From the NCBI GenBank assembly GCA_963974055.1, contig CAXBCP010000001.1:191471-255470 (forward strand): a DNA stretch of 64,000 nt, written 5' to 3'. A model generated the notes under the pieces. The model did not search any database, had not been told where the DNA came from, and was given only the letters and a program-made list of their open reading frames with translations. Made by a program: the position numbers and the translations under genes. Source of the DNA: an uncultured Rhodospirillaceae bacterium (GTDB taxonomy: Bacteria > Pseudomonadota > Alphaproteobacteria > MPNO01 > UBA830). Within the stretch, counting starts at the first letter, position 1, and every line of letters starts with the position of its first letter. Shown here piece by piece: positions 1 to 64,000 of the stretch.

Positions 1-2
1 AC

Positions 3-155
3 GATTCCGGGGGGTTCGGAACGTTCCTGATCGTTACCGGCAAAGACTGGGCGACCGCCGAAAAACGCGCCCGGTCGATGACCCGTTTCATGGAAGAAGT
101 CGCACCGCAACTGCGCGACCTCGAACCCGCAGAAGCATCCCTCGCGGCCGAATAA
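3..155 (+). CDS. 3' end of an unidentified protein-coding gene (partial; window starts inside it)
   Basis: An open frame runs from the window edge to TAA at 153-155. It translates to ...FGTFLIVTGKDWATAEKRARSMTRFMEEVAPQLRDLEPAEASLAAE* with non-repetitive composition. No family recognised. Confidence 0.35.
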   Translation, partial: DSGGFGTFLIVTGKDWATAEKRARSMTRFMEEVAPQLRDLEPAEASLAAE

Positions 156-264
156 CGGGTTCGTCGCATTTGCCGCGGCGCGTGAATGATCTAGACTGGA
201 CCGTCGCCGGTTGGCGGCAGCGTATTGCGGGCTTTTCCGCATTCCCTTTCACGGCGGCCATCCA

Positions 265-1140
265 TTGTTCCTGCAAATCTTTTCGGTCATCGCGCCCGTC
301 TTTGTCTGTGCCGGCATCGGGTTCGTCTGGGGACGGGCAGGAAGGCCGTTCGACACCCGTATGGTCGGCGCGCTCGCCCTGAACCTCGGCATGCCCTGCC
401 TGGCGTTTTCGGCCCTGACCAAGCTGAAGGTCAGCCCCGAGGCCTTTGCGGAAATGGCCGGCGCCTATGCCCTGGTCCTCGGGTGTTTCCTGGTAGTCGG
501 ACTGATTTCTATTACGGTCATGCGGCTTCCGGCTCATACGTTCCTGCCGGTTTTTACGTCGTCCAATACCGGCAATATGGGACTGCCGCTTTGCCTGTTC
601 GCTTTTGGCCCCGAGGGCCTGGCGCTCGGCATCTGCGTGTTCGTGTTGTCGTCGCTGTTCAGCTTCACCGTGGGGTGGAGCATCTATGCGGGCCGTGTCG
701 CAGCGGACGTTTTTTACAACAATCCGCTGATCTACGCGGTTGCCATCGCCCTGGTCTTTATGGTCACCGACACGCCGCCACCGGTCTGGCTCGCCAATAC
801 GACGGCGTTGATGGGCGGACTCGCCATTCCCCTGATGCTGATCTCGCTCGGTGTCGCGATCTCCAAAATGCGGGCCGAGGGTGCCGGCCGTATCATCATC
901 ATCTGCACGGTCAAGCTGATCGCGGGCTTTGCAGTCGGATACGGTATTGCCACCCTGCTCGGGCTCGAAGGGGCGGCCCGGGGCGCGCTGATTATCGAAT
1001 CCGCCATGCCGGTTGCGGTACATAACTATATGTTCGCCCAGAAATTCAACCGCAATACTGCTGACACCGCCAGCATGATTCTGGTTTCCACCGCCATTTC
1101 CCTGGCAAGCCTGCCATTGCTGATGCTGATCGTGCTGTAA
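265..1140 (+). CDS. AEC (auxin efflux carrier / MdcF-like) family membrane transporter, paralog 1
   Basis: About 290 aa polytopic membrane protein. The N-terminus (M)FLQIFSVIAPVFVCAGIGFVWGR and C-terminal IIESAMPVAVHNYMFAQKFN are typical of the AEC/Mem_trans family. Start is uncertain: TTG at 265 chosen by alignment with the downstream paralog; the ORF could start at TTG 211. Confidence 0.65.
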   Translation: MFLQIFSVIAPVFVCAGIGFVWGRAGRPFDTRMVGALALNLGMPCLAFSALTKLKVSPEAFAEMAGAYALVLGCFLVVGLISITVMRLPAHTFLPVFTSSNTGNMGLPLCLFAFGPEGLALGICVFVLSSLFSFTVGWSIYAGRVAADVFYNNPLIYAVAIALVFMVTDTPPPVWLANTTALMGGLAIPLMLISLGVAISKMRAEGAGRIIIICTVKLIAGFAVGYGIATLLGLEGAARGALIIESAMPVAVHNYMFAQKFNRNTADTASMILVSTAISLASLPLLMLIVL

Positions 1141-1153
1141 GGCCGTGCCGGGT

Positions 1154-2035
1154 ATGGACATCATTTCCCAGCTTGCCGGCGTGATCGTGCCGGTTTTTAT
1201 CTGCGTCGGTTTCGGCGTGTTGTGGTCGAAGATCGGGACCCCGTTCGATTCAGGGCTGATTACGTCGCTGGTCTACAATGTCGGCGCGCCCTGCCTGATC
1301 CTGGCAACGTTCCAGAAGGTTGAATTATCGCCCGCTGCGATGGGTGAAATCGCCCTTGCGACGCTCGCCTGCTATGCGGCGTTTACGGTGATCGGCTTCG
1401 GGCTGCTCCGATTATTGCGTCTCGATCTGCCGTCCTACCTGCCGTCGCTGATATTTCCGCTGACCGGCAGCATGGGATTGCCGGTTTCGTATTTCGCCTT
1501 TGGCGATGAAGGCCTGGCGCTGGCCATTGTCTATTTCACCTTCGGCGCCATCGGCACGTTCACCATCGGCGCCGCGATCGCCGAAGGAAAGCTGTCCTAT
1601 GCCAAGCTGGCGCGTGCGCCGGTATTGTATGCGGTCGTCATTGCCGTCACGCTGCAACTGACGGGCGGCCGTTTGCCGGAATGGATTTTCAATACGACGG
1701 ACCTTTTGGGCGGCATGGTGATCCCGGCCCAGCTTGTCGCCCTCGGCGTCTCGCTCCTCGATCTTCGGACAGGCGGCGCCACGCGCAGCGCCTTTCTCGG
1801 GGCCTTCCGTCTGGCGATGGGTGTCGCCGTGGGTGTCGCCATCGCCTGGGCTTTCGGGCTTGACGGCCCGGCCCGCGCCATCGTTATCATCCAGAGCGCA
1901 ATGCCGGTTGCAATTTCAAGCTATCTGTTTGCGCAGAAATTCGGCCGCAAGCCTGAAGAAGTCGCCGGTATGGTGGTCTCTTCGACGGCGCTGTCCTTTG
2001 TCACCCTGCCGTTTTTACTGTTGCTTGTACTGTAA
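1154..2035 (+). CDS. AEC family membrane transporter, paralog 2 (tandem duplicate)
   Basis: ATG at 1154 gives MDIISQLAGVIVPVFICVGFGVLW. It is collinear with the upstream paralog throughout (IIQSAMPVAISSYLFAQKFG versus IIESAMPVAVHNYMFAQKFN). It begins 14 nt after the stop of paralog 1. Confidence 0.7.
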   Translation: MDIISQLAGVIVPVFICVGFGVLWSKIGTPFDSGLITSLVYNVGAPCLILATFQKVELSPAAMGEIALATLACYAAFTVIGFGLLRLLRLDLPSYLPSLIFPLTGSMGLPVSYFAFGDEGLALAIVYFTFGAIGTFTIGAAIAEGKLSYAKLARAPVLYAVVIAVTLQLTGGRLPEWIFNTTDLLGGMVIPAQLVALGVSLLDLRTGGATRSAFLGAFRLAMGVAVGVAIAWAFGLDGPARAIVIIQSAMPVAISSYLFAQKFGRKPEEVAGMVVSSTALSFVTLPFLLLLVL

Positions 2036-2104
2036 CCCCGCAACACTACATATTGGTGGCGCCATTCGACTCGCCGCCCCGCCGCTTTCATCTACAGGCT
2101 CTTC

Positions 2105-2731
2105 ATGAATAATTCCCAGTTTTCCCTGCCGCCCGTCGCAATCAAGCTATTGGTTGCGCTTACCGGCGTTCAGGCGGTCCGGGCGATCCTGCCGCCTGAA
2201 TTCGATGCCTATCTGGTCGTGTTCCTGGGATTCGATCTGTTCCGCGGCGGCGAGCTTAACCTCTTCTGGGCCTATGGCGCTGTGACATCGGTCTTCGTCC
2301 ATGGCGGCTGGTTGCACCTGCTGGCGAACGCGACATGGATCGTGGTGCTGTCGCCCCAGATTTCGCCGCATCTTTCGGGCTGGCGCTTCGTGACGTTTTT
2401 CGTCGCCACCGGAACCGCGGGCGCCCTGACCCATGCGCTGATCAACTGGGGCCAAAGCCAGATCCTGGTCGGCGCGTCCGGCGCAGTCTTCGGCCTGCTG
2501 GGGGCCGGTGCCTATGTCATGATCCGCGGCCGCGACGGGTATTCGAAACCGAGTGCGAAGGACTTCGCGCAATACATTCTGGTGATGATGATCGTGAATA
2601 TCGGCTATGCCGTTCTCAGCGACGGGAACGTAAGCTGGGAAGCCCATGCCGGCGGTTTCTTCGCCGGGCTCGTCCTGTTCCCCTTTATGCGCAGCCGTCC
2701 CCCGTCTCCCGGGCTGACGGTCGTCCACTAA
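2105..2731 (+). CDS. rhomboid family intramembrane serine protease
   Basis: 208 aa, about 6 TM. It has the rhomboid catalytic motifs HGGWLHLLANATW, GASGAVFGLLG (Ser) and AHAGGFFAG (His). Confidence 0.75.
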   Translation: MNNSQFSLPPVAIKLLVALTGVQAVRAILPPEFDAYLVVFLGFDLFRGGELNLFWAYGAVTSVFVHGGWLHLLANATWIVVLSPQISPHLSGWRFVTFFVATGTAGALTHALINWGQSQILVGASGAVFGLLGAGAYVMIRGRDGYSKPSAKDFAQYILVMMIVNIGYAVLSDGNVSWEAHAGGFFAGLVLFPFMRSRPPSPGLTVVH

Positions 2732-2866
2732 AGCATATTCCGCTTAAGCGGAATCGCACCGGCCCGGTGCCGCCAAAACAGGAAATACTCTCAGCAACCG
2801 GACCGTATAGAAAAACGGGCGCAGAACCCGGCCTGCGCCCGTTGCTTTTCATAGGTTTTCAGCGCG

Positions 2867-3622
2867 TCAGTGCATTGCCGAGCCGCCATCGACGACCAGG
2901 GTCTGGCCGGTGATGAAATCCGAATCCGACGACGAGAAAAATACCAGGGCACCGATAAGGTCTTCGGGCATCTGTTCGCGTTTGATCGCGCGCGACGCGG
3001 TATTGCCGTCCTTGACCGCCGTCCATTGTGGGTCGTCGACGACCTTTTCGCTCATCGTCAGGCCGGGGGCGATGCAGTTGACCGTAATGCCGTCGTCGCC
3101 GACTTCGCGGGCGAGCGCTCGGGTGAAGGCGATCTGCGCGCCCTTGGAACTGACGTAGTGAAGCAGCATCGGCGTTCCCTTGAACACGGTGCCGGACGCG
3201 ATGTTTACGATCTTGCCGTAACCGTTCCTTTTCATTTCCGGCACGGCGGCCTTGACGCAACTGAACACACCGCGGGTGTTGATCTGCATCACCCGGTCCC
3301 ATTCGGCTTCGTCGATGTCCAGGAACGATCCCTGTTTCAGGTCGGCGAACAGGGCCGCGTTATTCACCAGGATATCGAGTTTGCCGAAGGTTGAAACGGT
3401 CTCTGCGACCATGGCTTTGATATTATCGGGATCGGTAACGTCGCAATGAACGCCGATGGCCTCGCCGCCGGCCTGCTTGATGATGTTGACCGTGGTTTCC
3501 GTATCCACAATGTCGGTGACCGCGACTTTCGCGCCTTCCGCAGCCAGCACCTTGGCGTATTCCACGCCAATGCCGCGTCCCGCGCCGGTGACAACGGCCA
3601 CCTGTCCGTCCAGTCTTCCCAT
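2867..3622 (-). CDS. SDR family NAD(P)-dependent oxidoreductase (3-oxoacyl-ACP reductase-like)
   Basis: The protein has the cofactor motif VVTGAGRGIG, NNAA, and the catalytic YxxxK (HYVSSKGAQ). ATG at 3622 is preceded by AGGGAGAAG; the ORF-track start at 3691 is rejected in favour of it. Last gene of the minus-strand liv-like operon. Confidence 0.85.
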   Translation of the reverse strand: MGRLDGQVAVVTGAGRGIGVEYAKVLAAEGAKVAVTDIVDTETTVNIIKQAGGEAIGVHCDVTDPDNIKAMVAETVSTFGKLDILVNNAALFADLKQGSFLDIDEAEWDRVMQINTRGVFSCVKAAVPEMKRNGYGKIVNIASGTVFKGTPMLLHYVSSKGAQIAFTRALAREVGDDGITVNCIAPGLTMSEKVVDDPQWTAVKDGNTASRAIKREQMPEDLIGALVFFSSSDSDFITGQTLVVDGGSAMH

Positions 3623-3650
3623 TATCTTCTCCCTTGATAGGCTGTTGGCA

Positions 3651-4358
3651 TTATTCCAGTCCGAGGAACTTGTTCGAAAATCCGGGATCATTCAAGAGCG
3701 CGTCTTTTGCACCGTCCAGCACGGTCCGCCCGTTTTCGATGACATAGGCGTGTTCGACGAAATCAAGGGCGCGGTGAATGTTCTGTTCGACCAGAAGCAT
3801 GGTCATGCCGTTGTCTGAAATCCCGCGCAGCGCCTCCATCACTTCGTCGACTAGGATCGGCGCGACCCCGAGGAATGGCTCGTCCAGCAGCAGCAGATCG
3901 GGAGACGACATCAGGGCGCGGCAGATCGCGAGCATCTGTTGCTGGCCACCCGACAGCGTGCCGGCCATGTCGCCGCTTTTCTGACTGAGAATCGGGAACA
4001 GCGAGAAGGCGCGGTCGATGCCGTCGTTCACCCCGGCGCGCGCCGATCTGGTATAGGCGCCCATTTCCAGGTTTTCGCGCACGGTCATTTCACCGAACAG
4101 CCGCCGTCCTTCCGGCACCAGCGCGATGCCGGCTTCGACGTTCTGCGGCGGGGCGACGCCCGCTATCGACTTTCCCTTGAAACCGATATCGCCCTCTGCC
4201 GGCGGATACAGGCCGAGAATTGCGCCGAGCGTGGTCGACTTGCCGGCACCGTTTGCGCCAAGCAGCCCGACCCGGCTGCCCTTTTCGACCTGCAGCGACA
4301 GATCCCAGATTGCACGCAGTTTGCCGTGATCGACGGCAAGGTTCTCGATCGTCAGCAT
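3651..4358 (-). CDS. livF: branched-chain amino acid-type ABC transporter ATP-binding protein (LivF-like)
   Basis: Starts MLTIENLAVDHGKLRAIWDLSL. Walker A is GANGAGKST, the signature is LSGGQQQM, and Walker B is LLLDEP. Its start overlaps the upstream gene by 7 nt. Confidence 0.85.
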   Translation of the reverse strand: MLTIENLAVDHGKLRAIWDLSLQVEKGSRVGLLGANGAGKSTTLGAILGLYPPAEGDIGFKGKSIAGVAPPQNVEAGIALVPEGRRLFGEMTVRENLEMGAYTRSARAGVNDGIDRAFSLFPILSQKSGDMAGTLSGGQQQMLAICRALMSSPDLLLLDEPFLGVAPILVDEVMEALRGISDNGMTMLLVEQNIHRALDFVEHAYVIENGRTVLDGAKDALLNDPGFSNKFLGLE

Positions 4359-6124
4359 CCCGCATCTCCCGGCGCCGCAGACCCGAGAGGCGCCGCAGAC
4401 CCGAGATAGGTGCTGAGCACGCGTTCGTCGCGCACGACCGTGTCGAGCGGGCCGTCGGCGATGATCGATCCCTGTTCGAGCACGATCACGCGATCGACCA
4501 CCTGGGCAAGCGCCGAAAAGATATGTTCGACCCAGATGATGGTGATGCCGTAATCGTCGCGCAGTTCGCGGATGTGGTTGACGAAAGTGCGGACCTCGAC
4601 CGGGGTCAGGCCCGATGCGACCTCGTCCACCAGCAGCAACCTGGGCCGGCATGCCAGCGCCCGCGCCAGTTCCAGCGCTTTCTTCTGTTGCAGGTTCAGT
4701 GAATCCGCGCGGTCCGTCAGGCGGTCCGTCAGGCCCACATAGGCGGCGAACTGTGTCGCCAGACCCAGCGAATCCGCCAGCGTCGCCGATGCGTCGCCGC
4801 GGTTCATCAGCGGCATCGCGATATTTTCGGCGACCGTCAGGTCCGAGAACGGCCGGGGAATCTGATAGGTCCGCCCGATCCCCAGCTTCGACGCCTCGTC
4901 GCGGCGGGCGCCCGCAAGGTCGTGGCCGAGAAAGACGATTTCGCCGGACTTCTGTTCGAACACCTTCGAAATGCAGTTGAACAAAGTCGTCTTGCCCGAC
5001 CCGTTGGTGCCGACAAGCCCCACGATTTCGCCCGCATTGATCGTCAGACTGACATTGTCGACCGCGACATTGCCGCCGAACGCCATGGTGAGGTTACGGC
5101 ATTCGAGCACCGGCGTGCCCGGCGCGACGGCGATTTTCGGCAGCGGCAGGTCGCCGGTATCCGGCGCGCCCGCAGTCGCCGTCACGAAGCGGTCGTGTTC
5201 CCGCCCGAGGAAGCCCGTCCATCGGTTGCCGCGTACGACGGCGCTGCGCAACAGGCCGCCAGGCATGTAGCGTCCGATCAGCAGCAGCAGCAGGCCGAAG
5301 ATAGCGGTCTGCAGGATCGGCAGGCTGACGATCAGCAACTGGTTGAACAGCGACAGAATGATCACGCCGACTACCGCTCCCCAGAGCAGGCCCGATCCGC
5401 CGAGCAGCGCCATCGCGATCGGCACCAGGGCGACGTCGAGGCCGAACACGGTCGTCGGATCGATATAGGAAAGCTGCCAGCCCTGCAGCGCACCGGCAAC
5501 GGACGCAAACCCCGCCGAAAGAATCAGCACTTTGGACTTGGCCGGGAATATACGGATTCCACTGATTTCAGCCGCTTCCTCGTCATTGCGAATCGCCTTG
5601 AGCGCATATCCGAACCGGGTGCGGATCAGCCACACCGTGGCGATCGCGGTCAGCCCCACCAGGCCTATGGCAATATAATAGGCCTCGAACAGCACATAGT
5701 TCGGCGGCAGCACGACACCGTCCGCCCCCCCGGTGAAATCGAAATTGAAGGCGAGCAATTCCGTCAGCGGCAGGATCGCGAGCGTCGCGAAGGCGAAGTA
5801 ATCACCGCTCAGGCGAAACAGCGGGAAGCTGACCACGAAGGCGACCGTTGACGTTACCGCGACGGCGATCGCGAAGCAGAGCGGGATCGGTACGTTGTTC
5901 AGCAGCGACAGGCAGAACGCGTAGGCGCCAATACCGTAAAATGCGAAATGGGCGAGGTTGATATAACCCGCTTCGCCGCCCACCCAGTCCCAGCTCTGCG
6001 CGAGGGCATAGGAGATCAGCATGGTGAAAAGCAGGGTCGTCGTATAGGCGCTGCCTGACGTCGGCACCAGGGCAAGAGCGGCGAGGACCATCCCGCCGCC
6101 GAGCCAGTAGCGGTAGTTGCTCAT
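4352..6124 (-). CDS. fused ABC permease (LivM-like) / ATP-binding (LivG-like) protein
   Basis: The N-terminal ~330 aa are polytopic (MSNYRYWLGGGMVLAALALVP..., LivM-like). The C-terminal ~250 aa carry a full ABC ATPase: GTNGSGKTT, the LSGGQ-type LNLQQKKALELARAL, and LLLVDE. The ATG at 6122-6124 overlaps the LivH stop (ATGA). Confidence 0.8.
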   Translation of the reverse strand: MSNYRYWLGGGMVLAALALVPTSGSAYTTTLLFTMLISYALAQSWDWVGGEAGYINLAHFAFYGIGAYAFCLSLLNNVPIPLCFAIAVAVTSTVAFVVSFPLFRLSGDYFAFATLAILPLTELLAFNFDFTGGADGVVLPPNYVLFEAYYIAIGLVGLTAIATVWLIRTRFGYALKAIRNDEEAAEISGIRIFPAKSKVLILSAGFASVAGALQGWQLSYIDPTTVFGLDVALVPIAMALLGGSGLLWGAVVGVIILSLFNQLLIVSLPILQTAIFGLLLLLIGRYMPGGLLRSAVVRGNRWTGFLGREHDRFVTATAGAPDTGDLPLPKIAVAPGTPVLECRNLTMAFGGNVAVDNVSLTINAGEIVGLVGTNGSGKTTLFNCISKVFEQKSGEIVFLGHDLAGARRDEASKLGIGRTYQIPRPFSDLTVAENIAMPLMNRGDASATLADSLGLATQFAAYVGLTDRLTDRADSLNLQQKKALELARALACRPRLLLVDEVASGLTPVEVRTFVNHIRELRDDYGITIIWVEHIFSALAQVVDRVIVLEQGSIIADGPLDTVVRDERVLSTYLGSAAPLGSAAPGDAGC

Positions 6125-6999
6125 GTCGTTTTCCGCCGCCCGAAGCCCTGCGGGAAGATCACCAGGATCACCAGCAACAGCACGATGGAAATGGCCGGCG
6201 CCCACTGGGTTGCCCAGAAGAACGACGTGAATCCTTCGGCGAGGCCGAGAAAGATTCCGGCCATCAGCGCGCCGATCAGGTTGCCGATCCCACCGAGAAT
6301 AATGATCGTGAACGCCTTTACCGTCAGCGAGAACCCGATATAGGGATCGACCGGGAACAGCATGGCGTAGAGTACGGCGGCGATCCCGACGATGCCGGAT
6401 CCGAAAGCGAAGGTCAGCGCATGCACCCGGTCCGCTTTTACGCCGCAGATCGTGGCGCCCGCATGGTCCTGGGTCACCGCCCGCATGGCGCGCCCGAACC
6501 AGCTTTTCCGGATGTAAAAGTGCAACGCGATGGTGAAGACGACGATGCCCCCCAGTATCCATGCCTGGGTGGTCGACAGGATCACGTTGCCGATTTCGAT
6601 GGCGTCGAAGCGCAGCGGAATATTGCGCGGCGCCGGCCCGGCGATCCAGGCGGCTACATCGGACAGGATCAGCAGCGCGCCGACCGTGACCAGCACCGAT
6701 CCCACCGTGTATTCGAAGTGGTTTCGTTTCGTCAGCGGCTGCAGCAGCTTGTCGTAGAAGACGTAGCCGAACACCGCGAGGACCGGCACCAGCAGGAGCA
6801 TGATGAGAAGCGGATTCCATGCCGTCGCCGCGAAAATACCGCTTGCCGCAACGCCGCCCACGGCAAGTAGCGTGCCATGGGAGAAGTTGAGTATTCGCGC
6901 GACGCCGTAGATCAGCGACAGGCCGAACGCGACCAGCGCATAGAGCCCGCCGATGAGGATACCGCCCAGCGCGATCTGGATGATGATGGAGGCGTCCAT
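6121..6999 (-). CDS. livH: branched-chain amino acid-type ABC transporter permease (LivH-like)
   Basis: Starts MDASIIIQIALGGILIGGLYALVAFGLSLIYGV, a classic LivH N-terminus. About 8 TM. Start chosen at ATG 6997-6999 rather than the TTG-initiated ORF-track start at 7029. Confidence 0.8.
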   Translation of the reverse strand: MDASIIIQIALGGILIGGLYALVAFGLSLIYGVARILNFSHGTLLAVGGVAASGIFAATAWNPLLIMLLLVPVLAVFGYVFYDKLLQPLTKRNHFEYTVGSVLVTVGALLILSDVAAWIAGPAPRNIPLRFDAIEIGNVILSTTQAWILGGIVVFTIALHFYIRKSWFGRAMRAVTQDHAGATICGVKADRVHALTFAFGSGIVGIAAVLYAMLFPVDPYIGFSLTVKAFTIIILGGIGNLIGALMAGIFLGLAEGFTSFFWATQWAPAISIVLLLVILVIFPQGFGRRKTT

Positions 7000-7047
7000 G
7001 GCGGTCAGGCCAGGGACGCCGAACGACAATATCCGTTCATATCGGCA

Positions 7048-8262
7048 CTACTGCCAGCTGGGGGACGGGTACTGATACTTGCCGGTTGCGATTTCCGGCG
7101 GCCACACGATCACCGGCTTGCCATTCTGTATCTGAAGGGTGAACGCGCCGTTCTTGTGTGCATAGCCGGCCTCGTTGAACGAAATCTGGCCGATCGGTGC
7201 GTCGAACACGCCTTTGAACAGGGCTTTCCGGACGGCTTCGCGGTCGACCTTTCCGGCGCGTTCGATCGCCTGCACCATGATCAGGTAGGCCGAAATCCGC
7301 GACATCGTCCACGGGTAATCGAACATGTCGACATTCGCCCGGCCGACCAGCTCTTCGGCGAAATCGCTATAGGGCCCTTTCACGCCGGGATACCAGGGAA
7401 TTTCACCCGTCACGCCGTCCAGATCGTCGCGGACCTGCTTGTACAGCGACCCCGACAGGATCGCATGATGGACGTCCTTCGCCCTGATCTTGAGGCGGCG
7501 CATCTGCTGGATCAGCGGTACGGACGGGCTGTCATAGGCTGAAATGTATACAATATCGGGACGTCGGATGCGCAGTTTGAGGACCAACGACGTGAAATCC
7601 TTCAGTTCTGCCGAAAACAGCTCGTTACCGAGAACGTTAAAGCCGAGCTCTTTTGCCTTCTTGCTCCAGAACCCGGTGATCGCCTTGGTGACCGGGTTGT
7701 CCTGGGTGACGAAATAGATCGTCTTCGGCTGGGGCGTCTGCTTCGACAACATGTCGAAATATCGGGTCGACCAGTTGGGCACGGTCGGCATCGGCGTGCC
7801 CCACATGTATTTCAGGCCACGCTTGAAAATCGGCGGCGCGGCGACATTGGCCATCACCATCGGAATTTTATGCCGCTCGGCGACCGGCGGTACCGGGAAG
7901 CCCATGGCCGACCAGTCCGGCCCGACGAAGAAATCGACCTTGTCGACCGTCGCCATGCGCTCATACAGGCTGACCGCGGTCGCCGGCACGCTCTGGTCGT
8001 CATAAATAACGATCTTCAGGGGAACCTTATTGCCGCAGTCTTTAAGGTTTATCCCGCCCTTTTCATTGATCATCTTGGCGAATTCGATGGTCATGTCGCG
8101 CCATTTGTCGGCCAGGGTCGAATACCTCCCGGTCGACGATATTGTTGTGCCGAACGTCACGGGGTCGGTACAGCTGCCGACCGTCGCCTGTGCCGGCGAT
8201 GTTGCCGAAATCGCGGCGAGTGCCGCGGCCCCGAGTGCGAATGCACCAATCGTATATTTCAT
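7048..8262 (-). CDS. ABC transporter substrate-binding protein (LivK / leucine-binding-protein family)
   Basis: MKYTIGAFALGAAALAAISATSPAQA is a signal peptide. The type-I periplasmic binding fold shows motifs such as IPMVMANVAAPPI and IVYISAYDSPSV. A strong SD (GGAGGAAAC) precedes ATG 8262. First gene of the minus-strand ABC operon. Confidence 0.8.
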   Translation of the reverse strand: MKYTIGAFALGAAALAAISATSPAQATVGSCTDPVTFGTTISSTGRYSTLADKWRDMTIEFAKMINEKGGINLKDCGNKVPLKIVIYDDQSVPATAVSLYERMATVDKVDFFVGPDWSAMGFPVPPVAERHKIPMVMANVAAPPIFKRGLKYMWGTPMPTVPNWSTRYFDMLSKQTPQPKTIYFVTQDNPVTKAITGFWSKKAKELGFNVLGNELFSAELKDFTSLVLKLRIRRPDIVYISAYDSPSVPLIQQMRRLKIRAKDVHHAILSGSLYKQVRDDLDGVTGEIPWYPGVKGPYSDFAEELVGRANVDMFDYPWTMSRISAYLIMVQAIERAGKVDREAVRKALFKGVFDAPIGQISFNEAGYAHKNGAFTLQIQNGKPVIVWPPEIATGKYQYPSPSWQ

Positions 8263-8563
8263 TTTTGTTTCCTCCAGGGCTGCGCGCTTGCGGTTTTTTG
8301 CTTTCCGGCGCAGCGTTGAACACACAGAATAGGGCGCTCCGACCGGAGACCCCGTCGAAGACAACTTACTCAGAAGCGTTTTTTTGAAATTCGAATTCGG
8401 TTGCGTCGTCAATTTCATCGTCCCTTCGCCGGCATTATCCGGTGCAGGTTCCAGGAGTCGTTCGCTTGCCGAACCTCTCAGCCGCATATGGCGGCTCCCC
8501 CCGATGGAAGACCGGATTATGCGCGGGCGGATTTGAGATGACAAGTCAGGAATAAAATTTTCG

Positions 8564-10270
8564 ATGAACGATACGGTTTACGACTACGTCATTGTCGGCG
8601 GCGGCTCCGCCGGGTGCGTGCTGGCCGGACGGTTGAGCGCGCGGTCGTCCAACCGTGTTCTGCTGGTCGAGGCCGGCACCGACTACGCACCCGACAATCT
8701 GCCGGACCAGTTGCAGGACGGCTTTGCCGGTGTTGCCTATAACGACCTGCGGTTCATCTGGGACAAGCTGCGCGTCACGGTTCCGCCGCGCCCGGGCAAT
8801 GCGCCGGATGCCCGCCCTGACAAGCTTTACCAGCAGGGCCGGGTCATGGGCGGCGGCTCGTCGATCAACGGCATGATGGCCAATAGGGGCAGCCCGCAGG
8901 ATTACGACGAATGGGTGGAGCGCGGGGCCGCTGGCTGGTCGTGGGAGGACGTTCTGCCGTTTTTCCTGAAACTGGAATCCGACCGCGATTTCAGCGGCCC
9001 GTATCACGGCATGGACGGCCCCATCGGGATCCGACGCCTCTTTCCCGATGTCTGGCCCGGCTATACGAAGGCCATCATGACGGCAGCGGACGATGCCGGT
9101 TTCGCTTATCTCGAAGACATGAATGCGGATTTCGCCGACGGCTATTTTCCCATTTCCATCTCCAATATCGACGACAAGCGGGTATCGGCGAACGTCGCCT
9201 ACCTGACGATGGACGTCCGCGCCCGGCCCAATTTCGAAATCCTCGACCGGGCGGAGGTACAGCAGCTCGTCTTCGACGGCAGGAAGATTGCAGGCCTTCG
9301 CGTGAAACGGCCCGACGGTATTCGCACGATCCGCGCGAAAGAAGTCATCGTGTCGGGCGGTGCGACCCATTCGCCGGCGATCCTGATGCGGTCCGGCATC
9401 GGGCCGGCTGCGCAACTGTCCCATCTCGGTATCGATATCGTCGCCGATCGGCCCGGGGTCGGCCAGAACCTGATGGAACATCCGGGTGTTTCGATGGCGT
9501 CCTATATGAAACCCGCCGCCCGCCTGCCGCCGGGAATGCGCCGCCAGATGATCGCGGCGATGCGGTTTTCGTCCGGCGTCGAAGGTTGCGGCGACAATGA
9601 TATGTTTATCGTGCCGACGAACAAATCCGTCTGGCACGCGCTCGGCGACCGCATCGGCGCAGTAATGGTGTGGATCAACAAGTCCTATTCGACCGGCGAA
9701 GTGACTCTGAATTCGGCGGACCCGGGGGTTGAACCCCGTGTCGATTTCAACATGTGCTCGGACGAGCGCGACCTGGTGCGCCTGGTCAGGGCGACACGTC
9801 TGCTCGCAAAGCTGCATGAAAACCCCGCCGTGACCGCCGCCGTGCACGATGTCTTTCCCGCCGCCTATTCCGAGCGGGTGCGCAAGGTCGGGGAATTCAA
9901 CAATTCGAACCGGATCAAGACCTGGATTGCGGCGCAATTGATGGATCTCAGCGGGCCGGTGCGGCGCGGTTTCATCAACAACGTGATTCTCGAAGGGCCG
10001 ACACTTGCCGAACTATTGCAGGACGACGACACCATCGCCGACTGGATCCGGAAAACCGTCACCGGCCACTGGCATGCATCCTGCACCTGCCGCATGGGGG
10101 CGGCGGACGACCCGGGCGCGGTGACCGATCCTTCGGCGCAAGTTTACGGGGTCGACGGCCTGCGGGTCTGCGACACCTCGATTATGCCCTGCGTGCCGCG
10201 CGCCAATACCAATATCCCGACCATCATGATGGCGGAGAAGGTAGCGGACACGATCCTGGCGGGGAATTAA
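8564..10270 (+). CDS. GMC family oxidoreductase (choline dehydrogenase-like flavoprotein)
   Basis: The N-terminal FAD motif is DYVIVGGGSAGCVLAGRLS. GMC signatures follow: GGGSSINGMMANRG and a C-terminal TCRMG...VDGLRVCDTSIMP. Confidence 0.85.
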   Translation: MNDTVYDYVIVGGGSAGCVLAGRLSARSSNRVLLVEAGTDYAPDNLPDQLQDGFAGVAYNDLRFIWDKLRVTVPPRPGNAPDARPDKLYQQGRVMGGGSSINGMMANRGSPQDYDEWVERGAAGWSWEDVLPFFLKLESDRDFSGPYHGMDGPIGIRRLFPDVWPGYTKAIMTAADDAGFAYLEDMNADFADGYFPISISNIDDKRVSANVAYLTMDVRARPNFEILDRAEVQQLVFDGRKIAGLRVKRPDGIRTIRAKEVIVSGGATHSPAILMRSGIGPAAQLSHLGIDIVADRPGVGQNLMEHPGVSMASYMKPAARLPPGMRRQMIAAMRFSSGVEGCGDNDMFIVPTNKSVWHALGDRIGAVMVWINKSYSTGEVTLNSADPGVEPRVDFNMCSDERDLVRLVRATRLLAKLHENPAVTAAVHDVFPAAYSERVRKVGEFNNSNRIKTWIAAQLMDLSGPVRRGFINNVILEGPTLAELLQDDDTIADWIRKTVTGHWHASCTCRMGAADDPGAVTDPSAQVYGVDGLRVCDTSIMPCVPRANTNIPTIMMAEKVADTILAGN

Positions 10271-10665
10271 CCGCGCCGCGTCGACGCCGCAATCATTTCC
10301 ACTTCGACCAGCAGGTTGGGGGCGGCGAGTCCGGCGACCACCAGCAGGGTGGATGCCGGGCGGTTCTCGCCGAGAAATTCCTCGCGGATCGCGTTATAGG
10401 CGGGAATATTGGCCGGATCGGTGATGAAATGGTTGATCTTCACCACGTCGCTGATCCGCAGCCGGTTATGTTCCAGGATTGCGATGCAGTTGTTCCACGC
10501 GTTTCGCGCCTGGGTTTCGAAATCGTCGGGGATATTGCCGTCGAAATCCATGCCGATCTGGCCCGCGGTAAAGGTGATCTTGGCGTCCTCGGGAATTTCC
10601 ACGCCATGGGCGTAGGGGCCGCCCGGCAGGGGCATCTTTTCGGGGTAAAAGGCGCGGTTTTCCAT
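10267..10665 (-). CDS. RidA/YjgF/TdcF family reactive-intermediate deaminase-like protein
   Basis: 132 aa from MENRAFYPEK, with the characteristic PGGPYAHGVEI...FTAGQIG motifs. AAGGATG SD precedes ATG 10665. The ORF-track upstream extension is rejected. Confidence 0.8.
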   Translation of the reverse strand: MENRAFYPEKMPLPGGPYAHGVEIPEDAKITFTAGQIGMDFDGNIPDDFETQARNAWNNCIAILEHNRLRISDVVKINHFITDPANIPAYNAIREEFLGENRPASTLLVVAGLAAPNLLVEVEMIAASTRRG

Positions 10666-10842
10666 GAAAGCATCCTTCGTGTTTCGACCGGAATTCGGTC
10701 CCTCTTCTATAGAAAGCCAGGGCCGCCGCGGCAAGGGGTGTGTAAAGCGGGGTTTGCAATAGAGAGCGGAAAGACCCTAAAATGCGCGTTCTGAACGGAT
10801 TTCAGGCGTCCGGAGCGGACGCCTACATATGGGAGAAACTGG

Positions 10843-11910
10843 ATGTTTCTGAAAAATACATGGTACGTCTGTGCCCAGCCGGAGGAAGTCACCCGGACGC
10901 CGATGGCGCGTACGATCTGCAATGAAAACCTGGTTTTCTGGCGCAAGGAAGACGGCACGCCGATCGTGTTCGAAGACCGCTGCTGTCACCGCCGGATGCC
11001 GCTGTCGAAGGCCAATCTCGTCGGCGACCAGATGGAATGCTATTATCACGGCCTGCGCTTCGACGAGGACGGCAAATGCGTTCACGTGCCCGGTCAGACC
11101 ACGATTCCGCCGGGGGCTCAGGTCCAGAAATATCCGATCGTCGAAAAATACAACTGGATGTGGATCTGGATGGGCGATCCGGCCCTCGCAGACGAAGACC
11201 TGATCGTCCCGTTCCCGTGGAAAACCGCGGATGACTGGGGCGACAAGGGCACCTATTTCTATGTCAAAGCCGACTACAGGCTGGTTATCGACAACCTGCT
11301 CGACCTGTCGCATCTCGGTTTCGTGCACCGGTCCACCATCGGCAATGCCGCGGTCGCTGAAGCGGCCCGTATCCGGACGCTGAAGGACGACGATTCCGTC
11401 ACCGTGGCGCGCTGGACCGTGGGGCAGCCCCCCGCGCCGACCTATCAGAAAATGGGCGGCTGGACCGAGGACGATATCGTTGATCGCTGGCAGATCATCG
11501 AATTCCAGATGCCGGGTGCGGTGCGCCTGTTCACCGGGGCGGCACCCGGGGCGGCAGAAGGCAAGGAATTCGGCTTCACCCAGATCGACCGGGAGGTGCC
11601 GAAGGGCGGATTCGGGTTCCACAATCTCAACTTCGTGACTCCGGAAACCGAGAACACGACTCATTATTTCTGGTCCAATGCCTATAACATTCCCGGCAAG
11701 CCGGTCACCCCGGAAATGACGGAATTGCAGTACAAGCAGATTTTCACGGCGTTCCACCAGGACTGGGAAGTCTTCAACAAGCAGCAGGAAAACTGGGACG
11801 ACAAGCCGACCATCGATACCATCCAGGACGCCGGCGCCATCGCCGCGCGCGCCATGATCGACCGCAAGATCGCGGAAGAACAGGGCCAGATGGCGGTCGC
11901 TGCCGAATAA
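10843..11910 (+). CDS. Rieske [2Fe-2S] non-heme iron oxygenase alpha subunit (VanA / phthalate-dioxygenase-like)
   Basis: Rieske motif CCHRRMPLS...CYYHGLRF. The C-terminal catalytic domain has the NLLDLSHLGFVH iron-binding region. Size and order match the VanA-like class IA oxygenases. GGGAGAAAC SD. Confidence 0.8.
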   Translation: MFLKNTWYVCAQPEEVTRTPMARTICNENLVFWRKEDGTPIVFEDRCCHRRMPLSKANLVGDQMECYYHGLRFDEDGKCVHVPGQTTIPPGAQVQKYPIVEKYNWMWIWMGDPALADEDLIVPFPWKTADDWGDKGTYFYVKADYRLVIDNLLDLSHLGFVHRSTIGNAAVAEAARIRTLKDDDSVTVARWTVGQPPAPTYQKMGGWTEDDIVDRWQIIEFQMPGAVRLFTGAAPGAAEGKEFGFTQIDREVPKGGFGFHNLNFVTPETENTTHYFWSNAYNIPGKPVTPEMTELQYKQIFTAFHQDWEVFNKQQENWDDKPTIDTIQDAGAIAARAMIDRKIAEEQGQMAVAAE

Positions 11911-11962
11911 TTTCGATTTCGGCGAAATGACAACGGCGGGCCTGTTCGGGTCCGCCGTTTTT

Positions 11963-12898
11963 CTATTTCGCGTTCAAGATCCGCCGGTAGACCGGCACGG
12001 CCACCAGCGGCAGCAGGTAGATCGGGAACTGGCCGACCACGAAATAGACCAGCAGATCATAGGGCGCGCTTTCGCTCAGCGCTGCCATGACGAGCGCCGT
12101 ATTGGTATTGCCGGTAATCAGGCCGACCGTCACCGCGGCACGGCGGCCGATCCGCCAGAACAGCGCGGCGGCGCATATCTGCAAAGCGATGTTGGTGGCG
12201 AAGGTCGTCGCCGTTACCAGGACCGTATAGGCCGGCTTGGACGCTGCGAAGTCCGGCAGGCCCGACATCAGCGACACCGCCACGCCCACCATGCCGAACA
12301 CCATGATACCGTCCATGCGCGGGGCCTGGGTTTTCAGGAATTCCGCGCTCAGAAAACGCCGCGCGACGAAGGCGATCAGAAAACTGGCCCCGACGATCCG
12401 CCCGAGCCGCCACATCAGTTCGAAAACGGTAACGTCAAGCTCGATGCCCAGCAGCCACAGGGCGAGCGGCGGCAGTGTGAACGGCACCAGCGCATAGGAT
12501 GCGACCGTAACGATCAGCGCCAGTGCCGCATCAAGCCCGAACAATATGCACAACGAAGCGCCCGACATGATCGGTGTCGCCAGGGCGTGAAATACGATCC
12601 CGGCCCCGATCGGCCCGTCGATTCCCGCCGCCCTTGTAAAACCCCACAGAATCAGCGGTGCCACGCCCATCGAAAAGACGAATATCGCGGCGAGCAATGC
12701 CGGGCGGCGGAGATAGTGGCGGAGCGCCGCAGGCTCGATCCGCATCATGGATAGTGACAGGTTCATCACGATCAGGACTTCGAGCCACGGCGCGAAAAAA
12801 TCCGCCAGCGGCTGCCAGGCTATCCCGGCAAAGACACCGCCCGCCAGCACCCAGGTCGTGCGCCGGGCGACGAGTTCGAGGCCCCGGGAAATCATCAT
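11963..12898 (-). CDS. BASS / SBF-like (bile acid:sodium symporter superfamily) membrane transporter, paralog A
   Basis: 312 aa from MMISRGLELVARR, about 10 TM. Motif GLITGNTNTALV. Family assignment rests on size and topology and is tentative. Its ATG overlaps the stop of paralog B (ATGA). Confidence 0.5.
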   Translation of the reverse strand: MMISRGLELVARRTTWVLAGGVFAGIAWQPLADFFAPWLEVLIVMNLSLSMMRIEPAALRHYLRRPALLAAIFVFSMGVAPLILWGFTRAAGIDGPIGAGIVFHALATPIMSGASLCILFGLDAALALIVTVASYALVPFTLPPLALWLLGIELDVTVFELMWRLGRIVGASFLIAFVARRFLSAEFLKTQAPRMDGIMVFGMVGVAVSLMSGLPDFAASKPAYTVLVTATTFATNIALQICAAALFWRIGRRAAVTVGLITGNTNTALVMAALSESAPYDLLVYFVVGQFPIYLLPLVAVPVYRRILNAK

Positions 12899-13827
12899 GT
12901 CCGCATCAGCCGGCGATAGACCGGCAGGGCGACCACCGGCAGGAAATACATCGGGACCTGCCCAAGAACGAAACAGAGCAGCAATTCCGGGGGTGCGGTA
13001 TCGGCAAGCGTCACCAGGACCAGGCCGAGATTGGTATTGCCGGTGATCAGGCCCACCGTCAGCGCTTCGCGGCGGCCCATCCGAAGGAACAGCAGCGCGC
13101 CGAATATCTGAAGGCCGATATTCAGGGCGAACGTGGCGGCCAGCGTCAGCAGCACGTAGTGTGGCCGCTCGATCGCGAAGGCCTGCAATCCGTCGACGAT
13201 ACCAAGACAAAAAACCACCACGAACAGGACGCCGAGTCCGTCGATCGCGCGGCCGTTGCGGACCAGTGTGGCGCGGGGGACCAGCCATATCCGGATTGCG
13301 ACGGCAAGTCCTGCGGCGATCGCGATGGTCGAAAACAGGCGGATAAACAGATCGAAAAACCCGACATTGAGGTCGAGGCCGAGCAGCCAGAGCGCCAGCG
13401 CCGGCAGGGTCAGCGGCACGAGGGCATAGCTGACCACCAGCACGGCGACGCCCAGTGCCGCATCAAGCCCCAGGATCGCCGCAATGGCGATGGCCGAACT
13501 GACCATGGGAGCGGCCGCAATCAGAATAAGCCCCTGTTCGAGGCCCGGGGGCAGGCCCAATGGGGTGACGACCAGCCAGGCGAATACCGGTGCGGCGACG
13601 ATATTGACGACGGTGATGGCGGCGATGAGCACGGGGCGCCGGGCGTAGCGGCGCAGGCGTTCGGTATCGAGCTGCACCATCGCAACCGCCAGGATGACCA
13701 CGATCGCATAGAGTATCCACGGCCGGAAGAATGCGGCGACCGGCTGGAAGATCACGCCGGCGACAAGCGCGCCTGCCATCAGCCAGGTGGCGCGGGTCGC
13801 AACGCCTTCGAGCGCGGTTCGGATCAA
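12895..13827 (-). CDS. BASS / SBF-like membrane transporter, paralog B (tandem duplicate)
   Basis: 310 aa, collinear with paralog A (GLITGNTNLGLV; LLPVVALPVYRRL versus LLPLVAVPVYRRI). TTG start at 13825-13827. Confidence 0.5.
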   Translation of the reverse strand: MIRTALEGVATRATWLMAGALVAGVIFQPVAAFFRPWILYAIVVILAVAMVQLDTERLRRYARRPVLIAAITVVNIVAAPVFAWLVVTPLGLPPGLEQGLILIAAAPMVSSAIAIAAILGLDAALGVAVLVVSYALVPLTLPALALWLLGLDLNVGFFDLFIRLFSTIAIAAGLAVAIRIWLVPRATLVRNGRAIDGLGVLFVVVFCLGIVDGLQAFAIERPHYVLLTLAATFALNIGLQIFGALLFLRMGRREALTVGLITGNTNLGLVLVTLADTAPPELLLCFVLGQVPMYFLPVVALPVYRRLMRT

Positions 13828-14303
13828 TATTGCGTGCCGTCCATACGCCGGAACGACCGTGCGCCGTCCGGTTTTTTTTCCAGCACCATGTCGTTGTCAG
13901 GGTAATGAACCTCTTCAGCTGGCGACCGGGTGCCGACCTCGATAAACCGGACAACGGTGTCAGACCTGTTTTCCAGAACGTGTGCATTTTCCGCTCCGGC
14001 GGGAAAACAGGCGCACATGCCGGGCGCCAGCACCTGTTCGCCCGTCTCGGTCACCAGCGTTGGCGTGCCGTCGGTGATGTAGATGAATTCGTCTTCCGCA
14101 CTATGCCAGTGGCGCAGCGCCGAAACCGCGCCCGGGGCCAGTTCCGTCAGGTTTACCCCGAACTGGGTCAGGCCGTTCGCATCGCCCAGCGCCCGGCGCG
14201 ATTTCCCGTTTAGCGCCGTGTCGTAAGGCGCGGGATATGGATTGCGGACTTCTGCGGGCAGGGTCAGGGGGTCGAATGCTGCGGTAACTTTTGCAGTGGG
14301 CAT
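13824..14303 (-). CDS. cupin domain protein
   Basis: 159 aa. It has a single cupin barrel with the conserved HWHSAEDEFIYITDG...L.PG motif. AGAGGAAC SD before ATG 14303. Confidence 0.65.
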   Translation of the reverse strand: MPTAKVTAAFDPLTLPAEVRNPYPAPYDTALNGKSRRALGDANGLTQFGVNLTELAPGAVSALRHWHSAEDEFIYITDGTPTLVTETGEQVLAPGMCACFPAGAENAHVLENRSDTVVRFIEVGTRSPAEEVHYPDNDMVLEKKPDGARSFRRMDGTQY

Positions 14304-14442
14304 GGCAGGTTCCTCTGATCAGATCGCAATTCGTCCGAACCGGTCGGACCGTTTTCTTCGCTTCTTTTCGGCGCCTCTCTTGGCGCATATTCGGCAAATC
14401 ATGTCATAATCACGCTGACGGCGCTATTGAACGGGGAGAGAT

Positions 14443-15021
14443 ATGTCCGGTACTTCGATCAGAAAAATTGTCACCATCGTTCAGGAAACCCGAACCGAGA
14501 TCGGGCAGAAGGTCGATCCGCCGACACGGCAATGCGCCGCGGTCGCCGTCATCAGGAATCCCTATGCCGGGCGCTATTCCGAGAAACTGCCCGAACTTGA
14601 AGCCGCCGGCGCCGAACTGGGCGACGAACTGGGGCGCCGTGCGATGGCGGCCCTCGGCATCGGTGCCGAGCAGGTTCAGAGTTTCGGCAAGGCGGCGATC
14701 GTCGGCGAAGACGGCGAAAAGGAACACGCCGCCGCCTGCATGCATCCGACCATGGGCAAGCCGCTGCGCGCTGCGGTGGGACCGGCACCATCGATCATCC
14801 CGTCCGCGAAGAAGGTCGGCGGCCCGGGAACTACCATCGATTGTCCGCTTCATCACAAGGAAGACGTCTGGACGTTTTCCCATTTCGACGCGATGGAAGT
14901 GTCGCTGGCGGATGCGCCCCGTGCCGATGAAATCGTGGTGATTGTCGCGATCACCGATTCCGGCCGACCGCTTCACCGCGTCGGCGAAGATAAGAGTTCT
15001 GCGGACGTGATGTCGGACTAG
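14443..15021 (+). CDS. 'amino acid synthesis' family protein (DUF1185)
   Basis: 192 aa. The RNPYAGRYSE...AIVGEDGE...HPTMGKP pattern matches the small alphaproteobacterial Amino_acid_synthesis / DUF1185 family. GGGGAGAG SD. Confidence 0.55.
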   Translation: MSGTSIRKIVTIVQETRTEIGQKVDPPTRQCAAVAVIRNPYAGRYSEKLPELEAAGAELGDELGRRAMAALGIGAEQVQSFGKAAIVGEDGEKEHAAACMHPTMGKPLRAAVGPAPSIIPSAKKVGGPGTTIDCPLHHKEDVWTFSHFDAMEVSLADAPRADEIVVIVAITDSGRPLHRVGEDKSSADVMSD

Positions 15022-15377
15022 CCCTTTATTTCGACGATCCGCTCGGGCGACGAATGTACGCCATAGGTGACCAGCGGGGCGTCGCCGGTGACGCGAAACC
15101 CGTGGGCGGTATTCGGCGGAAACACCATCGTCATGCCGGGGCCGATTTCGATATCGTCGGCTTCGCCGTCGATCCAGGCTTTGCCCGTGCCTTCGAGAAC
15201 GGTGACGATTTCGACATAGGGATGGGCATGGTTCGGCGTGGCGTAACCGGGTGGCGAGGTCTGAATGCCGCAGCGCACCGGCGTCGATCCGGCATCGTCG
15301 CCGACCAGTGTCTGGTAGGTTGCGCCGCCGGGAAATTCCTCCCTGTCGATCGCATCGTGACGGATAACGCTATTCAC
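15018..15377 (-). CDS. cupin domain protein
   Basis: 119 aa with a single cupin: G.P.HAHPYVEIVTVLEGTG ... G....FPPNTAHGF. Confidence 0.7.
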   Translation of the reverse strand: MNSVIRHDAIDREEFPGGATYQTLVGDDAGSTPVRCGIQTSPPGYATPNHAHPYVEIVTVLEGTGKAWIDGEADDIEIGPGMTMVFPPNTAHGFRVTGDAPLVTYGVHSSPERIVEIKG

Positions 15378-16057
15378 ACCGGTACCTCAATGCCGCCAGA
15401 ACGGACATACAGGATAGCACCTTTTTCGGATGTGATCTTGTGGGACGATCCCGGCGGGGAACGGACCCAGGTGCCGGCTGGGTACGTGCCGCACGTGTCC
15501 GAGAATTCCCCGTCGATGACGAAGACCTCTTCGCCGCCGGGATGACTGTGGTGGGGGCTTTCCGCCCCTGGGGCGAGCTTCAGCAGCACGGTCCATTCGC
15601 GGTAGCCGCCCTGCCGGTAAAGCGGTTTGTGCCAGACGCCGTTGTCATTGCGCGCCTGCCAGTCAAGAACACCGGTGTTCATTTCTACCTGTGTGCGCCC
15701 TTCACCCTTGTACTGGCGCAGTTTGACGAACAACGTGCAGCCGTCTTTTGAAAAAGGGGCATGGGACGTGCCGTCCGGGTTCAGCAGATACGTTCCCGCC
15801 GGATAGTCGCCGTGCTCGTCCGAAAACACGCCGTCGAGAACGAATATTTCCTCGCCGTCCGGATGTTGATGGGTCGGAAATGCACTGCCCGCATCGTAGC
15901 GTACGAGCGATGTGACAACCCCCGCTTCCGCCGGGCCGTCGCGGTAGAACCGCTTGCGCCATACCGTCGGGGACGGACTTGGCTGCCAGTCCATGTCGGC
16001 GGCCCGCATAACGACGCGGGTCGACATATCGGCATTCAGGTTTTGGTCGCCGCTCAT
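15374..16057 (-). CDS. bicupin protein (ChrR-like anti-sigma C-terminal cupin type)
   Basis: 227 aa with two repeated cupin units (FPTHQHPDGEEIFVLDG... and SPHHSHPGGEEVFVIDG...). Overlaps the downstream cupin by 4 nt. Confidence 0.65.
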   Translation of the reverse strand: MSGDQNLNADMSTRVVMRAADMDWQPSPSPTVWRKRFYRDGPAEAGVVTSLVRYDAGSAFPTHQHPDGEEIFVLDGVFSDEHGDYPAGTYLLNPDGTSHAPFSKDGCTLFVKLRQYKGEGRTQVEMNTGVLDWQARNDNGVWHKPLYRQGGYREWTVLLKLAPGAESPHHSHPGGEEVFVIDGEFSDTCGTYPAGTWVRSPPGSSHKITSEKGAILYVRSGGIEVPV

Positions 16058-16115
16058 CCGTGACCGTTCATCCGGGGGAAATGGTTTTCCGGTGCGGATG
16101 CGTCACTCCCGGTCC

Positions 16116-18005
16116 CTATTCCGCGGGTGCGACGTCGATCTGTTTGACGCTCCGGGTCACAAGATAGACGATTACCAGGCCTGCCGCTGCAACCACAAGC
16201 GTCAGCGGCGATTCATGGCCGAGCCAGATTGTCGACGACCCGACCGTGAGACAGGCGGCGTACATGCCGATCGACGACAGCCAGCCGGCGAAATTGCCCG
16301 ACCCGAGCACTGTCACCGTATGGGCGAGCAGCATGCCCGCCGACATGCAGGTCGCGATAACGTAGACGATGGCGACTGTCGTTCCTTCCAGCAGCAGGGC
16401 GGGGTTAAAGGCCCACAGATAGGGCAGCAGATACGCGGTTGCGGCAAGCTGAACGCCGACGAAGCCGGTTTTCCACATATCGGCGCCGGCCATCTCGGCG
16501 GCGACCATCGACGCGATGGCGACGGGCGGCGTGAGCATGCTTATCAGGCCGAAGTAGAACAGGAAGAGATGCGCGCCGATGGGCACCAGCCCCATTTTGA
16601 TCAGCGCGGGTCCGATCACCGACACGAGCACGATGTATACCGTCGCCGTCGGCATGCCCATGCCGAGAACGATGCAGATGAGCGACGTCATCAGCAGCAT
16701 CACCATGATGCCGTATTCCTCGCCGAGATGCGCCAGGATCAGGCTGAGCTGGAACGCGAGACCGGTGGAATTCATCACGCCGAGAATGATCCCGGCGGCG
16801 CCGCCGATCAGGATTAGCGGAATGAGAATTTCGCCGCTGCCGAGGAAGAAATTTCTCCAGTGTTCCATCGTGGGCAGACGCCGGTCGCGCACCGTCATCA
16901 GCACGACCATGCTGGCGGCGGAATACAATGCCGCAACGCCCGGCGGATAGCCGAGCCAGAACAGGAAATACATCAGGATGATGATCGGGATAATGAATAT
17001 CCAGCCGACCTTGAGCACGTCGATTATGATCGGCAACTCGGCCTTGGGCAGTCCGCGCAGCCGGAACCGGCGGGCGACCGCATCGACCTGCATGAAAAGG
17101 ACGAGGAAATAGAGGGCCGCCGGCACGGCCGCCGCGATAACGACATCCTGATAGGGAATTTCAAGGAACTCGGCGATGATGAATGCCGTCGCCCCCATTA
17201 CCGGCGGCGCAATCTGGCCGCCATTGGACGCGACCGCTTCGATCGCCCCGGCATATTCCGGTTTGAACCCGGTTTTTTTCATAAGCGGGATCGTCACAAT
17301 ACCGGTCGACATGATGTTGCCGACTGTCGAGCCCGAGATCGTGCCGAACGCGCTGGATGCGATGACCGCAACCTTGGCCGGTCCGCCGCGGCGATGGCCC
17401 ATCCAGCCCATGGCAAGATCGGTGAGGAAGGCGGTACCGCCGCTGACTTCCATCAGCTTGCCGAACAGGATGAAAGCGAGAACCAGGTTGACGATGACCT
17501 GCAGGACGAGGCCGGGAACGCCGTTATTATCCTGGTAGAAATAGGTGATTGTCTTGGTCGGCGGGAAAATCGACGCCTCAAGGGCGCCGGGGAGAATATC
17601 GCCGAAAAACGCATAGAGGATCAGAACCCAGACAAGGCTGGAGATAATTCGTCCGGCCGACTTGCGCAGGCCCTCCATCATTAACACCAGCGCGATAACA
17701 CCGGGTACCCATTTGTCGGGGGTGCGCAAATGCGCGGTGACGATCCAGTCCTCGAAATTGTAGGCCATCCAGAACCAGGACAGGAATGCGGCGAGGGCCA
17801 GAAGACATTCCAGCAATCCCGGTTTTTCGAAATAGGGGTAACGGAGAAGCGCGCCCGCACACGCGATTCCGAGAATAACGCCGACGACCTGCTGGAAGGT
17901 CAGGGCGATGCCAAAATAGTCGGTGAGTGCCAGAATCCAGGCAATCCCGAGTATCGGCATTGAGGCGAGGCAGACACGCAGGAGTATCCCGCTAAATCTT
18001 TCCAT
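16116..18005 (-). CDS. TRAP transporter fused permease subunit (TAXI-type, DctQ/DctM fusion)
   Basis: 629 aa with more than 16 TM. A small N-terminal DctQ-like region is fused to a DctM-like 12-TM domain. It lies immediately downstream of a TAXI solute-binding protein. Confidence 0.8.
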   Translation of the reverse strand: MERFSGILLRVCLASMPILGIAWILALTDYFGIALTFQQVVGVILGIACAGALLRYPYFEKPGLLECLLALAAFLSWFWMAYNFEDWIVTAHLRTPDKWVPGVIALVLMMEGLRKSAGRIISSLVWVLILYAFFGDILPGALEASIFPPTKTITYFYQDNNGVPGLVLQVIVNLVLAFILFGKLMEVSGGTAFLTDLAMGWMGHRRGGPAKVAVIASSAFGTISGSTVGNIMSTGIVTIPLMKKTGFKPEYAGAIEAVASNGGQIAPPVMGATAFIIAEFLEIPYQDVVIAAAVPAALYFLVLFMQVDAVARRFRLRGLPKAELPIIIDVLKVGWIFIIPIIILMYFLFWLGYPPGVAALYSAASMVVLMTVRDRRLPTMEHWRNFFLGSGEILIPLILIGGAAGIILGVMNSTGLAFQLSLILAHLGEEYGIMVMLLMTSLICIVLGMGMPTATVYIVLVSVIGPALIKMGLVPIGAHLFLFYFGLISMLTPPVAIASMVAAEMAGADMWKTGFVGVQLAATAYLLPYLWAFNPALLLEGTTVAIVYVIATCMSAGMLLAHTVTVLGSGNFAGWLSSIGMYAACLTVGSSTIWLGHESPLTLVVAAAGLVIVYLVTRSVKQIDVAPAE

Positions 18006-18047
18006 CGGTTCTACTCCTGCGTGTCAATCGTAATGCTGCGACCTTGC

Positions 18048-19058
18048 CTATTTCGTCAGCACCATGTCGTTCTTCATGTGGGCGTCGGTATAGATGCCGA
18101 CTTCCTTGTAGTATTTCGCCGCACCCGGATGGTAGGGGATCGGGTTGTTGGACGGCGCAATTGCGGATTTTTGCTGGCCGCGGAGCGGGGGATAATCCTT
18201 CTGCATCGCTCCCCAGTTCTCGTAAACCGCCTTGGCCATGGCGTAAGCATCCTCGTCGGATACCTGTGTGCCGGCATTCAGGTAGGAATCGAACGCGGGG
18301 ACCCTGATGTCGCTTTTGACGAAGGGTTTGCGCTTGCTGTTCTTTTCCGCGACCGTATAGAGGCCGGCCATTCCCTTACCCATAAACTCGTCGGTACCCA
18401 TGGGGCCGACCGGGATGATGCGCAGACCGCCGGGGACGGTCGCGTGCGCTTTGCGGAGTTGCGGCATGCCTGTGGCGATGGGCGCTGCGTCCACCCGGTC
18501 CTGAACGACCATGCCGATACTGGCGACGACGCCGCCGGATTCGACCGGGGTGACGTCGTTTTCGGTCAGTCCTGCGGATGCGAGAATGGTCCGGTTGGCC
18601 TGGGCCAGCGAGACGTTGGTCTTGAATTTGACGACGACGCGTTTGCCCTTCAGGTCCGCGAGCGTTTTTATGCCCGAGCTTTCCTTGACCATGTAGGCAT
18701 AGGGCAGAACCCAGATGCGCGCAATCGAGCGGACTTTCTTGGTCGCTGCCTTGTAGGGCGGCGTCGCGCTCCATGCCATACCGGAATCGAGCGACGAATT
18801 GATGCCGAGCGTGATCTCGCCGGCATCCATCAGCGGCAGGTAGACCGACGAGCCGGCATGCGGCTGTGCATTGGACCGCACGCCCAGTTTTTCCTGGAAC
18901 AGTTTGGCGAAACCGCTGCCCAGCAGAAAGTATGTCGAACCCTGCGGGTTGGTGCCGATCGTGATGCGTTTCAGTTTGGCGTCGGCGGTTCCGGCAGTCA
19001 CCGAGAATGCACCAACCGCTGCTGCAAACACAGCGGCTTTCACTACGTGATTTGTCAT
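18048..19058 (-). CDS. TAXI family TRAP transporter solute-binding subunit
   Basis: MTNHVVKAAVFAAAVGAFSVTAGTADA is a signal peptide. The TAXI/Imp-like motifs ITIGTNPQGSTYFLLGSGFAKL are present. Start taken at ATG 19058, 6 codons inside the ORF-track start. Confidence 0.8.
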   Translation of the reverse strand: MTNHVVKAAVFAAAVGAFSVTAGTADAKLKRITIGTNPQGSTYFLLGSGFAKLFQEKLGVRSNAQPHAGSSVYLPLMDAGEITLGINSSLDSGMAWSATPPYKAATKKVRSIARIWVLPYAYMVKESSGIKTLADLKGKRVVVKFKTNVSLAQANRTILASAGLTENDVTPVESGGVVASIGMVVQDRVDAAPIATGMPQLRKAHATVPGGLRIIPVGPMGTDEFMGKGMAGLYTVAEKNSKRKPFVKSDIRVPAFDSYLNAGTQVSDEDAYAMAKAVYENWGAMQKDYPPLRGQQKSAIAPSNNPIPYHPGAAKYYKEVGIYTDAHMKNDMVLTK

Positions 19059-19219
19059 GATTTGCTCCCTAAGCAATATCGTTGTTACAAGCGCATTTTT
19101 TTTTAATACGCGCCTGAATGAACCCTATCAGACGATTTGGTCGCCGTTAAGCGGCAAAATTTCGAATCAACGACGGGTGGGAGCGGCGTGTGCCGCGCCG
19201 AACGGGTTCGGTGGAAGCG

Positions 19220-20716
19220 CTACGGAACGGCCGTGATGCAGGGCTGTTTATCGTCGAGGAGAAACGGCCCTACCTGTGCGTGTTCGGTGGCGTAGTCGCG
19301 ACCGCAGAAGTCTCGTGCTGCATTGGAGATCGGGGTGCCGGAAGACCGGAGCGCCTTTTCATCCGTAACGGCGAGGTTCCCTTCGACGGGTTCGGCGAAA
19401 ACATCGGATGAAACTTTACGGTTCAGCGCGGCGTCAATATTCGAAACGATGTTGCCGCGTTCCGTATAGTTTCCATCGGTGCGCGCGAGGATGCGCCCGT
19501 CGATCACATTGTTCAGGATCGTGGCCGTGGTTTCGGGATACCGGACATCGATGCCGCGCGTGCCCGTCAGGAGATTGTTGTGGATCAGGGTGTCGGCACT
19601 TTTGTTGAGATATACGCCGACATCGTTCGGGCAATTCATCACGATATTGTTCCGCATAATGCCCCGGATGTGCTCGTCCCGGCATTTTCCGTCGCGGCAG
19701 GACCCTCGATCGGTGCCGCCGCCGCCGAATGAGAATCCGATCCGCGTTCCGCCGCGCTGGCGCCATTCGCAGCGCACCAGGTTGCGTTCGAATATATTAT
19801 CCTCGCCGGCGCCCTTGAAAAATGCGCCGTAGCTGATGCGGTCGCCCTGCGCCTTGGCGAAATCGGCAATGAAATTAGCCTCCACGACCCAGTTGCTGGC
19901 GGCGACGATGTCCAGCATTGTGACCGGGTTCGATGTTTGGCGGGGCCGATCGTTGATAAAAACGTTGTGCGCCACGGTGCCGCCGTCGGGAAACCGGCCG
20001 CTGGCGCCATTTACCTTCAACGACGCGTTGAAATTGGAAATCCAGTTGTTTCGAATGACTGTCGAGTGGGCGTTTCCGACGACATGAAAGGCGTGTTCAC
20101 ACCAGGAATCGCTGGAACATACCCCGTCTATAATCAGGTTCTCGAATATCCAGTTCGCGCCCCGAACGTGAAAGCCTTCCTGCAGATCGAATCGCAGCGT
20201 AACTGTCCCGAAAGCCTTCGCGCGGACGCTGATTGGCGCAGTATCTGTGCCGTTTGCAGCGACATCGATGGATTTTCCCGAAAATGTATACGTGCCCGGG
20301 GCGATGGTGATAACGTCTCCGGGTTCGGCGTTTCCGATTGCCGTAACAACGTCCGTCGCCGAGTTTACGACCGTGCGATTGTGCATGGGACTGTCGTTGG
20401 CGGGATTGGGCCCGGTTTGCGGTCCGATCGCGAAAACCGGCCAGTCCGCCGGACGTGCAGCGGCGGCCCTGCCGGAGACGGGTGCAAAAACATTCCGCGG
20501 ATCCGTTCTCCAGAACAGGTATTCGGCAATATCGAAACCGGGCTTCAGCGATGGATATTTGTTCTTTTGCCAAATGAATTCGGGGTGAAGCAACCGGGCC
20601 CATGAAACATGGAATGCTTCCTGAAATATGTACTGCGTGTAAAGCGCCCCTCCTGAAATTCCCAAAACGAATATCAGGAATACCACCCCTGCCAACCGAC
20701 CAATTTTTCGCCGCAT
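19220..20716 (-). CDS. membrane-anchored right-handed parallel beta-helix (pectin-lyase-fold) protein
   Basis: 498 aa. The N-terminus MRRKIGRLAGVVFLIFVLGISGGALY is a signal anchor. Repeated beta-helix coils follow (NNWISNF, HNVFIND, NNIVMNC, HNNLLTG, NNVIDG). AAGGAAAAG SD precedes ATG 20716. Confidence 0.7.
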   Translation of the reverse strand: MRRKIGRLAGVVFLIFVLGISGGALYTQYIFQEAFHVSWARLLHPEFIWQKNKYPSLKPGFDIAEYLFWRTDPRNVFAPVSGRAAAARPADWPVFAIGPQTGPNPANDSPMHNRTVVNSATDVVTAIGNAEPGDVITIAPGTYTFSGKSIDVAANGTDTAPISVRAKAFGTVTLRFDLQEGFHVRGANWIFENLIIDGVCSSDSWCEHAFHVVGNAHSTVIRNNWISNFNASLKVNGASGRFPDGGTVAHNVFINDRPRQTSNPVTMLDIVAASNWVVEANFIADFAKAQGDRISYGAFFKGAGEDNIFERNLVRCEWRQRGGTRIGFSFGGGGTDRGSCRDGKCRDEHIRGIMRNNIVMNCPNDVGVYLNKSADTLIHNNLLTGTRGIDVRYPETTATILNNVIDGRILARTDGNYTERGNIVSNIDAALNRKVSSDVFAEPVEGNLAVTDEKALRSSGTPISNAARDFCGRDYATEHAQVGPFLLDDKQPCITAVP

Positions 20717-20796
20717 CTTTTCCTTACGCACTCTTTCTGTCGACGGGATCAAAGAGCCTTTCTTTTAAAAAAACGCAGTCCACGCCGACGCTACCA

Positions 20797-20928
20797 TTTA
20801 ACCACCGGAAGGTTCTTCAGAAACCGGATTGTGCATGACCCCTTTGCTATCGTCACAGTTGATACCATACCCGGCCAGCGCCGACAGAATATTAATTGCC
20901 AGCGCCTGATCCGCTTCGGTTATCGGGG
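20797..20928 (-). repeat. orphan copy of the marR 3' end (left direct repeat of the low-GC island)
   Basis: This stretch is about 80% identical at the nucleotide level to 25419-25554. On the minus strand it encodes ...AINILSALAGYGINCDDSKGVMHNPVSEEPSGG*. The intact MarR ends ...AINILSALAGYEINPHDNKSVSCNPASEEISRD*. An in-frame TAA upstream truncates this copy. Confidence 0.75.
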
Positions 20929-21244
20929 ATTAATTCCGTGATATTGCATGATCGCCATGAGCCGAGACTCTTGGAGTGACTACCGAACTCCTCTTGGCTA
21001 CGCTCAATCATGTCGAGGGGACCCAGTATGGTGTGATTTGTATGGGATTATTTTCGCGAGACACTGTAATAATGCACAATAAACTGTCTAATGATTGATT
21101 GTGAATCGTCCTATCTGGACGACAGGGGCAGGGTCTTCGCAGGCTTGGTATCGCCCGCATGTGGACGTCATTTGTACCTCAGACGGATTGCCGCACTATT
21201 GTAAGTCACCATCGGAAGGCGGCTTCTGCAGGACAAAGAAAATT

Positions 21245-22870
21245 ATGAAAATTGATTACAACCTGAACGGCGAGGGTGCAAAATCCGTATTTTTTGTAAT
21301 TTGTGCTTTGGTCTTTTTCGCGTTCTTTGAGTTCTACTACAAAATTAATGCGGCTTACCCGTCGGCTCTTCCCCTCGGTTATATCTTGACGGTATTTGCA
21401 GGCATTGTTTTCTCGCGAGTGAAGTATGAAGATTTTTCACCTGCGTTTAAAATCTGCTTCCGGGGGCTTGCTGTCCTTATCGGGCTGTATGCCGCGTTCG
21501 TGTTTCCCGATTATCCGATCGTTGTTGATAAATATGGCGGTACCGAAGGCGCCATCGTGCTTGGCGGCTGGTTTTTGGGCGTCTTATGTTCCCTGCTAAC
21601 GCTATGGCGCCCTTCCTTTCTTCTCGCGAGCGGGTTCTATCTCTGGTGGAGCAAACAGATCGCTGGAACTGTTACCGGATTCCCGTATCACACCCTGCTC
21701 GACATTTTACCTGCAATTGAAATCTCCGCCTTTATGTCGACAGCCTTGTTTTTGCTCGTGCTGATGGGACAGCCTTGGGTTCTCTTGGGCAACAACCGGT
21801 TCGTTTCAGATATTCGCTCGTTCTTTACACAGCGCCGGCGGTATCTCGGCGACTTGATAGTATTCGTGGCAATTTCCATGCAGCTGGCTAATTATTTTAC
21901 GTCGGGCTTAGGTAAAGCCAGCTTGAATGGCGGCGTATTGTCGTGGTCGCTTGAAAATAACCTGGCCGATATTTTCGACGTAGCTGTCATAAACGGACAA
22001 CTTTTCTGGCAGGATTATCCATTCGCCGTTTCGACGTTTTCCGCGATCTTCGACTATCTGAAACACCCGATGTCGATTGGAGTGCTTGTATTTCAGCTTT
22101 TTGCAATCATCGCATTCCGCTCCAGAAATCTTCTGGTGTTTCTATTTCTCGTATTCGATCTGATGCATTTCGGCATTTTTGTTTCGGTCGGTGCGAATTT
22201 CGGACCCTGGTTCATCCTCAACCTGGTAATCTTGGCTGCCGCTGCGAGGCTTGACGATCGTTTCTTTTCGGTAACGGCGGCGAGCGCATCGGCTGCGTTG
22301 GTCATTATATTCGCCTTTGCGTCGCCGCCATTTTGGTCGGCTTGGTTGCGCTGGTACGATACGCCAGCCATCAACACCACGTATTTTGTTGCCGAAGACG
22401 TAACCGGAACGCAAACACGTGTTCCGGTCACCTATTTCGGATTTTACTCCTATCCGATTGCACATATGAGCTTCGGACTTCCGCCTGGGCAGTATCTGCC
22501 GGTGGGAACGAATGGCGGGGTGCTTGACTACAAAATCATGGTCAAGGCGCGGACTTGCGCCTTCACGGACGCCGATATGGTTTCTTCGCAGCACGCCGAG
22601 CGATGGTCGAACAGCGATATTCCCGAATTCATCAGGCATTATCACCGCCAGATGGTAACAAAGTACGGTCCGGGGCAGTCCCGTAATTTCAATATATACC
22701 CCCATCATTTCTGGACGCGTCCCAAGATTTCTAACGCTTTTCGCAGACTTGATAAGCGCAAGATCGTCGCCTATGTAATGAAAACAGATTCCCTCTGCCT
22801 GCGACGTAGTCCTACTGGCGTTGAATCCCGCCTCGTAGCCCACAATGAGATTCGTATAGATGTACGATGA
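21245..22870 (+). CDS. large polytopic integral membrane protein of unknown function (island cargo)
   Basis: Starts at ATG 21245 (MKIDYNLNG...). At least 10 predicted TM helices, then a soluble ~150 aa C-terminal domain. Low GC relative to the flanks. No motif recognised with confidence. Its ORF overlaps the DCC gene by 11 nt. Confidence 0.5.
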   Translation: MKIDYNLNGEGAKSVFFVICALVFFAFFEFYYKINAAYPSALPLGYILTVFAGIVFSRVKYEDFSPAFKICFRGLAVLIGLYAAFVFPDYPIVVDKYGGTEGAIVLGGWFLGVLCSLLTLWRPSFLLASGFYLWWSKQIAGTVTGFPYHTLLDILPAIEISAFMSTALFLLVLMGQPWVLLGNNRFVSDIRSFFTQRRRYLGDLIVFVAISMQLANYFTSGLGKASLNGGVLSWSLENNLADIFDVAVINGQLFWQDYPFAVSTFSAIFDYLKHPMSIGVLVFQLFAIIAFRSRNLLVFLFLVFDLMHFGIFVSVGANFGPWFILNLVILAAAARLDDRFFSVTAASASAALVIIFAFASPPFWSAWLRWYDTPAINTTYFVAEDVTGTQTRVPVTYFGFYSYPIAHMSFGLPPGQYLPVGTNGGVLDYKIMVKARTCAFTDADMVSSQHAERWSNSDIPEFIRHYHRQMVTKYGPGQSRNFNIYPHHFWTRPKISNAFRRLDKRKIVAYVMKTDSLCLRRSPTGVESRLVAHNEIRIDVR

Positions 22871-23282
22871 CGATCAGACCCCGCATAAAGGTATTTTCGT
22901 CGTTTACGATGGTGAATGTCCATTCTGCTCGCGATACGTTGCGATGCTCCGGCTCCGTGAAGCGGCTGGGTATGTTGAACTCATCGATGCTCGGTCGTCT
23001 CACCCGATGGTCGATGAAGTAGTGAGCTACGGCTTCGACCTCGACGATGGCATGGTTGCGAAAATTGGAGACGCCTATTACGCGGGTGCGGATTGCGTCA
23101 ACGTTCTAAGTCTTCTGAGCACCCGAACGAACGGGTTCAATCGCCTGAACTACTGGATGTTCCGGTCCCGGGCATTTTCGCGATTGCTTTACCCTGTTCT
23201 GCGTTTCGGCCGGAACCTCGTTCTGCGTTTGCTCGGCAGATCAAAGATTGGGAAGACATCTAAACCTAATAAGGCCGCCTGA
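22860..23282 (+). CDS. DCC1-like thiol-disulfide oxidoreductase family protein (DUF393)
   Basis: 140 aa. The N-terminal VVYDGECPFCSRYV motif is the defining CxxC signature of the DUF393/DCC family. Confidence 0.7.
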   Translation: MYDDDQTPHKGIFVVYDGECPFCSRYVAMLRLREAAGYVELIDARSSHPMVDEVVSYGFDLDDGMVAKIGDAYYAGADCVNVLSLLSTRTNGFNRLNYWMFRSRAFSRLLYPVLRFGRNLVLRLLGRSKIGKTSKPNKAA

Positions 23283-23378
23283 TCGGCGCGTATGCCCTCA
23301 CGGTCGGGGGAACTCGTTCGCATGAATTAATCATATATTTTGCGTCACAATTATCCGCCATCCGTTAAGAAGACTGCT

Positions 23379-25394
23379 ATGAAAAAATTCCTGGTACCGG
23401 GGTATAATGGATACCGTCCTGACGTAGATGGTCTCCGGGCCGTGGCGGTCCTCTCTGTAATTCTTTTTCATATCGACGAAACTCTCGTTCCAGGCGGATT
23501 TGTGGGAGTAGACATTTTTTTTGTCATCTCCGGATTCCTGATTTCGCGCAACATCATACAAGATATTCAGCAAGACCGGTTCACAATCCTGGACTTTTAC
23601 CGGCGGCGGATTAAGCGCATCGTGCCGCCGATGCTGCTTGTGGTCGCTGCGACCGTTGTCATTGCCCAGATTATTTTGTTGCCGTTGGATGCCGAATGGG
23701 TCGCGGATTCCGCCTTATGGTCACTCGCGTCACTGGCAAACGTCTATTTCTGGCAATTTCAGGATCTCAGTTACTTCGCGGCCGACAGTAAGGAACTTCC
23801 ACTTCTTCATTTGTGGTCGCTTGGTGTCGAAGAACAGTTTTATTTCATATGGCCGCTTCTGTTGCTCATGATCGGTGCGCTCCGTCGTCCGCGGCTTCTG
23901 ATCGTATGCATCGCCGCCATTATAGTTGGTTCGTTTGTCCTGGGTGAATTGATCTTCGAGCGATCTCCCATGTTTGCCTATTACATGCTGCCGTCGCGGG
24001 CCGGAGAATTGCTGTTTGGCGCTCTGGTGGCAGTTGCGATAATCAAGAATGTCGACCGATATATTTCAAAAATTGCTGCGTTCACGATAGCCTGGTCCGG
24101 TGTGGCACTTCTGATATGGAGTTTGTTCGCGCTATCGGAAATGGACCGGTTTCCTGGGTTTAATGCGATTCCGCCCACTCTTGGGACCGCCCTTATTATT
24201 TTTGCCGGGCATTGCCAGCGCGGCATTCTTTTCCAAGCCTTGTCGGTGCGGCCTGTAGTCTGGGTTGGGCTAGTGTCCTACTCGGCGTACCTTTGGCATT
24301 GGCCGCTTCTCGCTTTCGTTAGATATGGATTTGGCGAAGTCACGCCAATTTTTGGCTTGCTTGCCTTTCTTGCGACTTTTTTGCTCGCATGGATCACCTA
24401 TCGATATGTTGAACAGCCTGCGCGGCGCATAAACGCGGCGTTTGGACGGGTTCTTACTACTCAATATTTGATACCCGCCGGCGCTCTCGGCATGGTGTGT
24501 ATGATGGCAATGTACATTGACGGATACGGCTTCCGCAATCTGATCGGGGACTACAGGCAACGACTTGAAGACAGCAAGCGACTGACGCCTTCCACGTTTA
24601 CGTTCGATTTCGTCTGCCAAAAACAACGGATTGGCGCAAAAGATCTTCTGAACGGTAGTTGCGTCGTTGGGGCGCCATCGTCCGACCCGGCAAAGTTTAT
24701 AATGTGGGGCGATTCTAATTCCAGTCATTATGTCGGCATGGTGCGCCAGTTCGCCGAGCGGGGTGGGTTTAAAGTCAGGAACGTTGCTGTCGGCGCCTGT
24801 CCGCCGATCGATGACGACCCGGAACCATTCGTAAAGTCTAAACGCCTTGCGGACTGCAGGACGTCGCTTCGCGTTATTCGGTCGGTGATCGACAAATATC
24901 CGGCGGTCATAATGGCCGCGTCCTATCCGAGTTATCGCAGTAACCCGGAGTTTCTTGAATCGTTTATGAAAACTGCGGCTCGTCTGGCACGATCGGGTAA
25001 ACCAGTGATTGTTCTCGGAAAGGTTCCGTTACTTCACCGCTTCGATCATCTGTGCCAGCAAAAATCTATCAGTTTTCCGATGCTTGTTTGTGCAAACACC
25101 AGCAATGCAATCGATCCCGACGTCGCAAGGATTAATTCCAAGCTTAAGGAATTTGCCGGCCGAACGGACGTTGTCGAGTATTTCGATGCAAATGATTTGA
25201 TTTGTCCCCGCGGTATATGTTCTGCATACGCTTCAGACGGTAAACAAATTTATCACGACGGTGACCATATCACGATGAGCGCTTCTCAGGACGTCGGGCG
25301 CAAAGTGTTTGAAACCCAAGGTCTTCCAGCTCCGTTTGGCCAAGCACTGGATTATCTGTCACGTGCGACACGCCCCGCCGTCGAGGGGGGCTGA
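23379..25394 (+). CDS. acyltransferase family 3 O-acyltransferase with C-terminal SGNH/GDSL hydrolase-like domain (OatA-like)
   Basis: 671 aa. An N-terminal ~350 aa 10-TM acyltransferase_3 domain (RPDVDGLRAVAVLSVILFH...FFVISGFLISR) is followed by a periplasmic domain with a MWGDSNSSHYV SGNH-type block. Confidence 0.8.
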   Translation: MKKFLVPGYNGYRPDVDGLRAVAVLSVILFHIDETLVPGGFVGVDIFFVISGFLISRNIIQDIQQDRFTILDFYRRRIKRIVPPMLLVVAATVVIAQIILLPLDAEWVADSALWSLASLANVYFWQFQDLSYFAADSKELPLLHLWSLGVEEQFYFIWPLLLLMIGALRRPRLLIVCIAAIIVGSFVLGELIFERSPMFAYYMLPSRAGELLFGALVAVAIIKNVDRYISKIAAFTIAWSGVALLIWSLFALSEMDRFPGFNAIPPTLGTALIIFAGHCQRGILFQALSVRPVVWVGLVSYSAYLWHWPLLAFVRYGFGEVTPIFGLLAFLATFLLAWITYRYVEQPARRINAAFGRVLTTQYLIPAGALGMVCMMAMYIDGYGFRNLIGDYRQRLEDSKRLTPSTFTFDFVCQKQRIGAKDLLNGSCVVGAPSSDPAKFIMWGDSNSSHYVGMVRQFAERGGFKVRNVAVGACPPIDDDPEPFVKSKRLADCRTSLRVIRSVIDKYPAVIMAASYPSYRSNPEFLESFMKTAARLARSGKPVIVLGKVPLLHRFDHLCQQKSISFPMLVCANTSNAIDPDVARINSKLKEFAGRTDVVEYFDANDLICPRGICSAYASDGKQIYHDGDHITMSASQDVGRKVFETQGLPAPFGQALDYLSRATRPAVEGG

Positions 25395-25418
25395 GCGGTA
25401 ACTCCTCGGACTGGCGTT

Positions 25419-25554
25419 ACCAATTAATCGCGGGAAATTTCTTCAGAAGCCGGATTGCACGAGACACTTTTGTTATCGTGAGGGTTGATTTCATATCCGG
25501 CCAGTGCCGACAGAATATTAATTGCTGTGGCGCGGTCCGCTTCCGGTACCGGGG
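25419..25554 (-). repeat. right direct repeat of the island (native 3' end of marR)
   Basis: Partner of 20797-20928; see that entry. Continuous with the intact MarR CDS. Confidence 0.75.
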
Positions 25555-25912
25555 CCAGTATCCGGCGTTGGGCCCGATCGGCGGCCTCGAACGCTGATTC
25601 GAGTGCCAGGCGTCCCTCCTCGGTCAGGAACAGGGCGTTGGCGCGCTGGTCCGCCGGGGTTCGCGACCTGGATATCATCCCCCGGTCGACCATGCGGCGA
25701 AGAACTTCAGTCAGAGTGCTGCGGTCTATCCCGCTTGCTTCCACCAGGGCGGTCTGGCTCAGTCCCGGATTCTGAAAGACGCTGATCAGGACCGCAAATT
25801 GTCGTGGGTTCGGACCGTTTTCACCGACTTCTTCACAGAACAGATCGACCGCCCGCTGCTGGCACCGTCGTATCAAGTGGCCGGCGACCGAATCGAGCTC
25901 AAAGTTCTTCAT
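25424..25912 (-). CDS. MarR family transcriptional regulator
   Basis: 162 aa from MKNFELDSVAGHLIRRCQQRA. The winged-HTH core is FAVLISVFQNPGLSQTALVEASGIDRSTLTEVLRRM. Divergent from the LLM monooxygenase gene. The ORF-track 276-aa extension is rejected. Confidence 0.8.
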   Translation of the reverse strand: MKNFELDSVAGHLIRRCQQRAVDLFCEEVGENGPNPRQFAVLISVFQNPGLSQTALVEASGIDRSTLTEVLRRMVDRGMISRSRTPADQRANALFLTEEGRLALESAFEAADRAQRRILAPVPEADRATAINILSALAGYEINPHDNKSVSCNPASEEISRD

Positions 25913-26151
25913 GGATTGTTCGAGCGTATCGGCCAAGGCGGGACCACCTGATTTCTGACGGCTGCAAATTCTGTTTCGAGAGTCTATGGGAATGCATTTC
26001 ATCTGTACACGGATTAGTCGTCGGTGTAGGGTCGCGCCCCTCTGGAACAACGATTCCGGGCGGACGTTTTCGAGCGTGGGACATAACCTGGAGCCCGCCG
26101 GCATAGCCCGAAAGCTGCGCACATACGGGCAATAATTACGGGGAGAGCGAC

Positions 26152-27207
26152 ATGGAATTCGGACTGCAATACTTTCCCTGTGTCGGTCCCGACCAGAAAT
26201 CGGGTCAGCAATATTTTGATGAGTGTCTGCGGCTGACCGAATACGCCGATACATACGGTTATTCGCATGTCCGCACGGTCGAACACTATTTTCACCCTTA
26301 TGGCGGATACAGCCCGAACCCCATTGTCTTCCTGTCGGCGTTGTCCCAGCGCACGCAGAAGGCCCGGATCGTGACAGGCGCGATTCTGCCGGTCTTTAAC
26401 AATCCGCTGAAACTTGCCGGTGAGATCGGCATGCTCGACGCGATCTGCGGCGGCCGTGCCGAGATCGGTTTCGCCCGCGCGTTCCTGCCCCATGAATACG
26501 AGCGCTTCAATATAGACCTCGATGAGAGCGTTGCGCGTTTCGATGAAGGCATGGAGCAGATCGACCTGCTTCTGACCGGCGAAAATGTCTCTCACGACGG
26601 AGAATTTCACAGCTTCAGGAACGTGACGTCACTGCCCCGGCCGACCCAGCAGCCGCGTCCGAAGTTCTGGACCGCCGCATTCACCACCCCGGAATCGTTT
26701 GAAAAGGCGGGCCGGGTCGGCAACTACATTATGGCGATTCCCATTGGCGGCTCGCAGATGGCAGAACTGATCGGCATATACCGCGAAGCATGGAAATCGG
26801 CAGGTCATGGAGGCGAGGGGCGAATTATGCTCGCTTTTCAGATGTATTGTCACGAGGACGGCGCCGAGGCTGCGCGGATCGCCCGCGGGCCGGTCAATCG
26901 CTATCTCAAGTCCCTTGTAGATGCGGCGAAGGACTGGGTCGACGGCGCCACGTCCGACAACTACAAAGGCTATGGCAAGATGATCGAGGCGCTCGATCGC
27001 GAGACGTTCGAAAGCCAGGTAGAAAAAGGTGCCGCCTGGGTCGGAACGCCCGAGGAACTGGTCGAACGGATTCGGACTTACGATCAGGAAATCGGCGGCT
27101 TTGACGATGCCTCCCTGCAGGTCAATTTTAATGATCTGTCCTATGATGAGGCCGAACGTTCCGTGAAGCTGTTCGGTGAAAAGGTAATGCCGTCCTTTGC
27201 GGACTGA
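26152..27207 (+). CDS. LLM class (luciferase-like) flavin-dependent monooxygenase
   Basis: 351 aa with a TIM-barrel LLM pattern (MEFGLQYFP..., LDAICGGRAEIGFARAF, FWTAAFTTPESFEKAG). Confidence 0.8.
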   Translation: MEFGLQYFPCVGPDQKSGQQYFDECLRLTEYADTYGYSHVRTVEHYFHPYGGYSPNPIVFLSALSQRTQKARIVTGAILPVFNNPLKLAGEIGMLDAICGGRAEIGFARAFLPHEYERFNIDLDESVARFDEGMEQIDLLLTGENVSHDGEFHSFRNVTSLPRPTQQPRPKFWTAAFTTPESFEKAGRVGNYIMAIPIGGSQMAELIGIYREAWKSAGHGGEGRIMLAFQMYCHEDGAEAARIARGPVNRYLKSLVDAAKDWVDGATSDNYKGYGKMIEALDRETFESQVEKGAAWVGTPEELVERIRTYDQEIGGFDDASLQVNFNDLSYDEAERSVKLFGEKVMPSFAD

Positions 27208-27290
27208 CCCGGCGGCACATCGTGGGTAGACAAACGGACGGTCTGACGCGACAACACCCTGAGATGGGACATGCTTAATAGGGAAGTGTC

Positions 27291-28721
27291 GTGAAGGTAA
27301 CGTTTGTCGGACACGCTTCGATCCTTGTAGAAGCTGGCGGTCTGAACATTTTGTCGGATCCTTGGTGGGCCGGTTCCTGCTTCGGTACTCAATGGTGGCC
27401 TTACCCCAAACCCGCTGTAGATGCCGTCGATCCGGAGCGGCTCGACTATATTTATATTTCGCACGGACATGCCGATCATTTGCATAACGGGACGCTCAGC
27501 CGGTTGCCGAAGACGGCGGTCTGCCTTGTCGCGCAGGAACTGAACCTGTCTGAACCGCTAAAGGGGCTCGGTTTCGAGGTAATCGAGGTCGCACCGAAAA
27601 CCGACTATGCGCTGAACGAAAAGGTGACGATTGAAATTACGCCGACGGTAAGCGGGGACAGCTTTTCGGTTATCCGTGATGATCGGCAGATATGCATGAA
27701 CATGAACGACGCGCTTCATGCGGCGCCGCGGGATATACAGACGCAAATGATCGGTTACCTGAACGCCAAGTACGGGCAGGCGGATTATATGTTCTGCGGC
27801 TTCGGCATCGCTTCGCATTTTCCGATATGTATTGAGGTCCCCGGGCGCGATCGCGATCGCACGGCGGCGGAGCGCCAGAAACATTTTAACCGGGAATGGG
27901 CGTACATCGTTCACGGGCTTGGCCCCAAATACGCCTTTCCGTTTGCTGCAGATGTCATCTTTCTCGATGAAAATATTCGCTGGGCGAATTCCGCAGTTCA
28001 TAACGGCGAACGCCCCGTCGACGTGCTGACCGGCCCGTTTGCGACGCCGCAAACCAAAGCAATCGACATATATCCGGGCTTTTCGATAGACGGGGACAAT
28101 ATAGTTGTCGACGCTCGTCATCGGCCGGTCGTCGCGGCGGAGATCGACGCCGCATTCGAGTCCGAAACCAGGATGGCCAACCGGTCGACCGCCGTTAGCG
28201 CAGACGGGGTCGAAGATCTGGTTGTCCGTCTCCGTGAGAACCTTGAGACGTGCCGGCAGTATCTGTGCGAGATTGACAACAACTACCGGTTTCTCATCGA
28301 GTTCATCGGCAATGATGCCGGCATTGAAATTTGTAAAACAGGCAACCGGCTCGATGCTTTCAGTATCAAAATTTCGGATATCGACAAGACTGACTATGCC
28401 GTCGTATTTCTGACGAAATATTCATATCTGCGGCGGTCGTTGTCCGATGAGTTCGGTCACGAAGTTCTTTCGGTGGGCTCGGGAGGTGTATTCAGATACC
28501 GCAGCCGCGCCGAAGCGGATGCCAACCTTCATGGCGAATTAATGCTTGTTCTGCGGACCCATACCGCAGCGCCGCCCAGTCGTTTTGGGGATCAGTCAAA
28601 ACTTAGGTATCAGATGAAAACCCTGGTCAAGAAGGCGCTGCGGGTTGCACTTCGCCGCCCGGCAGCGGTCGATCTATACGATAACCGGCACTGGATCAGA
28701 TATGAAGATCATAATGGCTAA
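27291..28721 (+). CDS. MBL-fold metallo-hydrolase with extended C-terminal domain
   Basis: GTG start preceded by AGGGAAG. N-terminal beta-lactamase-fold motifs: HASILVEAGG, YIYISHGHADH. A ~250 aa C-terminal extension of unknown function follows. Confidence 0.65.
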   Translation: MKVTFVGHASILVEAGGLNILSDPWWAGSCFGTQWWPYPKPAVDAVDPERLDYIYISHGHADHLHNGTLSRLPKTAVCLVAQELNLSEPLKGLGFEVIEVAPKTDYALNEKVTIEITPTVSGDSFSVIRDDRQICMNMNDALHAAPRDIQTQMIGYLNAKYGQADYMFCGFGIASHFPICIEVPGRDRDRTAAERQKHFNREWAYIVHGLGPKYAFPFAADVIFLDENIRWANSAVHNGERPVDVLTGPFATPQTKAIDIYPGFSIDGDNIVVDARHRPVVAAEIDAAFESETRMANRSTAVSADGVEDLVVRLRENLETCRQYLCEIDNNYRFLIEFIGNDAGIEICKTGNRLDAFSIKISDIDKTDYAVVFLTKYSYLRRSLSDEFGHEVLSVGSGGVFRYRSRAEADANLHGELMLVLRTHTAAPPSRFGDQSKLRYQMKTLVKKALRVALRRPAAVDLYDNRHWIRYEDHNG

Positions 28722-28736
28722 ACCGGTCGTGCCTAT

Positions 28737-29324
28737 TTACTCCCCGCCGGTTTGATATTCGACCAGATAACTGGCGTAATACTTTTGAGGGCCGGGAGCC
28801 TGCCATCTGAAGCCCTTTGCTGTCGGTAGGTAATAAACCGGCATCCATTTGAAGTTATTGGTCGAGCATTTATATTTCGTGCGGTACCATTTCTTGGCCC
28901 AGACTTTAAACGCATTTCTTGGGTGCACTTCACCGTTCACCCATACGAGTTTACGAACACTGCAAAAGAATCGAAGGCCAATCCACACTTCTTCCTTGGC
29001 CTCGAAATTTGCTTTCAGAAAACTGTGGGTTTCAATGTCCTTGACTACTGCCAGGCGCCCCCGGACCCCCTTAAATATTCGCGTGCGCGCATATTTATTA
29101 GCTGTTGACCAATTCGGCGGCATTGGCAGATCGACCCGCAGTTCAAAGTAGCTCTTGGTGTGGGGATTATAAATCGGCTTAACTGGAACGGCCGAAGAAC
29201 CGGTCCTGTGATACGCCTCGCCGGTTTCGGCGGCGAGGGCCATCCTAGCTGTCGATGAGAGAAGCAAATATGCGACTGCTACGATGACGATCTTGAGTAG
29301 GGGCGCTCGAATAGGACTGAACAT
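28737..29324 (-). CDS. secreted C-type lectin-like domain protein (low-GC orphan gene)
   Basis: 195 aa from MFSPIRAPLLKIVIVAVAYLLLSSTARMALAAE, a signal peptide. CTLD-like blocks: WSTANKY...GRLAVVKDIETHSFL and EVWIGLRFF...WVNGE. The gene is conspicuously AT-rich compared with its neighbours. Confidence 0.5.
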   Translation of the reverse strand: MFSPIRAPLLKIVIVAVAYLLLSSTARMALAAETGEAYHRTGSSAVPVKPIYNPHTKSYFELRVDLPMPPNWSTANKYARTRIFKGVRGRLAVVKDIETHSFLKANFEAKEEVWIGLRFFCSVRKLVWVNGEVHPRNAFKVWAKKWYRTKYKCSTNNFKWMPVYYLPTAKGFRWQAPGPQKYYASYLVEYQTGGE

Positions 29325-29442
29325 CAGTTCTTCTGCGGTTAGCACGATGTCTCTAAGACAGAGTATATAACGCCACCCGAAATATGTTAAGAACGGAGTA
29401 GGAGTGTATATTGCAGTTTGATTTTGTCGGGACGCCCAATTT

Positions 29443-30423
29443 ATGAAAACGCTTGTCACCGGAGCCGCGGGATTTATCGGTTACCATACCGCAACCCGTT
29501 TGCTCGACCGGGGCGACGAGGTCGTTGGTATCGATATTGTGAACGACTATTACAGCGTGGCGCTTAAAAACGCCCGGCTGGAACGGCTGAAACAGAGAGA
29601 CGGGTTTACGTTCCACAAGCTCGATCTTTCCGACCGGCAGGCCTTCGACGAAACTCGTTCGGCGATCCGTGGCGTCACCCGTGCTGTGCATCTCGCGGCG
29701 CAGGCGGGCGTCCGGCATTCGATCGAGCGGCCGTTCGACTATGTCGATGCGAACCTGGTCGCCCATATGACCGTTCTGGAATTATGCCGTCATCAGCCGG
29801 ATTTCGAACATCTGGTTTATGCCAGTTCAAGTTCGGTCTATGGCGGGAACACCAAGCTTCCATTTGCCGTCGAAGACCGCGTCGATGCGCCGGTATCGCT
29901 CTATGCGGCGACCAAGCTGGCCAATGAACATATGAGTTACAGTTATAGCCACCTTTACGGTCTTGCGCAGACGGGCCTGCGGTTTTTCACCGTCTACGGA
30001 CCTTGGGGGCGGCCGGATATGGCGCTGTATATATTCGCGGATGCCATCCTCAAAGGGCGGCCTATCGAGGTTTTCAATCATGGCGACATGAAGCGCGATT
30101 TTACCTATGTCGACGATATTGTGACGGGGGTCGTGGCGGCGCACGACAATCCGCCCTCCGCCGACCCGGGGCCGCCCCACAGGGTCTACAATATCGGAAA
30201 CAACCAATCGGAACCGTTGCTCCGCCTCATCAGCGTGCTCGAAGAGTGCCTCGGGAAAAAAGCGGAAACGATCATGAAGCCGATGCAACTGGGCGATGTG
30301 AAAGAGAGCTTCGCAGATATCGAAGCGATCCGGCGCGATCTCGGATTCGAGCCGACAACCCCGATCGATGTCGGCGTGCCGAAATTCGTCGAATGGCTCA
30401 GATCCTATAACGGGAATTACTGA
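29443..30423 (+). CDS. NAD-dependent epimerase/dehydratase (UDP-glucuronate 4-epimerase-like)
   Basis: Starts MKTLVTGAAGFIGYH, a Rossmann fold. Catalytic YAATK is present. The overall pattern matches the UDP-GlcA/UDP-GalA 4-epimerase (Cap1J/LpsL) subfamily. Confidence 0.85.
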   Translation: MKTLVTGAAGFIGYHTATRLLDRGDEVVGIDIVNDYYSVALKNARLERLKQRDGFTFHKLDLSDRQAFDETRSAIRGVTRAVHLAAQAGVRHSIERPFDYVDANLVAHMTVLELCRHQPDFEHLVYASSSSVYGGNTKLPFAVEDRVDAPVSLYAATKLANEHMSYSYSHLYGLAQTGLRFFTVYGPWGRPDMALYIFADAILKGRPIEVFNHGDMKRDFTYVDDIVTGVVAAHDNPPSADPGPPHRVYNIGNNQSEPLLRLISVLEECLGKKAETIMKPMQLGDVKESFADIEAIRRDLGFEPTTPIDVGVPKFVEWLRSYNGNY

Positions 30424-30465
30424 AGACCACCGAAGTCTGTGCCGGCCGACACTCCGCCCTGTGCG

Positions 30466-31845
30466 TCAGCCCCGCTTGATCAGATACCCGGACGAACCCC
30501 CAAGGGCGGGATGTTGCCGATCCGTATTTTTTGCAGGGTTCCCGGGAGCCGCGGGGTCGGGATTCGCAACGTCTGAATCTGCAGCGTCCGGCATCGTCGT
30601 ACGCTCTTTCGCAAGCTCCTGGCCTACCATCCATCGCGTAACCACGATAATCGCCAGCACGTGGTAATACAGGTCAAAGGTGGCGACATTCAGAAACACG
30701 CCGGCGGTGGCATACCCGACAAGGCTGACCTGCGTCATCTTCGACAGGTCGCGGGCCCATTTCAAATTCGGGCTGCCGCGCGCGAGATGGTTCGTTCGCG
30801 AACACGTGAAGAAAGCGACCGTTCCCAGCATTAGAAACAGGGTAAGACCGGGATAACCGTGTTCGCCCAGGACTTCGAAATAGATGCTGTGCGGCGCCCT
30901 GACAACCGGGGATTCCGGGTTGTAGATCGGCCACAAACGTTCCTGCGTATTGACCTTGAAACCGCCTCCCAGAAGGCGGTCGTTAGCTAGATTGATCGCG
31001 AAAAGCCATGCATCGAAACGGCCGGAGGCGGATTCGTCTTCTTCGTAGGAATCGATCGTATCCATCCTGTCGAACCACTTTTGCGGCATGAACGACAATA
31101 CGCCGACAATACAGACCGCAGCGGCAAAGGCCACCGGCAGTTTTTTGCTCGATCTGAGCCACAGGAAAAAGCCCATGGTTGAAAGCGCAAGCAGCGCCCC
31201 GCGGGAATATGTCCCGATAATGGCGGCCAGCGTCAGAAGAATCATGACGCTCAACATGTGTCGCACCCACTTGTTGGTGGCCACCAGTTGCAGATAATGC
31301 ATCAGCGGCATCGTCATGATCAGCGTCAGCGCAAGCTGGTTGTTGTCCTCGAAAAAGCTGCCGGGAGGTCCCCAGACCCGGTAGTTGCCGCCCGTCATTA
31401 TCGAAAACAGACCGCCCCGGACACCGTAAAAACCGATCGAAAACACAATCATAGCGATTAGCCAATTCAGGCGGACCTTGGTTTTGATCATTGCCAGCGT
31501 CAGAATCGTCATGATCTGGATTTTGCCGAATTCAATAAAACGCGTTTCGGCACGATCCGGCGCGAGTGCGGTAATTGTTGTTATCGCGGTCCAGGTAACA
31601 AAGAGAAACAGTACCACCGATACGGGTGATATCGGTATTCTCTTGTTCTCCCGGCTGATGGTGAACGCGATAATGGTGACAACGGCCGCAATCAGCGCGA
31701 ACTGGAAACTATAGGCGAACCCATAAGTCAGCCGATGCGGGTTCATATAGGATATCCACGAGAACAGCAGAATCCCGGTCCACGGCTGCTTGAATATCAG
31801 AGGGATCGAGCCGAAAACGATAAGCGTAATCAGGATATCGCGCAT
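30466..31845 (-). CDS. O-antigen ligase / Wzy-like polymerase family protein (exosortase A-associated O-glycosylation ligase type)
   Basis: 459 aa, about 12 TM, with a periplasmic loop (YSRGALLALSTMGFF..., IYFEVLGEHGYPG). Architecture is as in the XrtA-locus ligase family. Divergent from the glycosyltransferase at 32028. Confidence 0.7.
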   Translation of the reverse strand: MRDILITLIVFGSIPLIFKQPWTGILLFSWISYMNPHRLTYGFAYSFQFALIAAVVTIIAFTISRENKRIPISPVSVVLFLFVTWTAITTITALAPDRAETRFIEFGKIQIMTILTLAMIKTKVRLNWLIAMIVFSIGFYGVRGGLFSIMTGGNYRVWGPPGSFFEDNNQLALTLIMTMPLMHYLQLVATNKWVRHMLSVMILLTLAAIIGTYSRGALLALSTMGFFLWLRSSKKLPVAFAAAVCIVGVLSFMPQKWFDRMDTIDSYEEDESASGRFDAWLFAINLANDRLLGGGFKVNTQERLWPIYNPESPVVRAPHSIYFEVLGEHGYPGLTLFLMLGTVAFFTCSRTNHLARGSPNLKWARDLSKMTQVSLVGYATAGVFLNVATFDLYYHVLAIIVVTRWMVGQELAKERTTMPDAADSDVANPDPAAPGNPAKNTDRQHPALGGSSGYLIKRG

Positions 31846-32027
31846 CGGTCAGTCGGTCTTTCCTGCAGGTTGACATGCGGAAAAAAGCCGTCGCGTTTCC
31901 GCTTTCATCCAAACGTCAGTTCCACTAAAGATAACGGGTTCCGCCAAAAATGTGTAATCGTTCGGAATTATATCGCTGATCCAGCTGTATATTATCACCA
32001 GTACGTATTGAATATGAATATCCTCGC

Positions 32028-33374
32028 ATGAAGATATTATTAGTCTCCTGGTATTTCCCTCCCTGCAGTACCATGGGTGCTCTTCGTGTCGGGAAATTCG
32101 CGAAATACCTCGTCGGCGAAGGACACGACGTCCGCATCGTCTGCGCCAAAGACCAGCCTTACGCGATGGATCATCCCGTCGAGGTTCCGGAAGATTTCAT
32201 TTACCGGACGATCTGGCGCGATATCAACTGGTTGCCCGCCAGCATCCAGCGGGTACGCGCAGGCATCAAGTCTTTACTTTCCGGGAAAACCCGCGCGCCT
32301 GGCGTCGGGGCGCAGGATGCACCGCCGGCTGCGGCAAACACGCCGCACCAACCGAATGGCATTCTCCGCCTGATTCTGAATTTCTATCAGAACCTGACGA
32401 ACATTCCCGACGGTATGATTGGCTGGCTGTTACCAGCCTTGCGGGCGGGGCGCAAGGCGACGAAGGGCTGGAAGCCGGATGTCGTTTTTGCCAGCGCGCC
32501 GCCATTCACGACCCTGATCGCAGGGCGTATTATTGCCAAACGCGCAAAGGCGCCGCTTGTGATCGAATATCGCGACCGGTGGATCGAAGATCCCTACGGT
32601 CTCGAAGACCCGAAATTCCGCCAGTGGCTCGATCGCAGAATCGAAGAATGGTGCGCCCGTCCGGCCGTCGGCGTGGTGACGGTCTCCGATCCCTGGGCGG
32701 AGGATTACCGCCAGCGGTGGGGAAAGCCCGTTGCGGTTGCGTATAACGGCTTCGATCCGGACGATGTTGCCAAACTCGACGACGTGCCGCCTTCAGGATC
32801 CGACAAACTGAAAATTCTGTATACGGGTATCATATACCCCGAGCGCCGTGACCCGACCCCTTTATTCGAGGCACTGTCCAGACTGGGCGCCCGGCGTGAC
32901 GAGATTTCCGTAGATTTTTACGGGGCAAATGTCGGCCGGCTCGAGGGGGCGGTTGCCGGACATGCGCAGCAGGACATCGTGTCGCTGCGGCCCGGCATAC
33001 CGTTTGCGGAGGCCCTGAAACTGCAGCGTCAGGCCGACGTTCTTCTGCTGTTGCAATGGAACGACCCGCTCGAAGCAGGGAATGTGCCGGGGAAACTGTT
33101 CGAATACCTGGCCGCCCGGCGTCCCGTGCTGGGTATTGGTTTCGAGCAGGGCGTACCGGCGCGTATTCTTAGGGAACGCAATGCCGGGCGTGTTCTAAAC
33201 GATCCCGATCAGATTGCCGCTTACCTTACCGAGCTTCTCGACCAGAAAAAACGGAATGGCAGCATAGACCTGCTGCCGGCCGATGTATCCGCCGGTCTTT
33301 CCCGGCCGGAGCAATACAGGCATATCGAACGCATGCTTGGAGACGCCGGCCAGTTACGCGCCGACGCGCGCTGA
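32028..33374 (+). CDS. glycosyltransferase (GT-B fold, GT4-like)
   Basis: Starts MKILLVSWYFPPCSTMGALRVGKFAKYL. The C-terminal sugar-donor half has the E..KLFEYLAARRPVLG motif. Confidence 0.7.
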   Translation: MKILLVSWYFPPCSTMGALRVGKFAKYLVGEGHDVRIVCAKDQPYAMDHPVEVPEDFIYRTIWRDINWLPASIQRVRAGIKSLLSGKTRAPGVGAQDAPPAAANTPHQPNGILRLILNFYQNLTNIPDGMIGWLLPALRAGRKATKGWKPDVVFASAPPFTTLIAGRIIAKRAKAPLVIEYRDRWIEDPYGLEDPKFRQWLDRRIEEWCARPAVGVVTVSDPWAEDYRQRWGKPVAVAYNGFDPDDVAKLDDVPPSGSDKLKILYTGIIYPERRDPTPLFEALSRLGARRDEISVDFYGANVGRLEGAVAGHAQQDIVSLRPGIPFAEALKLQRQADVLLLLQWNDPLEAGNVPGKLFEYLAARRPVLGIGFEQGVPARILRERNAGRVLNDPDQIAAYLTELLDQKKRNGSIDLLPADVSAGLSRPEQYRHIERMLGDAGQLRADAR

Positions 33375-33428
33375 TGTTGCGTATTTCCGCCGAATTGGGG
33401 GCGAACGTGACAGTTCCGGCGCAATAAA

Positions 33429-34880
33429 ATGAGTGTCCGGAAATCGCTGCTGATATCGTTCGGTGAAAAATACACCGTCCTTCTGATCTCGATCGCCTCG
33501 ACGATGATTCTGGCGCGCCTTTTGTCGCCGGCTGAAATCGGGATTTTTTCGGTCAGCGTGGCGGTTGTAGGCATAGCCCAGATGGTCCGCGACTTCGGCG
33601 TCACCCAGTATCTGATTGTCGAACGGGATTTGACGCGGGACCGAATCCGCGCGGCGTTCGGCATTACCATCGTTATTTCATGGTCGCTGGCGGCGGTGCT
33701 TTACTTTGGTCGCGACACCCTTGCTGATTTCTATTCGGAACCGAAGCTTCATACTGCGCTGTCCGTGCTGTGTTTCAATTTCATCCTGATTCCGTTCGGC
33801 AATCCCGTCCTTTCGCTGTTGCGCCGGGACATGGCGTTTGGAACGCTCTTCCGGATCAACACCCTGACGGCGATTATCCGGGAATCCACGGCGGTGGGTC
33901 TGGCATTTGGCGGTTTCGGGTTTATGAGTCTCGTTTGGGGTTCGTTTGCCGGGGTCGCCGCGACCGCCGCACTGGCGACACTCGCCCGGCCTTCCCAGGC
34001 CTGGGTGATGCCGGGGTTCCGGGAGTGGCGCCGGGTACTGAAATTCGGGCTCCCGGCCAGCGCCACCGCCTTCGTTTCGGAAATCGGCGCGAGCACGGCG
34101 GACCTGGCGCTTGGACGTATTCAGGGTTTCGCCGAAGTGGGCCTGTACAGCCGGGCCATGGGGCTGGTGAACCTGTTTCACCAGAACATCATGAGTGCGG
34201 TCAGGTGGGTATCTCTGCCGGCGTTTGCCGCCGACGAGCGCGACGGCAAGGCGCTTGAGGAAAATTATCTGAAGTCGGTCGGTTATGTTACCGCCGTGGC
34301 CTGGCCGTTCTACGGATTCCTCTGTCTGATGGCGTTTCCGATCATCCGGATTTTGTTCGGCGATCAATGGGATGAAAGTGTGCCGCTCGTCAGAATTCTG
34401 GCAATCGCCGGTATGATCGGCGCGACATGGAATCTCGCCGGGCAGGTGTTACTCGTGATCGGACTGGTCCGGAAAGTGTTCTGGGCGGAAGTGATTATCC
34501 AGAGCGCCCGCGTCCTGTTAATTATCGCGGCGGCGTTTCACAGTCTGGAACTCGTGGCGTGGGCGCAGGTCGTTACGTATTCAGTCGGTTTTTCCATCTA
34601 CCAGTTTTATCTGGGCCGCAATTTCAATATTACGCTGGTCGATGTGTTTCGAGCGGTCTGGAAGAGCCTGCTGGCGGCGATCTTCTCCGTGGTCGGCCCG
34701 GCGCTTGTCGTCCTGGCCTGGGGATTGACGCCGGACAATCTTTTTCTGTCGCTATTCGCCGCGTCCCTCGCCGCTGCGGTTGGCTGGCTGGCCGGGCTCT
34801 TCATCGTCAATCATCCGATGCGTATTGAAATACAATCGCTTATCATGCGGAAAACCAAATCCAGCCAAGGGGTCGATTAA
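33429..34880 (+). CDS. Wzx-type oligosaccharide flippase (MOP superfamily polysaccharide biosynthesis protein)
   Basis: 483 aa, about 12-14 TM, with a Wzx-like N-terminus (KYTVLLISIASTMILARLLSPAEIGIFSV). Confidence 0.75.
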   Translation: MSVRKSLLISFGEKYTVLLISIASTMILARLLSPAEIGIFSVSVAVVGIAQMVRDFGVTQYLIVERDLTRDRIRAAFGITIVISWSLAAVLYFGRDTLADFYSEPKLHTALSVLCFNFILIPFGNPVLSLLRRDMAFGTLFRINTLTAIIRESTAVGLAFGGFGFMSLVWGSFAGVAATAALATLARPSQAWVMPGFREWRRVLKFGLPASATAFVSEIGASTADLALGRIQGFAEVGLYSRAMGLVNLFHQNIMSAVRWVSLPAFAADERDGKALEENYLKSVGYVTAVAWPFYGFLCLMAFPIIRILFGDQWDESVPLVRILAIAGMIGATWNLAGQVLLVIGLVRKVFWAEVIIQSARVLLIIAAAFHSLELVAWAQVVTYSVGFSIYQFYLGRNFNITLVDVFRAVWKSLLAAIFSVVGPALVVLAWGLTPDNLFLSLFAASLAAAVGWLAGLFIVNHPMRIEIQSLIMRKTKSSQGVD

Positions 34881-34882
34881 CA

Positions 34883-35659
34883 GTGTTACCGCCAGTATTG
34901 GGATATGTCATCGGCTTTGCTCTGTTGGCCGTTCTTGTGTTGCTTTTATATGTGCTCTGGAAAGTCAGAGCAGTGCATTTAAAAGTCTATGACGTCATGG
35001 ATGCCGTTCGGCAAACTCAGGACAGAGACCTGGTAAATCATTTTCAGCAGTCCCAGCTGGTGCGTATTCTGGAGCATGAACTGGATCTGGACAGACCGCT
35101 GCCCGCATTGCGCGGGTGGGCGGCCTCTCCGGACTTTCTACTTGTCATAACACGGCATGCACGCGACCGGCGCCCGAAGATTGTCGTCGAATGCAGCTCA
35201 GGGGTTTCGACAATCGTTCTTGCGCGTGTCGCGCAACTCAACGGCCAAGGGCACGTTTATAGCCTGGAACACGATCCCGTTTTCGGTGCGCAGACCCGGC
35301 AGGAACTGCATGCCCGGGGCTTGGCGGAATGGGCGACGGTGATCGACGCTCCCCTTACGGAACATCGTATCGATGGCGATGCATGGCCGTGGTACAGCCT
35401 CGAAAATCTTCCCGTCGACGAAATCGATCAGATCGTCATTGACGGCCCACCCTACTCGGTAGGACCGCTCGCGCGCTATCCGGCCGGGCCGCTATTGTTC
35501 GGTAAGGTGCGAGAGGATGGCGCGGCGTTTCTGGATGATGCCGACCGGGTCGAGGAAACCGAAATTTCCGAACGCTGGGTGCGGGAATTGTCCGGGTGGA
35601 AAATGAACACGGAGTATTGCGAGAAAGGGTGCAGGCGGTTTACCCGGAGAGGCGATTAA
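34883..35659 (+). CDS. membrane-anchored class I SAM-dependent methyltransferase (Methyltransf_24-like)
   Basis: GTG start. An N-terminal TM helix (VLGYVIGFALLAVLVLLLYVLW). The MTase core is IVVECSSGVSTIVLARV...GHVYSLEHDP. Overlaps the next gene by 1 nt (TAATG). Confidence 0.55.
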   Translation: MLPPVLGYVIGFALLAVLVLLLYVLWKVRAVHLKVYDVMDAVRQTQDRDLVNHFQQSQLVRILEHELDLDRPLPALRGWAASPDFLLVITRHARDRRPKIVVECSSGVSTIVLARVAQLNGQGHVYSLEHDPVFGAQTRQELHARGLAEWATVIDAPLTEHRIDGDAWPWYSLENLPVDEIDQIVIDGPPYSVGPLARYPAGPLLFGKVREDGAAFLDDADRVEETEISERWVRELSGWKMNTEYCEKGCRRFTRRGD

Positions 35660-36612
35660 TGCCAGCAAGCTCTCCAGCAAAGGTTTCCGTCGTTATCCCG
35701 TGTTTCAATGACGGTGCCTATCTGGCGGAATCTGTCGGGTCCGTCCTGGCGCAACAGGGCGGTTTCGAACTGTGCGAGGTGCTTGTCGTCGACGACGGCA
35801 GCGACGATCCGCAGACGCTGGAGGCTCTTACCGAAATCGCAAAGCATCCAAAGGTAATAACAGCACCCAACGAAGAGCAGAAAGGCCCTGGAGGCGCCCG
35901 CAATACCGGAGTCAGACGCGCGACCGGCGACTGGATCGTATTTCTGGATTCCGACGACATCCTGTGCGACGGCAGTATCGATGCGCGACTGCGCGCCGCC
36001 GCCGGTTTTCCGGGGAGCCGTTGGGTGGGCGGGGATTTCATCATCCTGAACGAAGATGGCATCCTTGAATCGGAAACGTTTTTCAGAAGCCGCCCACAGC
36101 CGCGCAGGGTGGTGAACGCTGCATTCGAAACCGGCGCCCCGATACTGCTGTCTCGACCTGTGCGGGAATTCATTGAGAACCCGCCTACGAACATGTGTTG
36201 TACGATGGCGAAAAAAGACCTGATCGAGGCTGTTGGCGGGTTCGACCCGACGCAGCGCTTGCAGCAGGATTTTCATCTGTTTATTCGAATGGCGTATTAC
36301 GCTGATTTTGTCTTCGTCCCGCAGTCGGTGATGCATTACCGGCTGCACTCCGGAAATTCGACCCGGTCGTCACTGAATACGCTGCGCTGGCGGGAAACAG
36401 CCTGCCGGAAATTGCTGGCGGATGCGACGTTCGCGACATATGCGGCCGCGCTTAAACGAAAAATTTCGGAGGTTAACCGCGAGATCTCGGTTGAGCTTGC
36501 TGTCAGCGGATCGCAATGGTCGTCAATGCAGGCGGCCCTGCGGTCCCTTGTGGCCTGCCCGGAAAATATGGCGGGCTGGAAAAGGCTGGCAGCCAGCCTG
36601 ATTTTCAGATGA
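35659..36612 (+). CDS. glycosyltransferase family 2
   Basis: Starts VSVVIPCFNDGAYLAESVGSV. GT-A DxD-containing blocks are VVDDGSDD and IVFLDSDD. Confidence 0.8.
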   Translation: MPASSPAKVSVVIPCFNDGAYLAESVGSVLAQQGGFELCEVLVVDDGSDDPQTLEALTEIAKHPKVITAPNEEQKGPGGARNTGVRRATGDWIVFLDSDDILCDGSIDARLRAAAGFPGSRWVGGDFIILNEDGILESETFFRSRPQPRRVVNAAFETGAPILLSRPVREFIENPPTNMCCTMAKKDLIEAVGGFDPTQRLQQDFHLFIRMAYYADFVFVPQSVMHYRLHSGNSTRSSLNTLRWRETACRKLLADATFATYAAALKRKISEVNREISVELAVSGSQWSSMQAALRSLVACPENMAGWKRLAASLIFR

Positions 36613-36667
36613 TTGCCGGTTTTACGGCGGGGAATCTGCCTTTGTTAATGTTCTCGGGGTTTAGCCA

Positions 36668-37708
36668 ATGCGTGTAGCTTTCATTTCCTATCCAATGCTG
36701 CTCCAGCGTTATGGCGGGTTGCAGGTCCAGATGATCGAGAGCATGAACGCGCTCAACGGGATGGGGTTCGATGTATCGCTGTTCGACTGGCGGACCGAAA
36801 AGATAGAGGATTACGATCTTCTCCATATCTTTTCCGCGCTCAACAGCAATCACCGGATGGTCGAAGCCGCCAAGGCGGTTGGCGTGCCGGTGGTGATGTC
36901 GACTGTTGTGCATCCCCCGTTTCCGGCGCGTTACCGGCTGGCGTCGGAGATGCTCGGCAAAATCCTCGGTAAATTGACCAACTATTCGGTGACGACGACC
37001 TATCACCAGATCCGTGCCGGCGTCAGCACGTCAGACCAGATCATCGTCAACGGCGATATGGAGCTCGACATGATGGTCGGGCAGTTCGGCGCCTCCGCCG
37101 ACCGGGTATCGATTATTCCGAATGCCGTGGGGCAGCGTTTCTTCGATGCGACACCCGACCTGTTCGACACCCGGTTCGGCATTCCCCATCCGTTCGTCGT
37201 CTGCTCCGCCTCTGTGTCGCCGCACAAGAATCAGCTCGCGATCGCCAAGGCCCTGAAGGGAACCGACATCGGCATCGTCCTCGTCGGTAACTGCCACAAG
37301 CAGTATGAATCCTATCTTGAAGAGTGCAGATCCGTCGCCGGGGAAAACCTCCACTATCTTGGCGGCTTCGCGTTCGACGACCCTGTGCTGCCGTCGCTGT
37401 ATGCGGCCGCGGACGCGCTGGTTCTGCCCAGCCTGTCCGAAGTGATGCCGTTTGCCATGCTCGAATGTCTTGCGTCGGGTACGCCGGCGATCATTACCCG
37501 TCATCAAAGCGTCGATCTTGCCCAGACGCCCAATCTTTTCGAGGAAATCGATCCGCATGATTTTACCGGCCTGCGGGACATGACCGAGCGTTTCGTTGCG
37601 AACCCCGCCACCGTCCAGGCGTGCCGCGATTTCGTTGCGAGCTATACGTGGGAAAACGTCGCGCTGCAGATTCGCGAGGTCTACCGGCGGATCAATCCGG
37701 ACATCTGA
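36668..37708 (+). CDS. glycosyltransferase family 4 (GT-B)
   Basis: 346 aa. The C-terminal donor-binding region (LVLPSLSEVMPFAMLECLASGTPAI) is typical of GT4/RfaG-like enzymes. Confidence 0.75.
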   Translation: MRVAFISYPMLLQRYGGLQVQMIESMNALNGMGFDVSLFDWRTEKIEDYDLLHIFSALNSNHRMVEAAKAVGVPVVMSTVVHPPFPARYRLASEMLGKILGKLTNYSVTTTYHQIRAGVSTSDQIIVNGDMELDMMVGQFGASADRVSIIPNAVGQRFFDATPDLFDTRFGIPHPFVVCSASVSPHKNQLAIAKALKGTDIGIVLVGNCHKQYESYLEECRSVAGENLHYLGGFAFDDPVLPSLYAAADALVLPSLSEVMPFAMLECLASGTPAIITRHQSVDLAQTPNLFEEIDPHDFTGLRDMTERFVANPATVQACRDFVASYTWENVALQIREVYRRINPDI

Positions 37709-37753
37709 CCGGTTGCCCGATACGCCGGATATACGTTGCGGGCGCCCGGCGTT

Positions 37754-38848
37754 TCAGCCGAGCCGACGTTTCAGGTCGGCGACGATGCGGCCGGCGGTCT
37801 GGCCGTCCCAGAGATCCGGGCGCACGCCGCTCGGCCATTTGCCGTCGAGAATCTCCCCGACGAATCCGGGCAGGTCTGGAATTTTCGCGAGCCGGTTCGT
37901 GCCCTCGGTAACGGTGATGGGCCGTTCGGTGTTGTCGCGCAGGGTGATGCACGGAATATCGAGATAGGTGGTTTCTTCCTGGATGCCGCCTGAATCGGTG
38001 ATCACCAGGGCGGCTTCCCGCACCAGCCCCATGAACCGGATGTAATTGATCGGCTCGGCGACATGCACCCCGGGCGAGGTCAGGAAATCGTCCAGCAATC
38101 CGTGGGTTTCCAGGTTCTTGCGGGTGCGCGGGTGCAGCGGAAACAACAGCGGAATCCGCGAGGCTGCGGTTTTCAGCGCCTCGACCAGGGGGGCGAGCGT
38201 TTCTTTGCGGTCCACGTTGCTCGGCCGGTGCAGCGTGACGATCCCGTATCCGTTTCGGTCGAGCCCGAATGCCTCGCGCGGGCTGTCTGCCTCGATCCGC
38301 GGGCGCATCAATTCGTATGAATCCATCATCACGTTGCCGACGCGCGTAATGCGTTCCTTGGCGACGCCTTCGTTCAGAAGGTTTTCGTCGCCGTCGGGCG
38401 ACGGCGTCCACAGGATGTCCGAGATGGAATCGGTCACCAGCCGGTTGATTTCTTCAGGCATTTCCCAGTCGCGGCTGCGCAGGCCGGCTTCGAGATGGGC
38501 GACCGTCAGGCACAGTTTTTTGGCCGCCAGCGTGCAGGCGATCGTGGAATTGACATCGCCGACCACGATCGTCGCATCGGGCGGCGTGTCCATCAGGATT
38601 TTTTCATAGGCGATCATGACGGCGCCGGTTTGCTGCGCATGGGTGCCGCTGCCGACTTCGAGATTGTAATCCGGCTTCGGCAGGCGCAGGTCCTCGAAAA
38701 AACTGTCCGACATGTTTGCGTCGTAATGCTGGCCGGTATGGATGATAACCGGTTCGCACCAATCTGCGGCCTTCATGGCATGGTAGACCGGCGCGATCTT
38801 CATGAAATTGGGGCGCGCGGCGGCGATAAGATGGAATGTTCGGGTCAT
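37754..38848 (-). CDS. wecB: UDP-N-acetylglucosamine 2-epimerase (non-hydrolysing)
   Basis: 364 aa: MTRTFHLIAAARPNFMKIAPV...HTGQHYD...DSGGIQEE, the conserved WecB/MnaA pattern. Confidence 0.85.
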   Translation of the reverse strand: MTRTFHLIAAARPNFMKIAPVYHAMKAADWCEPVIIHTGQHYDANMSDSFFEDLRLPKPDYNLEVGSGTHAQQTGAVMIAYEKILMDTPPDATIVVGDVNSTIACTLAAKKLCLTVAHLEAGLRSRDWEMPEEINRLVTDSISDILWTPSPDGDENLLNEGVAKERITRVGNVMMDSYELMRPRIEADSPREAFGLDRNGYGIVTLHRPSNVDRKETLAPLVEALKTAASRIPLLFPLHPRTRKNLETHGLLDDFLTSPGVHVAEPINYIRFMGLVREAALVITDSGGIQEETTYLDIPCITLRDNTERPITVTEGTNRLAKIPDLPGFVGEILDGKWPSGVRPDLWDGQTAGRIVADLKRRLG

Positions 38849-38985
38849 ACTGTATTCCGGCTGGGATCGGATGAGTGTTGGAATAGGTCAGAAAACCTCG
38901 TGACGCAACGTCCGACGTCCTGATAACTGGTCGGGCCGTATATAGTTGGACTTGCATCCAGTGAACTTGGGTAGGAGAAAAGGCC

Positions 38986-40683
38986 ATGAAAACTTTGCCT
39001 GATCTGTGGCGTACCGTAATGCCGTTCGCGGCAATGCTGTTTGCCGTCCTTGCCGTCATTTTTTTCGGATCAGGTACCTCGGCCGATATGAGGGTGAAGC
39101 TCAAGGATGGGCGCGTCCTGAATTTGCCGGTCACGCCCGACCAGATCGATTCCGTGACCTTCGGTTCCGGTCCAGCCGGGCCGGTCCCGGCAGAATCGGG
39201 CGCAATGCGCCGGAAACAGCCGGTCGGCCGGGCGGCGGCTCAGATCAAGGCAGACGAAAAAAGTATCCGGACATCGCGGGATGCCGAAAAGCGGGCACTG
39301 GACGCGGCGAAGGCAGCCGGCGCGGCAGCCGATACCGCCCGCGCCGCCGCCGCCCTGGCGGAACGGGAAGCGGCGGCCGCCACAGCGGCGCGGAAATCGG
39401 CGGAAGAGGCAGCGCGCGCCGGCCCCGCTGCAACCCCCGGCCCGGCATCGGCCTTGAATTCGTCGCCGCCGGTTCGCCGCAGTACCGGTAAGCCGGTCAG
39501 GGCGGCGGGGCGTGTCCTGAATATCGGCCCCGGAAAAAAGTACAAACGCCCCAGCGACGCGGCCGGCGCGGCGCAGGACGGAGACACGGTTGAAATCGCC
39601 GCCGGCACCTATAAGGGAGATGTCGCGCAATGGACCGCCAGCAACCTGACGATCCGCGGCGTCGGCGGCCGCGTGCACCTGGATGCGGATGGCCGGTGTC
39701 AGGCGGGCAAGGCAATATGGGTTATCAGCGGCAATGACACCGCAGTCGACAATATCGAGTTTTCGAATTGCCGTGTTCCCGACCGGACCGGTGCCGGCCT
39801 TCTCTTTGAAGGCCGCAATCTGGCGGTGCGCAACAGTTTCTTTCACGACAACGATATGGGGCTTGTGACCGGCAACCGGCAGAAAGGCGACGTGCTGGTC
39901 GAAGGGTCCGAATTCGCCCGCAACATGGCGCCGGATAAAAATGGGCTCGGCCACAATATCTATATCGGCCGCGAGCGCAGCTTTATCCTGCGCAACAGCT
40001 ATGTACACGGAGCGGTCCGGGGCCATGACATCAAATCGCGCGCCCGCGAAAACCGGATATTGTATAACCGCATCGTCGATGGGCCGGCCGGCGCGGCGGG
40101 TTACCTGGTCGATATTGCCGAAGGCGGCCGCGCCTGGCTGGTGGGTAATGTGTTTCACAAGAGCGCCCGGGCGGGCAACCGTCCCGTGGTCAGCTTCGCC
40201 GCGGAGCGGCGGGCCGCCGCCGACCGGATCGCGCTGATCAACAATACGCTCGCCAACGAATTCGACGGCGGCGTCTTTATACAGAACAGGGGTGGCGCGG
40301 CGGCCATACTGATCAACAATATTCTGGCCGGTCCCGTCGATCCCGCAACGGGCCCGGCCGAACTCCGTAACAATCTGATCGTCCGCAACAATCCGATGAT
40401 CCGTCCGCCAACGGCATCGGGCGGCCAGCCGGTAAAGGCATCGGCCGGGAAAGGCCCGCTGTCGGGGAATTTCATCGCGCCCGAGGCGGGTTTCACGAAC
40501 CCCGGTCAAATGGACTTTTCTCTGTCCCGCCGCTCGCCGGCGCGCAATACCGGTGCGGAACCGGGGCTGGTAAATCGGTGGCCGGCGCGCCCGTCCGCGC
40601 ACTATCTTCATCCGCGCCGCCAGGCGCCGCGGCCGAATGACGGCAGGATCGATATCGGCGCCTATGAATATTCGGCCCCGTAG
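38986..40683 (+). CDS. secreted/membrane-anchored right-handed parallel beta-helix protein with Ala-rich coiled linker
   Basis: AGGAGA SD before the ATG. An N-terminal TM/signal (MPFAAMLFAVLAVIFFGSG) is followed by an Ala/Glu-rich ~100 aa segment, then beta-helix coils (NIEFSNC, RNSFFHDN, RNSYVHG, NNTLANE, NNILAG, RNNLIVRNN). The terminal IDIGAYEY motif is common in this fold. Confidence 0.7.
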   Translation: MKTLPDLWRTVMPFAAMLFAVLAVIFFGSGTSADMRVKLKDGRVLNLPVTPDQIDSVTFGSGPAGPVPAESGAMRRKQPVGRAAAQIKADEKSIRTSRDAEKRALDAAKAAGAAADTARAAAALAEREAAAATAARKSAEEAARAGPAATPGPASALNSSPPVRRSTGKPVRAAGRVLNIGPGKKYKRPSDAAGAAQDGDTVEIAAGTYKGDVAQWTASNLTIRGVGGRVHLDADGRCQAGKAIWVISGNDTAVDNIEFSNCRVPDRTGAGLLFEGRNLAVRNSFFHDNDMGLVTGNRQKGDVLVEGSEFARNMAPDKNGLGHNIYIGRERSFILRNSYVHGAVRGHDIKSRARENRILYNRIVDGPAGAAGYLVDIAEGGRAWLVGNVFHKSARAGNRPVVSFAAERRAAADRIALINNTLANEFDGGVFIQNRGGAAAILINNILAGPVDPATGPAELRNNLIVRNNPMIRPPTASGGQPVKASAGKGPLSGNFIAPEAGFTNPGQMDFSLSRRSPARNTGAEPGLVNRWPARPSAHYLHPRRQAPRPNDGRIDIGAYEYSAP

Positions 40684-40686
40684 AAC

Positions 40687-41532
40687 CTAACTGCCGAGAG
40701 TGTCGACCCAGTCGATCGTCAGCGTCGCAACCTCGTCGCGCCAGGCGCGGCGGGAAAACGTGTGGTCGGCGGCAGGCATGTCGCGCCGGGTCAGCCGGTG
40801 GGCGGCGACGAGCCTGCGCCACCGCGGCGAGGCCTTTACGGCGTCGTCGAATTCCCGCGCCGTCAGATCGTTTCCGCTCATGATCAGCAGGACCGGCTGC
40901 GCGAATTTTTCGAGCCCGTCCGCCATCCGGTCCGCCAGGGGGTTTCTGGCGGCGGTATCGGCGCCGCTTTCCGCATGTGCGGCTTTCACTGTGCCCATCA
41001 ACGAACCCGCCGAGCCCGTCAGGTCGAACCGTCCGCGAAGAATCTTGCCCCATAGCGCCCGGCTGAAAATCCGGCTGAGGTAATAGTGGCGAAGCTGGGT
41101 TTTGGCATACCCGCTTTCGCTGCGGACCCAGGGATTCAGCAGCACCGATCCTGCGATGCGACGATCGGCATGGGCGTAGAACAGGATCGCGGACGCGGCA
41201 TCGCACAGCCCCCACAATACGATTTCCTGTATCTCCGGGAGCGCGGCGGTAAAAGCATCCGCCGCGGCGCGAATGTCGTCGTCGATGTTTTCGAATCCGG
41301 CGAACGTGCCGCCGCTGTCGCCGAGCCCGCGATAGTCAAACCGCATTGCCGCAATGCCGTTCTCCGCCAGGGCGCGTGCGAGCAGCAGGAACTGGCGATG
41401 GCTGCCGGTTCGGTATTGCGGGCCGCCGACGACGATCAGCACACCGCGTTTGGCGGGCCGGCCGGGCCGGTGCACGATACCGACAAGGTCGGCATCGCGG
41501 CATTTGAAGGAAACCGGTATTTCTTCGGTCAT
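40687..41532 (-). CDS. alpha/beta hydrolase (exosortase A system-associated hydrolase type)
   Basis: 281 aa from MTEEIPVSFKC. Nucleophile elbow GLCDAAS; HTF near the C-terminus. Its start overlaps the stop of the upstream hydrolase by 4 nt. Confidence 0.7.
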   Translation of the reverse strand: MTEEIPVSFKCRDADLVGIVHRPGRPAKRGVLIVVGGPQYRTGSHRQFLLLARALAENGIAAMRFDYRGLGDSGGTFAGFENIDDDIRAAADAFTAALPEIQEIVLWGLCDAASAILFYAHADRRIAGSVLLNPWVRSESGYAKTQLRHYYLSRIFSRALWGKILRGRFDLTGSAGSLMGTVKAAHAESGADTAARNPLADRMADGLEKFAQPVLLIMSGNDLTAREFDDAVKASPRWRRLVAAHRLTRRDMPAADHTFSRRAWRDEVATLTIDWVDTLGS

Positions 41533-42344
41533 AGCTGCTGCAACGCCTGAAGCGTCCGGTCGATCATCTCCGGCGCCGTGGTGGTTTCCTGAATCGTCCA
41601 GAACGGTTCGCCGGGGCACAGCCGGATATCGATACGGATACCGCTTTCGGTCCAGGCGTCGATGATACGCTGGCTTGCCGGCATGGGCCCGCGTTCCGCG
41701 TCGCCGGTCTCTATCCAGATGACGGTGCTGCCCGGCCGGGGCGTCATATCCGCCAGCCGCAACACATCCAGATCCGCTGCCAGATCGGGATGAATTTCAT
41801 ACCCGGCGACCTCGACGCTTTCGCCTGCCTGCCACATTGCGCGCAGGTCCCTGGTGGTTTCTTTCGCACCGCTGCCCGCCGGACCGCCCGTCAGGCCGGC
41901 GGCCATACGGATGCGCAGGAACTGGTTCAGCATTGTTTCGCCATTGCCCACCGGCTGCCACAGGATCAGCGGTTGGGCCCGGTTGAGGCTCGCGGCGAGT
42001 AGCGCGCCTGCCCGCAGCCCGAAGGAAACCGGCATCTGTCCGGTTTTCTCGGCCAGCCAGAGACCCGCTGAACGGGCGTCTTCCTGCCAGGTTTGCCAGC
42101 GGGCGTCGTAGAAATCGCCGCTGCTGTCGCCGGTGCCCGTCAGGTCGAGCGCCAGGACGCCGTAGCCTGCACCCGCCAGAGCACGCCCGGTCAGATAGGT
42201 CATCCGCCGCGACATGTTCATTTCTTCGGCAAAGGGCGGCAGCAACAGGACGCTGCCCCGGGCCTCATTCTGAGCGGGGTGGTACAGCGCGAACAGCCGT
42301 CGGTCGCCGATCTCGATAAACAGGGGTTGGGGCGCTGCGGTCAT
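41529..42344 (-). CDS. alpha/beta hydrolase (exosortase A system-associated hydrolase type), second paralog
   Basis: 271 aa: LLLPPFAEEMNMSRR...GTGDSSGDF... Minimal alpha/beta hydrolase fold. Co-oriented downstream of the ACP gene. Confidence 0.7.
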   Translation of the reverse strand: MTAAPQPLFIEIGDRRLFALYHPAQNEARGSVLLLPPFAEEMNMSRRMTYLTGRALAGAGYGVLALDLTGTGDSSGDFYDARWQTWQEDARSAGLWLAEKTGQMPVSFGLRAGALLAASLNRAQPLILWQPVGNGETMLNQFLRIRMAAGLTGGPAGSGAKETTRDLRAMWQAGESVEVAGYEIHPDLAADLDVLRLADMTPRPGSTVIWIETGDAERGPMPASQRIIDAWTESGIRIDIRLCPGEPFWTIQETTTAPEMIDRTLQALQQL

Positions 42345-42378
42345 GGTGCAACCGGTATTACCGTTTGCCGCGCAGATG

Positions 42379-42630
42379 TCACGCGGCCAGCTTCTGGTCC
42401 ACGAATTCGGTCAGGCTGCCGACGGATTCAAATGATTCGGCCGAAATTTCGTCGTCTTCGACGAATATATCGAATTGTTCTTCCAGCGCCGTGATCACCG
42501 TGACGACGGCCATCGAGTCGAGTTCGGCTATACTGCCGAGCAGCGGCGTGGATGCCGTGAAATTGTCGACCCTGTCTCCGAGTTGAAGGGTTTCCCCCAA
42601 CACCTGCTTCACGACGTCGATAGTTGCCAT
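42379..42630 (-). CDS. acyl carrier protein
   Basis: 83 aa. The phosphopantetheine attachment motif is LGSIAELDSMAVV (DSM variant of DSL). Four-helix ACP-like composition. Confidence 0.75.
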   Translation of the reverse strand: MATIDVVKQVLGETLQLGDRVDNFTASTPLLGSIAELDSMAVVTVITALEEQFDIFVEDDEISAESFESVGSLTEFVDQKLAA

Positions 42631-42753
42631 TACATTTGCCCCGTACGCATAAATTCATCATTTCAATCAGGTCTTTATATTCCACGCGCGGCGTCTGGAC
42701 AAAGACCAATCGTGGTATCCTTACCGTTATCGGAGCGATCATCGGGAACTTTC

Positions 42754-43461
42754 ATGCGCGTCATTCGTAAATTCAGGGGGTTGGCCGCCGAGTTCGGCTT
42801 TGGCAATGCAGTGCTCTACGTCTTCGGGCTGGCGCTGCGGGGGATATGCCCCGGTGCATCCGTTTATCGCTATTACATCGTTGCGCAGCCGGTGCCGGAC
42901 AAAAACCTGCTGCCGGCCCGGCGCGGCAAGGCGATTGCGGTCCGCGAGCTGAAACCCGGCGATCCGGCGTTTTCGGCCCTGCCGCTCGATCAGGACGTTC
43001 TGGCCTACCGCTTTGCCCAGAACGTGGTCTGTCTCGGCGCGTTCCAGAACGAAAAGCCGATCGGCTGTCTGTGGATGTGTTTCGATTCCTATGACGAAGA
43101 CGAAATCAGGTGCACTTTCCGCCTCGCTCCCGTCGGGCGTGTCTCCTGGGATTTCGACGTTTATCTGCACCCCGACGCGCGGCTCGGTTTTGCCTTTCTG
43201 CGGCTATGGGACGAAGCGAACGCGATTTTGCGCGACCGGGGTATCGCCTGGTCGCTCAGCCGTATTTCCGGCTTCAACCCGGGGTCGATGGCGTCCCATG
43301 CCCGCATGGGGGCGGTTCGCGTGGGAAGTCTGATTGCGCTGAAAGGCCCGAAAAGGCAGCTCGTCTGGAGCACTTATTCGCCCGTTTTCAGCTTCCGGCG
43401 GCTCGACGGAAACCTGCCTTCCTATACCGTTTCTCCGCCCGGGCATGCGGAGACGCGTTGA
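42754..43461 (+). CDS. GNAT-fold acyltransferase-like protein (candidate N-acyl amino acid synthase type)
   Basis: 235 aa from MRVIRKF. Size and position match the small acyltransferase found with ACP and ligase genes in exosortase loci. No strong motif was seen, so the assignment is tentative. Confidence 0.45.
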   Translation: MRVIRKFRGLAAEFGFGNAVLYVFGLALRGICPGASVYRYYIVAQPVPDKNLLPARRGKAIAVRELKPGDPAFSALPLDQDVLAYRFAQNVVCLGAFQNEKPIGCLWMCFDSYDEDEIRCTFRLAPVGRVSWDFDVYLHPDARLGFAFLRLWDEANAILRDRGIAWSLSRISGFNPGSMASHARMGAVRVGSLIALKGPKRQLVWSTYSPVFSFRRLDGNLPSYTVSPPGHAETR

Positions 43462-43519
43462 TCCTGCCGCCATTTCTGCTATTCCCTACGCTGAGTCCAC
43501 TGCGTAAACGGCGCTGCCG

Positions 43520-45091
43520 ATGCTGCTACATGAACTAATCCGAGATTCCGCCCGGCGGACGCCGTCGGCCGACGCGTTGCAGTTCCGCGACGACGTGTGG
43601 AGTTATGGCCGCCTGCACGACGAAGTTCAGCGCTTCGCCGGGTGTCTGGCGGGCCTGGGCGTCGCGCGGTCCGACCGGGTGGCGGTGTTTCTCGACAAAC
43701 GTTTCGAGACGGTCGTCGGCACGTTCGGTGCGGCGGCGGCAGGCGCCGTGTTCGTGCCGGTCAATCCGATCCTCAAGCCGGCCCAGGTCGGCCATATCCT
43801 GACCGACTGCAATGTCCGGGTACTGGTGACCTCTGCGGCGCGCCTGACCGCGCTGGTGGAAACGCTCGGCGACTGCCCCGATCTCCGACACGTTATTCTG
43901 ACCGACGGCACGCCGGCCGATCACAGGGTCGCAGGCGTGGCAATTCACGGCTGGGACGATCTGAATCCCGGCGGCGTGCCCCATGCGGTGATCGACGACG
44001 ATATGGTGTCGATCCTGTATACGTCCGGCAGCACCGGGCGGCCCAAGGGCGTGGTGCTGTCGCACCGGAACATGGTGGCCGGCGCGGTCAGCGTCAGCAC
44101 CTATCTGGAGAACGTACCCGAAGACCGGATTCTCTGTGTCCTGCCGTTCAGTTTCGACGCCGGCTACAGCCAGCTGACGACCGCGTTCCGCGTGGGTGCC
44201 TGCGCCGTGCTGATGAACTACCTGTTGCCCAACGACGTGGTAAAAACCGCGGCGGCGCAGCGCATAACCGGGATCGGCGGCGTGCCGCCGCTCTGGAACC
44301 AGCTCGCCGGGCTGACCTGGCCCGAAGACGCGGTTGCGACCATGCGCTATTTCACCAATACCGGCGGCCACATGCCGCGCGCGACCCTTGACCGTCTGCG
44401 CGGGTCCCTCGTCAACGCGAAACCCTATCTGATGTACGGGCTGACCGAAGCGTTCCGGTCGACCTATCTGCCCCCGGAAGAGGTCGACAACCGGCCGGAT
44501 TCCATGGGCAAGGCGATCCCCAATGCCGAAATCCAGGTCGTCAACGAAAAGGGCGAAATCTGCGGCGCCGACGAGCCCGGCGAACTGGTGCATCGCGGCG
44601 CGCTTGTCTCGCTCGGCTACTGGAACGACCCGGAGCGCACCGCCGAACGGTTCAAGCCCGCACCGGGCCAGTTATCGGGTCTGCCGATGACCGAGTTCGC
44701 GGTCTGGTCCGGCGATACCGTCCGCAAGGATGCCGACGGCTTCCTCTATTTCGTCGGCCGCCGCGACGAGATGATCAAAAGTTCCGGTTACCGGATCAGT
44801 CCGACCGAGCTCGAAGAGGTGGTTTATTCCTCCGGTGCGGTCAGCGAAGCGGTGGCGCTGGGGCTGCCGCATCCGATGATCGGCCAGGGCATCGTGATTG
44901 TGGCGACCCCGCCGCCGGACGGTGCGCTGGATGCCGAGGCCGTCCTGAAAGCCTGCCGCGCGGACCTGCCGCAATTCATGGTGCCGCATGCGGTTGTCGA
45001 ACGGGCCTCGCTCGACAGGAACCCCAACGGTAAGATTGACCGCAAGAAGCTGTCCGAAGAACTGGCCGGCTTTTTCGAGGAGGAAGTGTGA
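43520..45091 (+). CDS. AMP-dependent acyl-CoA/acyl-ACP ligase (adenylate-forming enzyme)
   Basis: AMP-binding signature ILYTSGSTGRPKGVVLSH. Also YGLTE and the C-terminal GDTVRKDADGFLYFVGRRDEMIKSSGYRISPTELE. Confidence 0.85.
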   Translation: MLLHELIRDSARRTPSADALQFRDDVWSYGRLHDEVQRFAGCLAGLGVARSDRVAVFLDKRFETVVGTFGAAAAGAVFVPVNPILKPAQVGHILTDCNVRVLVTSAARLTALVETLGDCPDLRHVILTDGTPADHRVAGVAIHGWDDLNPGGVPHAVIDDDMVSILYTSGSTGRPKGVVLSHRNMVAGAVSVSTYLENVPEDRILCVLPFSFDAGYSQLTTAFRVGACAVLMNYLLPNDVVKTAAAQRITGIGGVPPLWNQLAGLTWPEDAVATMRYFTNTGGHMPRATLDRLRGSLVNAKPYLMYGLTEAFRSTYLPPEEVDNRPDSMGKAIPNAEIQVVNEKGEICGADEPGELVHRGALVSLGYWNDPERTAERFKPAPGQLSGLPMTEFAVWSGDTVRKDADGFLYFVGRRDEMIKSSGYRISPTELEEVVYSSGAVSEAVALGLPHPMIGQGIVIVATPPPDGALDAEAVLKACRADLPQFMVPHAVVERASLDRNPNGKIDRKKLSEELAGFFEEEV

Positions 45092-46353
45092 GCGACGCTC
45101 CCGAAGCCAGGAAACGCGAAAAACCGAAACCGGTCACGGCGCCGATAGAACAGTTCCCGGTCGAGAACGGGGACCTTGTCATCGGCGGCGTGCCGTTATC
45201 CCGTCTGGCCCGTCAGATCGGGGCGACGCCGTTTTTCGCCTATGACCGCGATCTGATCTCGCAACGGATCGCCCATCTGCGCGAAATCCTGCCCGATGGC
45301 GTGAACCTGAATTTCGCGATGAAGGCGAACCCCATGCCGGCCGTCGTGCAGCATGCCGCGGGACTGGTCGACGGAATTGACGTCGCCTCCGCCCTCGAAA
45401 TGAACGTGGCGCTCGACACCACCATGCCGCGCCATCGCATCAGTTTCGCCGGGCCCGGCAAGACCGAGGCGGAGATCGCGCGCGCCGTAGCGGCGGGGAT
45501 CGTGCTCAATCTTGAATCCGCGAACGAAATGGAAATCGTTGCCCGCCACGCCGCGGAACAGGGTGTCGTGGCGCCGGTCGCCGTTCGGGTGAATCCGGAT
45601 TTCGAACTCAAGACGTCCGGCATGAGGATGAGCGGCGGGCCGAAGCAGTTCGGTGTCGATGCCGAATGCGTGCCCGACATGCTCCGGCGCATGGGCGAAC
45701 TGCCGACCCTGGAATTTCATGGCTTTCATATATTCAGCGGTTCGCAGAATCTGCGGGCGGAAGCGCTGATCGAAGCCCAGACGAACACGGTCGATCTTGC
45801 AATCGCGCTGGCGGCCGTTGCGCCCGGACCCGTAAGACACCTCAATATCGGCGGCGGGTTCGGCATCCCGTATTTCCCCGGCGACACGCCGCTCGACCTC
45901 ACGCCGGTTGCCGAGAATCTCGACGGATTGATGGCGCGGATCAAAACCGAGCTGGGCGATGTCCGCGTCGTTATCGAACTCGGACGCTATATCGTCGGCG
46001 AGGCCGGCATCTATGTCAGCCGGATCGTCGACCGCAAGGAATCGCGCGGAAAGGTATTCCTGATCACCGATGGCGGGCTGCATCATCAGCTCGCTGCATC
46101 GGGCAATTTCGGGCAGGTGATCCGGAAGAACTATCCCGTCGCGATCGGCAATCGCATGGACGAGCCGGCGACCGAAACCGCGGACATCGTCGGCTGTTTG
46201 TGCACGCCGCTCGATCTTCTCGGCGACAAGGTGGACATACCGGCGGCCGCGGTCGGCGACCTTGTGGTGCTGTTTCAGTCGGGCGCCTATGGGCTGACGG
46301 CCAGTCCCACGGCTTTTCTCAGCCATCCGGTGCCGCTCGAGGTGCTGGTTTGA
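45088..46353 (+). CDS. PLP-dependent decarboxylase, Orn/DAP/Arg decarboxylase fold-III family
   Basis: GTG start overlaps the ligase stop (GTGA). Motifs as in diaminopimelate decarboxylase: NFAMKANP with the PLP-lysine, GGGFGIPY, and the C-terminal CTPLD. Confidence 0.85.
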   Translation: MSDAPEARKREKPKPVTAPIEQFPVENGDLVIGGVPLSRLARQIGATPFFAYDRDLISQRIAHLREILPDGVNLNFAMKANPMPAVVQHAAGLVDGIDVASALEMNVALDTTMPRHRISFAGPGKTEAEIARAVAAGIVLNLESANEMEIVARHAAEQGVVAPVAVRVNPDFELKTSGMRMSGGPKQFGVDAECVPDMLRRMGELPTLEFHGFHIFSGSQNLRAEALIEAQTNTVDLAIALAAVAPGPVRHLNIGGGFGIPYFPGDTPLDLTPVAENLDGLMARIKTELGDVRVVIELGRYIVGEAGIYVSRIVDRKESRGKVFLITDGGLHHQLAASGNFGQVIRKNYPVAIGNRMDEPATETADIVGCLCTPLDLLGDKVDIPAAAVGDLVVLFQSGAYGLTASPTAFLSHPVPLEVLV

Positions 46354-48233
46354 CGGGACTCGTCGGATGGGCCGGCGCGGGTCGGTCGGGCGACCACGTT
46401 TACGAGCTTTCTTCCCCCGATATCGTCGCCCGGATGCTCGATGCCGGACATGCGCATGAAGGATCGGCACGGCAGTCGGAAGCGGTTGCCGCTGCCGGTA
46501 TCGGCGCGCAGGGCTGGTCGTCCGACGTTTCCGTGCACAGCGCCGGGGATATCCTTGCCGTCGTTTACGGCCGGGCGCGGTGGCGCGGCGAAAAATACAG
46601 GCAGCGTGCGGTCGCGCAGGGCGGCGCAGCGGCCCTTATCGAAGCCTGGCGCGACAAGGGAATATCGCTGTTCGATATTGTCGGCGGTCCGGCGTCTTTT
46701 GCGATCGTCGATTCCGCCCGGCATGAAGCGCTGGTCGCTATCGATCGTATCGGTGTCCAGCAGATGTCGTTTGCAACAACCCCTGCCGGGGCATTTGTCT
46801 TTGCATCCGATGCGCGGGCTGTCTGCAGTCATCCGGCGCTCAACCCGGATATTTCCCGTCAGGCATTGTTCAATTATCTCTATTTTTATATCAGCCCGGG
46901 ACCGGCAACGGTTTTCGAGGATATCGAAAAGCTCCAGCCCGGACAGTATGCCCATTTCCGCAACGGCGCGGTGTCGCGGTCGTTCTATTGGCAGCCCGCA
47001 TATACCGAATTCTCCGACCGCGATGACGGGGCCTGTGCCGAGCAGGTGCGCGACAGCCTGAGGGACGGTGTCGGGGCGGCGGTGGCCGCGGTTCCCGGTG
47101 CAGAGCCGGGCGCCTTTCTGAGCGGCGGGCTCGACAGCACGTCGGTTGCGGGTTATCTGGCCGGCCACCGGCCCGGGGCGAAGGGTTTCACGATCGCCTT
47201 CCCGGAAGAAAAATACAACGAACTGCCCTGGGCGGAGGCGGGTGCCCGGCGGTTCGGCATTGATCATGTCACACATGTGCTGACGCCGGCGGAAACGGTG
47301 GACGCGATTCCGGGAATCGTCGAGGCGCATGACGAACCCTATGGCAACTCGTCGTCCGTGCCGGCTTATATCTGTGCGCGGGTGGCGCGGGATAACGGGG
47401 TCGGGCTTCTGCTTGCCGGCGACGGCGGCGACGAAATATTCGCCGGAAACGAGCGCTACGTCGAGCAGCGCCGCTACGATGCATGGCGCCGTATCCCGTC
47501 ACCGTTCCGCAGGTTACTGCACGGACTGCTGCTCAACGGGGCCGGCCGCAATACGGGCGACGGCGTGCTGGCGCGGGCCACCGCCTATGCAAACCGGGCG
47601 GAGACACCGCTGCCCGACAGGCTGCAGGCTTACAACATCATCGCGACATCTGGATTGTCGCGTCTGTTCCATCCCGATTTCCTGGCGGCGATCGACCCCG
47701 GAGAGCCGCTGCGGATCGCGCGCGAGATCTATCACCGGCCCGACGGCGCTACGGAGCTGAAACGTATGCAGTTTCTCGATCTCCACATAACGCTTGCGGA
47801 TAACGATCTGAGGAAGGTCAACAGGGCGTGCGAGCTCGCCGGCGTCCGCGTCGCCTATCCGATGCTTGACGAAGACCTCGTTTCGTTTGCGGCGGCGATC
47901 CCGTCGGCAACGTTGTTGCCCCAGCGCCGGCTGCGCGGCTTCTACAAGGACACGATGGCAGGGTTTTTGCCGCCGGAAATTCTGAGCAAACAAAAGCACG
48001 GCTTCGGCATGCCGTTTTCCGAATGGACCCGCGCGCCGGGCGATCTTCGCGATATGGCCGAAGAGGGGCTTCGGGCTTTTGCGACCCGCGATATTCTTGC
48101 GGACGGGATTATCGACGAGATCCGGTCCGATCTGACCGGCGTCCGAGAAAGCCGGTTCGGCGGGCTGATCTGGGACGTCATGATGCTGGAATTGTGGCTG
48201 TCGCGTCATTCAGATATTGCGACACTACATTGA
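46350..48233 (+). CDS. asparagine synthase (AsnB) family protein lacking the N-terminal catalytic cysteine
   Basis: TTG start overlaps the decarboxylase stop (TTGA). The N-terminus is (M)TGLVGWAG; canonical AsnB begins MCGIAGW. The C-terminal synthetase domain is intact (FLSGGLDSTSV PP-loop, ELPWAE..., YKDTMAGFLPPEIL). The 855-aa ORF-track frame is the same reading frame read through the preceding gene. Confidence 0.7.
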   Translation: MTGLVGWAGAGRSGDHVYELSSPDIVARMLDAGHAHEGSARQSEAVAAAGIGAQGWSSDVSVHSAGDILAVVYGRARWRGEKYRQRAVAQGGAAALIEAWRDKGISLFDIVGGPASFAIVDSARHEALVAIDRIGVQQMSFATTPAGAFVFASDARAVCSHPALNPDISRQALFNYLYFYISPGPATVFEDIEKLQPGQYAHFRNGAVSRSFYWQPAYTEFSDRDDGACAEQVRDSLRDGVGAAVAAVPGAEPGAFLSGGLDSTSVAGYLAGHRPGAKGFTIAFPEEKYNELPWAEAGARRFGIDHVTHVLTPAETVDAIPGIVEAHDEPYGNSSSVPAYICARVARDNGVGLLLAGDGGDEIFAGNERYVEQRRYDAWRRIPSPFRRLLHGLLLNGAGRNTGDGVLARATAYANRAETPLPDRLQAYNIIATSGLSRLFHPDFLAAIDPGEPLRIAREIYHRPDGATELKRMQFLDLHITLADNDLRKVNRACELAGVRVAYPMLDEDLVSFAAAIPSATLLPQRRLRGFYKDTMAGFLPPEILSKQKHGFGMPFSEWTRAPGDLRDMAEEGLRAFATRDILADGIIDEIRSDLTGVRESRFGGLIWDVMMLELWLSRHSDIATLH

Positions 48234-48299
48234 TCGTTTGCTTTTTGGGGCTATTATGCAGCCCGACATTTGGTGAGTTACGTTTGGTCGCGACAAAAA

Positions 48300-48935
48300 A
48301 TGGTGGGCGAAATGTTGTGGAATAGGTTTGGCGGAGCGCTGATGGTGCTGTGCGTGGCGGCTCTGGCAGGCTGTTCCTCGCTTGAGGAACTTCCGACGGC
48401 AAAGCCCGTTTCCGAGACGGAAGAGCTCGAGACCGAATACCGGATCGGCTCCGACGATTCGCTTCAGATATTCGTCTGGCGGAACCCGGAACTGTCGAAC
48501 AGCGTTGCGGTGCGTCCCGACGGCAAGATAACTATTCCGTTGATCGAGGACCTGCCTGCGACCGGCAAGACGCCGACCGAGCTGGCCCGCGATATCGAGA
48601 AACAGCTCAGCGTTTATATTCAGGACCCCATCGTCACCGTCATTATGCGGGGATTTGTCGGTCTGCCGAAGGACAGGGTCCGGGTCGTCGGCGAAGCGGC
48701 GCAGCCCCAGGCGCTGCCATACCGGTCGACGATGACGTTGCTCGATATCATGATCTCCGTCGGCGGGCTTACCGATTTTGCCGATGGCAACCGCGCCACC
48801 ATATCGCGGCTGGTCGACGAGGACTTGAAGCAGTTCCGGGTGCGGATCGACGACCTGCTTCGCGCCGGCGACATGTCGGCGAATGTCCGGATCATGCCGG
48901 GCGACGTTATCGTTATCCCCGAAGCGTGGTTCTGA
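48300..48935 (+). CDS. polysaccharide export outer-membrane lipoprotein (Wza/EpsE-like, PEP-CTERM-locus type)
   Basis: Lipoprotein signal ...VLCVAALAGC. Poly_export motif YRIGSDDSLQIFVW...PDGKITIPLI. A SLBB domain follows. Start could be ATG 48300 or 48312. Confidence 0.8.
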   Translation: MVGEMLWNRFGGALMVLCVAALAGCSSLEELPTAKPVSETEELETEYRIGSDDSLQIFVWRNPELSNSVAVRPDGKITIPLIEDLPATGKTPTELARDIEKQLSVYIQDPIVTVIMRGFVGLPKDRVRVVGEAAQPQALPYRSTMTLLDIMISVGGLTDFADGNRATISRLVDEDLKQFRVRIDDLLRAGDMSANVRIMPGDVIVIPEAWF

Positions 48936-49428
48936 TCCGACAGGACGGTGCCGTTGGCTGCAAAAATGTTGCAGTTTGTTGCAGCGATATCCATCTCCCA
49001 TTCTGCGCGGCTTTCCGTTTGCATATATATTACATGATTGGAAATTGTGTCCTGACGGTGAAAGTTGCATAAGCTGTTGATAAACAACAATATTCTGGGG
49101 CTGTTGGCTACCGCCCCGGCGCGGCGTTCCGGCCGGCCGCGGGGGCGACCGTCTCTCTTCATGGTTAACGGCGGCCCGATCATGTTATTGAATTTGTAGA
49201 GAATTGTTGCTAGTTTACGAATTGTAGGGTGATAGTGGGTTAGATGTGGACAGCTATCTATCTAGGTGAACTGGGCGCTGGCTGAATATCGGCGGCGCTC
49301 GCGTATTTGAGTAGGCAATGTGGTGTGTAGAGTGTCTGGGATCCGCGTATTGCGAATGAATGGGCCACGGAAGCAAGGCGTCCGTCGGTCGGCAGTTGTC
49401 TTAAGCCGTAAGTGGGGGGGGCACGTAG
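48936..49428. promoter_or_regulatory. 493-bp AT-rich intergenic region upstream of epsF with direct repeats (candidate regulatory region)
   Basis: GTTGCAG occurs twice, 3 nt apart, at 48964-48980. A TTGCATATATATTACATGA element lies at 49017-49035. Direct repeats GAATTTGTAGAG and GAATTGTAGGG occur at 49190-49201 and 49219-49229. A G8 tract precedes the epsF ATG. Confidence 0.3.
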
Positions 49429-51051
49429 ATGAGTGAATTATACGTACAAATCCTCGCTTATCTTACGTCTATCTGGCGCAGGCGGTGGTATGCGCTCGCA
49501 ATTTCTTGGCTGGTCTGCGGTGCCGGCTGGACAATGGTTGCCGGCCTTCCCGACAAGTATGAATCCCAGGCCCGTGTTTATGTCGACATGGATACGATGC
49601 TTGGCCCGCTGATGAAGGGCATCGCGGTCCAGGTCAACATGTTCCAGCAGATCGACATCATGCAGCGTACGCTGCTGAGCCGCCCCAATCTTGAAAAGGT
49701 CATTCTGATGACCGACCTCGACCTCAAGATAAAATCGGAAGGCGAGAAAGAAGCGCTGATCGAGAAACTCGCGAATTCGATTTCGATTCGCCAGCAGGGT
49801 CGCAACCTGTTCCGGGTCGCCTATGACGACCGTGAGCCCGCGATCACAAAGCGCGTCGTTCAGGCGGTGTTGCAGATTTTCGTCGAGAGTAATCTGGGGT
49901 CCAGCCGAAAGGATATGGATTCCACGCGGCGTTTCCTGTCCGACCAGATCAAGGATTACGAACGCCAGCTCGAACTTGCGGAAAACAAACTCGCGACCTT
50001 CAAACGCAAAAATCTCGGCATGCTCCCCGGCGAGGGAAACTATTATTCGCACATGCAGGCCATGCGGGCGCAGCACAAGCGTACCGAAGCCCAGATTGCG
50101 GAGGCATCGACCGTTCGCGACGAACTGAAGCAGCAACTGACTTCTGTGCCGCAGTTTCTCGAACTCGCGGGCGGCATGCCCGATATCGCGCTTGCGTCCT
50201 CTGCGGGGGAAGGTCCCGAATCGGATACCCAGATCAGGATCTTCGAGTTGCAGAAGGTCGTCGACAATCTGTTGACGCGCTACACCGACAAACATCCCGA
50301 TGTGGCAACCACGATCAAGCGGCTTGAGGTTCTCAAGAAAGAGCTTGCCGACGAACGCAAGGCCGAATTCGGCCCGACCGATCAGGCGCCCGTCGAACAG
50401 GCGGCTGAAGCCGGCAAGAACGTGGTGCCCAATCCGGTCTACGAACAGGTCAAGATACAGCTCGTCCAGCAGGAGGCGGCGATTGCCGCGTTCAAGCGGC
50501 GCGCCGAAAAGGAAGGCGTCGACGTTAAAAAGTGGGAACAGCTGGCCGGCCGCGTGCCGCAGGTCGAGGCCGAGCTTTCCCGGCTCTCGCGCGATTACGA
50601 AATCGTCAAGAGAGGTTACGAGGAATTGCGCCAGCGGCAGGAATCTGCCCGGCTTGCTTCGGACATGGAAACAAAGGCGCAAAAGGTCCAGTTCCGCATT
50701 GTCGATCCGCCCAAGCTTCCGCTTAAGCCCAGCGGTCCCAACCGGCCTCTTTTCATGGCCGTGGTCCTTGTTGCCGGACTCGGCGCCGGACTGGCATTTG
50801 CCTTCCTGCTGGGACAGGTCAATTCGACCTTCCAGACGGTGCAGCGCCTGCGCCTGACCTTCGCTCTGCCGGTGCTGGGTTGTGTGACCGCAATTACGTC
50901 GGTCGGCGAACGCCGCCGCCGGCGTCGCGAGTTGCTCGGTTTCGGGCTGGTTGCGGCAAGCTTGATCGTTGCTTTCGGTGGGCTCCTCATGGTTGAAGTT
51001 ATGGGGGCAAATGGCTTGCTAGCGACCGTCAAGGGGCTTAGCATCGTCTAA
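49429..51051 (+). CDS. polysaccharide chain length determinant protein (Wzz/EpsF-like, PEP-CTERM locus subfamily)
   Basis: 540 aa. An N-terminal TM (WYALAISWLVCGAGWTMVAGL) is followed by a long coiled-coil periplasmic region and a C-terminal TM (LFMAVVLVAGLGAGLAFAFLLG). Confidence 0.8.
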   Translation: MSELYVQILAYLTSIWRRRWYALAISWLVCGAGWTMVAGLPDKYESQARVYVDMDTMLGPLMKGIAVQVNMFQQIDIMQRTLLSRPNLEKVILMTDLDLKIKSEGEKEALIEKLANSISIRQQGRNLFRVAYDDREPAITKRVVQAVLQIFVESNLGSSRKDMDSTRRFLSDQIKDYERQLELAENKLATFKRKNLGMLPGEGNYYSHMQAMRAQHKRTEAQIAEASTVRDELKQQLTSVPQFLELAGGMPDIALASSAGEGPESDTQIRIFELQKVVDNLLTRYTDKHPDVATTIKRLEVLKKELADERKAEFGPTDQAPVEQAAEAGKNVVPNPVYEQVKIQLVQQEAAIAAFKRRAEKEGVDVKKWEQLAGRVPQVEAELSRLSRDYEIVKRGYEELRQRQESARLASDMETKAQKVQFRIVDPPKLPLKPSGPNRPLFMAVVLVAGLGAGLAFAFLLGQVNSTFQTVQRLRLTFALPVLGCVTAITSVGERRRRRRELLGFGLVAASLIVAFGGLLMVEVMGANGLLATVKGLSIV

Positions 51052-51066
51052 CTTCGGGGTAGGCGA

Positions 51067-52905
51067 TTGACCGATAATGATTCACCGCGTCGCGGGGCGA
51101 CCGAGGGCGGAAATTCTTCTTCGCCCCCATCTTCGTCTGTTGAAAAAGCGGCCGAACGGATGACCCGTGATCCCGGGGCAGACCGGAAAACAGGCGTTGG
51201 GAACGACTCTCCTCCGCAACGGCAGAACCCGGCGAGCAGCATAGAGCGTTTTCTGGATACGGCTGACGGCGGCGTCGCCGACGAGGGGCCCTCCGGCCCG
51301 GCCCGGTTCCAGGATCCCGGCGCCGACTCGGATGTGCCCGCCCGGAACACCCACATTCCGCAGGACGAGCCCGGACCCGGTTTGGATGCCGATTCAGCAT
51401 GGCGTGGTCCTGCCGCCGCCCCGCCTCCGCCACAGGGGCTTCCGGAGCATGGACAGCCGCCGCAATATGCGCCGCCGCCCGGGGCGGGAGATTCGTCTTA
51501 TCCGCAACCCAATCCGGAATCGGTGGAGGGGCCGCCTCCCGGTGCCCGGCCTGACGAGACGCCGCCTGCCGCTCCCGATTACCCCGAACATGCTCCGGCG
51601 CAGTCACCGGTAACGGATCCCGCGGCCGCTGCCGCGGCAGCGATGACCCCCGCCGTAAAACGGAAAGGACTGCTCAGGCGTCGGAGGAAAGCGACGAAGC
51701 CCTGGCATCGCGATCATGCCGCCGACGCGGCTTCAGCGGATGAGGCCGTCGGCAGCGTCCCGCCCGGCGATCCGCGCGATGTGGCACGTTCCGGCAACCC
51801 TGCCGCTGCTGCCGCTCCGCGCCGTCGTGGGATATTCGGTCTGTTCTGGGCCATGATCCGTTTTCTTCTGATCGGTAAAAAGCGCTTAAATGCGCCCAGG
51901 CCGGCCACACCCCGCGGCACGCCGCGTCTTCCGAAATTGGGGCGGCTCCCGGGGTTGTCGCGGCTCAGGGGCATGGGTATTCCCGTTTTGGCTCTTGCGG
52001 GGCGGGTGCCCGGATTCGGAAAGTTAAGACGATCCGCGGCTTCCGCTGTTTCCGCGGTATCAGACAGCGCGTCCGGAAACCCGCGTCCCGCGCCCGTCGA
52101 AACGGCAATGCAGATCCGGCGAAACGCGGCCGGGTCGCATATTCATCGGCCGCTCGATATGAGCCGGCGCGTTGGCCGGTCGGTCGAAATCGACCTCGAA
52201 AAGATCCAGGCGGCCGGCATGGTCACGCCGTTCGGCGAACGCACGCATATCGCGGAGGAATTCCGCCTTATCAAGCGCCCGCTCCTGCTGAACGCCTTCG
52301 AAAAAGGACCCAACGCCATCCGCAACGGGAATGTCATCATGGTCGCGAGTTCGCGTTCCGGTGAAGGCAAGACGTTCATGGCGGTGAACCTCGCCATGAG
52401 CATTGCTTCTGAACGCGATCTGACGGTTCTGTTGATCGACGCCGACGTTGCGAAACCCGATATTCCGAACGTTCTCGGGTTCGAAGCCGATCTCGGCCTA
52501 GTCGATCTGATTGCCGATGACCGCATCGATATGTCCGATGTGATCATGCGAACCAATATCGAGAATCTCAGCGTGATGCCGGCCGGCCGGCCACATCACC
52601 TCGCGACGGAACTGCTGGCCAGCGAACGGATGGGCAATCTGGTATCGGAGCTTTCCCTCCGGTATCCCGAGCGTGTCGTCATTATGGATTCCCCGCCCGC
52701 ATTGCTCAGCAGCGTGGCGGGAGTTTTGGCGCTCAATGTCGGCCAGACGTTGTTCGTCGTCGAGGCCGAGCGGACCTCCCAAACGGCGGTCGATAGTGCG
52801 ATAGGTCTTGTTAGTGCTTGCAAAAACATCAACCTCTTGCTCAATAAGAGTCGCCCGCTTGGGGGCGGCGAACGTTTTGGGTCCTATCAGAACAGCTACT
52901 ATTGA
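51067..52905 (+). CDS. BY-kinase-type P-loop ATPase (EpsG-like tyrosine autokinase) with ~330-aa proline-rich insert
   Basis: TTG start with a GGGGTAGG SD. N-terminal SSVEKAAERM motif. A proline-rich low-complexity region spans roughly aa 40-370. The C-terminal kinase has Walker A SRSGEGKTF, A' VLLIDADV, Walker B VIMDSPP, and a terminal Tyr cluster YQNSYY. Confidence 0.7.
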   Translation: MTDNDSPRRGATEGGNSSSPPSSSVEKAAERMTRDPGADRKTGVGNDSPPQRQNPASSIERFLDTADGGVADEGPSGPARFQDPGADSDVPARNTHIPQDEPGPGLDADSAWRGPAAAPPPPQGLPEHGQPPQYAPPPGAGDSSYPQPNPESVEGPPPGARPDETPPAAPDYPEHAPAQSPVTDPAAAAAAAMTPAVKRKGLLRRRRKATKPWHRDHAADAASADEAVGSVPPGDPRDVARSGNPAAAAAPRRRGIFGLFWAMIRFLLIGKKRLNAPRPATPRGTPRLPKLGRLPGLSRLRGMGIPVLALAGRVPGFGKLRRSAASAVSAVSDSASGNPRPAPVETAMQIRRNAAGSHIHRPLDMSRRVGRSVEIDLEKIQAAGMVTPFGERTHIAEEFRLIKRPLLLNAFEKGPNAIRNGNVIMVASSRSGEGKTFMAVNLAMSIASERDLTVLLIDADVAKPDIPNVLGFEADLGLVDLIADDRIDMSDVIMRTNIENLSVMPAGRPHHLATELLASERMGNLVSELSLRYPERVVIMDSPPALLSSVAGVLALNVGQTLFVVEAERTSQTAVDSAIGLVSACKNINLLLNKSRPLGGGERFGSYQNSYY

Positions 52906-52932
52906 CCCGTAGCGGTTCGGGCGGAGGGTCGG

Positions 52933-54429
52933 TTGGGCGACGACGGCAAGGGATATAACAGAATCGGCACGGTCGCCTGCAGCGCCGTTGCAGTCCCTGT
53001 GCTGTTCGCAGTTTCGCTGTTGCCGACGATTTTTGCGGCGGCGCCGGCCCATGCAGGCGATTGGTCCATATCCCCTGCAATCGGCACAACGGGCACCTTT
53101 TCCGATAACGCAAATGGCGCGACGGACAGGGAAGACCGGAATTCGGATCAGCTATTTACCGTTTCGCCGGCAATCAATGTCCGGGGCAGCGGCGGGCGGG
53201 TATCGCTGAACCTCGCCTATAGCCATAACCGCTTTTATTCCCGCCAGGATACGGCGCAGGGCTCGTCGACAAACAACCTCAGTGCAAACGGCCAGGCGGA
53301 AATTTGGGAGCGCTCTGCATTCGTGAACGTGACGTCGTCGATCACCCGCCAGGTTGTCGATCCGGCAGAGTCGGTGTCGACAACGGATACCGGGTCCGAC
53401 GCGAACAGGACGACGGTCCGGACGGTGTCGATCCAGCCGTTTTTCCTGCATCATTTCGGCAACTGGCTGGAGACGGAATCGCGGACGTCGTTCAATTTCA
53501 CGCAGAGCGAATCCGATGAGATCACGAATACCGAGTCTCTCGGCGAAACATTTACCGTCAATAGCGGAAACCGGTTCACGCTGTTCACGTTCGGCGGTTC
53601 GCTGAACCGCCAGAAAGAAATACGTGCAAACGGCGAACCGCGGTCGATTTCGACCACGCTGAATACGAATTACCGGTACCAGGTCAGCCGCAAGCTGTCG
53701 TTGATCAGTTCGGTCGGCTGGGAAACCATCGACGATCCCGCGCTCAGCGAGGAGCCCAACGGCATTATCTGGGAAGTCGGGTTCTCCGCGCAGCCCAGTT
53801 CGCGGTCGTCGCTGGAATTCACGGTCGGCGACCGATTCGAAACCACGACCTACGGGTTGAGCGCAAGCTATCGCCTTTCGGTCCGTTCCAACGTTTCCGC
53901 GTCCTATAACGAATCGATCACGACGTCCCAGGAACAACTGAACGAAGACCTCAGTTTTATCGGTACCGATGCCAATGGGCAGCAGATCGACCTGCGGACA
54001 TTGCAGCCATTCGACGCGTCGGCCAGCGAACTCGGTTTCCAGACGTCCCTTTTCCGCCAGAAGGTTCTGTCGGTCGATTTCAACACAACCCGGCGCCGCG
54101 GCAGCTATTCGGCGGGATTTAACTGGGAAAGGCGGACGACCGATTCCACGGGTGTCCTCGAAAGGGTGCTGGGGATGAACCTGTCGGCATCCCGGACGCT
54201 GTCTTCACGCCTGTCGACATCGGTTTCGACCGCGCTCCGTTTTATCGACCGCGGCACCCCGGACCAGCGTGAGGATATCACCCACAGTTTAACTGGTTCC
54301 TTGACTTACCGGTTGATGGAAAATACCAATGCTGCGTTAAGTTACGCACGCAGCCAGACAAGATCGACCGAAGGCAGCAATAACTTTCGGGACAATACGG
54401 TTACAATAAACCTTACCCGCAATTTTTGA
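52933..54429 (+). CDS. outer-membrane beta-barrel protein (PEP-CTERM-locus uncharacterised porin-like family)
   Basis: TTG start with a GGAGGG SD. Signal peptide ...PTIFAAAPAHA. Amphipathic alternating beta-strand pattern rich in S/T/N. C-terminal aromatic ...INLTRNF. Confidence 0.6.
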   Translation: MGDDGKGYNRIGTVACSAVAVPVLFAVSLLPTIFAAAPAHAGDWSISPAIGTTGTFSDNANGATDREDRNSDQLFTVSPAINVRGSGGRVSLNLAYSHNRFYSRQDTAQGSSTNNLSANGQAEIWERSAFVNVTSSITRQVVDPAESVSTTDTGSDANRTTVRTVSIQPFFLHHFGNWLETESRTSFNFTQSESDEITNTESLGETFTVNSGNRFTLFTFGGSLNRQKEIRANGEPRSISTTLNTNYRYQVSRKLSLISSVGWETIDDPALSEEPNGIIWEVGFSAQPSSRSSLEFTVGDRFETTTYGLSASYRLSVRSNVSASYNESITTSQEQLNEDLSFIGTDANGQQIDLRTLQPFDASASELGFQTSLFRQKVLSVDFNTTRRRGSYSAGFNWERRTTDSTGVLERVLGMNLSASRTLSSRLSTSVSTALRFIDRGTPDQREDITHSLTGSLTYRLMENTNAALSYARSQTRSTEGSNNFRDNTVTINLTRNF

Positions 54430-54439
54430 GCGCCAGTAC

Positions 54440-55375
54440 ATGTACGCATCGCATTACAACCTTCGAGGACGGCCGTTTCAGCTAAGCCCTGATCACCGGT
54501 TCTATTATCCGAGCCGGGGCCACAAAAAAGCGATGGCCTATCTGACCTATGGCATGAACGAGCGCGACGGTTTTATCGTTATCACGGGCCATGTCGGCGC
54601 CGGCAAGACGACGATCGTCGGCCAGCTTCTGAGCCAGATCGACCAGAGCAAATTCGTGTCCGCGAATATTGTCACCACCCAGTTGGGATCCGACGATACA
54701 TTGCGCATGGTCGCGCGGGCATTCGGCCTGCCTGCCGAAAGCCGAGACAAGGCGTCGATCCTGAAAGACATTGAGGGGTTTCTTGCCGCCCGGCGCGGAG
54801 AGGGCAAGCACGTCGTGCTGGTTATCGACGAAGTCCAGAACATGCCGCTCGAGGCGATCGAAGAATTGCGGATGCTGTCGAATTTCCAGATGGACAACCG
54901 GCCGCTGGTGCAATGTTTCCTGCTCGGACAACCCGAATTCCGGGAAAAACTGGCCCGCCCCGAGATGGAGCAGATTCGACAGCGCGTTATTGCGACCTGC
55001 CATCTCGAACCCCTCGCCGCCGATGAGACAAAGGGCTATATCGAACATCGCCTGAAGCTGGTCGGCTGGGAAGGCGATCCGGAATTCACCGACGAGGCGT
55101 TCGATCGTATTCACCGGGTGACCAATGGCGTGCCGCGCCGGATCAACTCGCTCTGCGGCCGCCTGCTTTTGTATGGTTCCCTCGAAAATACGCATGTGAT
55201 CGACGATGCCGTCGTCCAGGACGTCGCGCGCGAAATCTCTGAAGAAGCCGGAACCGGTTCCGGTTATCGCCCCGCCCCTGCGCCCGGCGCATTGATAGAG
55301 GATTTCGATCCCGATGGCGGAGAATCTCTTGCCGATCTCGACCGCAGGGTTGCCGTTCTTCGCGGCGCCGGTTGA
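54440..55375 (+). CDS. ExeA-like AAA ATPase (XrtA/PEP-CTERM system-associated secretion ATPase type)
   Basis: MYASHYNLRGRPFQLSPDHRFYYPSRGHKKAMAYL...ITGHVGAGKTT (Walker A); Walker B VVLVIDEVQ. Confidence 0.8.
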   Translation: MYASHYNLRGRPFQLSPDHRFYYPSRGHKKAMAYLTYGMNERDGFIVITGHVGAGKTTIVGQLLSQIDQSKFVSANIVTTQLGSDDTLRMVARAFGLPAESRDKASILKDIEGFLAARRGEGKHVVLVIDEVQNMPLEAIEELRMLSNFQMDNRPLVQCFLLGQPEFREKLARPEMEQIRQRVIATCHLEPLAADETKGYIEHRLKLVGWEGDPEFTDEAFDRIHRVTNGVPRRINSLCGRLLLYGSLENTHVIDDAVVQDVAREISEEAGTGSGYRPAPAPGALIEDFDPDGGESLADLDRRVAVLRGAG

Positions 55376-55422
55376 GCCGGGCAGGGAACCGGCAGATAAC
55401 CTTGGCAGATCGTTCGAACGCC

Positions 55423-56241
55423 ATGACGGTCGACGTGGAAGATTATTTCCAGGTCAGCGCCTTTTCAGCCCGCATTTCGCGTGACGACTGGGGAAACCTG
55501 CCCTGTCGTGTCGAACAGAACACCAACCGGGTTCTCGACATCTTCGCCGAAGGCGGCGCCAAGGCGACTTTTTTTACACTCGGCTGGGTGGCGGAGCGCT
55601 ATCCGCAGTTGATCCGCCGTATCGCGGACGAAGGTCATGAAGTGGCAAGCCATGGAATGGCGCATTTCCGGGTTGGAGACCAGACGCCTGACCAGTTCCT
55701 TGAGGATATCTCCAAAACCCGCAAAATCCTGCAGGATGTAAGTGGCCAGCCCGTCATCGGATACCGGGCGGCCAGTTTCTCGATCGGTGTGGACACCCTG
55801 TGGGCGCATGACGTCCTGGCGGAAGCGGGGTACTCCTACAGCTCCAGCGTTTATCCGGTACGCCACGATCATTACGGGATTCCGGATGCGCCGCGGTTTC
55901 GGTATGTCCCGAATGCCGGCACGGCGCTCACCGAACTGCCGATGACTACGGTCAAGCTGTTCAACCGGAACCTGCCCTGCTCGGGCGGCGGTTTTTTCCG
56001 GCTGCTGCCCTATGGGTATTTCCGCTGGGCAATCGGCAAGGTGAACCGCGAAGAACAGCAATCGACAATATTTTATTTTCACCCCTGGGAAATCGATACC
56101 GACCAGCCGCGCCAGGACGGCCTCAGCGCGAAAACCCGTTTCCGGCATTATGTGAATATCAGCCGGATGGCACCGCGGCTGCGCAGGATGCTGAAGGATT
56201 TTTCCTGGGACCGTATGGACAGGGTCTTTGACGTCGCCTGA
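55423..56241 (+). CDS. polysaccharide deacetylase (NodB-fold, XrtA-associated type)
   Basis: Starts MTVDVEDYFQV. NodB motifs: TFFTLGWVAERYP, HEVASHGMAHF. An alternative GTG start lies at 55372. Confidence 0.8.
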   Translation: MTVDVEDYFQVSAFSARISRDDWGNLPCRVEQNTNRVLDIFAEGGAKATFFTLGWVAERYPQLIRRIADEGHEVASHGMAHFRVGDQTPDQFLEDISKTRKILQDVSGQPVIGYRAASFSIGVDTLWAHDVLAEAGYSYSSSVYPVRHDHYGIPDAPRFRYVPNAGTALTELPMTTVKLFNRNLPCSGGGFFRLLPYGYFRWAIGKVNREEQQSTIFYFHPWEIDTDQPRQDGLSAKTRFRHYVNISRMAPRLRRMLKDFSWDRMDRVFDVA

Positions 56242-56246
56242 AATGC

Positions 56247-57284
56247 ATGAGTGATTCGCTGACCGTCAAGGAACTCGACCCCGCCGGAATCGCGGCCTGG
56301 GATGCGTTCGTCGAGTCCTGTCCCGATGCGACTTTCTATCATCGCGCCGGCTGGAAAGAGGTCATCGAGAAGACGTTCGGCCACCGGTGCTATTTCCTCC
56401 AGGCGGAACGGGACGGAGAGATCAGGGGCGTGCTGCCGCTGGTGCTGGCGAAAAGCCTAATTTTCGGGAAAAGCCTTGTCTCGACCGGGTTTACCGTCGG
56501 CGGCGGTCCCGCGGTGCTCGACCGCGAGGCGCTGGCGGCGCTCGATGACAGGGCGATAGAGATTGCCGAGACCCATAATATCGATGCCATCGAATATCGC
56601 GGGAAGACGCCGCTGCACGACGACTGGGCACACAAGACCGGCCTGTATGCCGGGTTCCGGCGCGAGATCGAAAGCGACGCCGAGAAGAACATGCTCGCGA
56701 TCCCGCGCAAGCAGCGGGCGATGGTGCGCAAGGGCATAAAGACCGGGCTGGAAAGCGAAATCGAGACCGATCCCGCCCGGCTCTACCATATCTACGCGGT
56801 TAGCGTGCGGAACCTCGGCACGCCGGTATACCCGCGTCGCTATTTCGACCATTTGATGCGGGTCTTTGGCGACGTGCTCGACATCGTGACCATCACCAAG
56901 GACGGGCGTGCCGTCGCGAGTGTCCTGAATTTTTACTTCCGCGACGAAGTGCTGCCCTATTACGGCGGCGGGCTGACCGAAGCGCGTGCCCTGGCGGCGA
57001 ACGATTTCATGTACTGGGAGGTGATGCGCCGGGCCGGCGAACGCGGGTATCGCTGGTTCGATTTCGGCCGCAGCAAGGAAGGCACCGGCGCCTATTCCTT
57101 CAAGAAAAACTGGGGATTCGAGCCGGAACCGTGGACGTACGAATATTATCTCCGCACCGGCGGGGAAATTCCCGAAATCAATCCGCTGAATCCCAAATAC
57201 CGGTATTTCATTGCGGCGTGGAAGAAAATGCCTGTCGGGCTGGCCAAGCGGCTGGGACCGCTGATCGTTCGCGGAATCAGCTGA
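56247..57284 (+). CDS. FemAB-family (GNAT-fold) protein, PEP-CTERM system-associated type
   Basis: 345 aa: MSDSLTVKELDPAGIAAWDAFVESCPDATFYHRAGWKEVIEKTF... This is the characteristic FemAB-related N-terminus. Confidence 0.75.
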   Translation: MSDSLTVKELDPAGIAAWDAFVESCPDATFYHRAGWKEVIEKTFGHRCYFLQAERDGEIRGVLPLVLAKSLIFGKSLVSTGFTVGGGPAVLDREALAALDDRAIEIAETHNIDAIEYRGKTPLHDDWAHKTGLYAGFRREIESDAEKNMLAIPRKQRAMVRKGIKTGLESEIETDPARLYHIYAVSVRNLGTPVYPRRYFDHLMRVFGDVLDIVTITKDGRAVASVLNFYFRDEVLPYYGGGLTEARALAANDFMYWEVMRRAGERGYRWFDFGRSKEGTGAYSFKKNWGFEPEPWTYEYYLRTGGEIPEINPLNPKYRYFIAAWKKMPVGLAKRLGPLIVRGIS

Positions 57285-57288
57285 CCGC

Positions 57289-58527
57289 ATGCAGGATCTT
57301 CTCTTCCTTGTGCACCGGATTCCCTTTCCGCCCAATAAAGGCGACAAGATACGGTCGTGGAATATTCTCGAATATCTGGCCGGTCGGTATCGCGTTCATG
57401 TCGGCTGTTTCGTGGACGATCCGCATGACTGGCAGTTTACCGGCCGTATCGAGGATATCGCGGCGTCGACATTCTTCAGAAAACTGGACCGCCGGCGCGG
57501 GCTGGTCCGGTCTTTCGCAAACCTGCTGACCGGCGATCCACTGACCTGCGGGTATTATCGCGATCGCGCGATGGCATGCTGGGTCGATGAGACGGTGAAG
57601 CAGAACAGGATTTCACGCGTCTTCGTGTATTCGTCGTCCATGGCGCAGTATATTCCCGACAACCCGGCTGCGGACGCGCGCGTTGTCGTCGATTTCGTCG
57701 ATATCGATTCCGACAAGTGGCGGCAATATGCCGAACGGAAACCGTGGCCGATGAAACAGGTCTATGCGCGTGAAGCACGGACCCTGTTCACGGTCGAAAA
57801 ACGGGTTGCTGCCGCTGCGGATGCGGCTGTGTTCGTGTCGGAAGACGAAGCGGCTCTTTTCAGGACCATGTCGCCTGATACCGCGGCAAACGTTCATGGA
57901 ATCGCCAACGGTGTCGATTGTGTGTTTTTCGATCCCGCTTGCGGTTCCGGGTCACCCTATGATCCGGGCCAGACGACCCTCGTCTTTACAGGGGCGATGG
58001 ATTACTGGGCGAATGTCGATGCGGTCTGCTGGTTTGCAGATGATGTCTTTCCACGAATCCGCGCTGCCCTTCCGGCGTGTGAATTCGTAATTGTCGGTGC
58101 CAATCCCACGCCCGATGTCGTGAAATTGGGTACCCGGGCCGGGATTACAGTCACCGGGCGCGTCGCCGATGTCCGTCCCTATATCGTCCATGCGACAATA
58201 TCGGTCGCCCCGCTTCGGGTGGCGCGTGGTATACAGAACAAAGTACTGGAGGCGATGGCCCTTGAAAAGGCCGTCGTCGCAACGCTCCAGGCCATGGAAG
58301 GCATCGATGCGACGGATGGCGAAGAAGTCTTCGTCGCCGAAGATGCAGCCGAATTTGCTGACACCGTGCTGTCGCTGGCGGCGGCGTCAGATCGACATAT
58401 TGCCGGTGGTCGCGCGCGGCGGCGTGTGCTCGAATCCTATGGCTGGTTAACCAGTCTTCAGAAATTCGAGAGTATTTTGGAGGGTAACGCGTCGGGTGAT
58501 AAGCTCTCCGGCGTTTCAGGGAATTAG
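57289..58527 (+). CDS. GT4 glycosyltransferase (sugar transferase, PEP-CTERM/EpsH1 system-associated type)
   Basis: Starts MQDLLFLVHRIPFPPNKGDKIRSWNILEYL, characteristic of this subfamily. C-terminal donor-binding GT-B half is present. Confidence 0.8.
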   Translation: MQDLLFLVHRIPFPPNKGDKIRSWNILEYLAGRYRVHVGCFVDDPHDWQFTGRIEDIAASTFFRKLDRRRGLVRSFANLLTGDPLTCGYYRDRAMACWVDETVKQNRISRVFVYSSSMAQYIPDNPAADARVVVDFVDIDSDKWRQYAERKPWPMKQVYAREARTLFTVEKRVAAAADAAVFVSEDEAALFRTMSPDTAANVHGIANGVDCVFFDPACGSGSPYDPGQTTLVFTGAMDYWANVDAVCWFADDVFPRIRAALPACEFVIVGANPTPDVVKLGTRAGITVTGRVADVRPYIVHATISVAPLRVARGIQNKVLEAMALEKAVVATLQAMEGIDATDGEEVFVAEDAAEFADTVLSLAAASDRHIAGGRARRRVLESYGWLTSLQKFESILEGNASGDKLSGVSGN

Positions 58528-58540
58528 TAGAGTGAGTCAA

Positions 58541-60124
58541 ATGCAGTCCGGCACCGATGGCGAAGACGTCGAAGCGACCGCTTCGGCAACGGCGTCGCCT
58601 GTCAGCGATATGGCCGTTTCGGAACGATGGCGCTTGGCATTGATCGCCGTGTCGGTCGCGATCGTCGGATTGTGCGCCGTCTTCTGGGGCACCGCCAGCC
58701 AGATGGTCGAAACGTGGTACGAATCCGCGACGTTCAACCATGGCTTCATGATCGTTCCGATATGCGGCTGGCTTATCTGGGAGCGCCGGGAGGCGATCGT
58801 GAAATATGTCCCGAAACCCGATTTCCGGGGTCTTGGGATTATTGCGGTCTGCATGGTCATATGGACCGTCGCGGATGCGGCAAGCGTTCAGTCCATCATG
58901 CAGTTCGCGCTGGTCGGAATGATCCAGGGGGCCGTACTGACCGTGCTCGGCTGGCGCCTGGTCCGGGCGATGCTGTTTCCGCTCGTGTTCCTGTTTTTTG
59001 CCGTTCCGTTCGGCGACTTTCTGATTCCGACATTGCAGGACGTGACCGCGGCGATGGTCGTCGAGGGTCTGCGGATAATCGACATCCCGGTCTTTATCGA
59101 CGGCGTTTTTCTGTCGATTCCAAGCGGCAACTTCGAAGTCGCCGAGGCCTGTTCCGGGGTGCGTTTCCTTATCGCGACGATCGCGCTGGGCTGTCTGTTT
59201 GCCAATCTCAGCTTCCGCACCCCGCTGCGCAGGTCGATCATCCTGTTTCTCGCCGTCCTTGTGCCGATTGTCGCCAACGGGATTCGCGCCTTCGGCATCG
59301 TTTATATCGCACACATCACCGATCATACGGTTGCCGTCGGGGTCGATCACCTGGTGTACGGGTGGATATTCTTCGCGTTCGTCACGATCGTATTGCTGGC
59401 GATCGGGATGACGTTTCGCGAAACCGATGGCGACAATGAAATTTACATGCCGACCGACGATGACCGCGTTGCCGGCCGGTTCAGCAATCCGAAAGGGCTG
59501 ATCGCCGGTGCGGTAGCGTCTCTGGCAATTGCGGTGGTCGGTCCGGCCTATGCCGGTGTGATGCTTGAACGCGGCGTGGTAAGGGTTATTGCGCCGCTGG
59601 CGGCGCCCGCCGTCGGGAACGGCTGGGAGCCGGTCGGCAAGGCGGAGACTGCGTGGCGGCCGAAATTTATCGGCGCAGATGCCGAACTGATGACGTCGTA
59701 CCGGAAGTCGGGCGCGCGGGTGCATCTGTATATGGCCTATTACACCCATCAACGGCAGGGCGCGGAGCTCGTCAATTTCGCCAATACATCCGTCGATCGG
59801 AACTGGCAGCGGTCGGGAAGCGGATTCACCCCGGTCCAGATCGGCAGTACCGACCAGGTGGTGAAATCGACCCGGTTGCTGGGGCGCAACAGTCGTCGTC
59901 TGGTCTGGGAATGGTACTGGATCGGCGGGAATTTCACCTCGGACCGGTATTTTGCGAAGGTTTACGAAGCGATTGCCAAACTTTTCGGTCGGCACAAGGA
60001 AGCCGCGGCCATCGTCGTGGCTGCCGATTTCGACGAAAGCGTCGCCGACGCCGACCGAACCCTGCGGGACTTTCTCGCCAATCTCGGCAGCATCGAAGAG
60101 ACGCTGCATAAATCAACGCGATGA
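58541..60124 (+). CDS. xrtA: exosortase A (XrtA) fused to EpsI domain
   Basis: 8-TM exosortase domain with the conserved ATFNHGF block, the catalytic Cys motif EACSGVRFLI and Arg motif ANGIRAFG. C-terminal ~220 aa: EpsI/DUF3485-like periplasmic domain. Start ambiguous (GTG 58496 or ATG 58541). Confidence 0.8.
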   Translation: MQSGTDGEDVEATASATASPVSDMAVSERWRLALIAVSVAIVGLCAVFWGTASQMVETWYESATFNHGFMIVPICGWLIWERREAIVKYVPKPDFRGLGIIAVCMVIWTVADAASVQSIMQFALVGMIQGAVLTVLGWRLVRAMLFPLVFLFFAVPFGDFLIPTLQDVTAAMVVEGLRIIDIPVFIDGVFLSIPSGNFEVAEACSGVRFLIATIALGCLFANLSFRTPLRRSIILFLAVLVPIVANGIRAFGIVYIAHITDHTVAVGVDHLVYGWIFFAFVTIVLLAIGMTFRETDGDNEIYMPTDDDRVAGRFSNPKGLIAGAVASLAIAVVGPAYAGVMLERGVVRVIAPLAAPAVGNGWEPVGKAETAWRPKFIGADAELMTSYRKSGARVHLYMAYYTHQRQGAELVNFANTSVDRNWQRSGSGFTPVQIGSTDQVVKSTRLLGRNSRRLVWEWYWIGGNFTSDRYFAKVYEAIAKLFGRHKEAAAIVVAADFDESVADADRTLRDFLANLGSIEETLHKSTR

Positions 60125-60177
60125 TGACCGCCGGGCCGGATAGCCGCCTATCCCGCGGCAATGGAGACAAATTGTAA

Positions 60178-62112
60178 ATGTGCGGAATTACAGGCCTGTT
60201 CGACACCGTCGGTCGCAGCGAGATCGATCGCGGTTTGTTGACGCGCATGAATGACAGCCATCGTCACAGGGGCCCGGACGGAGACGGTGTGTTCCTGGAC
60301 GACGGTATCGGCCTGGGACACCGCCGGCTTTCGATTATCGACCTTTCGGGCGGCGCGCAGCCGTTGTTCAACGAAGACGAATCCGTCGTCGTCGTCTTTA
60401 ACGGCGAGATCTATAATTTTCAGGAGCTTTCCAAGGAGCTGATCGAAGCCGGTCACCGGTTCCGGACCCACAGCGACACCGAAGTCATCGTGCATGCCTG
60501 GGAAGAATGGGGACAGGCCTGCGTCGACCGTTTCCGCGGCATGTTCGCCTTTGCGCTTTGGGACCGGAAGAAAGAAACGCTGTTCCTGGTGCGCGACCGT
60601 CTCGGGATCAAGCCCCTGTATTATGCGGTCCTCCCCAACGGGACCCTTATTTTCGGTTCCGAGCTGAAATCGCTGCTGCTGCATCCGGCCTTCGAGCGGA
60701 AACTGGACCCGACCGCGGTCGAGGAGTATTTCGCCTATGGATACGTTCCCGACCCGAAAACCATCTATGCCGGCGCGCACAAGCTTGCTCCCGGCCATCT
60801 GATCAAGTGGCGCCGGGGCGACAGCCGCCCGCGGCCGCAAAAGTACTGGGATATCAGCTTCGATCCGTCGGACCACCGGGACGAAGGCGAAATCTGCGAA
60901 GACCTGATCGAACAGATGCGCGAAGCGGTAAAACTGCGGATGATCGCCGATGTGCCGCTCGGCGCGTTCCTGTCCGGCGGGGTGGATTCCAGCGCCGTTG
61001 TCGCGATGATGGCGGGCGAGGACAGCGATCCGGTGAATTCCTGCTCGATATCCTTCGCAGACCCGAAGTTCGACGAATCCCGATATGCCCAGACGGTGGC
61101 CGACCGGTACGGAACGGATCATTTCGTCGACCAGGTCGATCCCGACGCCTTCGATCTCGTAGACCGTCTGGCGAATATGTATGACGAACCGTTCGCGGAT
61201 TCATCCGCGATGCCGACTTACCGGGTATGCGAACTGGCCCGCAAACGGGTTACCGTCGCCCTTTCCGGCGATGGCGGCGACGAAATCTTCGCCGGTTACC
61301 GCCGCTACCGATGGCATGATTATGAGGAACGGGTCAGAGGGATTTTACCCGATGCGATCCGCAAGCCGCTCTTCGGGTTTCTCGGCGCCGCCTATCCGAA
61401 AATGGATTGGGCGCCGAAACCGCTGCGGGCGAAATCGACCCTTCAGGCGATCGGGCGCGATACGGTAGGCGGTTTTTTCCACAGCGTGTCCGTGTTGTAC
61501 GACGGCGTCCGGCAGCCCATCTACAGCGATGCGTTTCGCAACGATCTCCAAGGGTACCACGCGCGGGAGGTGCTCGATAACGTCATGGCAGATGCGCCGG
61601 CCGACGACCATACGTCCCGCGTGCAATACGCCGATCTCAAGACCTATTTGCCGGGCGATATTCTGACCAAGGTCGACCGGGCGAGCATGGCACATTCGCT
61701 GGAAGTGCGTGTGCCGTTGCTCGATCACAAATTCGTCGAATGGTCGGCGCGGCTTCCGTCCGCGCTCAAGCTGCGTGGCCGCGAAGGGAAGTATATTTTC
61801 AAGAAAGCGCTGGAACCGCATCTCGGCAATGACATCCTCTACCGTTCCAAGATGGGATTTTCCGTACCGCTGGGCACCTGGTTCAGGGGACCGCTCAGGG
61901 AACGGGTCGAGACGGCGCTGTGCGGAGAGACACTGGCGGATACGGGCATGTTCGACGTAAACCAGTTGAAGACAATCGTTTCCGAGCACCAGTCGGGCGT
62001 GCGCGAACATTCTGCGGTCATGTGGGCGCTGCTGATGTTTGAGAGTTTTCTCCGGCAGGTGCACAATGAGGCTGGAATACCGGAAAATGTTTCGAACCCG
62101 GCGGATGCCTGA
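60178..62112 (+). CDS. asnB: asparagine synthase (glutamine-hydrolysing), XrtA/PEP-CTERM system amidotransferase type
   Basis: Starts MCGITGLFD with the Cys2 nucleophile. PP-loop FLSGGVDSSAV. 644 aa. Confidence 0.9.
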   Translation: MCGITGLFDTVGRSEIDRGLLTRMNDSHRHRGPDGDGVFLDDGIGLGHRRLSIIDLSGGAQPLFNEDESVVVVFNGEIYNFQELSKELIEAGHRFRTHSDTEVIVHAWEEWGQACVDRFRGMFAFALWDRKKETLFLVRDRLGIKPLYYAVLPNGTLIFGSELKSLLLHPAFERKLDPTAVEEYFAYGYVPDPKTIYAGAHKLAPGHLIKWRRGDSRPRPQKYWDISFDPSDHRDEGEICEDLIEQMREAVKLRMIADVPLGAFLSGGVDSSAVVAMMAGEDSDPVNSCSISFADPKFDESRYAQTVADRYGTDHFVDQVDPDAFDLVDRLANMYDEPFADSSAMPTYRVCELARKRVTVALSGDGGDEIFAGYRRYRWHDYEERVRGILPDAIRKPLFGFLGAAYPKMDWAPKPLRAKSTLQAIGRDTVGGFFHSVSVLYDGVRQPIYSDAFRNDLQGYHAREVLDNVMADAPADDHTSRVQYADLKTYLPGDILTKVDRASMAHSLEVRVPLLDHKFVEWSARLPSALKLRGREGKYIFKKALEPHLGNDILYRSKMGFSVPLGTWFRGPLRERVETALCGETLADTGMFDVNQLKTIVSEHQSGVREHSAVMWALLMFESFLRQVHNEAGIPENVSNPADA

Positions 62113-62967
62113 ATGACCCAAGAACTTTTCGCCACTGTTTACCGCATGTATGCGCCGTCGGCATGTCGCGCGGCGAAACTTCTTCGCCAGGTGTTGGCGG
62201 GAGCGGCGACCTGTTTGTGCATTTTGGTCGCTTCGGGGGCGCCGGTTGCCGCTGACGACGCGCTGGTGGATACGATCGTGCAGATCAAACCGAGCATTGT
62301 GGGTGTCGGCACTTTCCAGGAAATCCGCCGTCCGCCGTCCAATCTGCTTGGCACCGGTTTCAACGTGATCGACGACCGGCACATCCTGACGAATTCCCAT
62401 GTTCTGCCCAAATCGATTAAAAATTCCCGGCGCGAATATTACTGCATTTTCGTTGGCACTGGCCGAAGCGCGAAAATCGTGCGGGTCAGCGTTGTCATGC
62501 GCGACGAGGCGCATGACCTTGCGCTGCTGCGGGCGGACCGGCCCCTTACGTCCAAACCGCTCCGGTTGCGGTCGGCGGTCAACGCCAGGGAAGGGATGTC
62601 CGTGGCGTTTACCGGCTTTCCGATCGGGGCGGTGCTCGGTCTTTATCCGGTAACCCACCGCGGCATGATTTCGGCGAAAACCCCCATTGCGATTCCGCAG
62701 GCATCGCCAAAGCGGCTCGATCCCAAAATGATAAAGCGGCTGCGGGGCAGTTTCGAGGTCTTTCAACTCGACGCGACCGCCTATCCCGGCAATAGCGGCA
62801 GCCCGTTATACGACCCGAACAATGGCGACGTCGTGGGCATCGTCAGCAGCGTTTTTGTAAAGTCTTCCAAGGAAAAGGCGCTGTCCGATCCCAGCGGCAT
62901 AACCTATGCCATCCCGTCGGACGTCGCTATTCAGCTCCTGCAAAGAGCAGGTTTGCTCAAACCCTGA
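62113..62967 (+). CDS. trypsin-like (S1 family) serine protease, catalytic domain only
   Basis: Signal peptide LAGAATCLCILVASGAPVAA. Catalytic triad contexts: TNSHV (His), DLALL (Asp), GNSGSP (Ser). No PDZ domain. The ATG abuts the asnB stop. Confidence 0.75.
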   Translation: MTQELFATVYRMYAPSACRAAKLLRQVLAGAATCLCILVASGAPVAADDALVDTIVQIKPSIVGVGTFQEIRRPPSNLLGTGFNVIDDRHILTNSHVLPKSIKNSRREYYCIFVGTGRSAKIVRVSVVMRDEAHDLALLRADRPLTSKPLRLRSAVNAREGMSVAFTGFPIGAVLGLYPVTHRGMISAKTPIAIPQASPKRLDPKMIKRLRGSFEVFQLDATAYPGNSGSPLYDPNNGDVVGIVSSVFVKSSKEKALSDPSGITYAIPSDVAIQLLQRAGLLKP

Positions 62968-63010
62968 AGCATTGCGGGGCTGCCGGCCAATCGTCCAGTT
63001 CGAACCGGTA

Positions 63011-63964
63011 TCAGGCCTGTGCACTCAGCCGCCAGATAATCCAGATGATCGAAAACAGACCGAGCGCTGCCAGTGTAATCGGCGACTGGATGAACGGCAG
63101 TATGTTGTCTTCCAGAAAGGCGATGACGCGTTGCAGCGCGTTCGATTTTCCGCCGAGCTGTTTCGGCGGTTCTTTACCGCCGGCGCCGCCGGTTGTCCGC
63201 TGGACTGTGCCGGAGGGCCTCAGGGGCTGATCGCCCTGGGCGAATTTGATCGCAGTGCCCCCGTTCAGGTCTACGACGAAGAAGCTGTTATTTTCCTGCA
63301 GGTGCAACAGCGCGAAATCGCCGAATCCGGCGATCGAAAAGGTCACCATGCCGTCAGTCGTCTGTTCAGGGTTGAGAAGCGTGACGACCAGGTCGGTCAC
63401 CGTCGCATCGATCACCGAAGCGATCAGCCCGCCGCTGGCGCTTTGCCCGCCCCCGCTTTCGCCGCCCGGTGCGGCTTCGCCGGGCACGGAATTTACAAGT
63501 GCGCGCACGATATCTGCCGTCGAGCCGGTCGATTCCCCGGCCGTTGCACCGGTATTTTCCCGGGGGTCGGAAAGCGCCTGGTTTTCCGCGCCGCCGGTCA
63601 GTTCGTCACGGACCGTCCGCGTCAGGTCATTGTCCTCGGCCCCCTGCAGTCCGCTCGTGCCCTGATCGCCGATAATCGTGAAGCCGGAACCGGCCGCCCC
63701 GCCGATTTCCGTATTATTCGAGATTTCGGGCGGTGTGGCGCCCAGGCTTCCGGCGGGCGGCACCCGTGGGGCCGTCAGCGGGGCCTGAAGACCCGGTTGC
63801 GCCGATTGCAGGATTGTGGGTCCGGACAGGACGGTATTCTGAACTGCCGTAAGCATCATCGATACTGCGATCGCCTGCAGCGGGAGGATCAAACCCCGCA
63901 CCTTTAGTTTCAGCTCATTGAAAATGGCTGTAGCTGTTATTTTCGACTGGTTGTCTTGGCGCAT
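63011..63964 (-). CDS. secreted Gly/Thr/Ala-rich protein with degenerate PEP-CTERM-like C-terminal anchor (candidate exosortase substrate)
   Basis: N-terminal signal-like segment (KLKVRGLILPLQAIAVSMMLTA). Long G/T/A/S-rich low-complexity middle. C-terminus ...PFIQSPITLAALGLFSIIWIIWRLSAQA: a Pro-containing turn, a ~16-residue hydrophobic helix, then a short polar tail with a single Arg. Confidence 0.45.
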   Translation of the reverse strand: MRQDNQSKITATAIFNELKLKVRGLILPLQAIAVSMMLTAVQNTVLSGPTILQSAQPGLQAPLTAPRVPPAGSLGATPPEISNNTEIGGAAGSGFTIIGDQGTSGLQGAEDNDLTRTVRDELTGGAENQALSDPRENTGATAGESTGSTADIVRALVNSVPGEAAPGGESGGGQSASGGLIASVIDATVTDLVVTLLNPEQTTDGMVTFSIAGFGDFALLHLQENNSFFVVDLNGGTAIKFAQGDQPLRPSGTVQRTTGGAGGKEPPKQLGGKSNALQRVIAFLEDNILPFIQSPITLAALGLFSIIWIIWRLSAQA

Positions 63965-64000
63965 TTTGATAGGAATTCGTGATCCTGTAATTTTTACAGC

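Follow-up and report, generated by a model that had tools for sequence, protein, structure and literature searches.

The stretch of DNA analysed here (the window, 64,000 nucleotides from an uncultured Rhodospirillaceae bacterium) carries an XrtA/PEP-CTERM exopolysaccharide locus, in which two plus-strand genes are separated by an unusually long intergenic region. On the upstream side lies the gene for the XrtA/PEP-CTERM exopolysaccharide export protein (48270-48935; epsE in the initial annotation). Its reading frame matches NCBIfam TIGR03027 above the curated cut-off, with an E-value of 7.5e-70, and gene callers place its start at about 48342 in an identical contig. On the downstream side lies the gene for the XrtA-system polysaccharide chain-length determinant (49429-51051; epsF), which matches NCBIfam TIGR03007 with an E-value of 7.3e-162. 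As this match covers residues 7-523 and model positions 2-497, the annotated start codon is right. The exporter gene is the final gene of an upstream transcription unit that also contains an acyl-CoA ligase, a decarboxylase and an amidotransferase-like gene. The chain-length determinant gene is the first of a downstream unit that continues with genes for a tyrosine kinase, an outer-membrane protein, an ATPase, a deacetylase, a FemAB protein, a glycosyltransferase, XrtA-EpsI and an amidotransferase. The targets downstream of the gap are therefore chain-length, kinase, assembly and exosortase genes and not the export genes named in the initial annotation; the exporter itself lies upstream.

The intergenic region extends over 48936-49428 (plus strand), from the exporter stop to the ATG at 49429, and is exactly the 493 bp originally claimed. 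The accompanying claim that other junctions are short was borne out as well. According to the open reading frame list, they are overlaps or at most about 60 bp throughout the plus-strand run 42475-64000, with a maximum of about 110 bp if the exporter starts where the gene callers put it in the identical contig. The same 493 bp, with an identical run of eight G residues, recur in two independent metagenome assemblies, so the sequence is not an assembly artefact. The description of the gap as AT-rich is only partly correct: GC content is 52.7%, compared to about 62% in the flanks, and falls to 39-48% in 48950-49100 and 49150-49300, but a block at 49050-49200 has 62-65% GC.

We compared the gap with those of 22 related metagenomic loci, obtained mostly by exact-protein look-ups, with two loci coming from a scan of a genome collection with a single protein. 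The chain-length determinants of this set are 51-100% identical. In 21 of the 22 loci this junction is likewise long (230-577 bp), and in one distant relative it measures 22 bp. Most of the gap sequence cannot be aligned even among relatives with 94-96% protein identity, which implies that the parts that are conserved are under selection. There are two such islands, A and B.

Conserved islands and repeats

Island B (49181-49219, plus strand) is the part of the gap that phylogenetic footprinting identifies as best conserved, and it has the layout of a predicted sigma-70-type promoter. A -35 element TTGAAT (49188-49193) and a -10 element TAGTTT (49211-49216) are separated by a 17-nt spacer, the last three nucleotides of which form an extended -10 TGC (49208-49210). 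The order is thus TTGAAT, 14 nt, TGC, TAGTTT, with the family form TTGnnn-N14-TGn-TAGnTT. The block combines a TTGACA-like -35, a spacer within the range of 16-18 nt, a -10 that begins with TA and has T (or A) at position 6, and a TGn extension, as is typical of sigma-70-type promoters. It was the sole block found by blastn and gave the top matches in a profile search with nhmmer. Across 13 close gaps, TTATTGAA and the TA are invariant or nearly so.

The spacing is conserved more widely. In the arrangement TTG-N17-TAGnT(T/A), the spacer is exactly 17 nt in 15 of 15 non-redundant loci, among them five distant lineages in which the surrounding sequence is wholly different. The -35 TTG is present in 14 of these loci (L014 has TGG) and the TGn extension in 12, while the -10 occurs as TAGTTT, TAATTT, TAGTAA, TAGGTT or TATTTT. 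The end of the -10 lies 135-288 nt from the ATG. A strict form of the promoter pattern matches once in the 64-kb window, where 0.05 matches are expected. A loose form gives 18 matches in 10 kb of gaps and three in 387 kb elsewhere, a 198-fold enrichment relative to the rest of the compared sequence, obtained with hand-built patterns that were defined after inspecting the alignments and from loci many of which are related to each other.

A generic promoter scan of the window did not call the site at 49188-49216, as TAGTTT matches only three of the six positions of TATAAT. A TGn extended -10 compensates for a weak -10. Two loci, L008 and L019, have TTGAAA-N14-GCCTAT(T/C)T at this position, a sequence that in our view also resembles RpoH-type promoters. 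The RpoH and RpoD motifs are similar to each other (PMC3616915). The sigma factor that would recognize island B may thus be of the housekeeping or the RpoH type.

Island A, GCTGCAAAAATGTTGCAGTTTGTTGCAGC (48957-48985, plus strand), lies close to the exporter stop and contains two tandem TGTTGCA half-sites (48967-48973 and 48977-48983), 10 bp apart, together with an inverted copy (48957-48966). It includes the tandem GTTGCAG repeat of the initial annotation (48968-48974 and 48978-48984), which is present as described and is part of a conserved tandem TTGTTGCA repeat. Close relatives keep the island as AAATTTGTTGCAAATTGTTGC, 20-57 nt past the exporter stop, whatever the distance to the promoter. 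The 8-mer TTTGTTGC is found in 13 of 18 gaps and in one of 18 coding controls. The island is absent in L019 and reduced to a single copy in L016 and L003. A third half-site, TTGTTGCTA (49204-49212, plus strand), overlaps the extended -10 and the -10 of island B; L001/L005 and L015 have the same sequence at the same place, and L004 has TTGTTGGTA. Island A is probably an operator for a DNA-binding regulator.

The operator idea has no support from a regulon within the window. Motif searches beyond the gap, which had been suggested as a check on the repeats, covered the rest of the window and the related loci and turned up no further copy of island A, island B or the promoter profile. We considered a MarR-family regulator encoded on the minus strand (25424-25912) as a binder of island A, as its upstream region shares GGCTGCAAA and the joint pattern appeared unique. 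In an unbiased ranking by local alignment, however, this region scored only about one standard deviation above the window mean (score 9, mean 7.7, maximum 14), which is not significant, and the candidate was rejected. Literature searches for the string TTGTTGCAA returned only primers, and the text found in a search for the NtrX motif states no motif. We also rejected the possibility that island A acts as an RNA hairpin. Its TTGCAA is self-complementary, and the window, L006 and L014 retain the pairing, but changes in L005/L001 and L008 disrupt it without compensation, and it is absent in L016 and L003.

Short repeats by themselves are within chance expectation in this sequence. The repeat finder returned only two-copy families of 9-14 nt, and the window contains 10 matches to the half-site TTGTTGCWA against 13 expected, which is no enrichment. 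Which repeats matter can be told by comparison with the relatives. The near-palindrome TTGCATATATATTACATGA (49019-49037, plus strand) exists as annotated but is lineage-specific, lying in the spacer between the islands that cannot be aligned in relatives. Both copies of the annotated direct repeat, GAATTTGTAGAG (49190-49201) and GAATTGTAGGG (49219-49229), are present too, although their starts are 29 nt apart, leaving 17 nt between the copies instead of the reported 22 or so. The first copy lies in the spacer of the promoter, the second where transcription is predicted to start; the block containing the first copy is conserved, but the two do not form a conserved pair.

Between the islands, a G+C-rich inverted repeat (49106-49153, plus strand; arms 49112-49121 and 49138-49147) is predicted to fold into a hairpin with an energy of -28.2 kcal/mol. 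It is followed by the tail TCTCTTCATG and lacks a T-run. This hairpin may terminate upstream transcription or insulate the promoter. A terminator scan found no canonical intrinsic terminator in the window, the gap included, and read-through from the exporter gene is therefore possible. In five relatives (L023, L011, L015, L022 and L008), a canonical hairpin with a T-run is located directly 3' of the exporter gene.

The predicted leader

If transcription starts near 49221-49224, as predicted, the transcript would have a 5' leader of about 206 nt (49223-49428, plus strand). This segment contains 38.8% G and 17.0% C, corresponding to a GC skew of +0.39. A G-rich, C-poor leader is found in 15 of 15 loci, with a mean GC skew of 0.246 for the leader, 0.076 for the upstream part and about 0.01 for coding sequence. 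The skew rises at the promoter in every one of the 15 (paired Wilcoxon p=6e-5 for loci that are not fully independent). Together with the phylogenetic footprinting and the 17-nt spacing in 15 loci, the G-rich leader supports the earlier proposal of an internal promoter or regulator-binding region followed by a leader.

Two patches are conserved within the leader. The first, GGGTGATAGTGGGT (49227-49240, plus strand), has the family consensus GGGTC-N4-5-GTGGGT and overlaps the second copy of the direct repeat. The second, TGGGATCCGCGTATTGCGAATGA (49336-49358, plus strand), lies about 85 nt before the ATG and has the family consensus TGGGATCAGCGT..GGTGG; its GCGT and GG are invariant in eight close relatives. 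The leader ends in the G8 run (49414-49421, plus strand), 7 nt before the ATG, which constitutes the Shine-Dalgarno region of the chain-length determinant gene. The run was correctly reported, but as relatives carry GGTAGGGAGG, GGTAGGGGGG or GGTAGGGCG at this position, the homopolymer is lineage-specific. A role as a phase-variable tract was rejected because its length is identical in three assemblies and the run is interrupted in relatives.

Alternative explanations

The conserved blocks could be signals, in DNA or RNA, for protein binding or pausing, within a locus read as a single long transcript that has no internal promoter. One example would be an ops/JUMPstart-like site that recruits a specialised NusG paralog and suppresses polarity over a long operon. 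The lack of a canonical terminator in the gap of the window fits such an arrangement, as does the G-rich, C-poor RNA, which is what Rho avoidance would call for. GGTAG-like strings also recur: many relatives have TGGTAGTT at the -10 position, L004, L006 and L003 have GGGTAGA near +25, and GGTAGGG is found at the ribosome-binding site. We take these strings to recall ops, GGCGGTAG, which sits in the long leaders of RfaH-dependent polysaccharide operons. However, the 8-mer GGCGGTAG itself is absent, and the patch at +25 keeps GTGGGT rather than GGTAG. The exact TTG-N17-TAG spacing that persists where the surrounding sequence is unrelated would be expected of a promoter but not of a pause site, the GC skew begins at island B and not at the exporter stop, and the five relatives with a canonical terminator past the exporter gene argue against one transcript. 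By tblastn, no NusG or RfaH paralog is encoded in the window, although one may lie elsewhere in the genome. Overall, we regard a single uninterrupted transcript as unlikely. It is very unlikely that the gap is an enhancer-dependent region of the PrsR/sigma-54 type, with an activator motif followed by a -24/-12 promoter, as is found upstream of PEP-CTERM genes. The locus belongs to the XrtA/PEP-CTERM system, and Haft et al. 2006 described extensive non-coding regions in which a 17-nt motif with TTTACA at its end is repeated and is followed, after about 63 nt, by a sigma-54 site (PMC1569441). Island A is likewise a repeated upstream motif, and weak GG-N10-GC matches occur in the window, such as CGGCTTTCCGTTTGCA at 49008-49023. 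Yet island A reads TTGTTGCA(A) and not ...TTTACA (the motif being taken from its description in the text), no TTTACA is conserved in the gaps at a fixed distance from any GG/GC site, and the block that is conserved has -35/-10 geometry. Across the window, GG-N10-GC matches are at chance level (57 against 60 expected); among the 22 gaps, a match of at least 8 of 11 positions is present in only five, at inconsistent positions, and no GG-N10-GC is conserved. The candidate site that the initial annotation had itself discarded, TGGCTGCAAAAATGTTGCA (48955-48973), is indeed wrongly spaced, with a GG-to-GC distance of 15 instead of 12, and its TGGC is not conserved. Moreover, no gene for PrsK, PrsR or a PEP-CTERM protein is found among the scanned open reading frames of the window, and the sites of Haft et al. 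precede genes for PEP-CTERM proteins, not the chain-length determinant.

The strand-specific composition of the leader shows that the RNA strand matters. Its length is kept at 135-288 nt, two patches are conserved (GGGTC..GTGGGT and TGGGATCAGCGT..GGTGG), and the gap lies inside a polysaccharide locus like the eps-associated element of Bacillus. These features would suit a structured cis-regulatory RNA (a riboswitch, a thermometer or an antitermination RNA of the Bacillus eps-associated kind) or a small RNA, as the initial annotation had suggested. However, none of the searches for such an element gave a signal. No Rfam 15 family reaches its gathering threshold in the gap, and relaxing the limit to E<=10 yields unrelated families at chance level; the best scores in 48700-49700 are 12-16 bits, compared to thresholds of 50-90, and the only Rfam match in the window is a TPP riboswitch outside the gap. 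Compared to shuffled sequences, neither the leader (z-score -0.45) nor the upstream half (z-score -0.68) folds more stably. RNAalifold found no conserved pairs in 10 whole leaders or in eight trimmed 3' halves, from alignments that are poor in the variable parts and that a small local hairpin could escape. A small RNA would, in addition, need the stretch between islands A and B, which cannot be aligned at 94-96% protein identity. We consider an RNA element of this kind quite unlikely. The remaining explanation, that a small protein gene or a remnant of a former gene is concealed in the gap, seems extremely improbable. Open reading frames of 29-65 codons exist in the gap, and in L003 one gene caller annotated a minus-strand gene of 62 residues within the gap. 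In gap-versus-gap comparisons with tblastx, however, only island B matches, and it does so on either strand, in more than one frame and through stop codons, which indicates conservation of DNA and not of protein. Indels are not multiples of three, and no upstream open reading frame or leader peptide is shared beyond near-identical relatives.

Proposed arrangement and known systems

Based on conservation, spacing, uniqueness and composition, we propose, with a probability of roughly 70%, that the gap is an operon boundary within the XrtA/PEP-CTERM exopolysaccharide locus, comprising a promoter, a leader and a candidate operator. Hairpins in the first half of the gap would probably terminate or reduce transcription of the upstream unit. 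From a promoter of the housekeeping type with an extended -10, a new transcript would then start near 49221-49224, bearing a G-rich, C-poor and unstructured leader of about 206 nt with a G-rich ribosome-binding site at its end, and this transcript would run on through the genes for the chain-length determinant, the kinase, the outer-membrane protein and XrtA. The tandem TTGTTGCA repeat and the third copy over the -10 would most likely act as the operator of a DNA-binding regulator, and the low C/G ratio of the leader may make this long untranslated RNA a poor substrate for Rho.

A more far-reaching interpretation, which we consider doubtful, is that the gap represents a control module specific to this lineage, by which marine Rhodospirillales-like bacteria would regulate their XrtA exopolysaccharide operons, with an operator and a leader acting at the RNA level in place of PrsR/sigma-54. 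The DNA operator would be built from TTGTTG(C/T)AA half-sites, which the close group carries in tandem past the exporter stop and the distant group as a palindrome at a constant position of about -77. The other part would be the unstructured, G-rich and C-poor leader of 135-290 nt with its two conserved patches, which might serve to evade Rho, to signal processive antitermination or to bind proteins as a platform of an undescribed kind.

The rhizobial -10 is CTATAT, unlike the TAGnTT with a TGn extension found here, where the start site is a prediction only. In other respects, the proposed promoter resembles the housekeeping (RpoD-type) promoters mapped across the genome of Sinorhizobium meliloti (PMC3616915), which share the strongly conserved TTG-containing -35, the 17-nt spacer, a degenerate TA...T -10 and a leader of more than 100 nt. 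In that species, 1,041 genes have 5' UTRs of over 100 nt, with lengths of up to 309 nt (PMC3616915), which makes the predicted leader of about 206 nt plausible for an alphaproteobacterium. The marked bias of G over C and its conservation across lineages distinguish the leader described here from those of S. meliloti.

Several polysaccharide loci offer further parallels. The algD gene of Pseudomonas aeruginosa has both far-upstream and promoter-proximal AlgR sites and a leader of several hundred nt. Here too, one short motif occurs both in island A, which lies far upstream at about 240-255 bp from the predicted start site, and at the core promoter, and a long leader precedes an exopolysaccharide operon, but the motif, the sigma factor and the organism differ, and island A is a putative binding site. 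The eps-associated RNA (EAR), curated in Rfam, lies between epsB and epsC of Bacillus subtilis and thus, like the gap, in a long intergenic region of an exopolysaccharide cluster beside chain-length and kinase genes. In contrast to EAR, the gap has promoter geometry and neither an Rfam match nor a conserved secondary structure. With the enterobacterial JUMPstart/ops-RfaH leaders it has in common a long untranslated leader before a long polysaccharide operon, short GGTAG strings and a likely need to escape Rho; it differs from them in the absence of GGCGGTAG, in that GGTAG is not conserved in the leader and in the lack of a NusG paralog in the window. The PrsR/sigma-54 "PEP-CTERM box" (PMC1569441) also belongs to an XrtA/PEP-CTERM system and comprises a large non-coding region with a repeatable upstream motif. 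Its motif is different, however, no -24/-12 element is conserved in the gaps, and the target here is a chain-length operon as opposed to a single-gene PEP-CTERM operon.

Internal promoters and long leaders are common in polysaccharide loci, and the arrangement will not surprise specialists. For a group of uncultured marine alphaproteobacteria, our analysis provides a predicted promoter, start site and candidate operator. The conserved bias of G over C could serve as a simple compositional marker of long untranslated leaders. At this XrtA junction at least, nothing points to the PrsR/sigma-54 arrangement reported by Haft et al. in 2006. The predicted promoter would split the XrtA/PEP-CTERM locus into at least two transcription units, one for precursor modification and the exporter, and one extending from chain-length control through the exosortase.

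Setting of the gap in the XrtA locus

The gap at 48936-49428 lies between genes for the XrtA/PEP-CTERM exopolysaccharide exporter (TIGR03027; ORF 48270-48935) and the XrtA-system chain-length determinant (TIGR03007; 49429-51051). It spans exactly 493 bp from the exporter stop codon to the ATG at 49429; as the initial annotation had remarked, packing is tight elsewhere, the remaining plus-strand junctions of the run being overlaps or a few tens of bases. Genes for an exosortase-A-associated acyl-CoA ligase, a PLP decarboxylase and an asparagine-synthase-like protein lie upstream. Downstream follow a tyrosine autokinase, a TIGR03016 outer-membrane protein, an ATPase, a deacetylase, a FemAB-family gene, a glycosyltransferase, XrtA fused to EpsI, and an amidotransferase. 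The XrtA locus appears complete. Scanning every ORF of the window for a C-terminal motif revealed no gene for a PEP-CTERM protein, and the scanned window ORFs (coverage of 1-21 kb being partial) gave no match to PrsK, PrsR or PrsT. Sorting substrates and classical regulators, if they exist, must be encoded outside the window, elsewhere in the genome.

The asparagine-synthase-like ORF (45666-48233, plus strand; 855 codons in the mechanical call) overlaps the decarboxylase gene by ~690 nt. Its true start is probably near 46350, since relatives are called with 606-630 residues and the family match starts at residue 319. It scores 254 bits against the XrtA amidotransferase family, far under the cut-off of 817, and a true member of that family lies at 60178-62112; the locus thus contains two different asparagine-synthase-type genes. 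In the tyrosine-kinase ORF (51067-52905, plus strand), the XrtA-associated autokinase domain is limited to residues 386-593. The N-terminal ~385 residues (51067-52220) have no family match and are Pro/Ala/Gly-rich and of low complexity, encoded by DNA of 70-74% G+C. On identical contigs (L024, L025) gene callers give this kinase only 248-268 residues; it has 291-341 in the more distant L020-L023 and 529-724 in close relatives. Either the extension is a disordered domain peculiar to the lineage, or the chain-length determinant gene is followed by a second long stretch of non-coding DNA.

We compared the junction with its counterparts in 22 more loci, where the chain-length determinant shares 36-96% identity with that of the window, and in two identical copies; counts take in the window and 21 of the 22, leaving out L002, which lacks the junction. 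Among named relatives, a marine 'uncultured Rhodospirillaceae' MAG is the closest; Tara Oceans scaffolds account for several of the related contigs. L001 (94% identity) is labelled 'uncultured Rhodospirillaceae' MAG and L002 (90% identity, gene partial at the contig end) 'Paracoccaceae' MAG; these conflicting labels, both from the genome collection, suggest mis-binning or transfer of the locus. The same 493 bp occur without differences in two independent metagenome assemblies, so the gap is not an assembly artefact. In most loci it measures 367-577 bp; shorter versions occur in L022 (338 bp), L020 (278 bp), L012 (230 bp) and L013 (22 bp), the last being the most distant relative.

Every string listed in the initial annotation is present: two copies of GTTGCAG (48968-48974 and 48978-48984), TTGCATATATATTACATGA (49019-49037), GAATTTGTAGAG (49190-49201), GAATTGTAGGG (49219-49229), a G8 run (49414-49421) and TGGCTGCAAAAATGTTGCA (48955-48973). 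Its description of the gap as AT-rich holds for stretches of 39-48% G+C and not for a block of 62-65% at 49050-49200; overall, G+C is 52.7% against ~62% in the flanks. Even at 94-96% protein identity, relatives defy alignment over the bulk of the gap; its conserved parts are therefore under selection. Alignment of 13 close relatives reveals two such islands, A (48957-48985) and B (49181-49219).

Predicted promoter and leader

Judged from sequence, the gap is a conserved, predicted internal promoter followed by a long leader of distinctive composition. The initial annotation had favored an internal promoter or regulatory region, and this reading is supported by a conserved promoter-like block, its exact 17-nt spacing and a G-over-C bias beginning at island B. 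Within island B, GTTATTGAA and a TA dinucleotide 17 nt past a TTGAA(T/A) hexamer are invariant or almost so among the 13 close relatives. The 15 non-redundant loci anchored on the island give the consensus TTGaa.-N14-TGn-TAgtTt, which in the window corresponds to a predicted plus-strand -35 element TTGAAT (49188-49193), extended -10 TGC (49208-49210) and -10 TAGTTT (49211-49216). Five distant lineages (L007/L021, L009, L011, L010, L020) share no other sequence around the site, and all five have TTG exactly 17 nt ahead of TAGnTT, as well as TGn. The 64 kb of the window contain a single match to the strict pattern (0.05 expected), and the loose pattern has 18 matches in 10 kb of gap sequence versus 3 in 387 kb of all else (both strands). 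Querying all loci with the full gap by blastn recovered island B and no other block; a profile search of the window and loci found no further copies.

A generic promoter scan did not call the plus-strand site, because TAGTTT agrees with TATAAT at only 3/6 positions. A weak -10 in sigma-70 promoters is usually compensated by a TGn extension. The only promoter that the scan called in this region, TCCACA-18-TACAAT on the minus strand (49221-49250), overlaps the predicted plus-strand start site; its -10 is not kept in L005, and chance alone would yield about one site of this kind. The block could belong to either an RpoD- or an RpoH-type sigma factor; in S. meliloti the two motifs are described as similar (PMC3616915).

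From the end of the -10 to the ATG there are 212 nt in the window and 135-288 nt in relatives, which places the predicted start site near 49221-49224 and would give a leader of ~206 nt. Every locus has a leader rich in G and poor in C (38.8% G, 17.0% C and a skew of +0.39 in the window). Across 15 loci the mean GC skew is 0.246 in the leader versus 0.076 in the gap upstream of the promoter, with flanking coding sequence near zero, and it is higher in the leader than in that upstream part in 15/15 (paired Wilcoxon p=6e-5; loci not fully independent). No such change is seen in AT skew; the signal is therefore a specific sense-strand G-over-C bias starting at island B, and is independent support for transcription starting there. 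Since Rho loads on C-rich, G-poor RNA, the low C/G ratio would make this long untranslated RNA a poor Rho substrate. Long leaders are common in Alphaproteobacteria, with 1,041 S. meliloti genes having a 5' UTR >100 nt (PMC3616915).

The leader contains three conserved patches, namely GGGTC-N4-5-GTGGGT (49227-49240 in the window), TGGGATCAGCGT..GGTGG (49336-49358) and, in relatives, GCCGGC ~35 nt ahead of the ATG, together with a G-rich ribosome-binding site. The G8 run, of the same length in three assemblies, is the window's form of that site; relatives have GGTAGGGAGG or GGTAGGGCG.

A probable upstream operator

The gap probably also holds an operator upstream of the predicted promoter. The paired GTTGCAG of the initial annotation is part of island A (close-group consensus AAATTTGTTGCAAATTGTTGC), which is built from two TTGTTGCA half-sites with a 10-bp offset. 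Where present in close relatives, the island lies 20-57 nt past the exporter stop codon, at a variable distance (~85 to 215 bp) from the promoter; it is missing in L019 and single-copy in L016 and L003. Of 18 non-redundant gaps, 13 contain the 8-mer TTTGTTGC, against only 1 of 18 coding controls. A third half-site copy, TTGTTGCTA at 49204-49212, overlaps the -10 in the window, L001/L005 and L015, and in L004 as TTGTTGGTA.

The distant group carries a related palindromic site of the type GCGTTG-TAAAT-CAACGC, for example GCGTTGTAAATCAACGC in L007/L021 and TTGTTGTAATACAATAA in L011. In gap coordinates it lies at 139-171 (L007), ~140-175 (L021), ~283-312 (L009), 103-123 (L011), 70-100 (L010) and ~140-172 (L022), its center 76-78 nt ahead of the predicted start site. 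Such fixed phasing is what an activator site typically shows. In L011, TTGTTGTAA is present three times, and one of the copies forms the -35 element. That the half-sites and palindromes may be binding sites of one regulator family is the weakest step of our reading.

No other island-A-like sequence was found in the window. A MarR-family regulator gene lies within the polysaccharide locus (25424-25912, minus strand), and its upstream region (25955-25985) has GGCTGCAAATTCTGTTTCG, sharing GGCTGCAAA with island A; this match is not significant in an unbiased alignment ranking (score 9; window mean 7.7, maximum 14). Island A as a hairpin fails in several relatives.

Alternative readings and known systems

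Five relatives have a canonical hairpin and T-run directly after the exporter gene, which supports an operon boundary. The window's gap has only two hairpins, one weak and A/T-rich inside island A, the other strong and G+C-rich at 49106-49153 but lacking a T-run, so that read-through is possible in this organism. A small RNA, raised as a possibility in the initial annotation, or a structured RNA finds no backing: the gap has no Rfam match, folds no better than shuffles (z-scores -0.45 and -0.68), and RNAalifold found no conserved pair in 10 leaders or 8 trimmed 3' halves. The sole Rfam match in the window is a full-length TPP riboswitch (RF00059; 8404-8511, minus strand; 74 bits), which presumably controls the minus-strand ORF starting just downstream. 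We rejected a hidden gene, as tblastx similarity does not extend beyond island B, where it appears in every frame and runs through stop codons, and no uORF is common to loci other than near-identical relatives.

Haft et al. (2006; PMC1569441) described large non-coding regions that precede genes for PEP-CTERM proteins; they combine a sigma-54 site with a repeated 17-nt motif whose end reads TTTACA, and their occurrence correlates with that of PrsK, PrsR and PrsT. The gap differs from such regions in the defining feature, because no GG-N10-GC element is conserved among the compared loci; in TGGCTGCAAAAATGTTGCA the GG-to-GC distance is 3 nt over sigma-54 spacing, as had been pointed out. Any likeness to the ops/JUMPstart, EAR and algD regions is one of functional analogy only; the sequences or structures that define them are missing from the gap. 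With low probability, the conserved patches of the leader, its G bias and the TTGTTG(C/T)AA sites could together make up a lineage-specific control module, one that would merit an experiment.

What the first reader, a model, noticed from the sequence alone, without database searches (positions are those of the whole stretch)
51067..52905. EpsG-type BY-kinase carrying a ~330-residue proline-rich low-complexity insertion
PEP-CTERM-locus tyrosine autokinases are normally compact, about 250-320 aa cytoplasmic P-loop proteins. Here the conserved N-terminal SSVEKAAERM motif and the C-terminal Walker A/A'/B plus YQNSYY tail are separated by a long tract rich in P, A, G, D and E. Examples: PPPPQGLPEHGQPPQYAPPPGAGDSSYPQPNPESVEGPPPGARPDETPPAAPDYPEHAP. 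The nucleotide sequence is not simple-repeat. This could be an intrinsically disordered tether or scaffold.
Basis: seen in the sequence. Interest (0 to 1): 0.55.

Follow-up and report, generated by a model that had tools for sequence, protein, structure and literature searches.

The report
Long-linker XrtA-locus tyrosine kinase variant
This is a real, translated long form of the tyrosine autokinase found in XrtA/PEP-CTERM polysaccharide loci: a small group of uncultured marine alphaproteobacteria has stretched the family's usual ~100-residue floppy N-terminal linker to ~350 residues and added a few conserved motifs, including a short greasy helix that probably holds the kinase at the membrane. 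It is an interesting lineage-specific variant, not a new kind of system.

Summary
The ORF 51067..52905 (+, 612 aa, TTG start) is real. It lies in a complete XrtA/PEP-CTERM locus. Its C-terminal 240 residues are a BY-kinase domain that passes the TIGR03018 cut-off (XrtA-associated autokinase) but not the EpsG model TIGR03029.

The ~340 residues between the N-terminal SSVEKAAERM helix and the kinase core are translated:
- Frame +1 is the only frame open in all eight homologous loci, and it gives the best cross-species scores.
- Twenty-four long-form homologues (430-649 aa) share the architecture and the synteny.
- Homologues have ATG where the window has TTG.

The tract is not a foreign insertion. 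Short-form members (about 336-350 aa) already carry the N-terminal motif plus a ~70-100-aa Pro/Ala spacer, so this is a ~250-270-aa expansion.

The tract is not uniform either. In order it contains:
- an acidic Pro-rich block, nearly free-evolving, with net charge -15;
- a basic KPWHRD motif;
- a conserved hydrophobic helix, RRRG-IFGLFWAMIRFLLIG-KKR;
- a strongly basic block, net charge about +15.

AlphaFold2 calls everything except three short helices low-confidence coil. A linker profile searched against 1.84 billion representative proteins hit only 3 clusters, all long-form kinases.

Best reading: a disordered double tether with a monotopic or peripheral membrane anchor. The anchoring is inferred, not shown. 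This is a new variant of a known kind, of moderate-low interest.

The parts
49429..51051 (+). Partner gene: XrtA-system polysaccharide chain-length determinant (the transmembrane PCP/Wzz-GNVR protein). Its stop codon lies 15 nt before the kinase start.
   Evidence: TIGR03007 scores 539 bits against a cut-off of 279. Pfam Wzz and GNVR also hit. The same neighbour is present in L001, L002, L084 and L085.
51056..51063 (+). Shine-Dalgarno-like GGGGTAGG just upstream of the start, conserved in homologous loci as GGG(G/A)TAGG.
   Evidence: Read directly from the sequence.
51067..52905 (+). Complete CDS of the long-form XrtA-associated tyrosine autokinase: 612 aa, TTG start, TAA... stop codon at 52903-52905.
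   Evidence: ORF listed. The homologous position is ATG in L001, L085, L003 and L004, and TTG in L002, L083 and L084. The N-terminus M[TN]DxD[RKS]PRRG is conserved.
51133..51165 (+). Family-wide N-terminal motif SSVEKAAERMT (aa 23-33), predicted as a short helix.
   Evidence: The S-x-[VIL]-E-[KR]-A motif occurs in most short and long family members. AlphaFold2 predicts helix 24-33 at pLDDT about 69. Amino-acid identity is 69-92% with synonymous changes.
51235..51255 (+). Second copy-like motif SSIERFL (aa 57-63).
   Evidence: Conserved as (T/A)SSIERFL in the clade. Two S-x-[VI]-E-[KR] matches occur in most long forms. Identity is 60-100%.
51256..51657 (+). Acidic Pro/Ala/Gly-rich disordered block (aa 64-197).
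   Evidence: P 23%, net charge -15. The equivalent block in 24 homologues is 97-230 aa, net -6 to -23, P 14-32%. Amino-acid identity is 16-32% and codon-position mismatch is about 0.6/0.5/0.7. AlphaFold2 gives coil at pLDDT 47-57.
51658..51717 (+). Basic motif 1: KRKGLLRRRRKATKPWHRDH (aa 198-217).
   Evidence: The consensus RGLFxRKxKxxKPWHRD is conserved in most of the clade. Net charge is +3 to +9.
51718..51816 (+). Short acidic variable block (aa 218-250).
   Evidence: Net charge -2 to -15 in homologues. Identity is 9-40%.
51817..51885 (+). Conserved hydrophobic helix with basic flanks: PRRRG-IFGLFWAMIRFLLIG-KKR (aa 251-273). Proposed membrane-association element.
   Evidence: G255, R265, F266, L268, I269, G270 and K272 are invariant in 16 of 16 sequences. 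The segment occurs only in long forms. AlphaFold2 predicts helix 256-268 in both runs, at pLDDT 64-70, the highest in the linker. Codon-position mismatch of 0.3/0.1-0.17/0.6 indicates purifying selection.
51886..52107 (+). Basic Arg/Pro/Leu/Gly-rich block 2 (aa 274-347).
   Evidence: Net charge is +15 here and +12 to +23 in all 24 long forms, and the first 15 residues contain almost no acidic residues. The sequence is poorly conserved at 22-59% identity.
52108..52182 (+). Clade-conserved pre-kinase segment MQIRRNAAGSHIHRPLDMSRRVGRS (aa 348-372).
   Evidence: R351, A355, H358, R361-D364, R368, G370 and R371 are invariant. M348 is not conserved. No promoter-like site is found in 50900-53000.
52183..52884 (+). 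BY-kinase catalytic core (aa 373-606). Walker A is at 52348-52374, Walker A' at 52429-52458 and Walker B at 52675-52698.
   Evidence: TIGR03018 matches aa 386-593. PDB sequence hits are CapB, VpsO, BceF, Wzc and Etk. Foldseek top hits are CapAB, Etk and Wzc at E of about 1e-13. pLDDT is above 90. Identity among long forms is 88-98%.
52885..52902 (+). C-terminal tyrosine cluster YQNSYY (aa 607-612).
   Evidence: Y611 and Y612 are invariant, and Y607 is nearly invariant family-wide.

Best explanation
The gene encodes a full-length 612-aa, split ('F-type-like') BY-kinase of the XrtA/PEP-CTERM exopolysaccharide system (TIGR03018 family). It is translated from TTG 51067, probably coupled to the upstream chain-length-determinant gene.

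The family as a whole has an N-terminal docking-type helix (S-x-V/I/L-E-K/R-A) joined to the P-loop kinase by a ~70-100-aa disordered Pro/Ala spacer. In one narrow lineage of uncultured marine Alphaproteobacteria this spacer has grown to ~340 aa and become modular. The order is:
1. N-terminal helix motif, plus a second SSIERFL copy;
2. a ~130-170-aa acidic, Pro-rich, sequence-unconstrained spacer;
3. the basic KPWHRD motif;
4. a short acidic block;
5. a conserved ~16-residue hydrophobic helix bracketed by Arg/Lys;
6. a ~90-aa strongly basic spacer;
7. the kinase.

Shown: the tract is translated and conserved in frame, is predicted disordered apart from three short helices, keeps its charge-block pattern, and is specific to the lineage.

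Inferred: the hydrophobic helix and its polybasic flanks sit in or on the cytoplasmic face of the inner membrane as a monotopic or in-plane anchor. The kinase would then be held next to its transmembrane partner on a ~90-aa basic leash. The N-terminal docking helix would hang on a long acidic leash and be free to reach its still unknown partner. This would functionally mimic the covalent membrane attachment of fused Wzc-type kinases.
For: Translation and start:
- Frame +1 has 0 stops in all 8 loci; the other frames have stops in nearly all loci (up to 13).
- Frame +1 has the highest cross-species scores, 238-466 against 48-160. The in-register antisense frame scores 151-318 but carries stops in most loci.
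- ATG or TTG occurs at the same position, with a conserved upstream GGG(G/A)TAGGCGA and a conserved N-terminus.

Family and context:
- TIGR03018 scores above its cut-off.
- The BY-kinase fold is confirmed.
- The full XrtA locus is present in the window and in L001, L002, L084 and L085.

Expansion of an existing linker:
- Short forms have an N-terminal part of about 96-110 aa with the same motif and P 10-25%.

Disorder:
- AlphaFold2 gives coil at pLDDT 43-57 except for helices 24-33, 256-268 and 343-356.

Selection pattern:
- The kinase is 96-98% identical while third codon positions differ at 44-48%.
- The acidic block is 16-32% identical, with near-random mismatch at all codon positions.
- The helix is 61-78% identical, with low second-position mismatch.
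- Charge blocks are conserved in 24 of 24 long forms.

Helix:
- The invariant residues are G255, R265, F266, L268, I269, G270 and K272.
- Basic residues lie directly on both sides. The C-flank carries +4 to +9 with almost no acidic residues.
- On a helical wheel G255, G258, small-262, R265, K272 and W261 share one face (my reading of the sequence).
- The N-terminal motif is shared with short forms that have no hydrophobic segment at all. This argues that the N-terminus works in the cytoplasm and that the helix does not cross the membrane.

Lineage specificity:
- The linker profile hits only 3 of 1.84 billion representatives, all long-form kinases.
- Only 2 GTDB species representatives match residues 1-612.
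Against: - No experiment or dedicated topology predictor was available, so membrane association is inferred from sequence only.
- The helix core is short (15-16 residues) and carries an invariant Arg.
- My crude position-independent Hessa sum is +7 to +9 kcal/mol for a 19-residue window, against -1.7 to -0.6 for the transmembrane segments of the partner protein. It is therefore not a canonical TM helix, and it could equally be a protein-binding helix.
- The hydrophobic moment is modest, 0.27-0.46, so it is not a textbook amphipathic helix either.
- AlphaFold2 pLDDT for the helix is only 64-70.
- Low pLDDT is an indirect proxy for disorder.
- The partner of the N-terminal motif is unknown.
Confidence: 0.55

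Rival explanations
1. The hydrophobic segment is a true single-pass transmembrane helix (N-out, C-in). The ~250-aa acidic Pro-rich N-terminal arm, with its SSVEKAAE motif, would then be periplasmic, and only the basic block and the kinase would be cytoplasmic. That would be a new one-TM BY-kinase topology.
For: - The C-flank is far more positive than the N-flank (+4 to +9 with almost no acidic residues, against +1 to +4 with 0-6 acidic residues). That fits the positive-inside rule with the kinase inside.
- The 15-residue core has a Kyte-Doolittle mean of 2.05.
- The small-xxx-small pattern G255/G258/[GAS]262 resembles TM packing motifs.
- The BY-kinase review lists 422 proteobacterial 'orphan catalytic domains with transmembrane domains' (PMC9800525).
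Against: - The core is only 15-16 residues with an invariant Arg. The 19-residue Kyte-Doolittle mean is 1.17 and the crude Hessa sum is strongly positive.
- Two or three Arg/Lys always sit directly N-terminal of G255, and a +9 cluster lies 35 residues upstream.
- There is no signal peptide for exporting a 250-aa N-terminal tail.
- The same N-terminal motif occurs in short forms that have no hydrophobic segment and must be cytoplasmic.
Confidence: 0.14
2. The helix and the other conserved islands are protein-protein interaction motifs with no direct lipid contact. They would bind the cytoplasmic parts of the chain-length determinant, the TIGR03015 ATPase, or neighbouring kinase protomers.
For: - The islands behave like short linear motifs in a disordered region: conserved, short and flanked by free-evolving sequence.
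- The hydrophobic moment and hydrophobicity are intermediate.
- Split BY-kinases are known to need contact with their transmembrane partner (PMC9800525).
Against: - A stretch of 15 almost purely aliphatic and aromatic residues bracketed by polybasic runs is more typical of lipid-binding anchors than of soluble interaction motifs (inference).
- No partner could be tested here.
Confidence: 0.2
3. The Pro-rich region is an untranslated or irrelevant leader, and the functional product starts at an internal Met (M348 at 52108 or M365 at 52159) just upstream of the kinase domain.
For: - Two independent gene callers already chose an internal ATG. That was M32, not M348, in P0001 and L084.
- A product starting at M365 would still contain the whole catalytic core.
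Against: - Frame +1 is uniquely open and the best conserved across 8 loci.
- Conserved islands carry synonymous substitutions.
- M348 is Ala, Leu, Val or Gln in most homologues, and M365 is Leu in the divergent members.
- There is no Shine-Dalgarno-like sequence before either Met and no promoter-like site.
- The family-wide N-terminal motif would be lost.
Confidence: 0.03
4. The expansion is neutral 'junk' growth of a tolerant disordered linker with no function of its own. An assembly, frameshift or gene-fusion artefact is a sub-case.
For: - The acidic block is almost unconstrained in sequence and full of indels.
- Linker length varies across the family from 73 to 409 aa.
Against: - The same architecture occurs on independent assemblies from Tara, JGI, Logan and NCBI MAGs, so it is not an artefact.
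- Invariant residues in the helix, the conserved KPWHRD and pre-kinase segments, and the charge-block pattern conserved in 24 of 24 sequences argue for selection.
Confidence: 0.08

Closest known systems
TIGR03018 XrtA-associated tyrosine autokinase (short form, ~336-350 aa)
   Same: - The catalytic domain scores above the family cut-off.
- The N-terminal S-x-[VIL]-E-[KR]-A motif is the same.
- A Pro/Ala-rich spacer is present.
- A C-terminal Tyr cluster is present.
- It occupies the same position in the XrtA locus, between TIGR03007 and TIGR03016.
   Different: - The linker is about 3.5 times longer.
- It carries lineage-specific modules: SSIERFL, KPWHRD, the RFLLIG helix, the basic block and the SHIxRPLDMSRRVGR segment. 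These are absent from short forms and from every other protein in 1.84 billion representatives.
EpsG (TIGR03029), the Methylobacillus-type / XrtB-locus BY-kinase
   Same: It is a split BY-kinase encoded next to a separate chain-length determinant, with the same P-loop fold.
   Different: It scores 64.5 bits against a cut-off of 313.8. The locus has XrtA (TIGR03109, 332 bits), not XrtB (72 bits against 275). It is not a member.
F-type BY-kinases CapB/CapA (S. aureus), PtkA/TkmA (B. subtilis)
   Same: - The kinase and the transmembrane adaptor are separate proteins from adjacent genes.
- CapA1B1 is the best PDB match by sequence and by fold.
- Architecture follows PMC9800525.
   Different: - The host is proteobacterial.
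- The kinase carries a ~370-aa N-terminal extension with its own hydrophobic helix. CapB-type kinases have only a short N-terminus and rely wholly on CapA for membrane recruitment (established knowledge; PMC9800525).
P-type Wzc/Etk (fused BY-kinases)
   Same: - The catalytic fold, Walker A/A'/B and Y-cluster are shared.
- If the helix is an anchor, the kinase is membrane-attached in cis, as in Wzc.
   Different: - There is no periplasmic domain and no two-TM hairpin in the same polypeptide.
- The basic block lies upstream of the catalytic domain, so it is not positionally equivalent to the Wzc RK-cluster, which is inside the catalytic domain (PMC9800525).
Pro-rich disordered tethers of envelope proteins (TonB EP/KP spacer, ZipA P/Q linker, FtsK linker). 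Analogy recalled from my own knowledge, not tested.
   Same: A long Pro-rich, low-complexity, fast-evolving spacer links a membrane anchor to a functional module. TonB also has an acidic-then-basic Pro-rich arrangement.
   Different: There is no sequence relationship. Here the anchor lies in the middle of the linker and the spacer is predicted to be cytoplasmic.
MinD/ParA-type ATPases with a membrane-targeting helix. Analogy recalled from my own knowledge.
   Same: BY-kinases share the MinD/ParA P-loop fold (MinD hits). A short helix next to basic residues would give peripheral membrane binding.
   Different: The MinD helix is C-terminal, about 10 residues long and clearly amphipathic. Here the helix is N-terminal to the domain, longer and almost uniformly hydrophobic.

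Membership tests
BY-kinase (bacterial tyrosine autokinase, P-loop type) | MinD/ParA-like P-loop fold with Walker A, Walker A' and Walker B motifs | tested here: met
   SSRSGEGKT is at aa 428-436, LLIDADVAKP at 455-464 and VVIMDSPP at 537-544. PDB sequence hits are CapB, VpsO, BceF, Wzc and Etk, E 4e-16 to 7e-10. Foldseek top hits are CapAB, Etk and Wzc, probability 1.00.
BY-kinase (bacterial tyrosine autokinase, P-loop type) | C-terminal tyrosine cluster as autophosphorylation site | tested here: met
   The tail is YQNSYY at aa 607-612. Y611 and Y612 are invariant in the clade and Y607 is at least 90% conserved family-wide.
BY-kinase (bacterial tyrosine autokinase, P-loop type) | Tyrosine autophosphorylation activity | not testable with these tools
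   This needs an in vitro kinase assay or phosphoproteomics.
TIGR03018 XrtA-associated tyrosine autokinase | Score above the curated NCBIfam cut-off | tested here: met
   252.3 bits against a cut-off of 230.65, covering aa 386-593 and model positions 2-207 of 207.
TIGR03018 XrtA-associated tyrosine autokinase | Encoded in an XrtA/PEP-CTERM locus next to the TIGR03007 chain-length determinant | tested here: met
   The window contains TIGR03027, 03007, 03016, 03015, 03006, 03019, 03087, 03109 (XrtA), 03108, 03098 and 03099, all above their cut-offs.
TIGR03029 EpsG (XrtB/Methylobacillus-type) | Score above the curated cut-off | tested here: not met
   64.5 bits against a cut-off of 313.8.
F-type (split) BY-kinase architecture | Catalytic domain and transmembrane adaptor encoded as separate, adjacent genes | tested here: met
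   The PCP gene 49429-51051 ends 15 nt before the kinase start. The definition follows PMC9800525.
Intrinsically disordered linker | Biased composition, no predicted stable structure, and rapid sequence and indel evolution with conserved bulk properties | tested here: met
   Composition. AlphaFold2 coil with pLDDT mostly 43-57, and many segments below 50, across aa 34-342. Identity is 16-32% with indels, yet charge and length are conserved. Disorder itself is inferred, not measured.
Membrane-anchoring helix (monotopic or peripheral) | Conserved hydrophobic helix flanked by basic residues | tested here: met
   Invariant residues are listed. The helix is predicted in both AlphaFold2 runs.
Membrane-anchoring helix (monotopic or peripheral) | Actual membrane binding, and its topology | not testable with these tools
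   Only crude hydropathy sums were possible. They argue against a canonical TM helix but do not establish lipid binding.

The most novel reading that the evidence does not exclude
The RFLLIG segment is a genuine single-pass, N-out transmembrane helix. The kinase would then thread a ~250-residue acidic, Pro-rich arm tipped with the conserved SSVEKAAE/SSIERFL helices into the periplasm, TonB-like. There it would contact the chain-length determinant, the TIGR03016 outer-membrane protein or the nascent polymer. This would be a previously undescribed one-TM BY-kinase topology that couples periplasmic events directly to cytoplasmic tyrosine phosphorylation. A variant reading is that the acidic and basic blocks form an electrostatic auto-inhibitory switch or a membrane-proximal condensate.
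Probability: 0.12. Interest if true: 0.6.

Novelty: new variant of a known kind. Interest (0 to 1): 0.3.

Why it matters
XrtA/PEP-CTERM loci are widespread in environmental bacteria and are linked to floc and biofilm polysaccharides, but their tyrosine kinase has hardly been studied. This long form matters in four ways.

1. The N-terminal helix motif plus a disordered spacer is a family-wide design feature worth testing, for example as a docking element.
2. One marine lineage has added what looks like its own membrane anchor to a split kinase. That would be an evolutionary intermediate between the split (F-type) and fused (P-type) architectures.
3. It is a clean natural example of a disordered linker whose sequence drifts almost neutrally, next to a 97%-conserved enzyme, while its length, charge blocks and a few short motifs are kept.
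4. Practically, gene callers truncate these proteins at an internal ATG and lose the conserved N-terminal motif.

None of this changes how BY-kinases are understood in general.

Tried and rejected
- Foreign or mobile insertion: rejected. GC3 of the linker (0.67) equals that of its neighbours (0.69-0.72). The GC bump comes from GC1/GC2 of Pro, Ala, Gly and Arg codons. The linker profile has no homologue outside the clade.
- Simple-repeat expansion: rejected. TRF finds only two trivial arrays.
- Overlapping antisense gene (ORFs 51038-51607 and 51714-51974 on the minus strand): rejected. The antisense frames carry stops in nearly all homologous loci. Their intermediate similarity is the expected shadow of the in-register sense frame.
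- Frameshift or fusion of two genes: rejected. The ORF is continuous in all 8 loci and 24 proteins.
- Equivalence of the basic block to the Wzc RK-cluster: considered and dropped. The RK-cluster lies inside the catalytic domain, whereas this block is upstream of it.
- First AlphaFold2 run with a 16-sequence, low-diversity alignment: uninformative for the kinase (mean pLDDT 42). It was repeated with 115 sequences.
- Pfam gave no hit in aa 1-385. PDB sequence search gave nothing outside aa 391-598.
- Literature searches found no description of this linker, or of TIGR03018 kinases experimentally.
- The Eisenberg hydrophobicity and moment, and a position-independent Hessa sum, were inconclusive for distinguishing an in-plane helix from a TM helix.
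Full report
**1. The observation**

An uninterrupted ORF occupies exactly 51067..52905 on the + strand (612 aa; the mechanical start is TTG).
- SSVEKAAERM at aa 23-32;
- the quoted Pro-rich peptide;
- Walker A (SSRSGEGKT, aa 428-436), Walker A' (LLIDADVAKP, 455-464) and Walker B (VVIMDSPP, 537-544);
- the YQNSYY tail (607-612).

Tandem Repeats Finder finds only two trivial arrays, with scores of 32 and 36, so the DNA is indeed not a simple repeat. Local GC rises to 0.66-0.71 over 51150-52200. This comes from first and second codon positions (GC1 0.74, GC2 0.63), that is from Pro, Ala, Gly and Arg codons. GC3 is 0.67, the same as the neighbouring genes at 0.69-0.72. It is therefore host-like DNA, not an acquired segment.

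**2. What family it is**

NCBIfam places aa 386-593 in TIGR03018, the XrtA-associated tyrosine autokinase: 252.3 bits against a cut-off of 230.65. The EpsG model TIGR03029 reaches only 64.5 bits against 313.8. 'EpsG-type' is therefore wrong in the strict sense.

PDB sequence search matches only aa 391-598, to CapB, VpsO, BceF, Wzc and Etk. A confident AlphaFold2 model of the core (pLDDT above 90) has CapAB, Etk and Wzc as its top Foldseek hits.

The window carries a complete XrtA locus:
- exporter TIGR03027;
- chain-length determinant TIGR03007 (49429-51051, ending 15 nt before the kinase);
- the kinase;
- outer-membrane protein TIGR03016;
- ATPase TIGR03015;
- deacetylase TIGR03006;
- FemAB TIGR03019;
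- glycosyltransferase TIGR03087;
- exosortase A TIGR03109;
- amidotransferase TIGR03108;
- upstream, the ligase TIGR03098 and decarboxylase TIGR03099.

In the terminology of the BY-kinase review this is a split, 'F-type-like' arrangement, which is rare in Proteobacteria (28 F-type against 10,741 P-type in BYKdb; PMC9800525).

**3. Is the long tract translated?**

Yes, on four lines of evidence.

(a) A homology search found 24 further proteins of 430-649 aa that align with the query over the tract, most at 54-62% identity over ~96-100% of it. Most family members are 336-350 aa and match only the last ~40%.

(b) I compared the linker DNA of the window with seven homologous loci in all six frames. 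Frame +1 is the only frame without stops in every locus. It gives the highest protein-level scores, 238-466 against 48-160 for the other sense frames. The in-register antisense frame scores 151-318 but carries stops in most loci.

(c) The start is conserved. L001, L085, L003 and L004 have ATG exactly where the window, L002, L083 and L084 have TTG. It is preceded by GGG(G/A)TAGGCGA and followed by M-[TN]-D-x-D-[RKS]-P-R-R-G. The database copy of this very protein (P0001, Tara Oceans, 581 aa) and the call in L084 start at an internal ATG (M32 here). That cuts off the conserved N-terminal motif and is a gene-caller artefact.

M365 is Leu in the divergent members. Neither is preceded by a Shine-Dalgarno-like sequence, and no promoter-like site lies in 50900-53000. 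A minor internal product cannot be excluded computationally, but the leader hypothesis is not supported.

**4. It is an expansion, not an insertion**

In 80-odd short-form members the region before the kinase core is about 96-110 aa. It begins with the same S-x-[VIL]-E-[KR]-A motif and continues with a Pro/Ala-rich spacer (P 10-25%). The N-terminal helix plus a disordered spacer is therefore a family-wide design. The window's lineage has lengthened the spacer by ~250-270 aa. Intermediate lengths (130-230 aa) exist in other lineages. Two of them (P0030, P0040) show an acidic-then-basic arrangement without the hydrophobic helix.

**5. Anatomy of the tract**

The tract is modular.

| Residues | Feature |
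|---|---|
| 23-33 | SSVEKAAERMT, predicted helix |
| 57-63 | SSIERFL, a second copy-like motif |
| 64-197 | Acidic Pro/Ala/Gly block; over aa 33-195, net -15 and P 23% |
| 198-217 | Basic motif KRKGLLRRRRKATKPWHRDH |
| 218-250 | Short acidic block |
| 251-273 | PRRRG-IFGLFWAMIRFLLIG-KKR |
| 274-347 | Basic Arg/Pro/Leu/Gly block, about +15 |
| 348-372 | Clade-conserved segment ..RR.AAGSHI.RPLDMSRRVGR |
| 373 onward | Kinase core |

G255, R265, F266, L268, I269, G270 and K272 are invariant in 16 aligned long forms. The RF[LIMV]LIG segment occurs only in long forms. The charge pattern (acidic block, basic motif, small acidic block, helix, +12 to +23 block) is kept in essentially all 24 long forms despite very low sequence identity; a few divergent members lack the basic motif.

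**6. Selection pattern**

Between the window and six homologous loci:
- The kinase core is 96-98% identical in protein (88% for the most distant locus), while third codon positions differ at 44-50%. This is very strong purifying selection at near-saturated synonymous divergence.
- The acidic block is 16-32% identical, with mismatch of about 0.6/0.5/0.7 at codon positions 1/2/3. Its sequence is almost unconstrained and full of indels.
- The helix is 61-78% identical, with mismatch of 0.3/0.1-0.17/0.6.
- The N-terminal motif is 69-92% identical, and the pre-kinase segment 76-84% in the closer loci (44% in the most distant).

Bulk properties are selected in the spacers, and specific residues are selected in the islands.

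**7. Structure prediction**

With a deep alignment (115 sequences), AlphaFold2 gives coil at pLDDT 43-57 across aa 34-342. The exceptions are helices at 24-33 (about 69), 256-268 (68-70) and 343-356 (66-68). The core from 371 is above 90. A shallow alignment gave the same 256-268 helix as the only confident element in the linker. This supports 'intrinsically disordered with embedded short helices'. Low pLDDT is only a proxy for disorder.

**8. Distribution**

A profile of the linker alone (177 positions) was searched against 1.84 billion representative proteins. It hit three clusters, all of them long-form kinases.

Among 185,579 GTDB species representatives, only two loci match residues 1-612: an uncultured Rhodospirillaceae MAG and a Paracoccaceae MAG. 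All others match only about residue 315-375 onward. The exact protein occurs on Tara Oceans contigs.

Long-form loci have the same gene order as the window. The module is thus a lineage-specific innovation of a narrow group of uncultured, apparently marine, Alphaproteobacteria. It has no other protein context.

**9. How it most likely works**

Shown: this is a translated, largely disordered, modular linker in a split BY-kinase of the XrtA system.

Inferred: the conserved hydrophobic helix with basic residues directly on both sides is a membrane-association element.

I favour a monotopic or in-plane anchor on the cytoplasmic face rather than a membrane-spanning helix, for four reasons:
- The core is only 15-16 residues and has an invariant Arg.
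- A crude Hessa sum over 19 residues is +7 to +9, against -1.7 to -0.6 for the partner's real TM segments.
- Two or three Arg/Lys always precede G255, and a +9 cluster lies 35 residues upstream.
- The N-terminal motif is shared with short forms that have no hydrophobic segment and must act in the cytoplasm.

On a helical wheel G255, G258, small-262, R265, K272 and W261 fall on one face. That is an interfacial-type face opposite a broad aliphatic and aromatic face (my reading of the sequence).

In this model the kinase hangs on a ~90-aa basic leash that would also favour anionic lipids. The family-wide N-terminal docking helix hangs on a ~170-aa acidic leash. The split kinase thereby gains cis membrane attachment comparable to fused Wzc-type enzymes. 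The identity of the N-motif's partner is unknown.

Rivals are: a true N-out TM helix (the strongly positive C-flank fits positive-inside), a pure protein-protein motif, neutral linker growth, and internal initiation. Their probabilities are given in the rival list.

**10. Novelty and verdict**

The family, the locus and the fold are known. Long-form members are already in public databases, labelled 'XrtA-associated tyrosine autokinase' or 'protein-tyrosine kinase'. The review notes in passing that some catalytic domains carry predicted TM segments.

I found no description of this linker architecture. It is a new variant of a known kind. It is a tidy case of linker expansion with acquisition of a probable anchor, of moderate-low general interest, with a useful annotation correction (the TTG start).

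Noticed in passing
window 51067 vs 51160; L084 2920 vs 3001: Gene callers (the Tara call P0001, and Logan L084) start this kinase at an internal ATG. That removes the family-wide N-terminal SSVEKAAE helix. The conserved start is TTG or ATG, 15 nt after the upstream gene's stop.
   Followed up: yes
window 52183-52905 (aa 373-612): The kinase core is 96-98% amino-acid-identical among long-form homologues although third codon positions differ at 44-48%. This is unusually strong purifying selection sitting next to an almost free-evolving linker.
   Followed up: partly
P0030 (427 aa), P0040 (399 aa): These are intermediate-length linkers in another lineage. They have an acidic-then-basic block arrangement (e.g. 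...DDEDEPYEDESYGDDDGD... then RPGRLRRLLTFGRK...RRARSAAKK) but no RFLLIG helix. They may be an independent or ancestral stage of the expansion.
   Followed up: no
P0110 (817 aa): One homologue carries the kinase domains and PF10082 (the downstream TIGR03016-type outer-membrane protein) in a single ORF. This is either a real fusion or a lost stop codon or assembly error.
   Followed up: no
window 45666-48233 (+): The mechanical 855-aa ORF is over-extended. The real gene (621 aa in L001 and L002) is a second, divergent asparagine-synthase-like paralogue. It scores 254 bits, far below the TIGR03108 cut-off of 817. The canonical TIGR03108 gene is at 60178-62112 (1068 bits).
   Followed up: partly
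window 49429-51051 (aa ~440-525 of the chain-length determinant): The partner protein has two C-terminal hydrophobic segments separated by a loop containing ERRRRRRE. This is a candidate cytoplasmic contact site for the kinase.
   Followed up: no
window 42475-43461 (+): A 328-aa ORF (TTG) at the upstream edge of the locus has no NCBIfam hit at E<=1e-10. The syntenic 235-aa gene in L001 and L002 has no Pfam hit either. It is a conserved protein of unknown function in this locus type.
   Followed up: no
window 51038-51607 and 51714-51974 (- strand): Long antisense ORFs overlap the linker. They are a by-product of the GC-rich Pro/Ala/Arg coding sequence. The equivalent frames carry stops in most of the homologous loci.
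   Followed up: yes

Follow-up and report, generated by a model that had tools for sequence, protein, structure and literature searches.

The 64-kb window, i.e., the whole stretch of DNA analysed here, stems from an uncultured marine alphaproteobacterium and carries, at positions 58541 to 60124, a gene in which an exosortase domain is continued by a C-terminal EpsI domain (hereafter XrtA-EpsI). The nearest species-representative proteins share 75% and 72% identity with the product, and both come from alphaproteobacterial MAGs. A canonical XrtA/PEP-CTERM exopolysaccharide locus surrounds the gene: XrtA-system markers above cutoff (NCBIfam) were all found between 30466 and 62112, the set comprising TIGR03097 and the families named in the following lines, where the number is the position of the gene and the match lies above the curated cutoff unless stated otherwise.

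43520: acyl-CoA ligase (TIGR03098)
45088: PLP decarboxylase (TIGR03099)
~46350: second AsnB-like gene, below cutoff
48270: export protein (TIGR03027)
49429: chain-length determinant (TIGR03007)
51067: tyrosine autokinase (TIGR03018)
52933: outer-membrane protein (TIGR03016)
54440: ATPase (TIGR03015)
55372: deacetylase (TIGR03006)
56247: FemAB-like protein (TIGR03019)
57289: glycosyltransferase (TIGR03087)
58541: XrtA-EpsI
60178: amidotransferase (TIGR03108)

Upstream, between 20 and 42 kb, lies a lower-GC variable block with glycosyltransferases, a flippase and the 'exosortase A system-associated' O-ligase (TIGR03097), while transporters of the Liv-type ABC and TRAP kinds are encoded at 1-20 kb. 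PrsK, PrsR and PrsT were absent from the ORFs scanned within the window and may be encoded in another part of the genome. The features of XrtA-EpsI itself and of one neighbouring gene are as follows.

58541..60124, plus strand: long-form exosortase A CDS (XrtA with C-terminal EpsI domain), 527 aa plus TGA stop, assigned by NCBIfam and Pfam domains
58541..58621, plus strand: N-terminal tail, residues 1-27, predicted cytoplasmic; acidic, poorly conserved and predicted to be disordered
58622..59419, plus strand: exosortase (EpsH, 8-TM) catalytic membrane domain, residues 28-293, delimited by TIGR03109, PF09721, AF2 helices and hydropathy
59150..59158, plus strand: motif 1, Cys204-Ser-Gly206, with the putative nucleophile at the predicted periplasmic start of a TM helix (motif definition from PMC1569441)
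59276..59287, plus strand: motif 2, Asn246-Gly-Ile-Arg249 (motif definition from PMC1569441)
59348..59362, plus strand: motif 3, His270-Leu-Val-Tyr-Gly274 (motif definition from PMC1569441)
59420..59488, plus strand: linker, residues 294-316, predicted cytoplasmic, delimited by the junction alignment and by low pLDDT at residues 296-298
59489..59566, plus strand: ninth TM helix (TM9), residues 317-342, delimited by hydropathy, an AF2 helix at 317-342 and the start of the PF11984 match at residue 328
59567..60121, plus strand: EpsI globular domain (PF11984/TIGR02914), residues 343-527, predicted periplasmic and modelled as a Mog1p/PsbP-like alpha/beta sandwich
63011..63964, minus strand: gene for a secreted hypothetical protein with a conserved non-PEP tail, with homologs at the same position

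The reading frame of XrtA-EpsI runs without internal stops or N bases to the TGA at 60122-60124, and the single XrtA-EpsI polypeptide described by the first-pass annotation is indeed encoded by one uninterrupted ORF, with the EpsI/DUF3485 domain fused in frame. Translation from the ATG at 58541, 13 nt behind the stop of the upstream glycosyltransferase gene, gives 527 aa, whereas an alternative GTG at 58496 would give 542 aa, the longest possible product; a GGAGG lies 12 nt upstream of this GTG, but the longer form overlaps the glycosyltransferase gene by 32 nt. Public gene calls start at ATG 58541, and the database protein P0001 is 100% identical over 527 aa. The choice of start codon is slightly ambiguous and affects neither domain; it is irrelevant to function because the first 25 residues vary and disorder is predicted for them, the N-termini of homologs differing in length and sequence (alignment) and residues 1-25 having a pLDDT below 50 in the AF2 model.

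The exosortase part scored 331.9 bits with the XrtA model TIGR03109 (curated cutoff 208, residues 37-294), 211.6 bits with the general exosortase model TIGR02602 (cutoff 105.55) and 57.4 bits with the exo/archaeosortase signature TIGR04178 (cutoff 23), all from NCBIfam, and 233 bits with PF09721 from Pfam (cutoff 25.7, residues 42-290). The EpsI part reached 124.8 bits with TIGR02914 EpsI_fam (NCBIfam, cutoff 42.8, residues 356-517) and 121.6 bits with PF11984 (Pfam, cutoff 26.1, residues 328-516), so that with domain HMMs, the check proposed alongside the original description, both modules score far above curated cutoffs. XrtA was the sole exosortase subtype model above its curated cutoff, in agreement with the earlier XrtA assignment: XrtW scored 276.6 against 425 (residues 36-515) and XrtD 180.3 against 400 (residues 57-515; both NCBIfam), and XrtV (99 against 313), XrtB (72.6 against 275) and XrtC (52.8 against 300) also remained below their own cutoffs. 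By every membership criterion open to testing, the protein belongs to the exosortase family, to the XrtA subtype and to the EpsI domain family.

According to the founding description of the family, its only invariant residues sit in three motifs, Cys-x-Gly, Asn-x-x-Arg and His-x-x-x-Gly (PMC1569441). The Cys and Arg strings quoted in the first-pass annotation are present and intact, EACSGVRF at residues 202-209 (nt 59144-59167) and ANGIRAFG at residues 245-252 (nt 59273-59296), and C204, G206, N246, R249, H270 and G274 are invariant in 64 fused homologs down to ~40% identity (alignment), as is G247 of motif 2. Such conservation of the three motifs is what selection on an active site would be expected to leave. 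As a side observation, the His motif H270-x-x-x-G274, which the first-pass annotation had overlooked, is intact too.

The full-length AF2 model (pLDDT 83.9, pTM 0.82) has helices that agree with a scheme of 8 + 1 TM segments, and those at residues 206-224, 228-260 and 265-291 start or finish at C204, R249 and H270. Loops rich in K/R (82-96, 137-145, 225-231 and 292-317) alternate with K/R-free loops (48-67, 155-205 and 258-268). The predicted topology of the exosortase core is N-in with 8 TM helices and a cytoplasmic C-terminal end, in which Cys204, Arg249 and His270 would sit at the periplasmic ends of the last three core helices and a predicted periplasmic beta-hairpin (residues 185-199) would directly precede Cys204. 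A PDB sequence search with full XrtA-EpsI gave nothing meaningful, its top match being a de novo TM nanopore (E 0.004), and a similar solved structure was not found for the exosortase membrane core.

Linker and TM9 are conserved in position among homologs, the linker being 20-28 aa long and variable in sequence (junction alignment). TM9 is probably the counterpart of the N-terminal membrane anchor of stand-alone EpsI and, in the model, returns the chain to the periplasm, so that the EpsI domain is predicted to share the periplasmic side with the putative active site. The EpsI part had been given as ~220 aa; the fused domain itself stands, but the globular domain measures ~185 aa and the rest consists of the 23-aa linker and the TM helix. 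Within the domain, W362, E409, R445, R453 and K473 are invariant, and its modelled fold resembles the Mog1p/PsbP-like envelope proteins DcrB (6e8a), LpqN (6e5d), PA0094 (1tu1), PsbP (2xb3) and the SciW/Eag chaperone (6xrr).

A single ORF of this kind could in principle arise by frameshift, chimera or read-through in an organism whose xrtA and epsI are in fact two genes. Nothing was found in favour of such an artefact; two-gene arrangements of EpsH and EpsI are known from some species, e.g., GSU1979/GSU1978 and DVU_A0055/56 (Table 1 in PMC1569441). The identical 527-aa ORF is, however, present on 12 independently assembled contigs, two of them Tara Oceans assemblies, with identical gene neighbours in all four of those places listed, and the ORF is therefore not a frameshift or assembly artefact as judged from the assemblies, which contradicts the frameshift that had been named as grounds for rejecting the fusion. 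Orthologs at 60-83% identity share the same continuous frame and the same length, and together with the conserved position of linker and TM9 and the prevalence of the fusion among relatives described below, this leaves the artefact a next to negligible probability.

When the full-length protein was used as query, both Pfam domains were found in 119 of the 120 best homolog clusters (476-654 aa), the sole exception being a 300-aa protein on a 1.9-kb contig, and the named clusters among these 120 are called 'exosortase A'. A scan of species-representative genomes (tblastn) yielded 63 loci in Alpha-, Beta- and Gammaproteobacteria, including cultured strains of Plasticicumulans, Sphingosinicella and Lentisalinibacter; the majority of the matches extend through residues 515-527. 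One of these loci (L054), where the match covered residues 24-294 only, was considered as a candidate for an unfused XrtA and rejected, its ORFs showing the fusion, so that even this locus argues against an artefact. As a control for query bias, the exosortase domain alone (residues 24-300) was searched against a representative library of 1.84 billion proteins (50%-identity cluster representatives): 133 of the 150 best representatives are at least 459 aa long, and 135 of the 150 carry an EpsI domain (local EpsI HMM). The other 15 were likewise not accepted as truly unfused, as most of them end in or just after TM9 and are likely truncated gene calls at contig ends.

These counts agree with what has been on record since the founding paper of 2006, in which EpsI is either fused to EpsH or adjacent to it and in which Table 1 gives one locus tag for both in eight genomes, namely Nitrosospira multiformis, Thiobacillus denitrificans, Dechloromonas aromatica, Geobacter metallireducens, Nitrosomonas europaea, Nitrosococcus oceani, Azoarcus EbN1 and Rhodospirillum rubrum (Rru_A3120; PMC1569441). 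The NCBI name of TIGR02914 is 'exosortase C-terminal domain/associated protein EpsI'. The fused form is the usual XrtA architecture, known for two decades, and the rarity that the first-pass annotation implied by setting the fusion against a separate epsI gene did not hold, since fused proteins are the majority among XrtA relatives; the 1:1 stoichiometry it noted is true by construction and holds for most XrtA genes.

Compared with the proteobacterial long-form exosortase A proteins (e.g., Rru_A3120 of R. rubrum, NE1797 of Nitrosomonas europaea, Tbd_0290 of Thiobacillus denitrificans and Daro_2406 of Dechloromonas aromatica; PMC1569441), XrtA-EpsI has the same PF09721 + PF11984 architecture, the same three invariant motifs and the same placement inside an XrtA exopolysaccharide locus, and the difference found was one of sequence alone, with none in architecture or motifs; NCBI-named relatives ('exosortase A', 515-565 aa) are ~42-49% identical to it. 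The two-gene systems of Methylobacillus sp. 12S (epsH/epsI), Geobacter sulfurreducens (GSU1979/GSU1978) and Desulfovibrio vulgaris (DVU_A0055/56) contain the same modules in the same EPS-locus context (PMC1569441), yet there EpsI is encoded by a gene of its own next to that for EpsH and brings an N-terminal anchor with it, whereas the equivalent of this anchor in XrtA-EpsI is TM9 of the single chain, following the cytoplasmic linker.

A distant homolog is archaeosortase A (ArtA) of Haloferax volcanii, which shares the TIGR04178 signature region and the conserved Cys and Arg but, unlike XrtA-EpsI, is archaeal, recognises PGF-CTERM rather than PEP-CTERM, lacks an EpsI domain and brings about lipid anchoring. 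In the work of Abdul Halim et al. from 2018, ArtA is said to need Cys173, Arg214 and Arg253. Sortase A of Gram-positive bacteria (LPXTG) is analogous in function, as a Cys/His/Arg transpeptidase whose target is likewise a tripartite signal at the C-terminus (PMC1569441). It is not homologous to exosortase; it is a soluble beta-barrel with a single anchor and lipid II as acceptor. The transpeptidase chemistry of exosortases is suggested by motif conservation and by analogy to archaeosortase and sortase. A protein without catalytic activity that serves solely as a scaffold for the EPS export machinery would be compatible with a 2018 review in which ArtA is the experimentally studied member and exosortases had not been analysed experimentally as of then (PMC6098224); against this, all six residues of the three motifs are kept, and their invariance across the 64 homologs makes such a scaffold highly improbable.

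We consider the gene very probably to be an exosortase A in the common long form with a C-terminal EpsI domain, lying in a canonical XrtA/PEP-CTERM exopolysaccharide locus. Exosortase is thought to recognise the PEP-CTERM of Sec-exported proteins, to cleave it and to transfer the protein to a periplasmic acceptor (PMC1569441). Following the family literature, XrtA-EpsI would recognise Sec-exported proteins by a C-terminal signal consisting of the PEP motif, a TM helix and a basic cluster, would cleave near the motif via a Cys acyl-enzyme and would hand the cleaved protein to a putative periplasmic acceptor linked to exopolysaccharide export. Most likely, EpsI would serve as a non-enzymatic binding or docking domain, with substrate, acceptor or the hydrophobic tail after its release as candidate ligands, and the fusion would hard-wire two partners whose genes stand side by side in other species.

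Strict and lenient scans of the 64-kb window for canonical PEP-CTERM tails gave spurious frames only, while the same scan, as a positive control, picked up canonical PEP-CTERM tails beside fused XrtA genes in two of the other loci (L014 and L020). The lack of a PEP-CTERM gene in one window means little, because R. rubrum, which has a fused XrtA, carries its single PEP-CTERM gene elsewhere in a 40-kb region (PMC1569441).

The gene at 63011-63964 is a real, conserved gene that is limited to this narrow clade and to this locus. Homologs occupy the same position in four further loci (L001, L002, L003 and L015), the gene is also present on all four listed contigs with an identical XrtA, and in L064 and L066 it lies between a trypsin-like protease and a Bac_transf priming glycosyltransferase. 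An overlapping plus-strand ORF (62906-63907) was discarded as a coding frame: homologs in the minus frame scored 189 bits against 81, and GC3 was 0.65 in the plus frame against 0.72 in the minus frame, the latter close to neighbouring genes. The family comprises 27 clusters, all 'hypothetical' and without a Pfam domain, whose members have a signal peptide and a C-terminus of the form '...NVLPxxxSPITLA-(hydrophobic 14-17)-WRxS...'. In this tail SPIT stands in place of the PEP motif and a single Arg follows the TM helix, and NCBIfam, with its PEP-CTERM model TIGR02595, gave no match at all to the protein or its last 49 residues at E<=10. The first-pass annotation had put this tail forward as a possible substrate of the fusion, a proposal for which positive support was not found. 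The product is possibly a C-terminally anchored periplasmic protein, which may be linked to the adjacent protease.

This neighbour bears on a different reading of the enzyme, i.e., a dedicated long-form exosortase of XrtW- or XrtD-like type with a non-PEP substrate signal, for which the 'SPIT-TM-WR' tail at 63011-63964 would be an example. Several observations are in keeping with it: the XrtW and XrtD models align end to end, though below cutoff, a PEP-CTERM gene was not found within the window, and the neighbouring product is secreted, confined to the same clade and locus, and ends in a tripartite-like C-terminus that ranks with the best-conserved regions of the protein (column identity 0.73 over the last 30 residues against ~0.4 in the N-terminal half). 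Yet the subtype scores single out XrtA, the locus is built entirely of XrtA-system equivalogs, and fused XrtA genes elsewhere adjoin canonical PEP-CTERM tails (L014, L020) or, as in R. rubrum, go with a single PEP-CTERM gene at another place in a 40-kb region. Moreover, the tail has only the one Arg after its TM helix, the core block at residues 181-240 is conserved as much as the tail (0.70), and the distant homolog in L015 continues beyond its TM helix with a long basic extension, which is what a plain anchor in the membrane would show. Taken together, we judge a dedicated non-PEP enzyme very unlikely, and exosortase A remains the preferred reading. The related proposition that the XrtA-EpsI of this clade may process a non-PEP signal beside or instead of PEP-CTERM, with the '...NVLPxxxSPITLA-(TM)-WRxS' tail as the candidate, is in our view quite unlikely.

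In conclusion, the XrtA-EpsI fusion is real but already known and typical; the family definition has included the fused EpsI domain since 2006, and correct annotation aside, the gene is of little consequence. The window thereby holds what looks like a complete XrtA exopolysaccharide/floc-type locus of a marine alphaproteobacterium. The confident EpsI model, in which TM9 tethers a predicted periplasmic Mog1p/PsbP-like module, may aid the design of exosortase experiments, as may the invariant EpsI residue set (W362, E409, R445, R453 and K473), neither of which is specific to the locus at 58541-60124. The clade-specific neighbour at 63011-63964 with its conserved non-PEP tail is the only lead of some, albeit mild, novelty; if this tail were indeed processed, it would represent a new class of sorting signal for an XrtA-type enzyme.

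The start of the fused XrtA-EpsI gene is ambiguous within the region 58479-58541, where two codons compete. GTG at 58496 has a GGAGG motif 12 nt upstream but would create a 32-nt overlap with the preceding glycosyltransferase gene, whereas ATG at 58541, from which the database gene calls start, is preceded by just a weak GAGTGAG. A start codon also bears on how the second asparagine-synthase-like gene of the locus is read:

46350-48233 (listed as ORF 45666-48233), (+), second asparagine-synthase-like gene, partial match to TIGR03108, the amidotransferase model of the XrtA locus

Its product matches TIGR03108 below the cutoff and only from model position 99 onwards. If the gene starts at TTG 46350, as is probable, the initiator Met is followed by TGLVGW and the usual Met-Cys-Gly opening is absent; on this reading of the sequence the protein therefore appears to lack the glutaminase nucleophile Cys.

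Between about 20000 and 32000, GC content drops to 0.51-0.55, compared with about 0.60 in the rest of the window. This stretch is a variable, polysaccharide-specific block encoding an acyltransferase, a luciferase-like monooxygenase, an epimerase/dehydratase and an O-ligase of the exosortase A system-associated model TIGR03097, which suggests a horizontally exchanged cassette. For several long ORFs within or edging the exopolysaccharide locus, nothing in NCBIfam passed the thresholds applied; they may in part be spurious high-GC ORFs and in part uncharacterised members of the locus.

30466-31845, (-), TIGR03097 O-ligase within the low-GC block
19220-20752, (-), long ORF, no NCBIfam match
21095-22870, (+), long ORF, no NCBIfam match
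27291-28721, (+), long ORF, no NCBIfam match
32028-33374, (+), long ORF, no NCBIfam match
38986-40683, (+), long ORF, no NCBIfam match
42475-43461, (+), long ORF, no NCBIfam match

Positions 1-20000 carry unrelated housekeeping genes. No PrsK/PrsR/PrsT regulators, which are expected in proteobacterial genomes with this system, were seen among the ORFs scanned across the whole window.

3651-8544, (-), Liv-type branched-chain amino-acid ABC transporter components
16116-18005, (-), fused TRAP transporter permease

In two other genomes, canonical PEP-CTERM tails (VIPEPGTLGLLGVGLVALAGLSRRRRKA in L014 and KIPEPSSLALLGLGLIGAGIASRRKAKKTA in L020) lie less than 10 kb from fused XrtA-EpsI genes and served as the positive control for the tail scan.

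L014, end about 15360, + strand, PEP-CTERM tail
L020, end about 20697, - strand frame, PEP-CTERM tail

Two further genes lie downstream of XrtA-EpsI:

63011-63964, (-), conserved secreted 'hypothetical' protein
62113-62967, (+), trypsin-like serine protease (PF13365), directly after the TIGR03108 amidotransferase

The secreted protein belongs to a tiny family of 27 clusters, for which there is no Pfam or NCBIfam model. Its members have a signal peptide, and their C-termini share a strongly conserved tail, 'NVLPxxxSPITLA-TM-WRxS'. On fuller contigs the gene is flanked, within the XrtA locus, by the trypsin-like protease on one side and a Bac_transf priming glycosyltransferase on the other, an arrangement found in the same narrow alphaproteobacterial clade. 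Related XrtA loci, at least 12 of them, likewise have the protease right behind the amidotransferase. It is covered by no XrtA-specific NCBIfam model and may be an accessory factor, so far unmodelled, of the XrtA system in Alphaproteobacteria.
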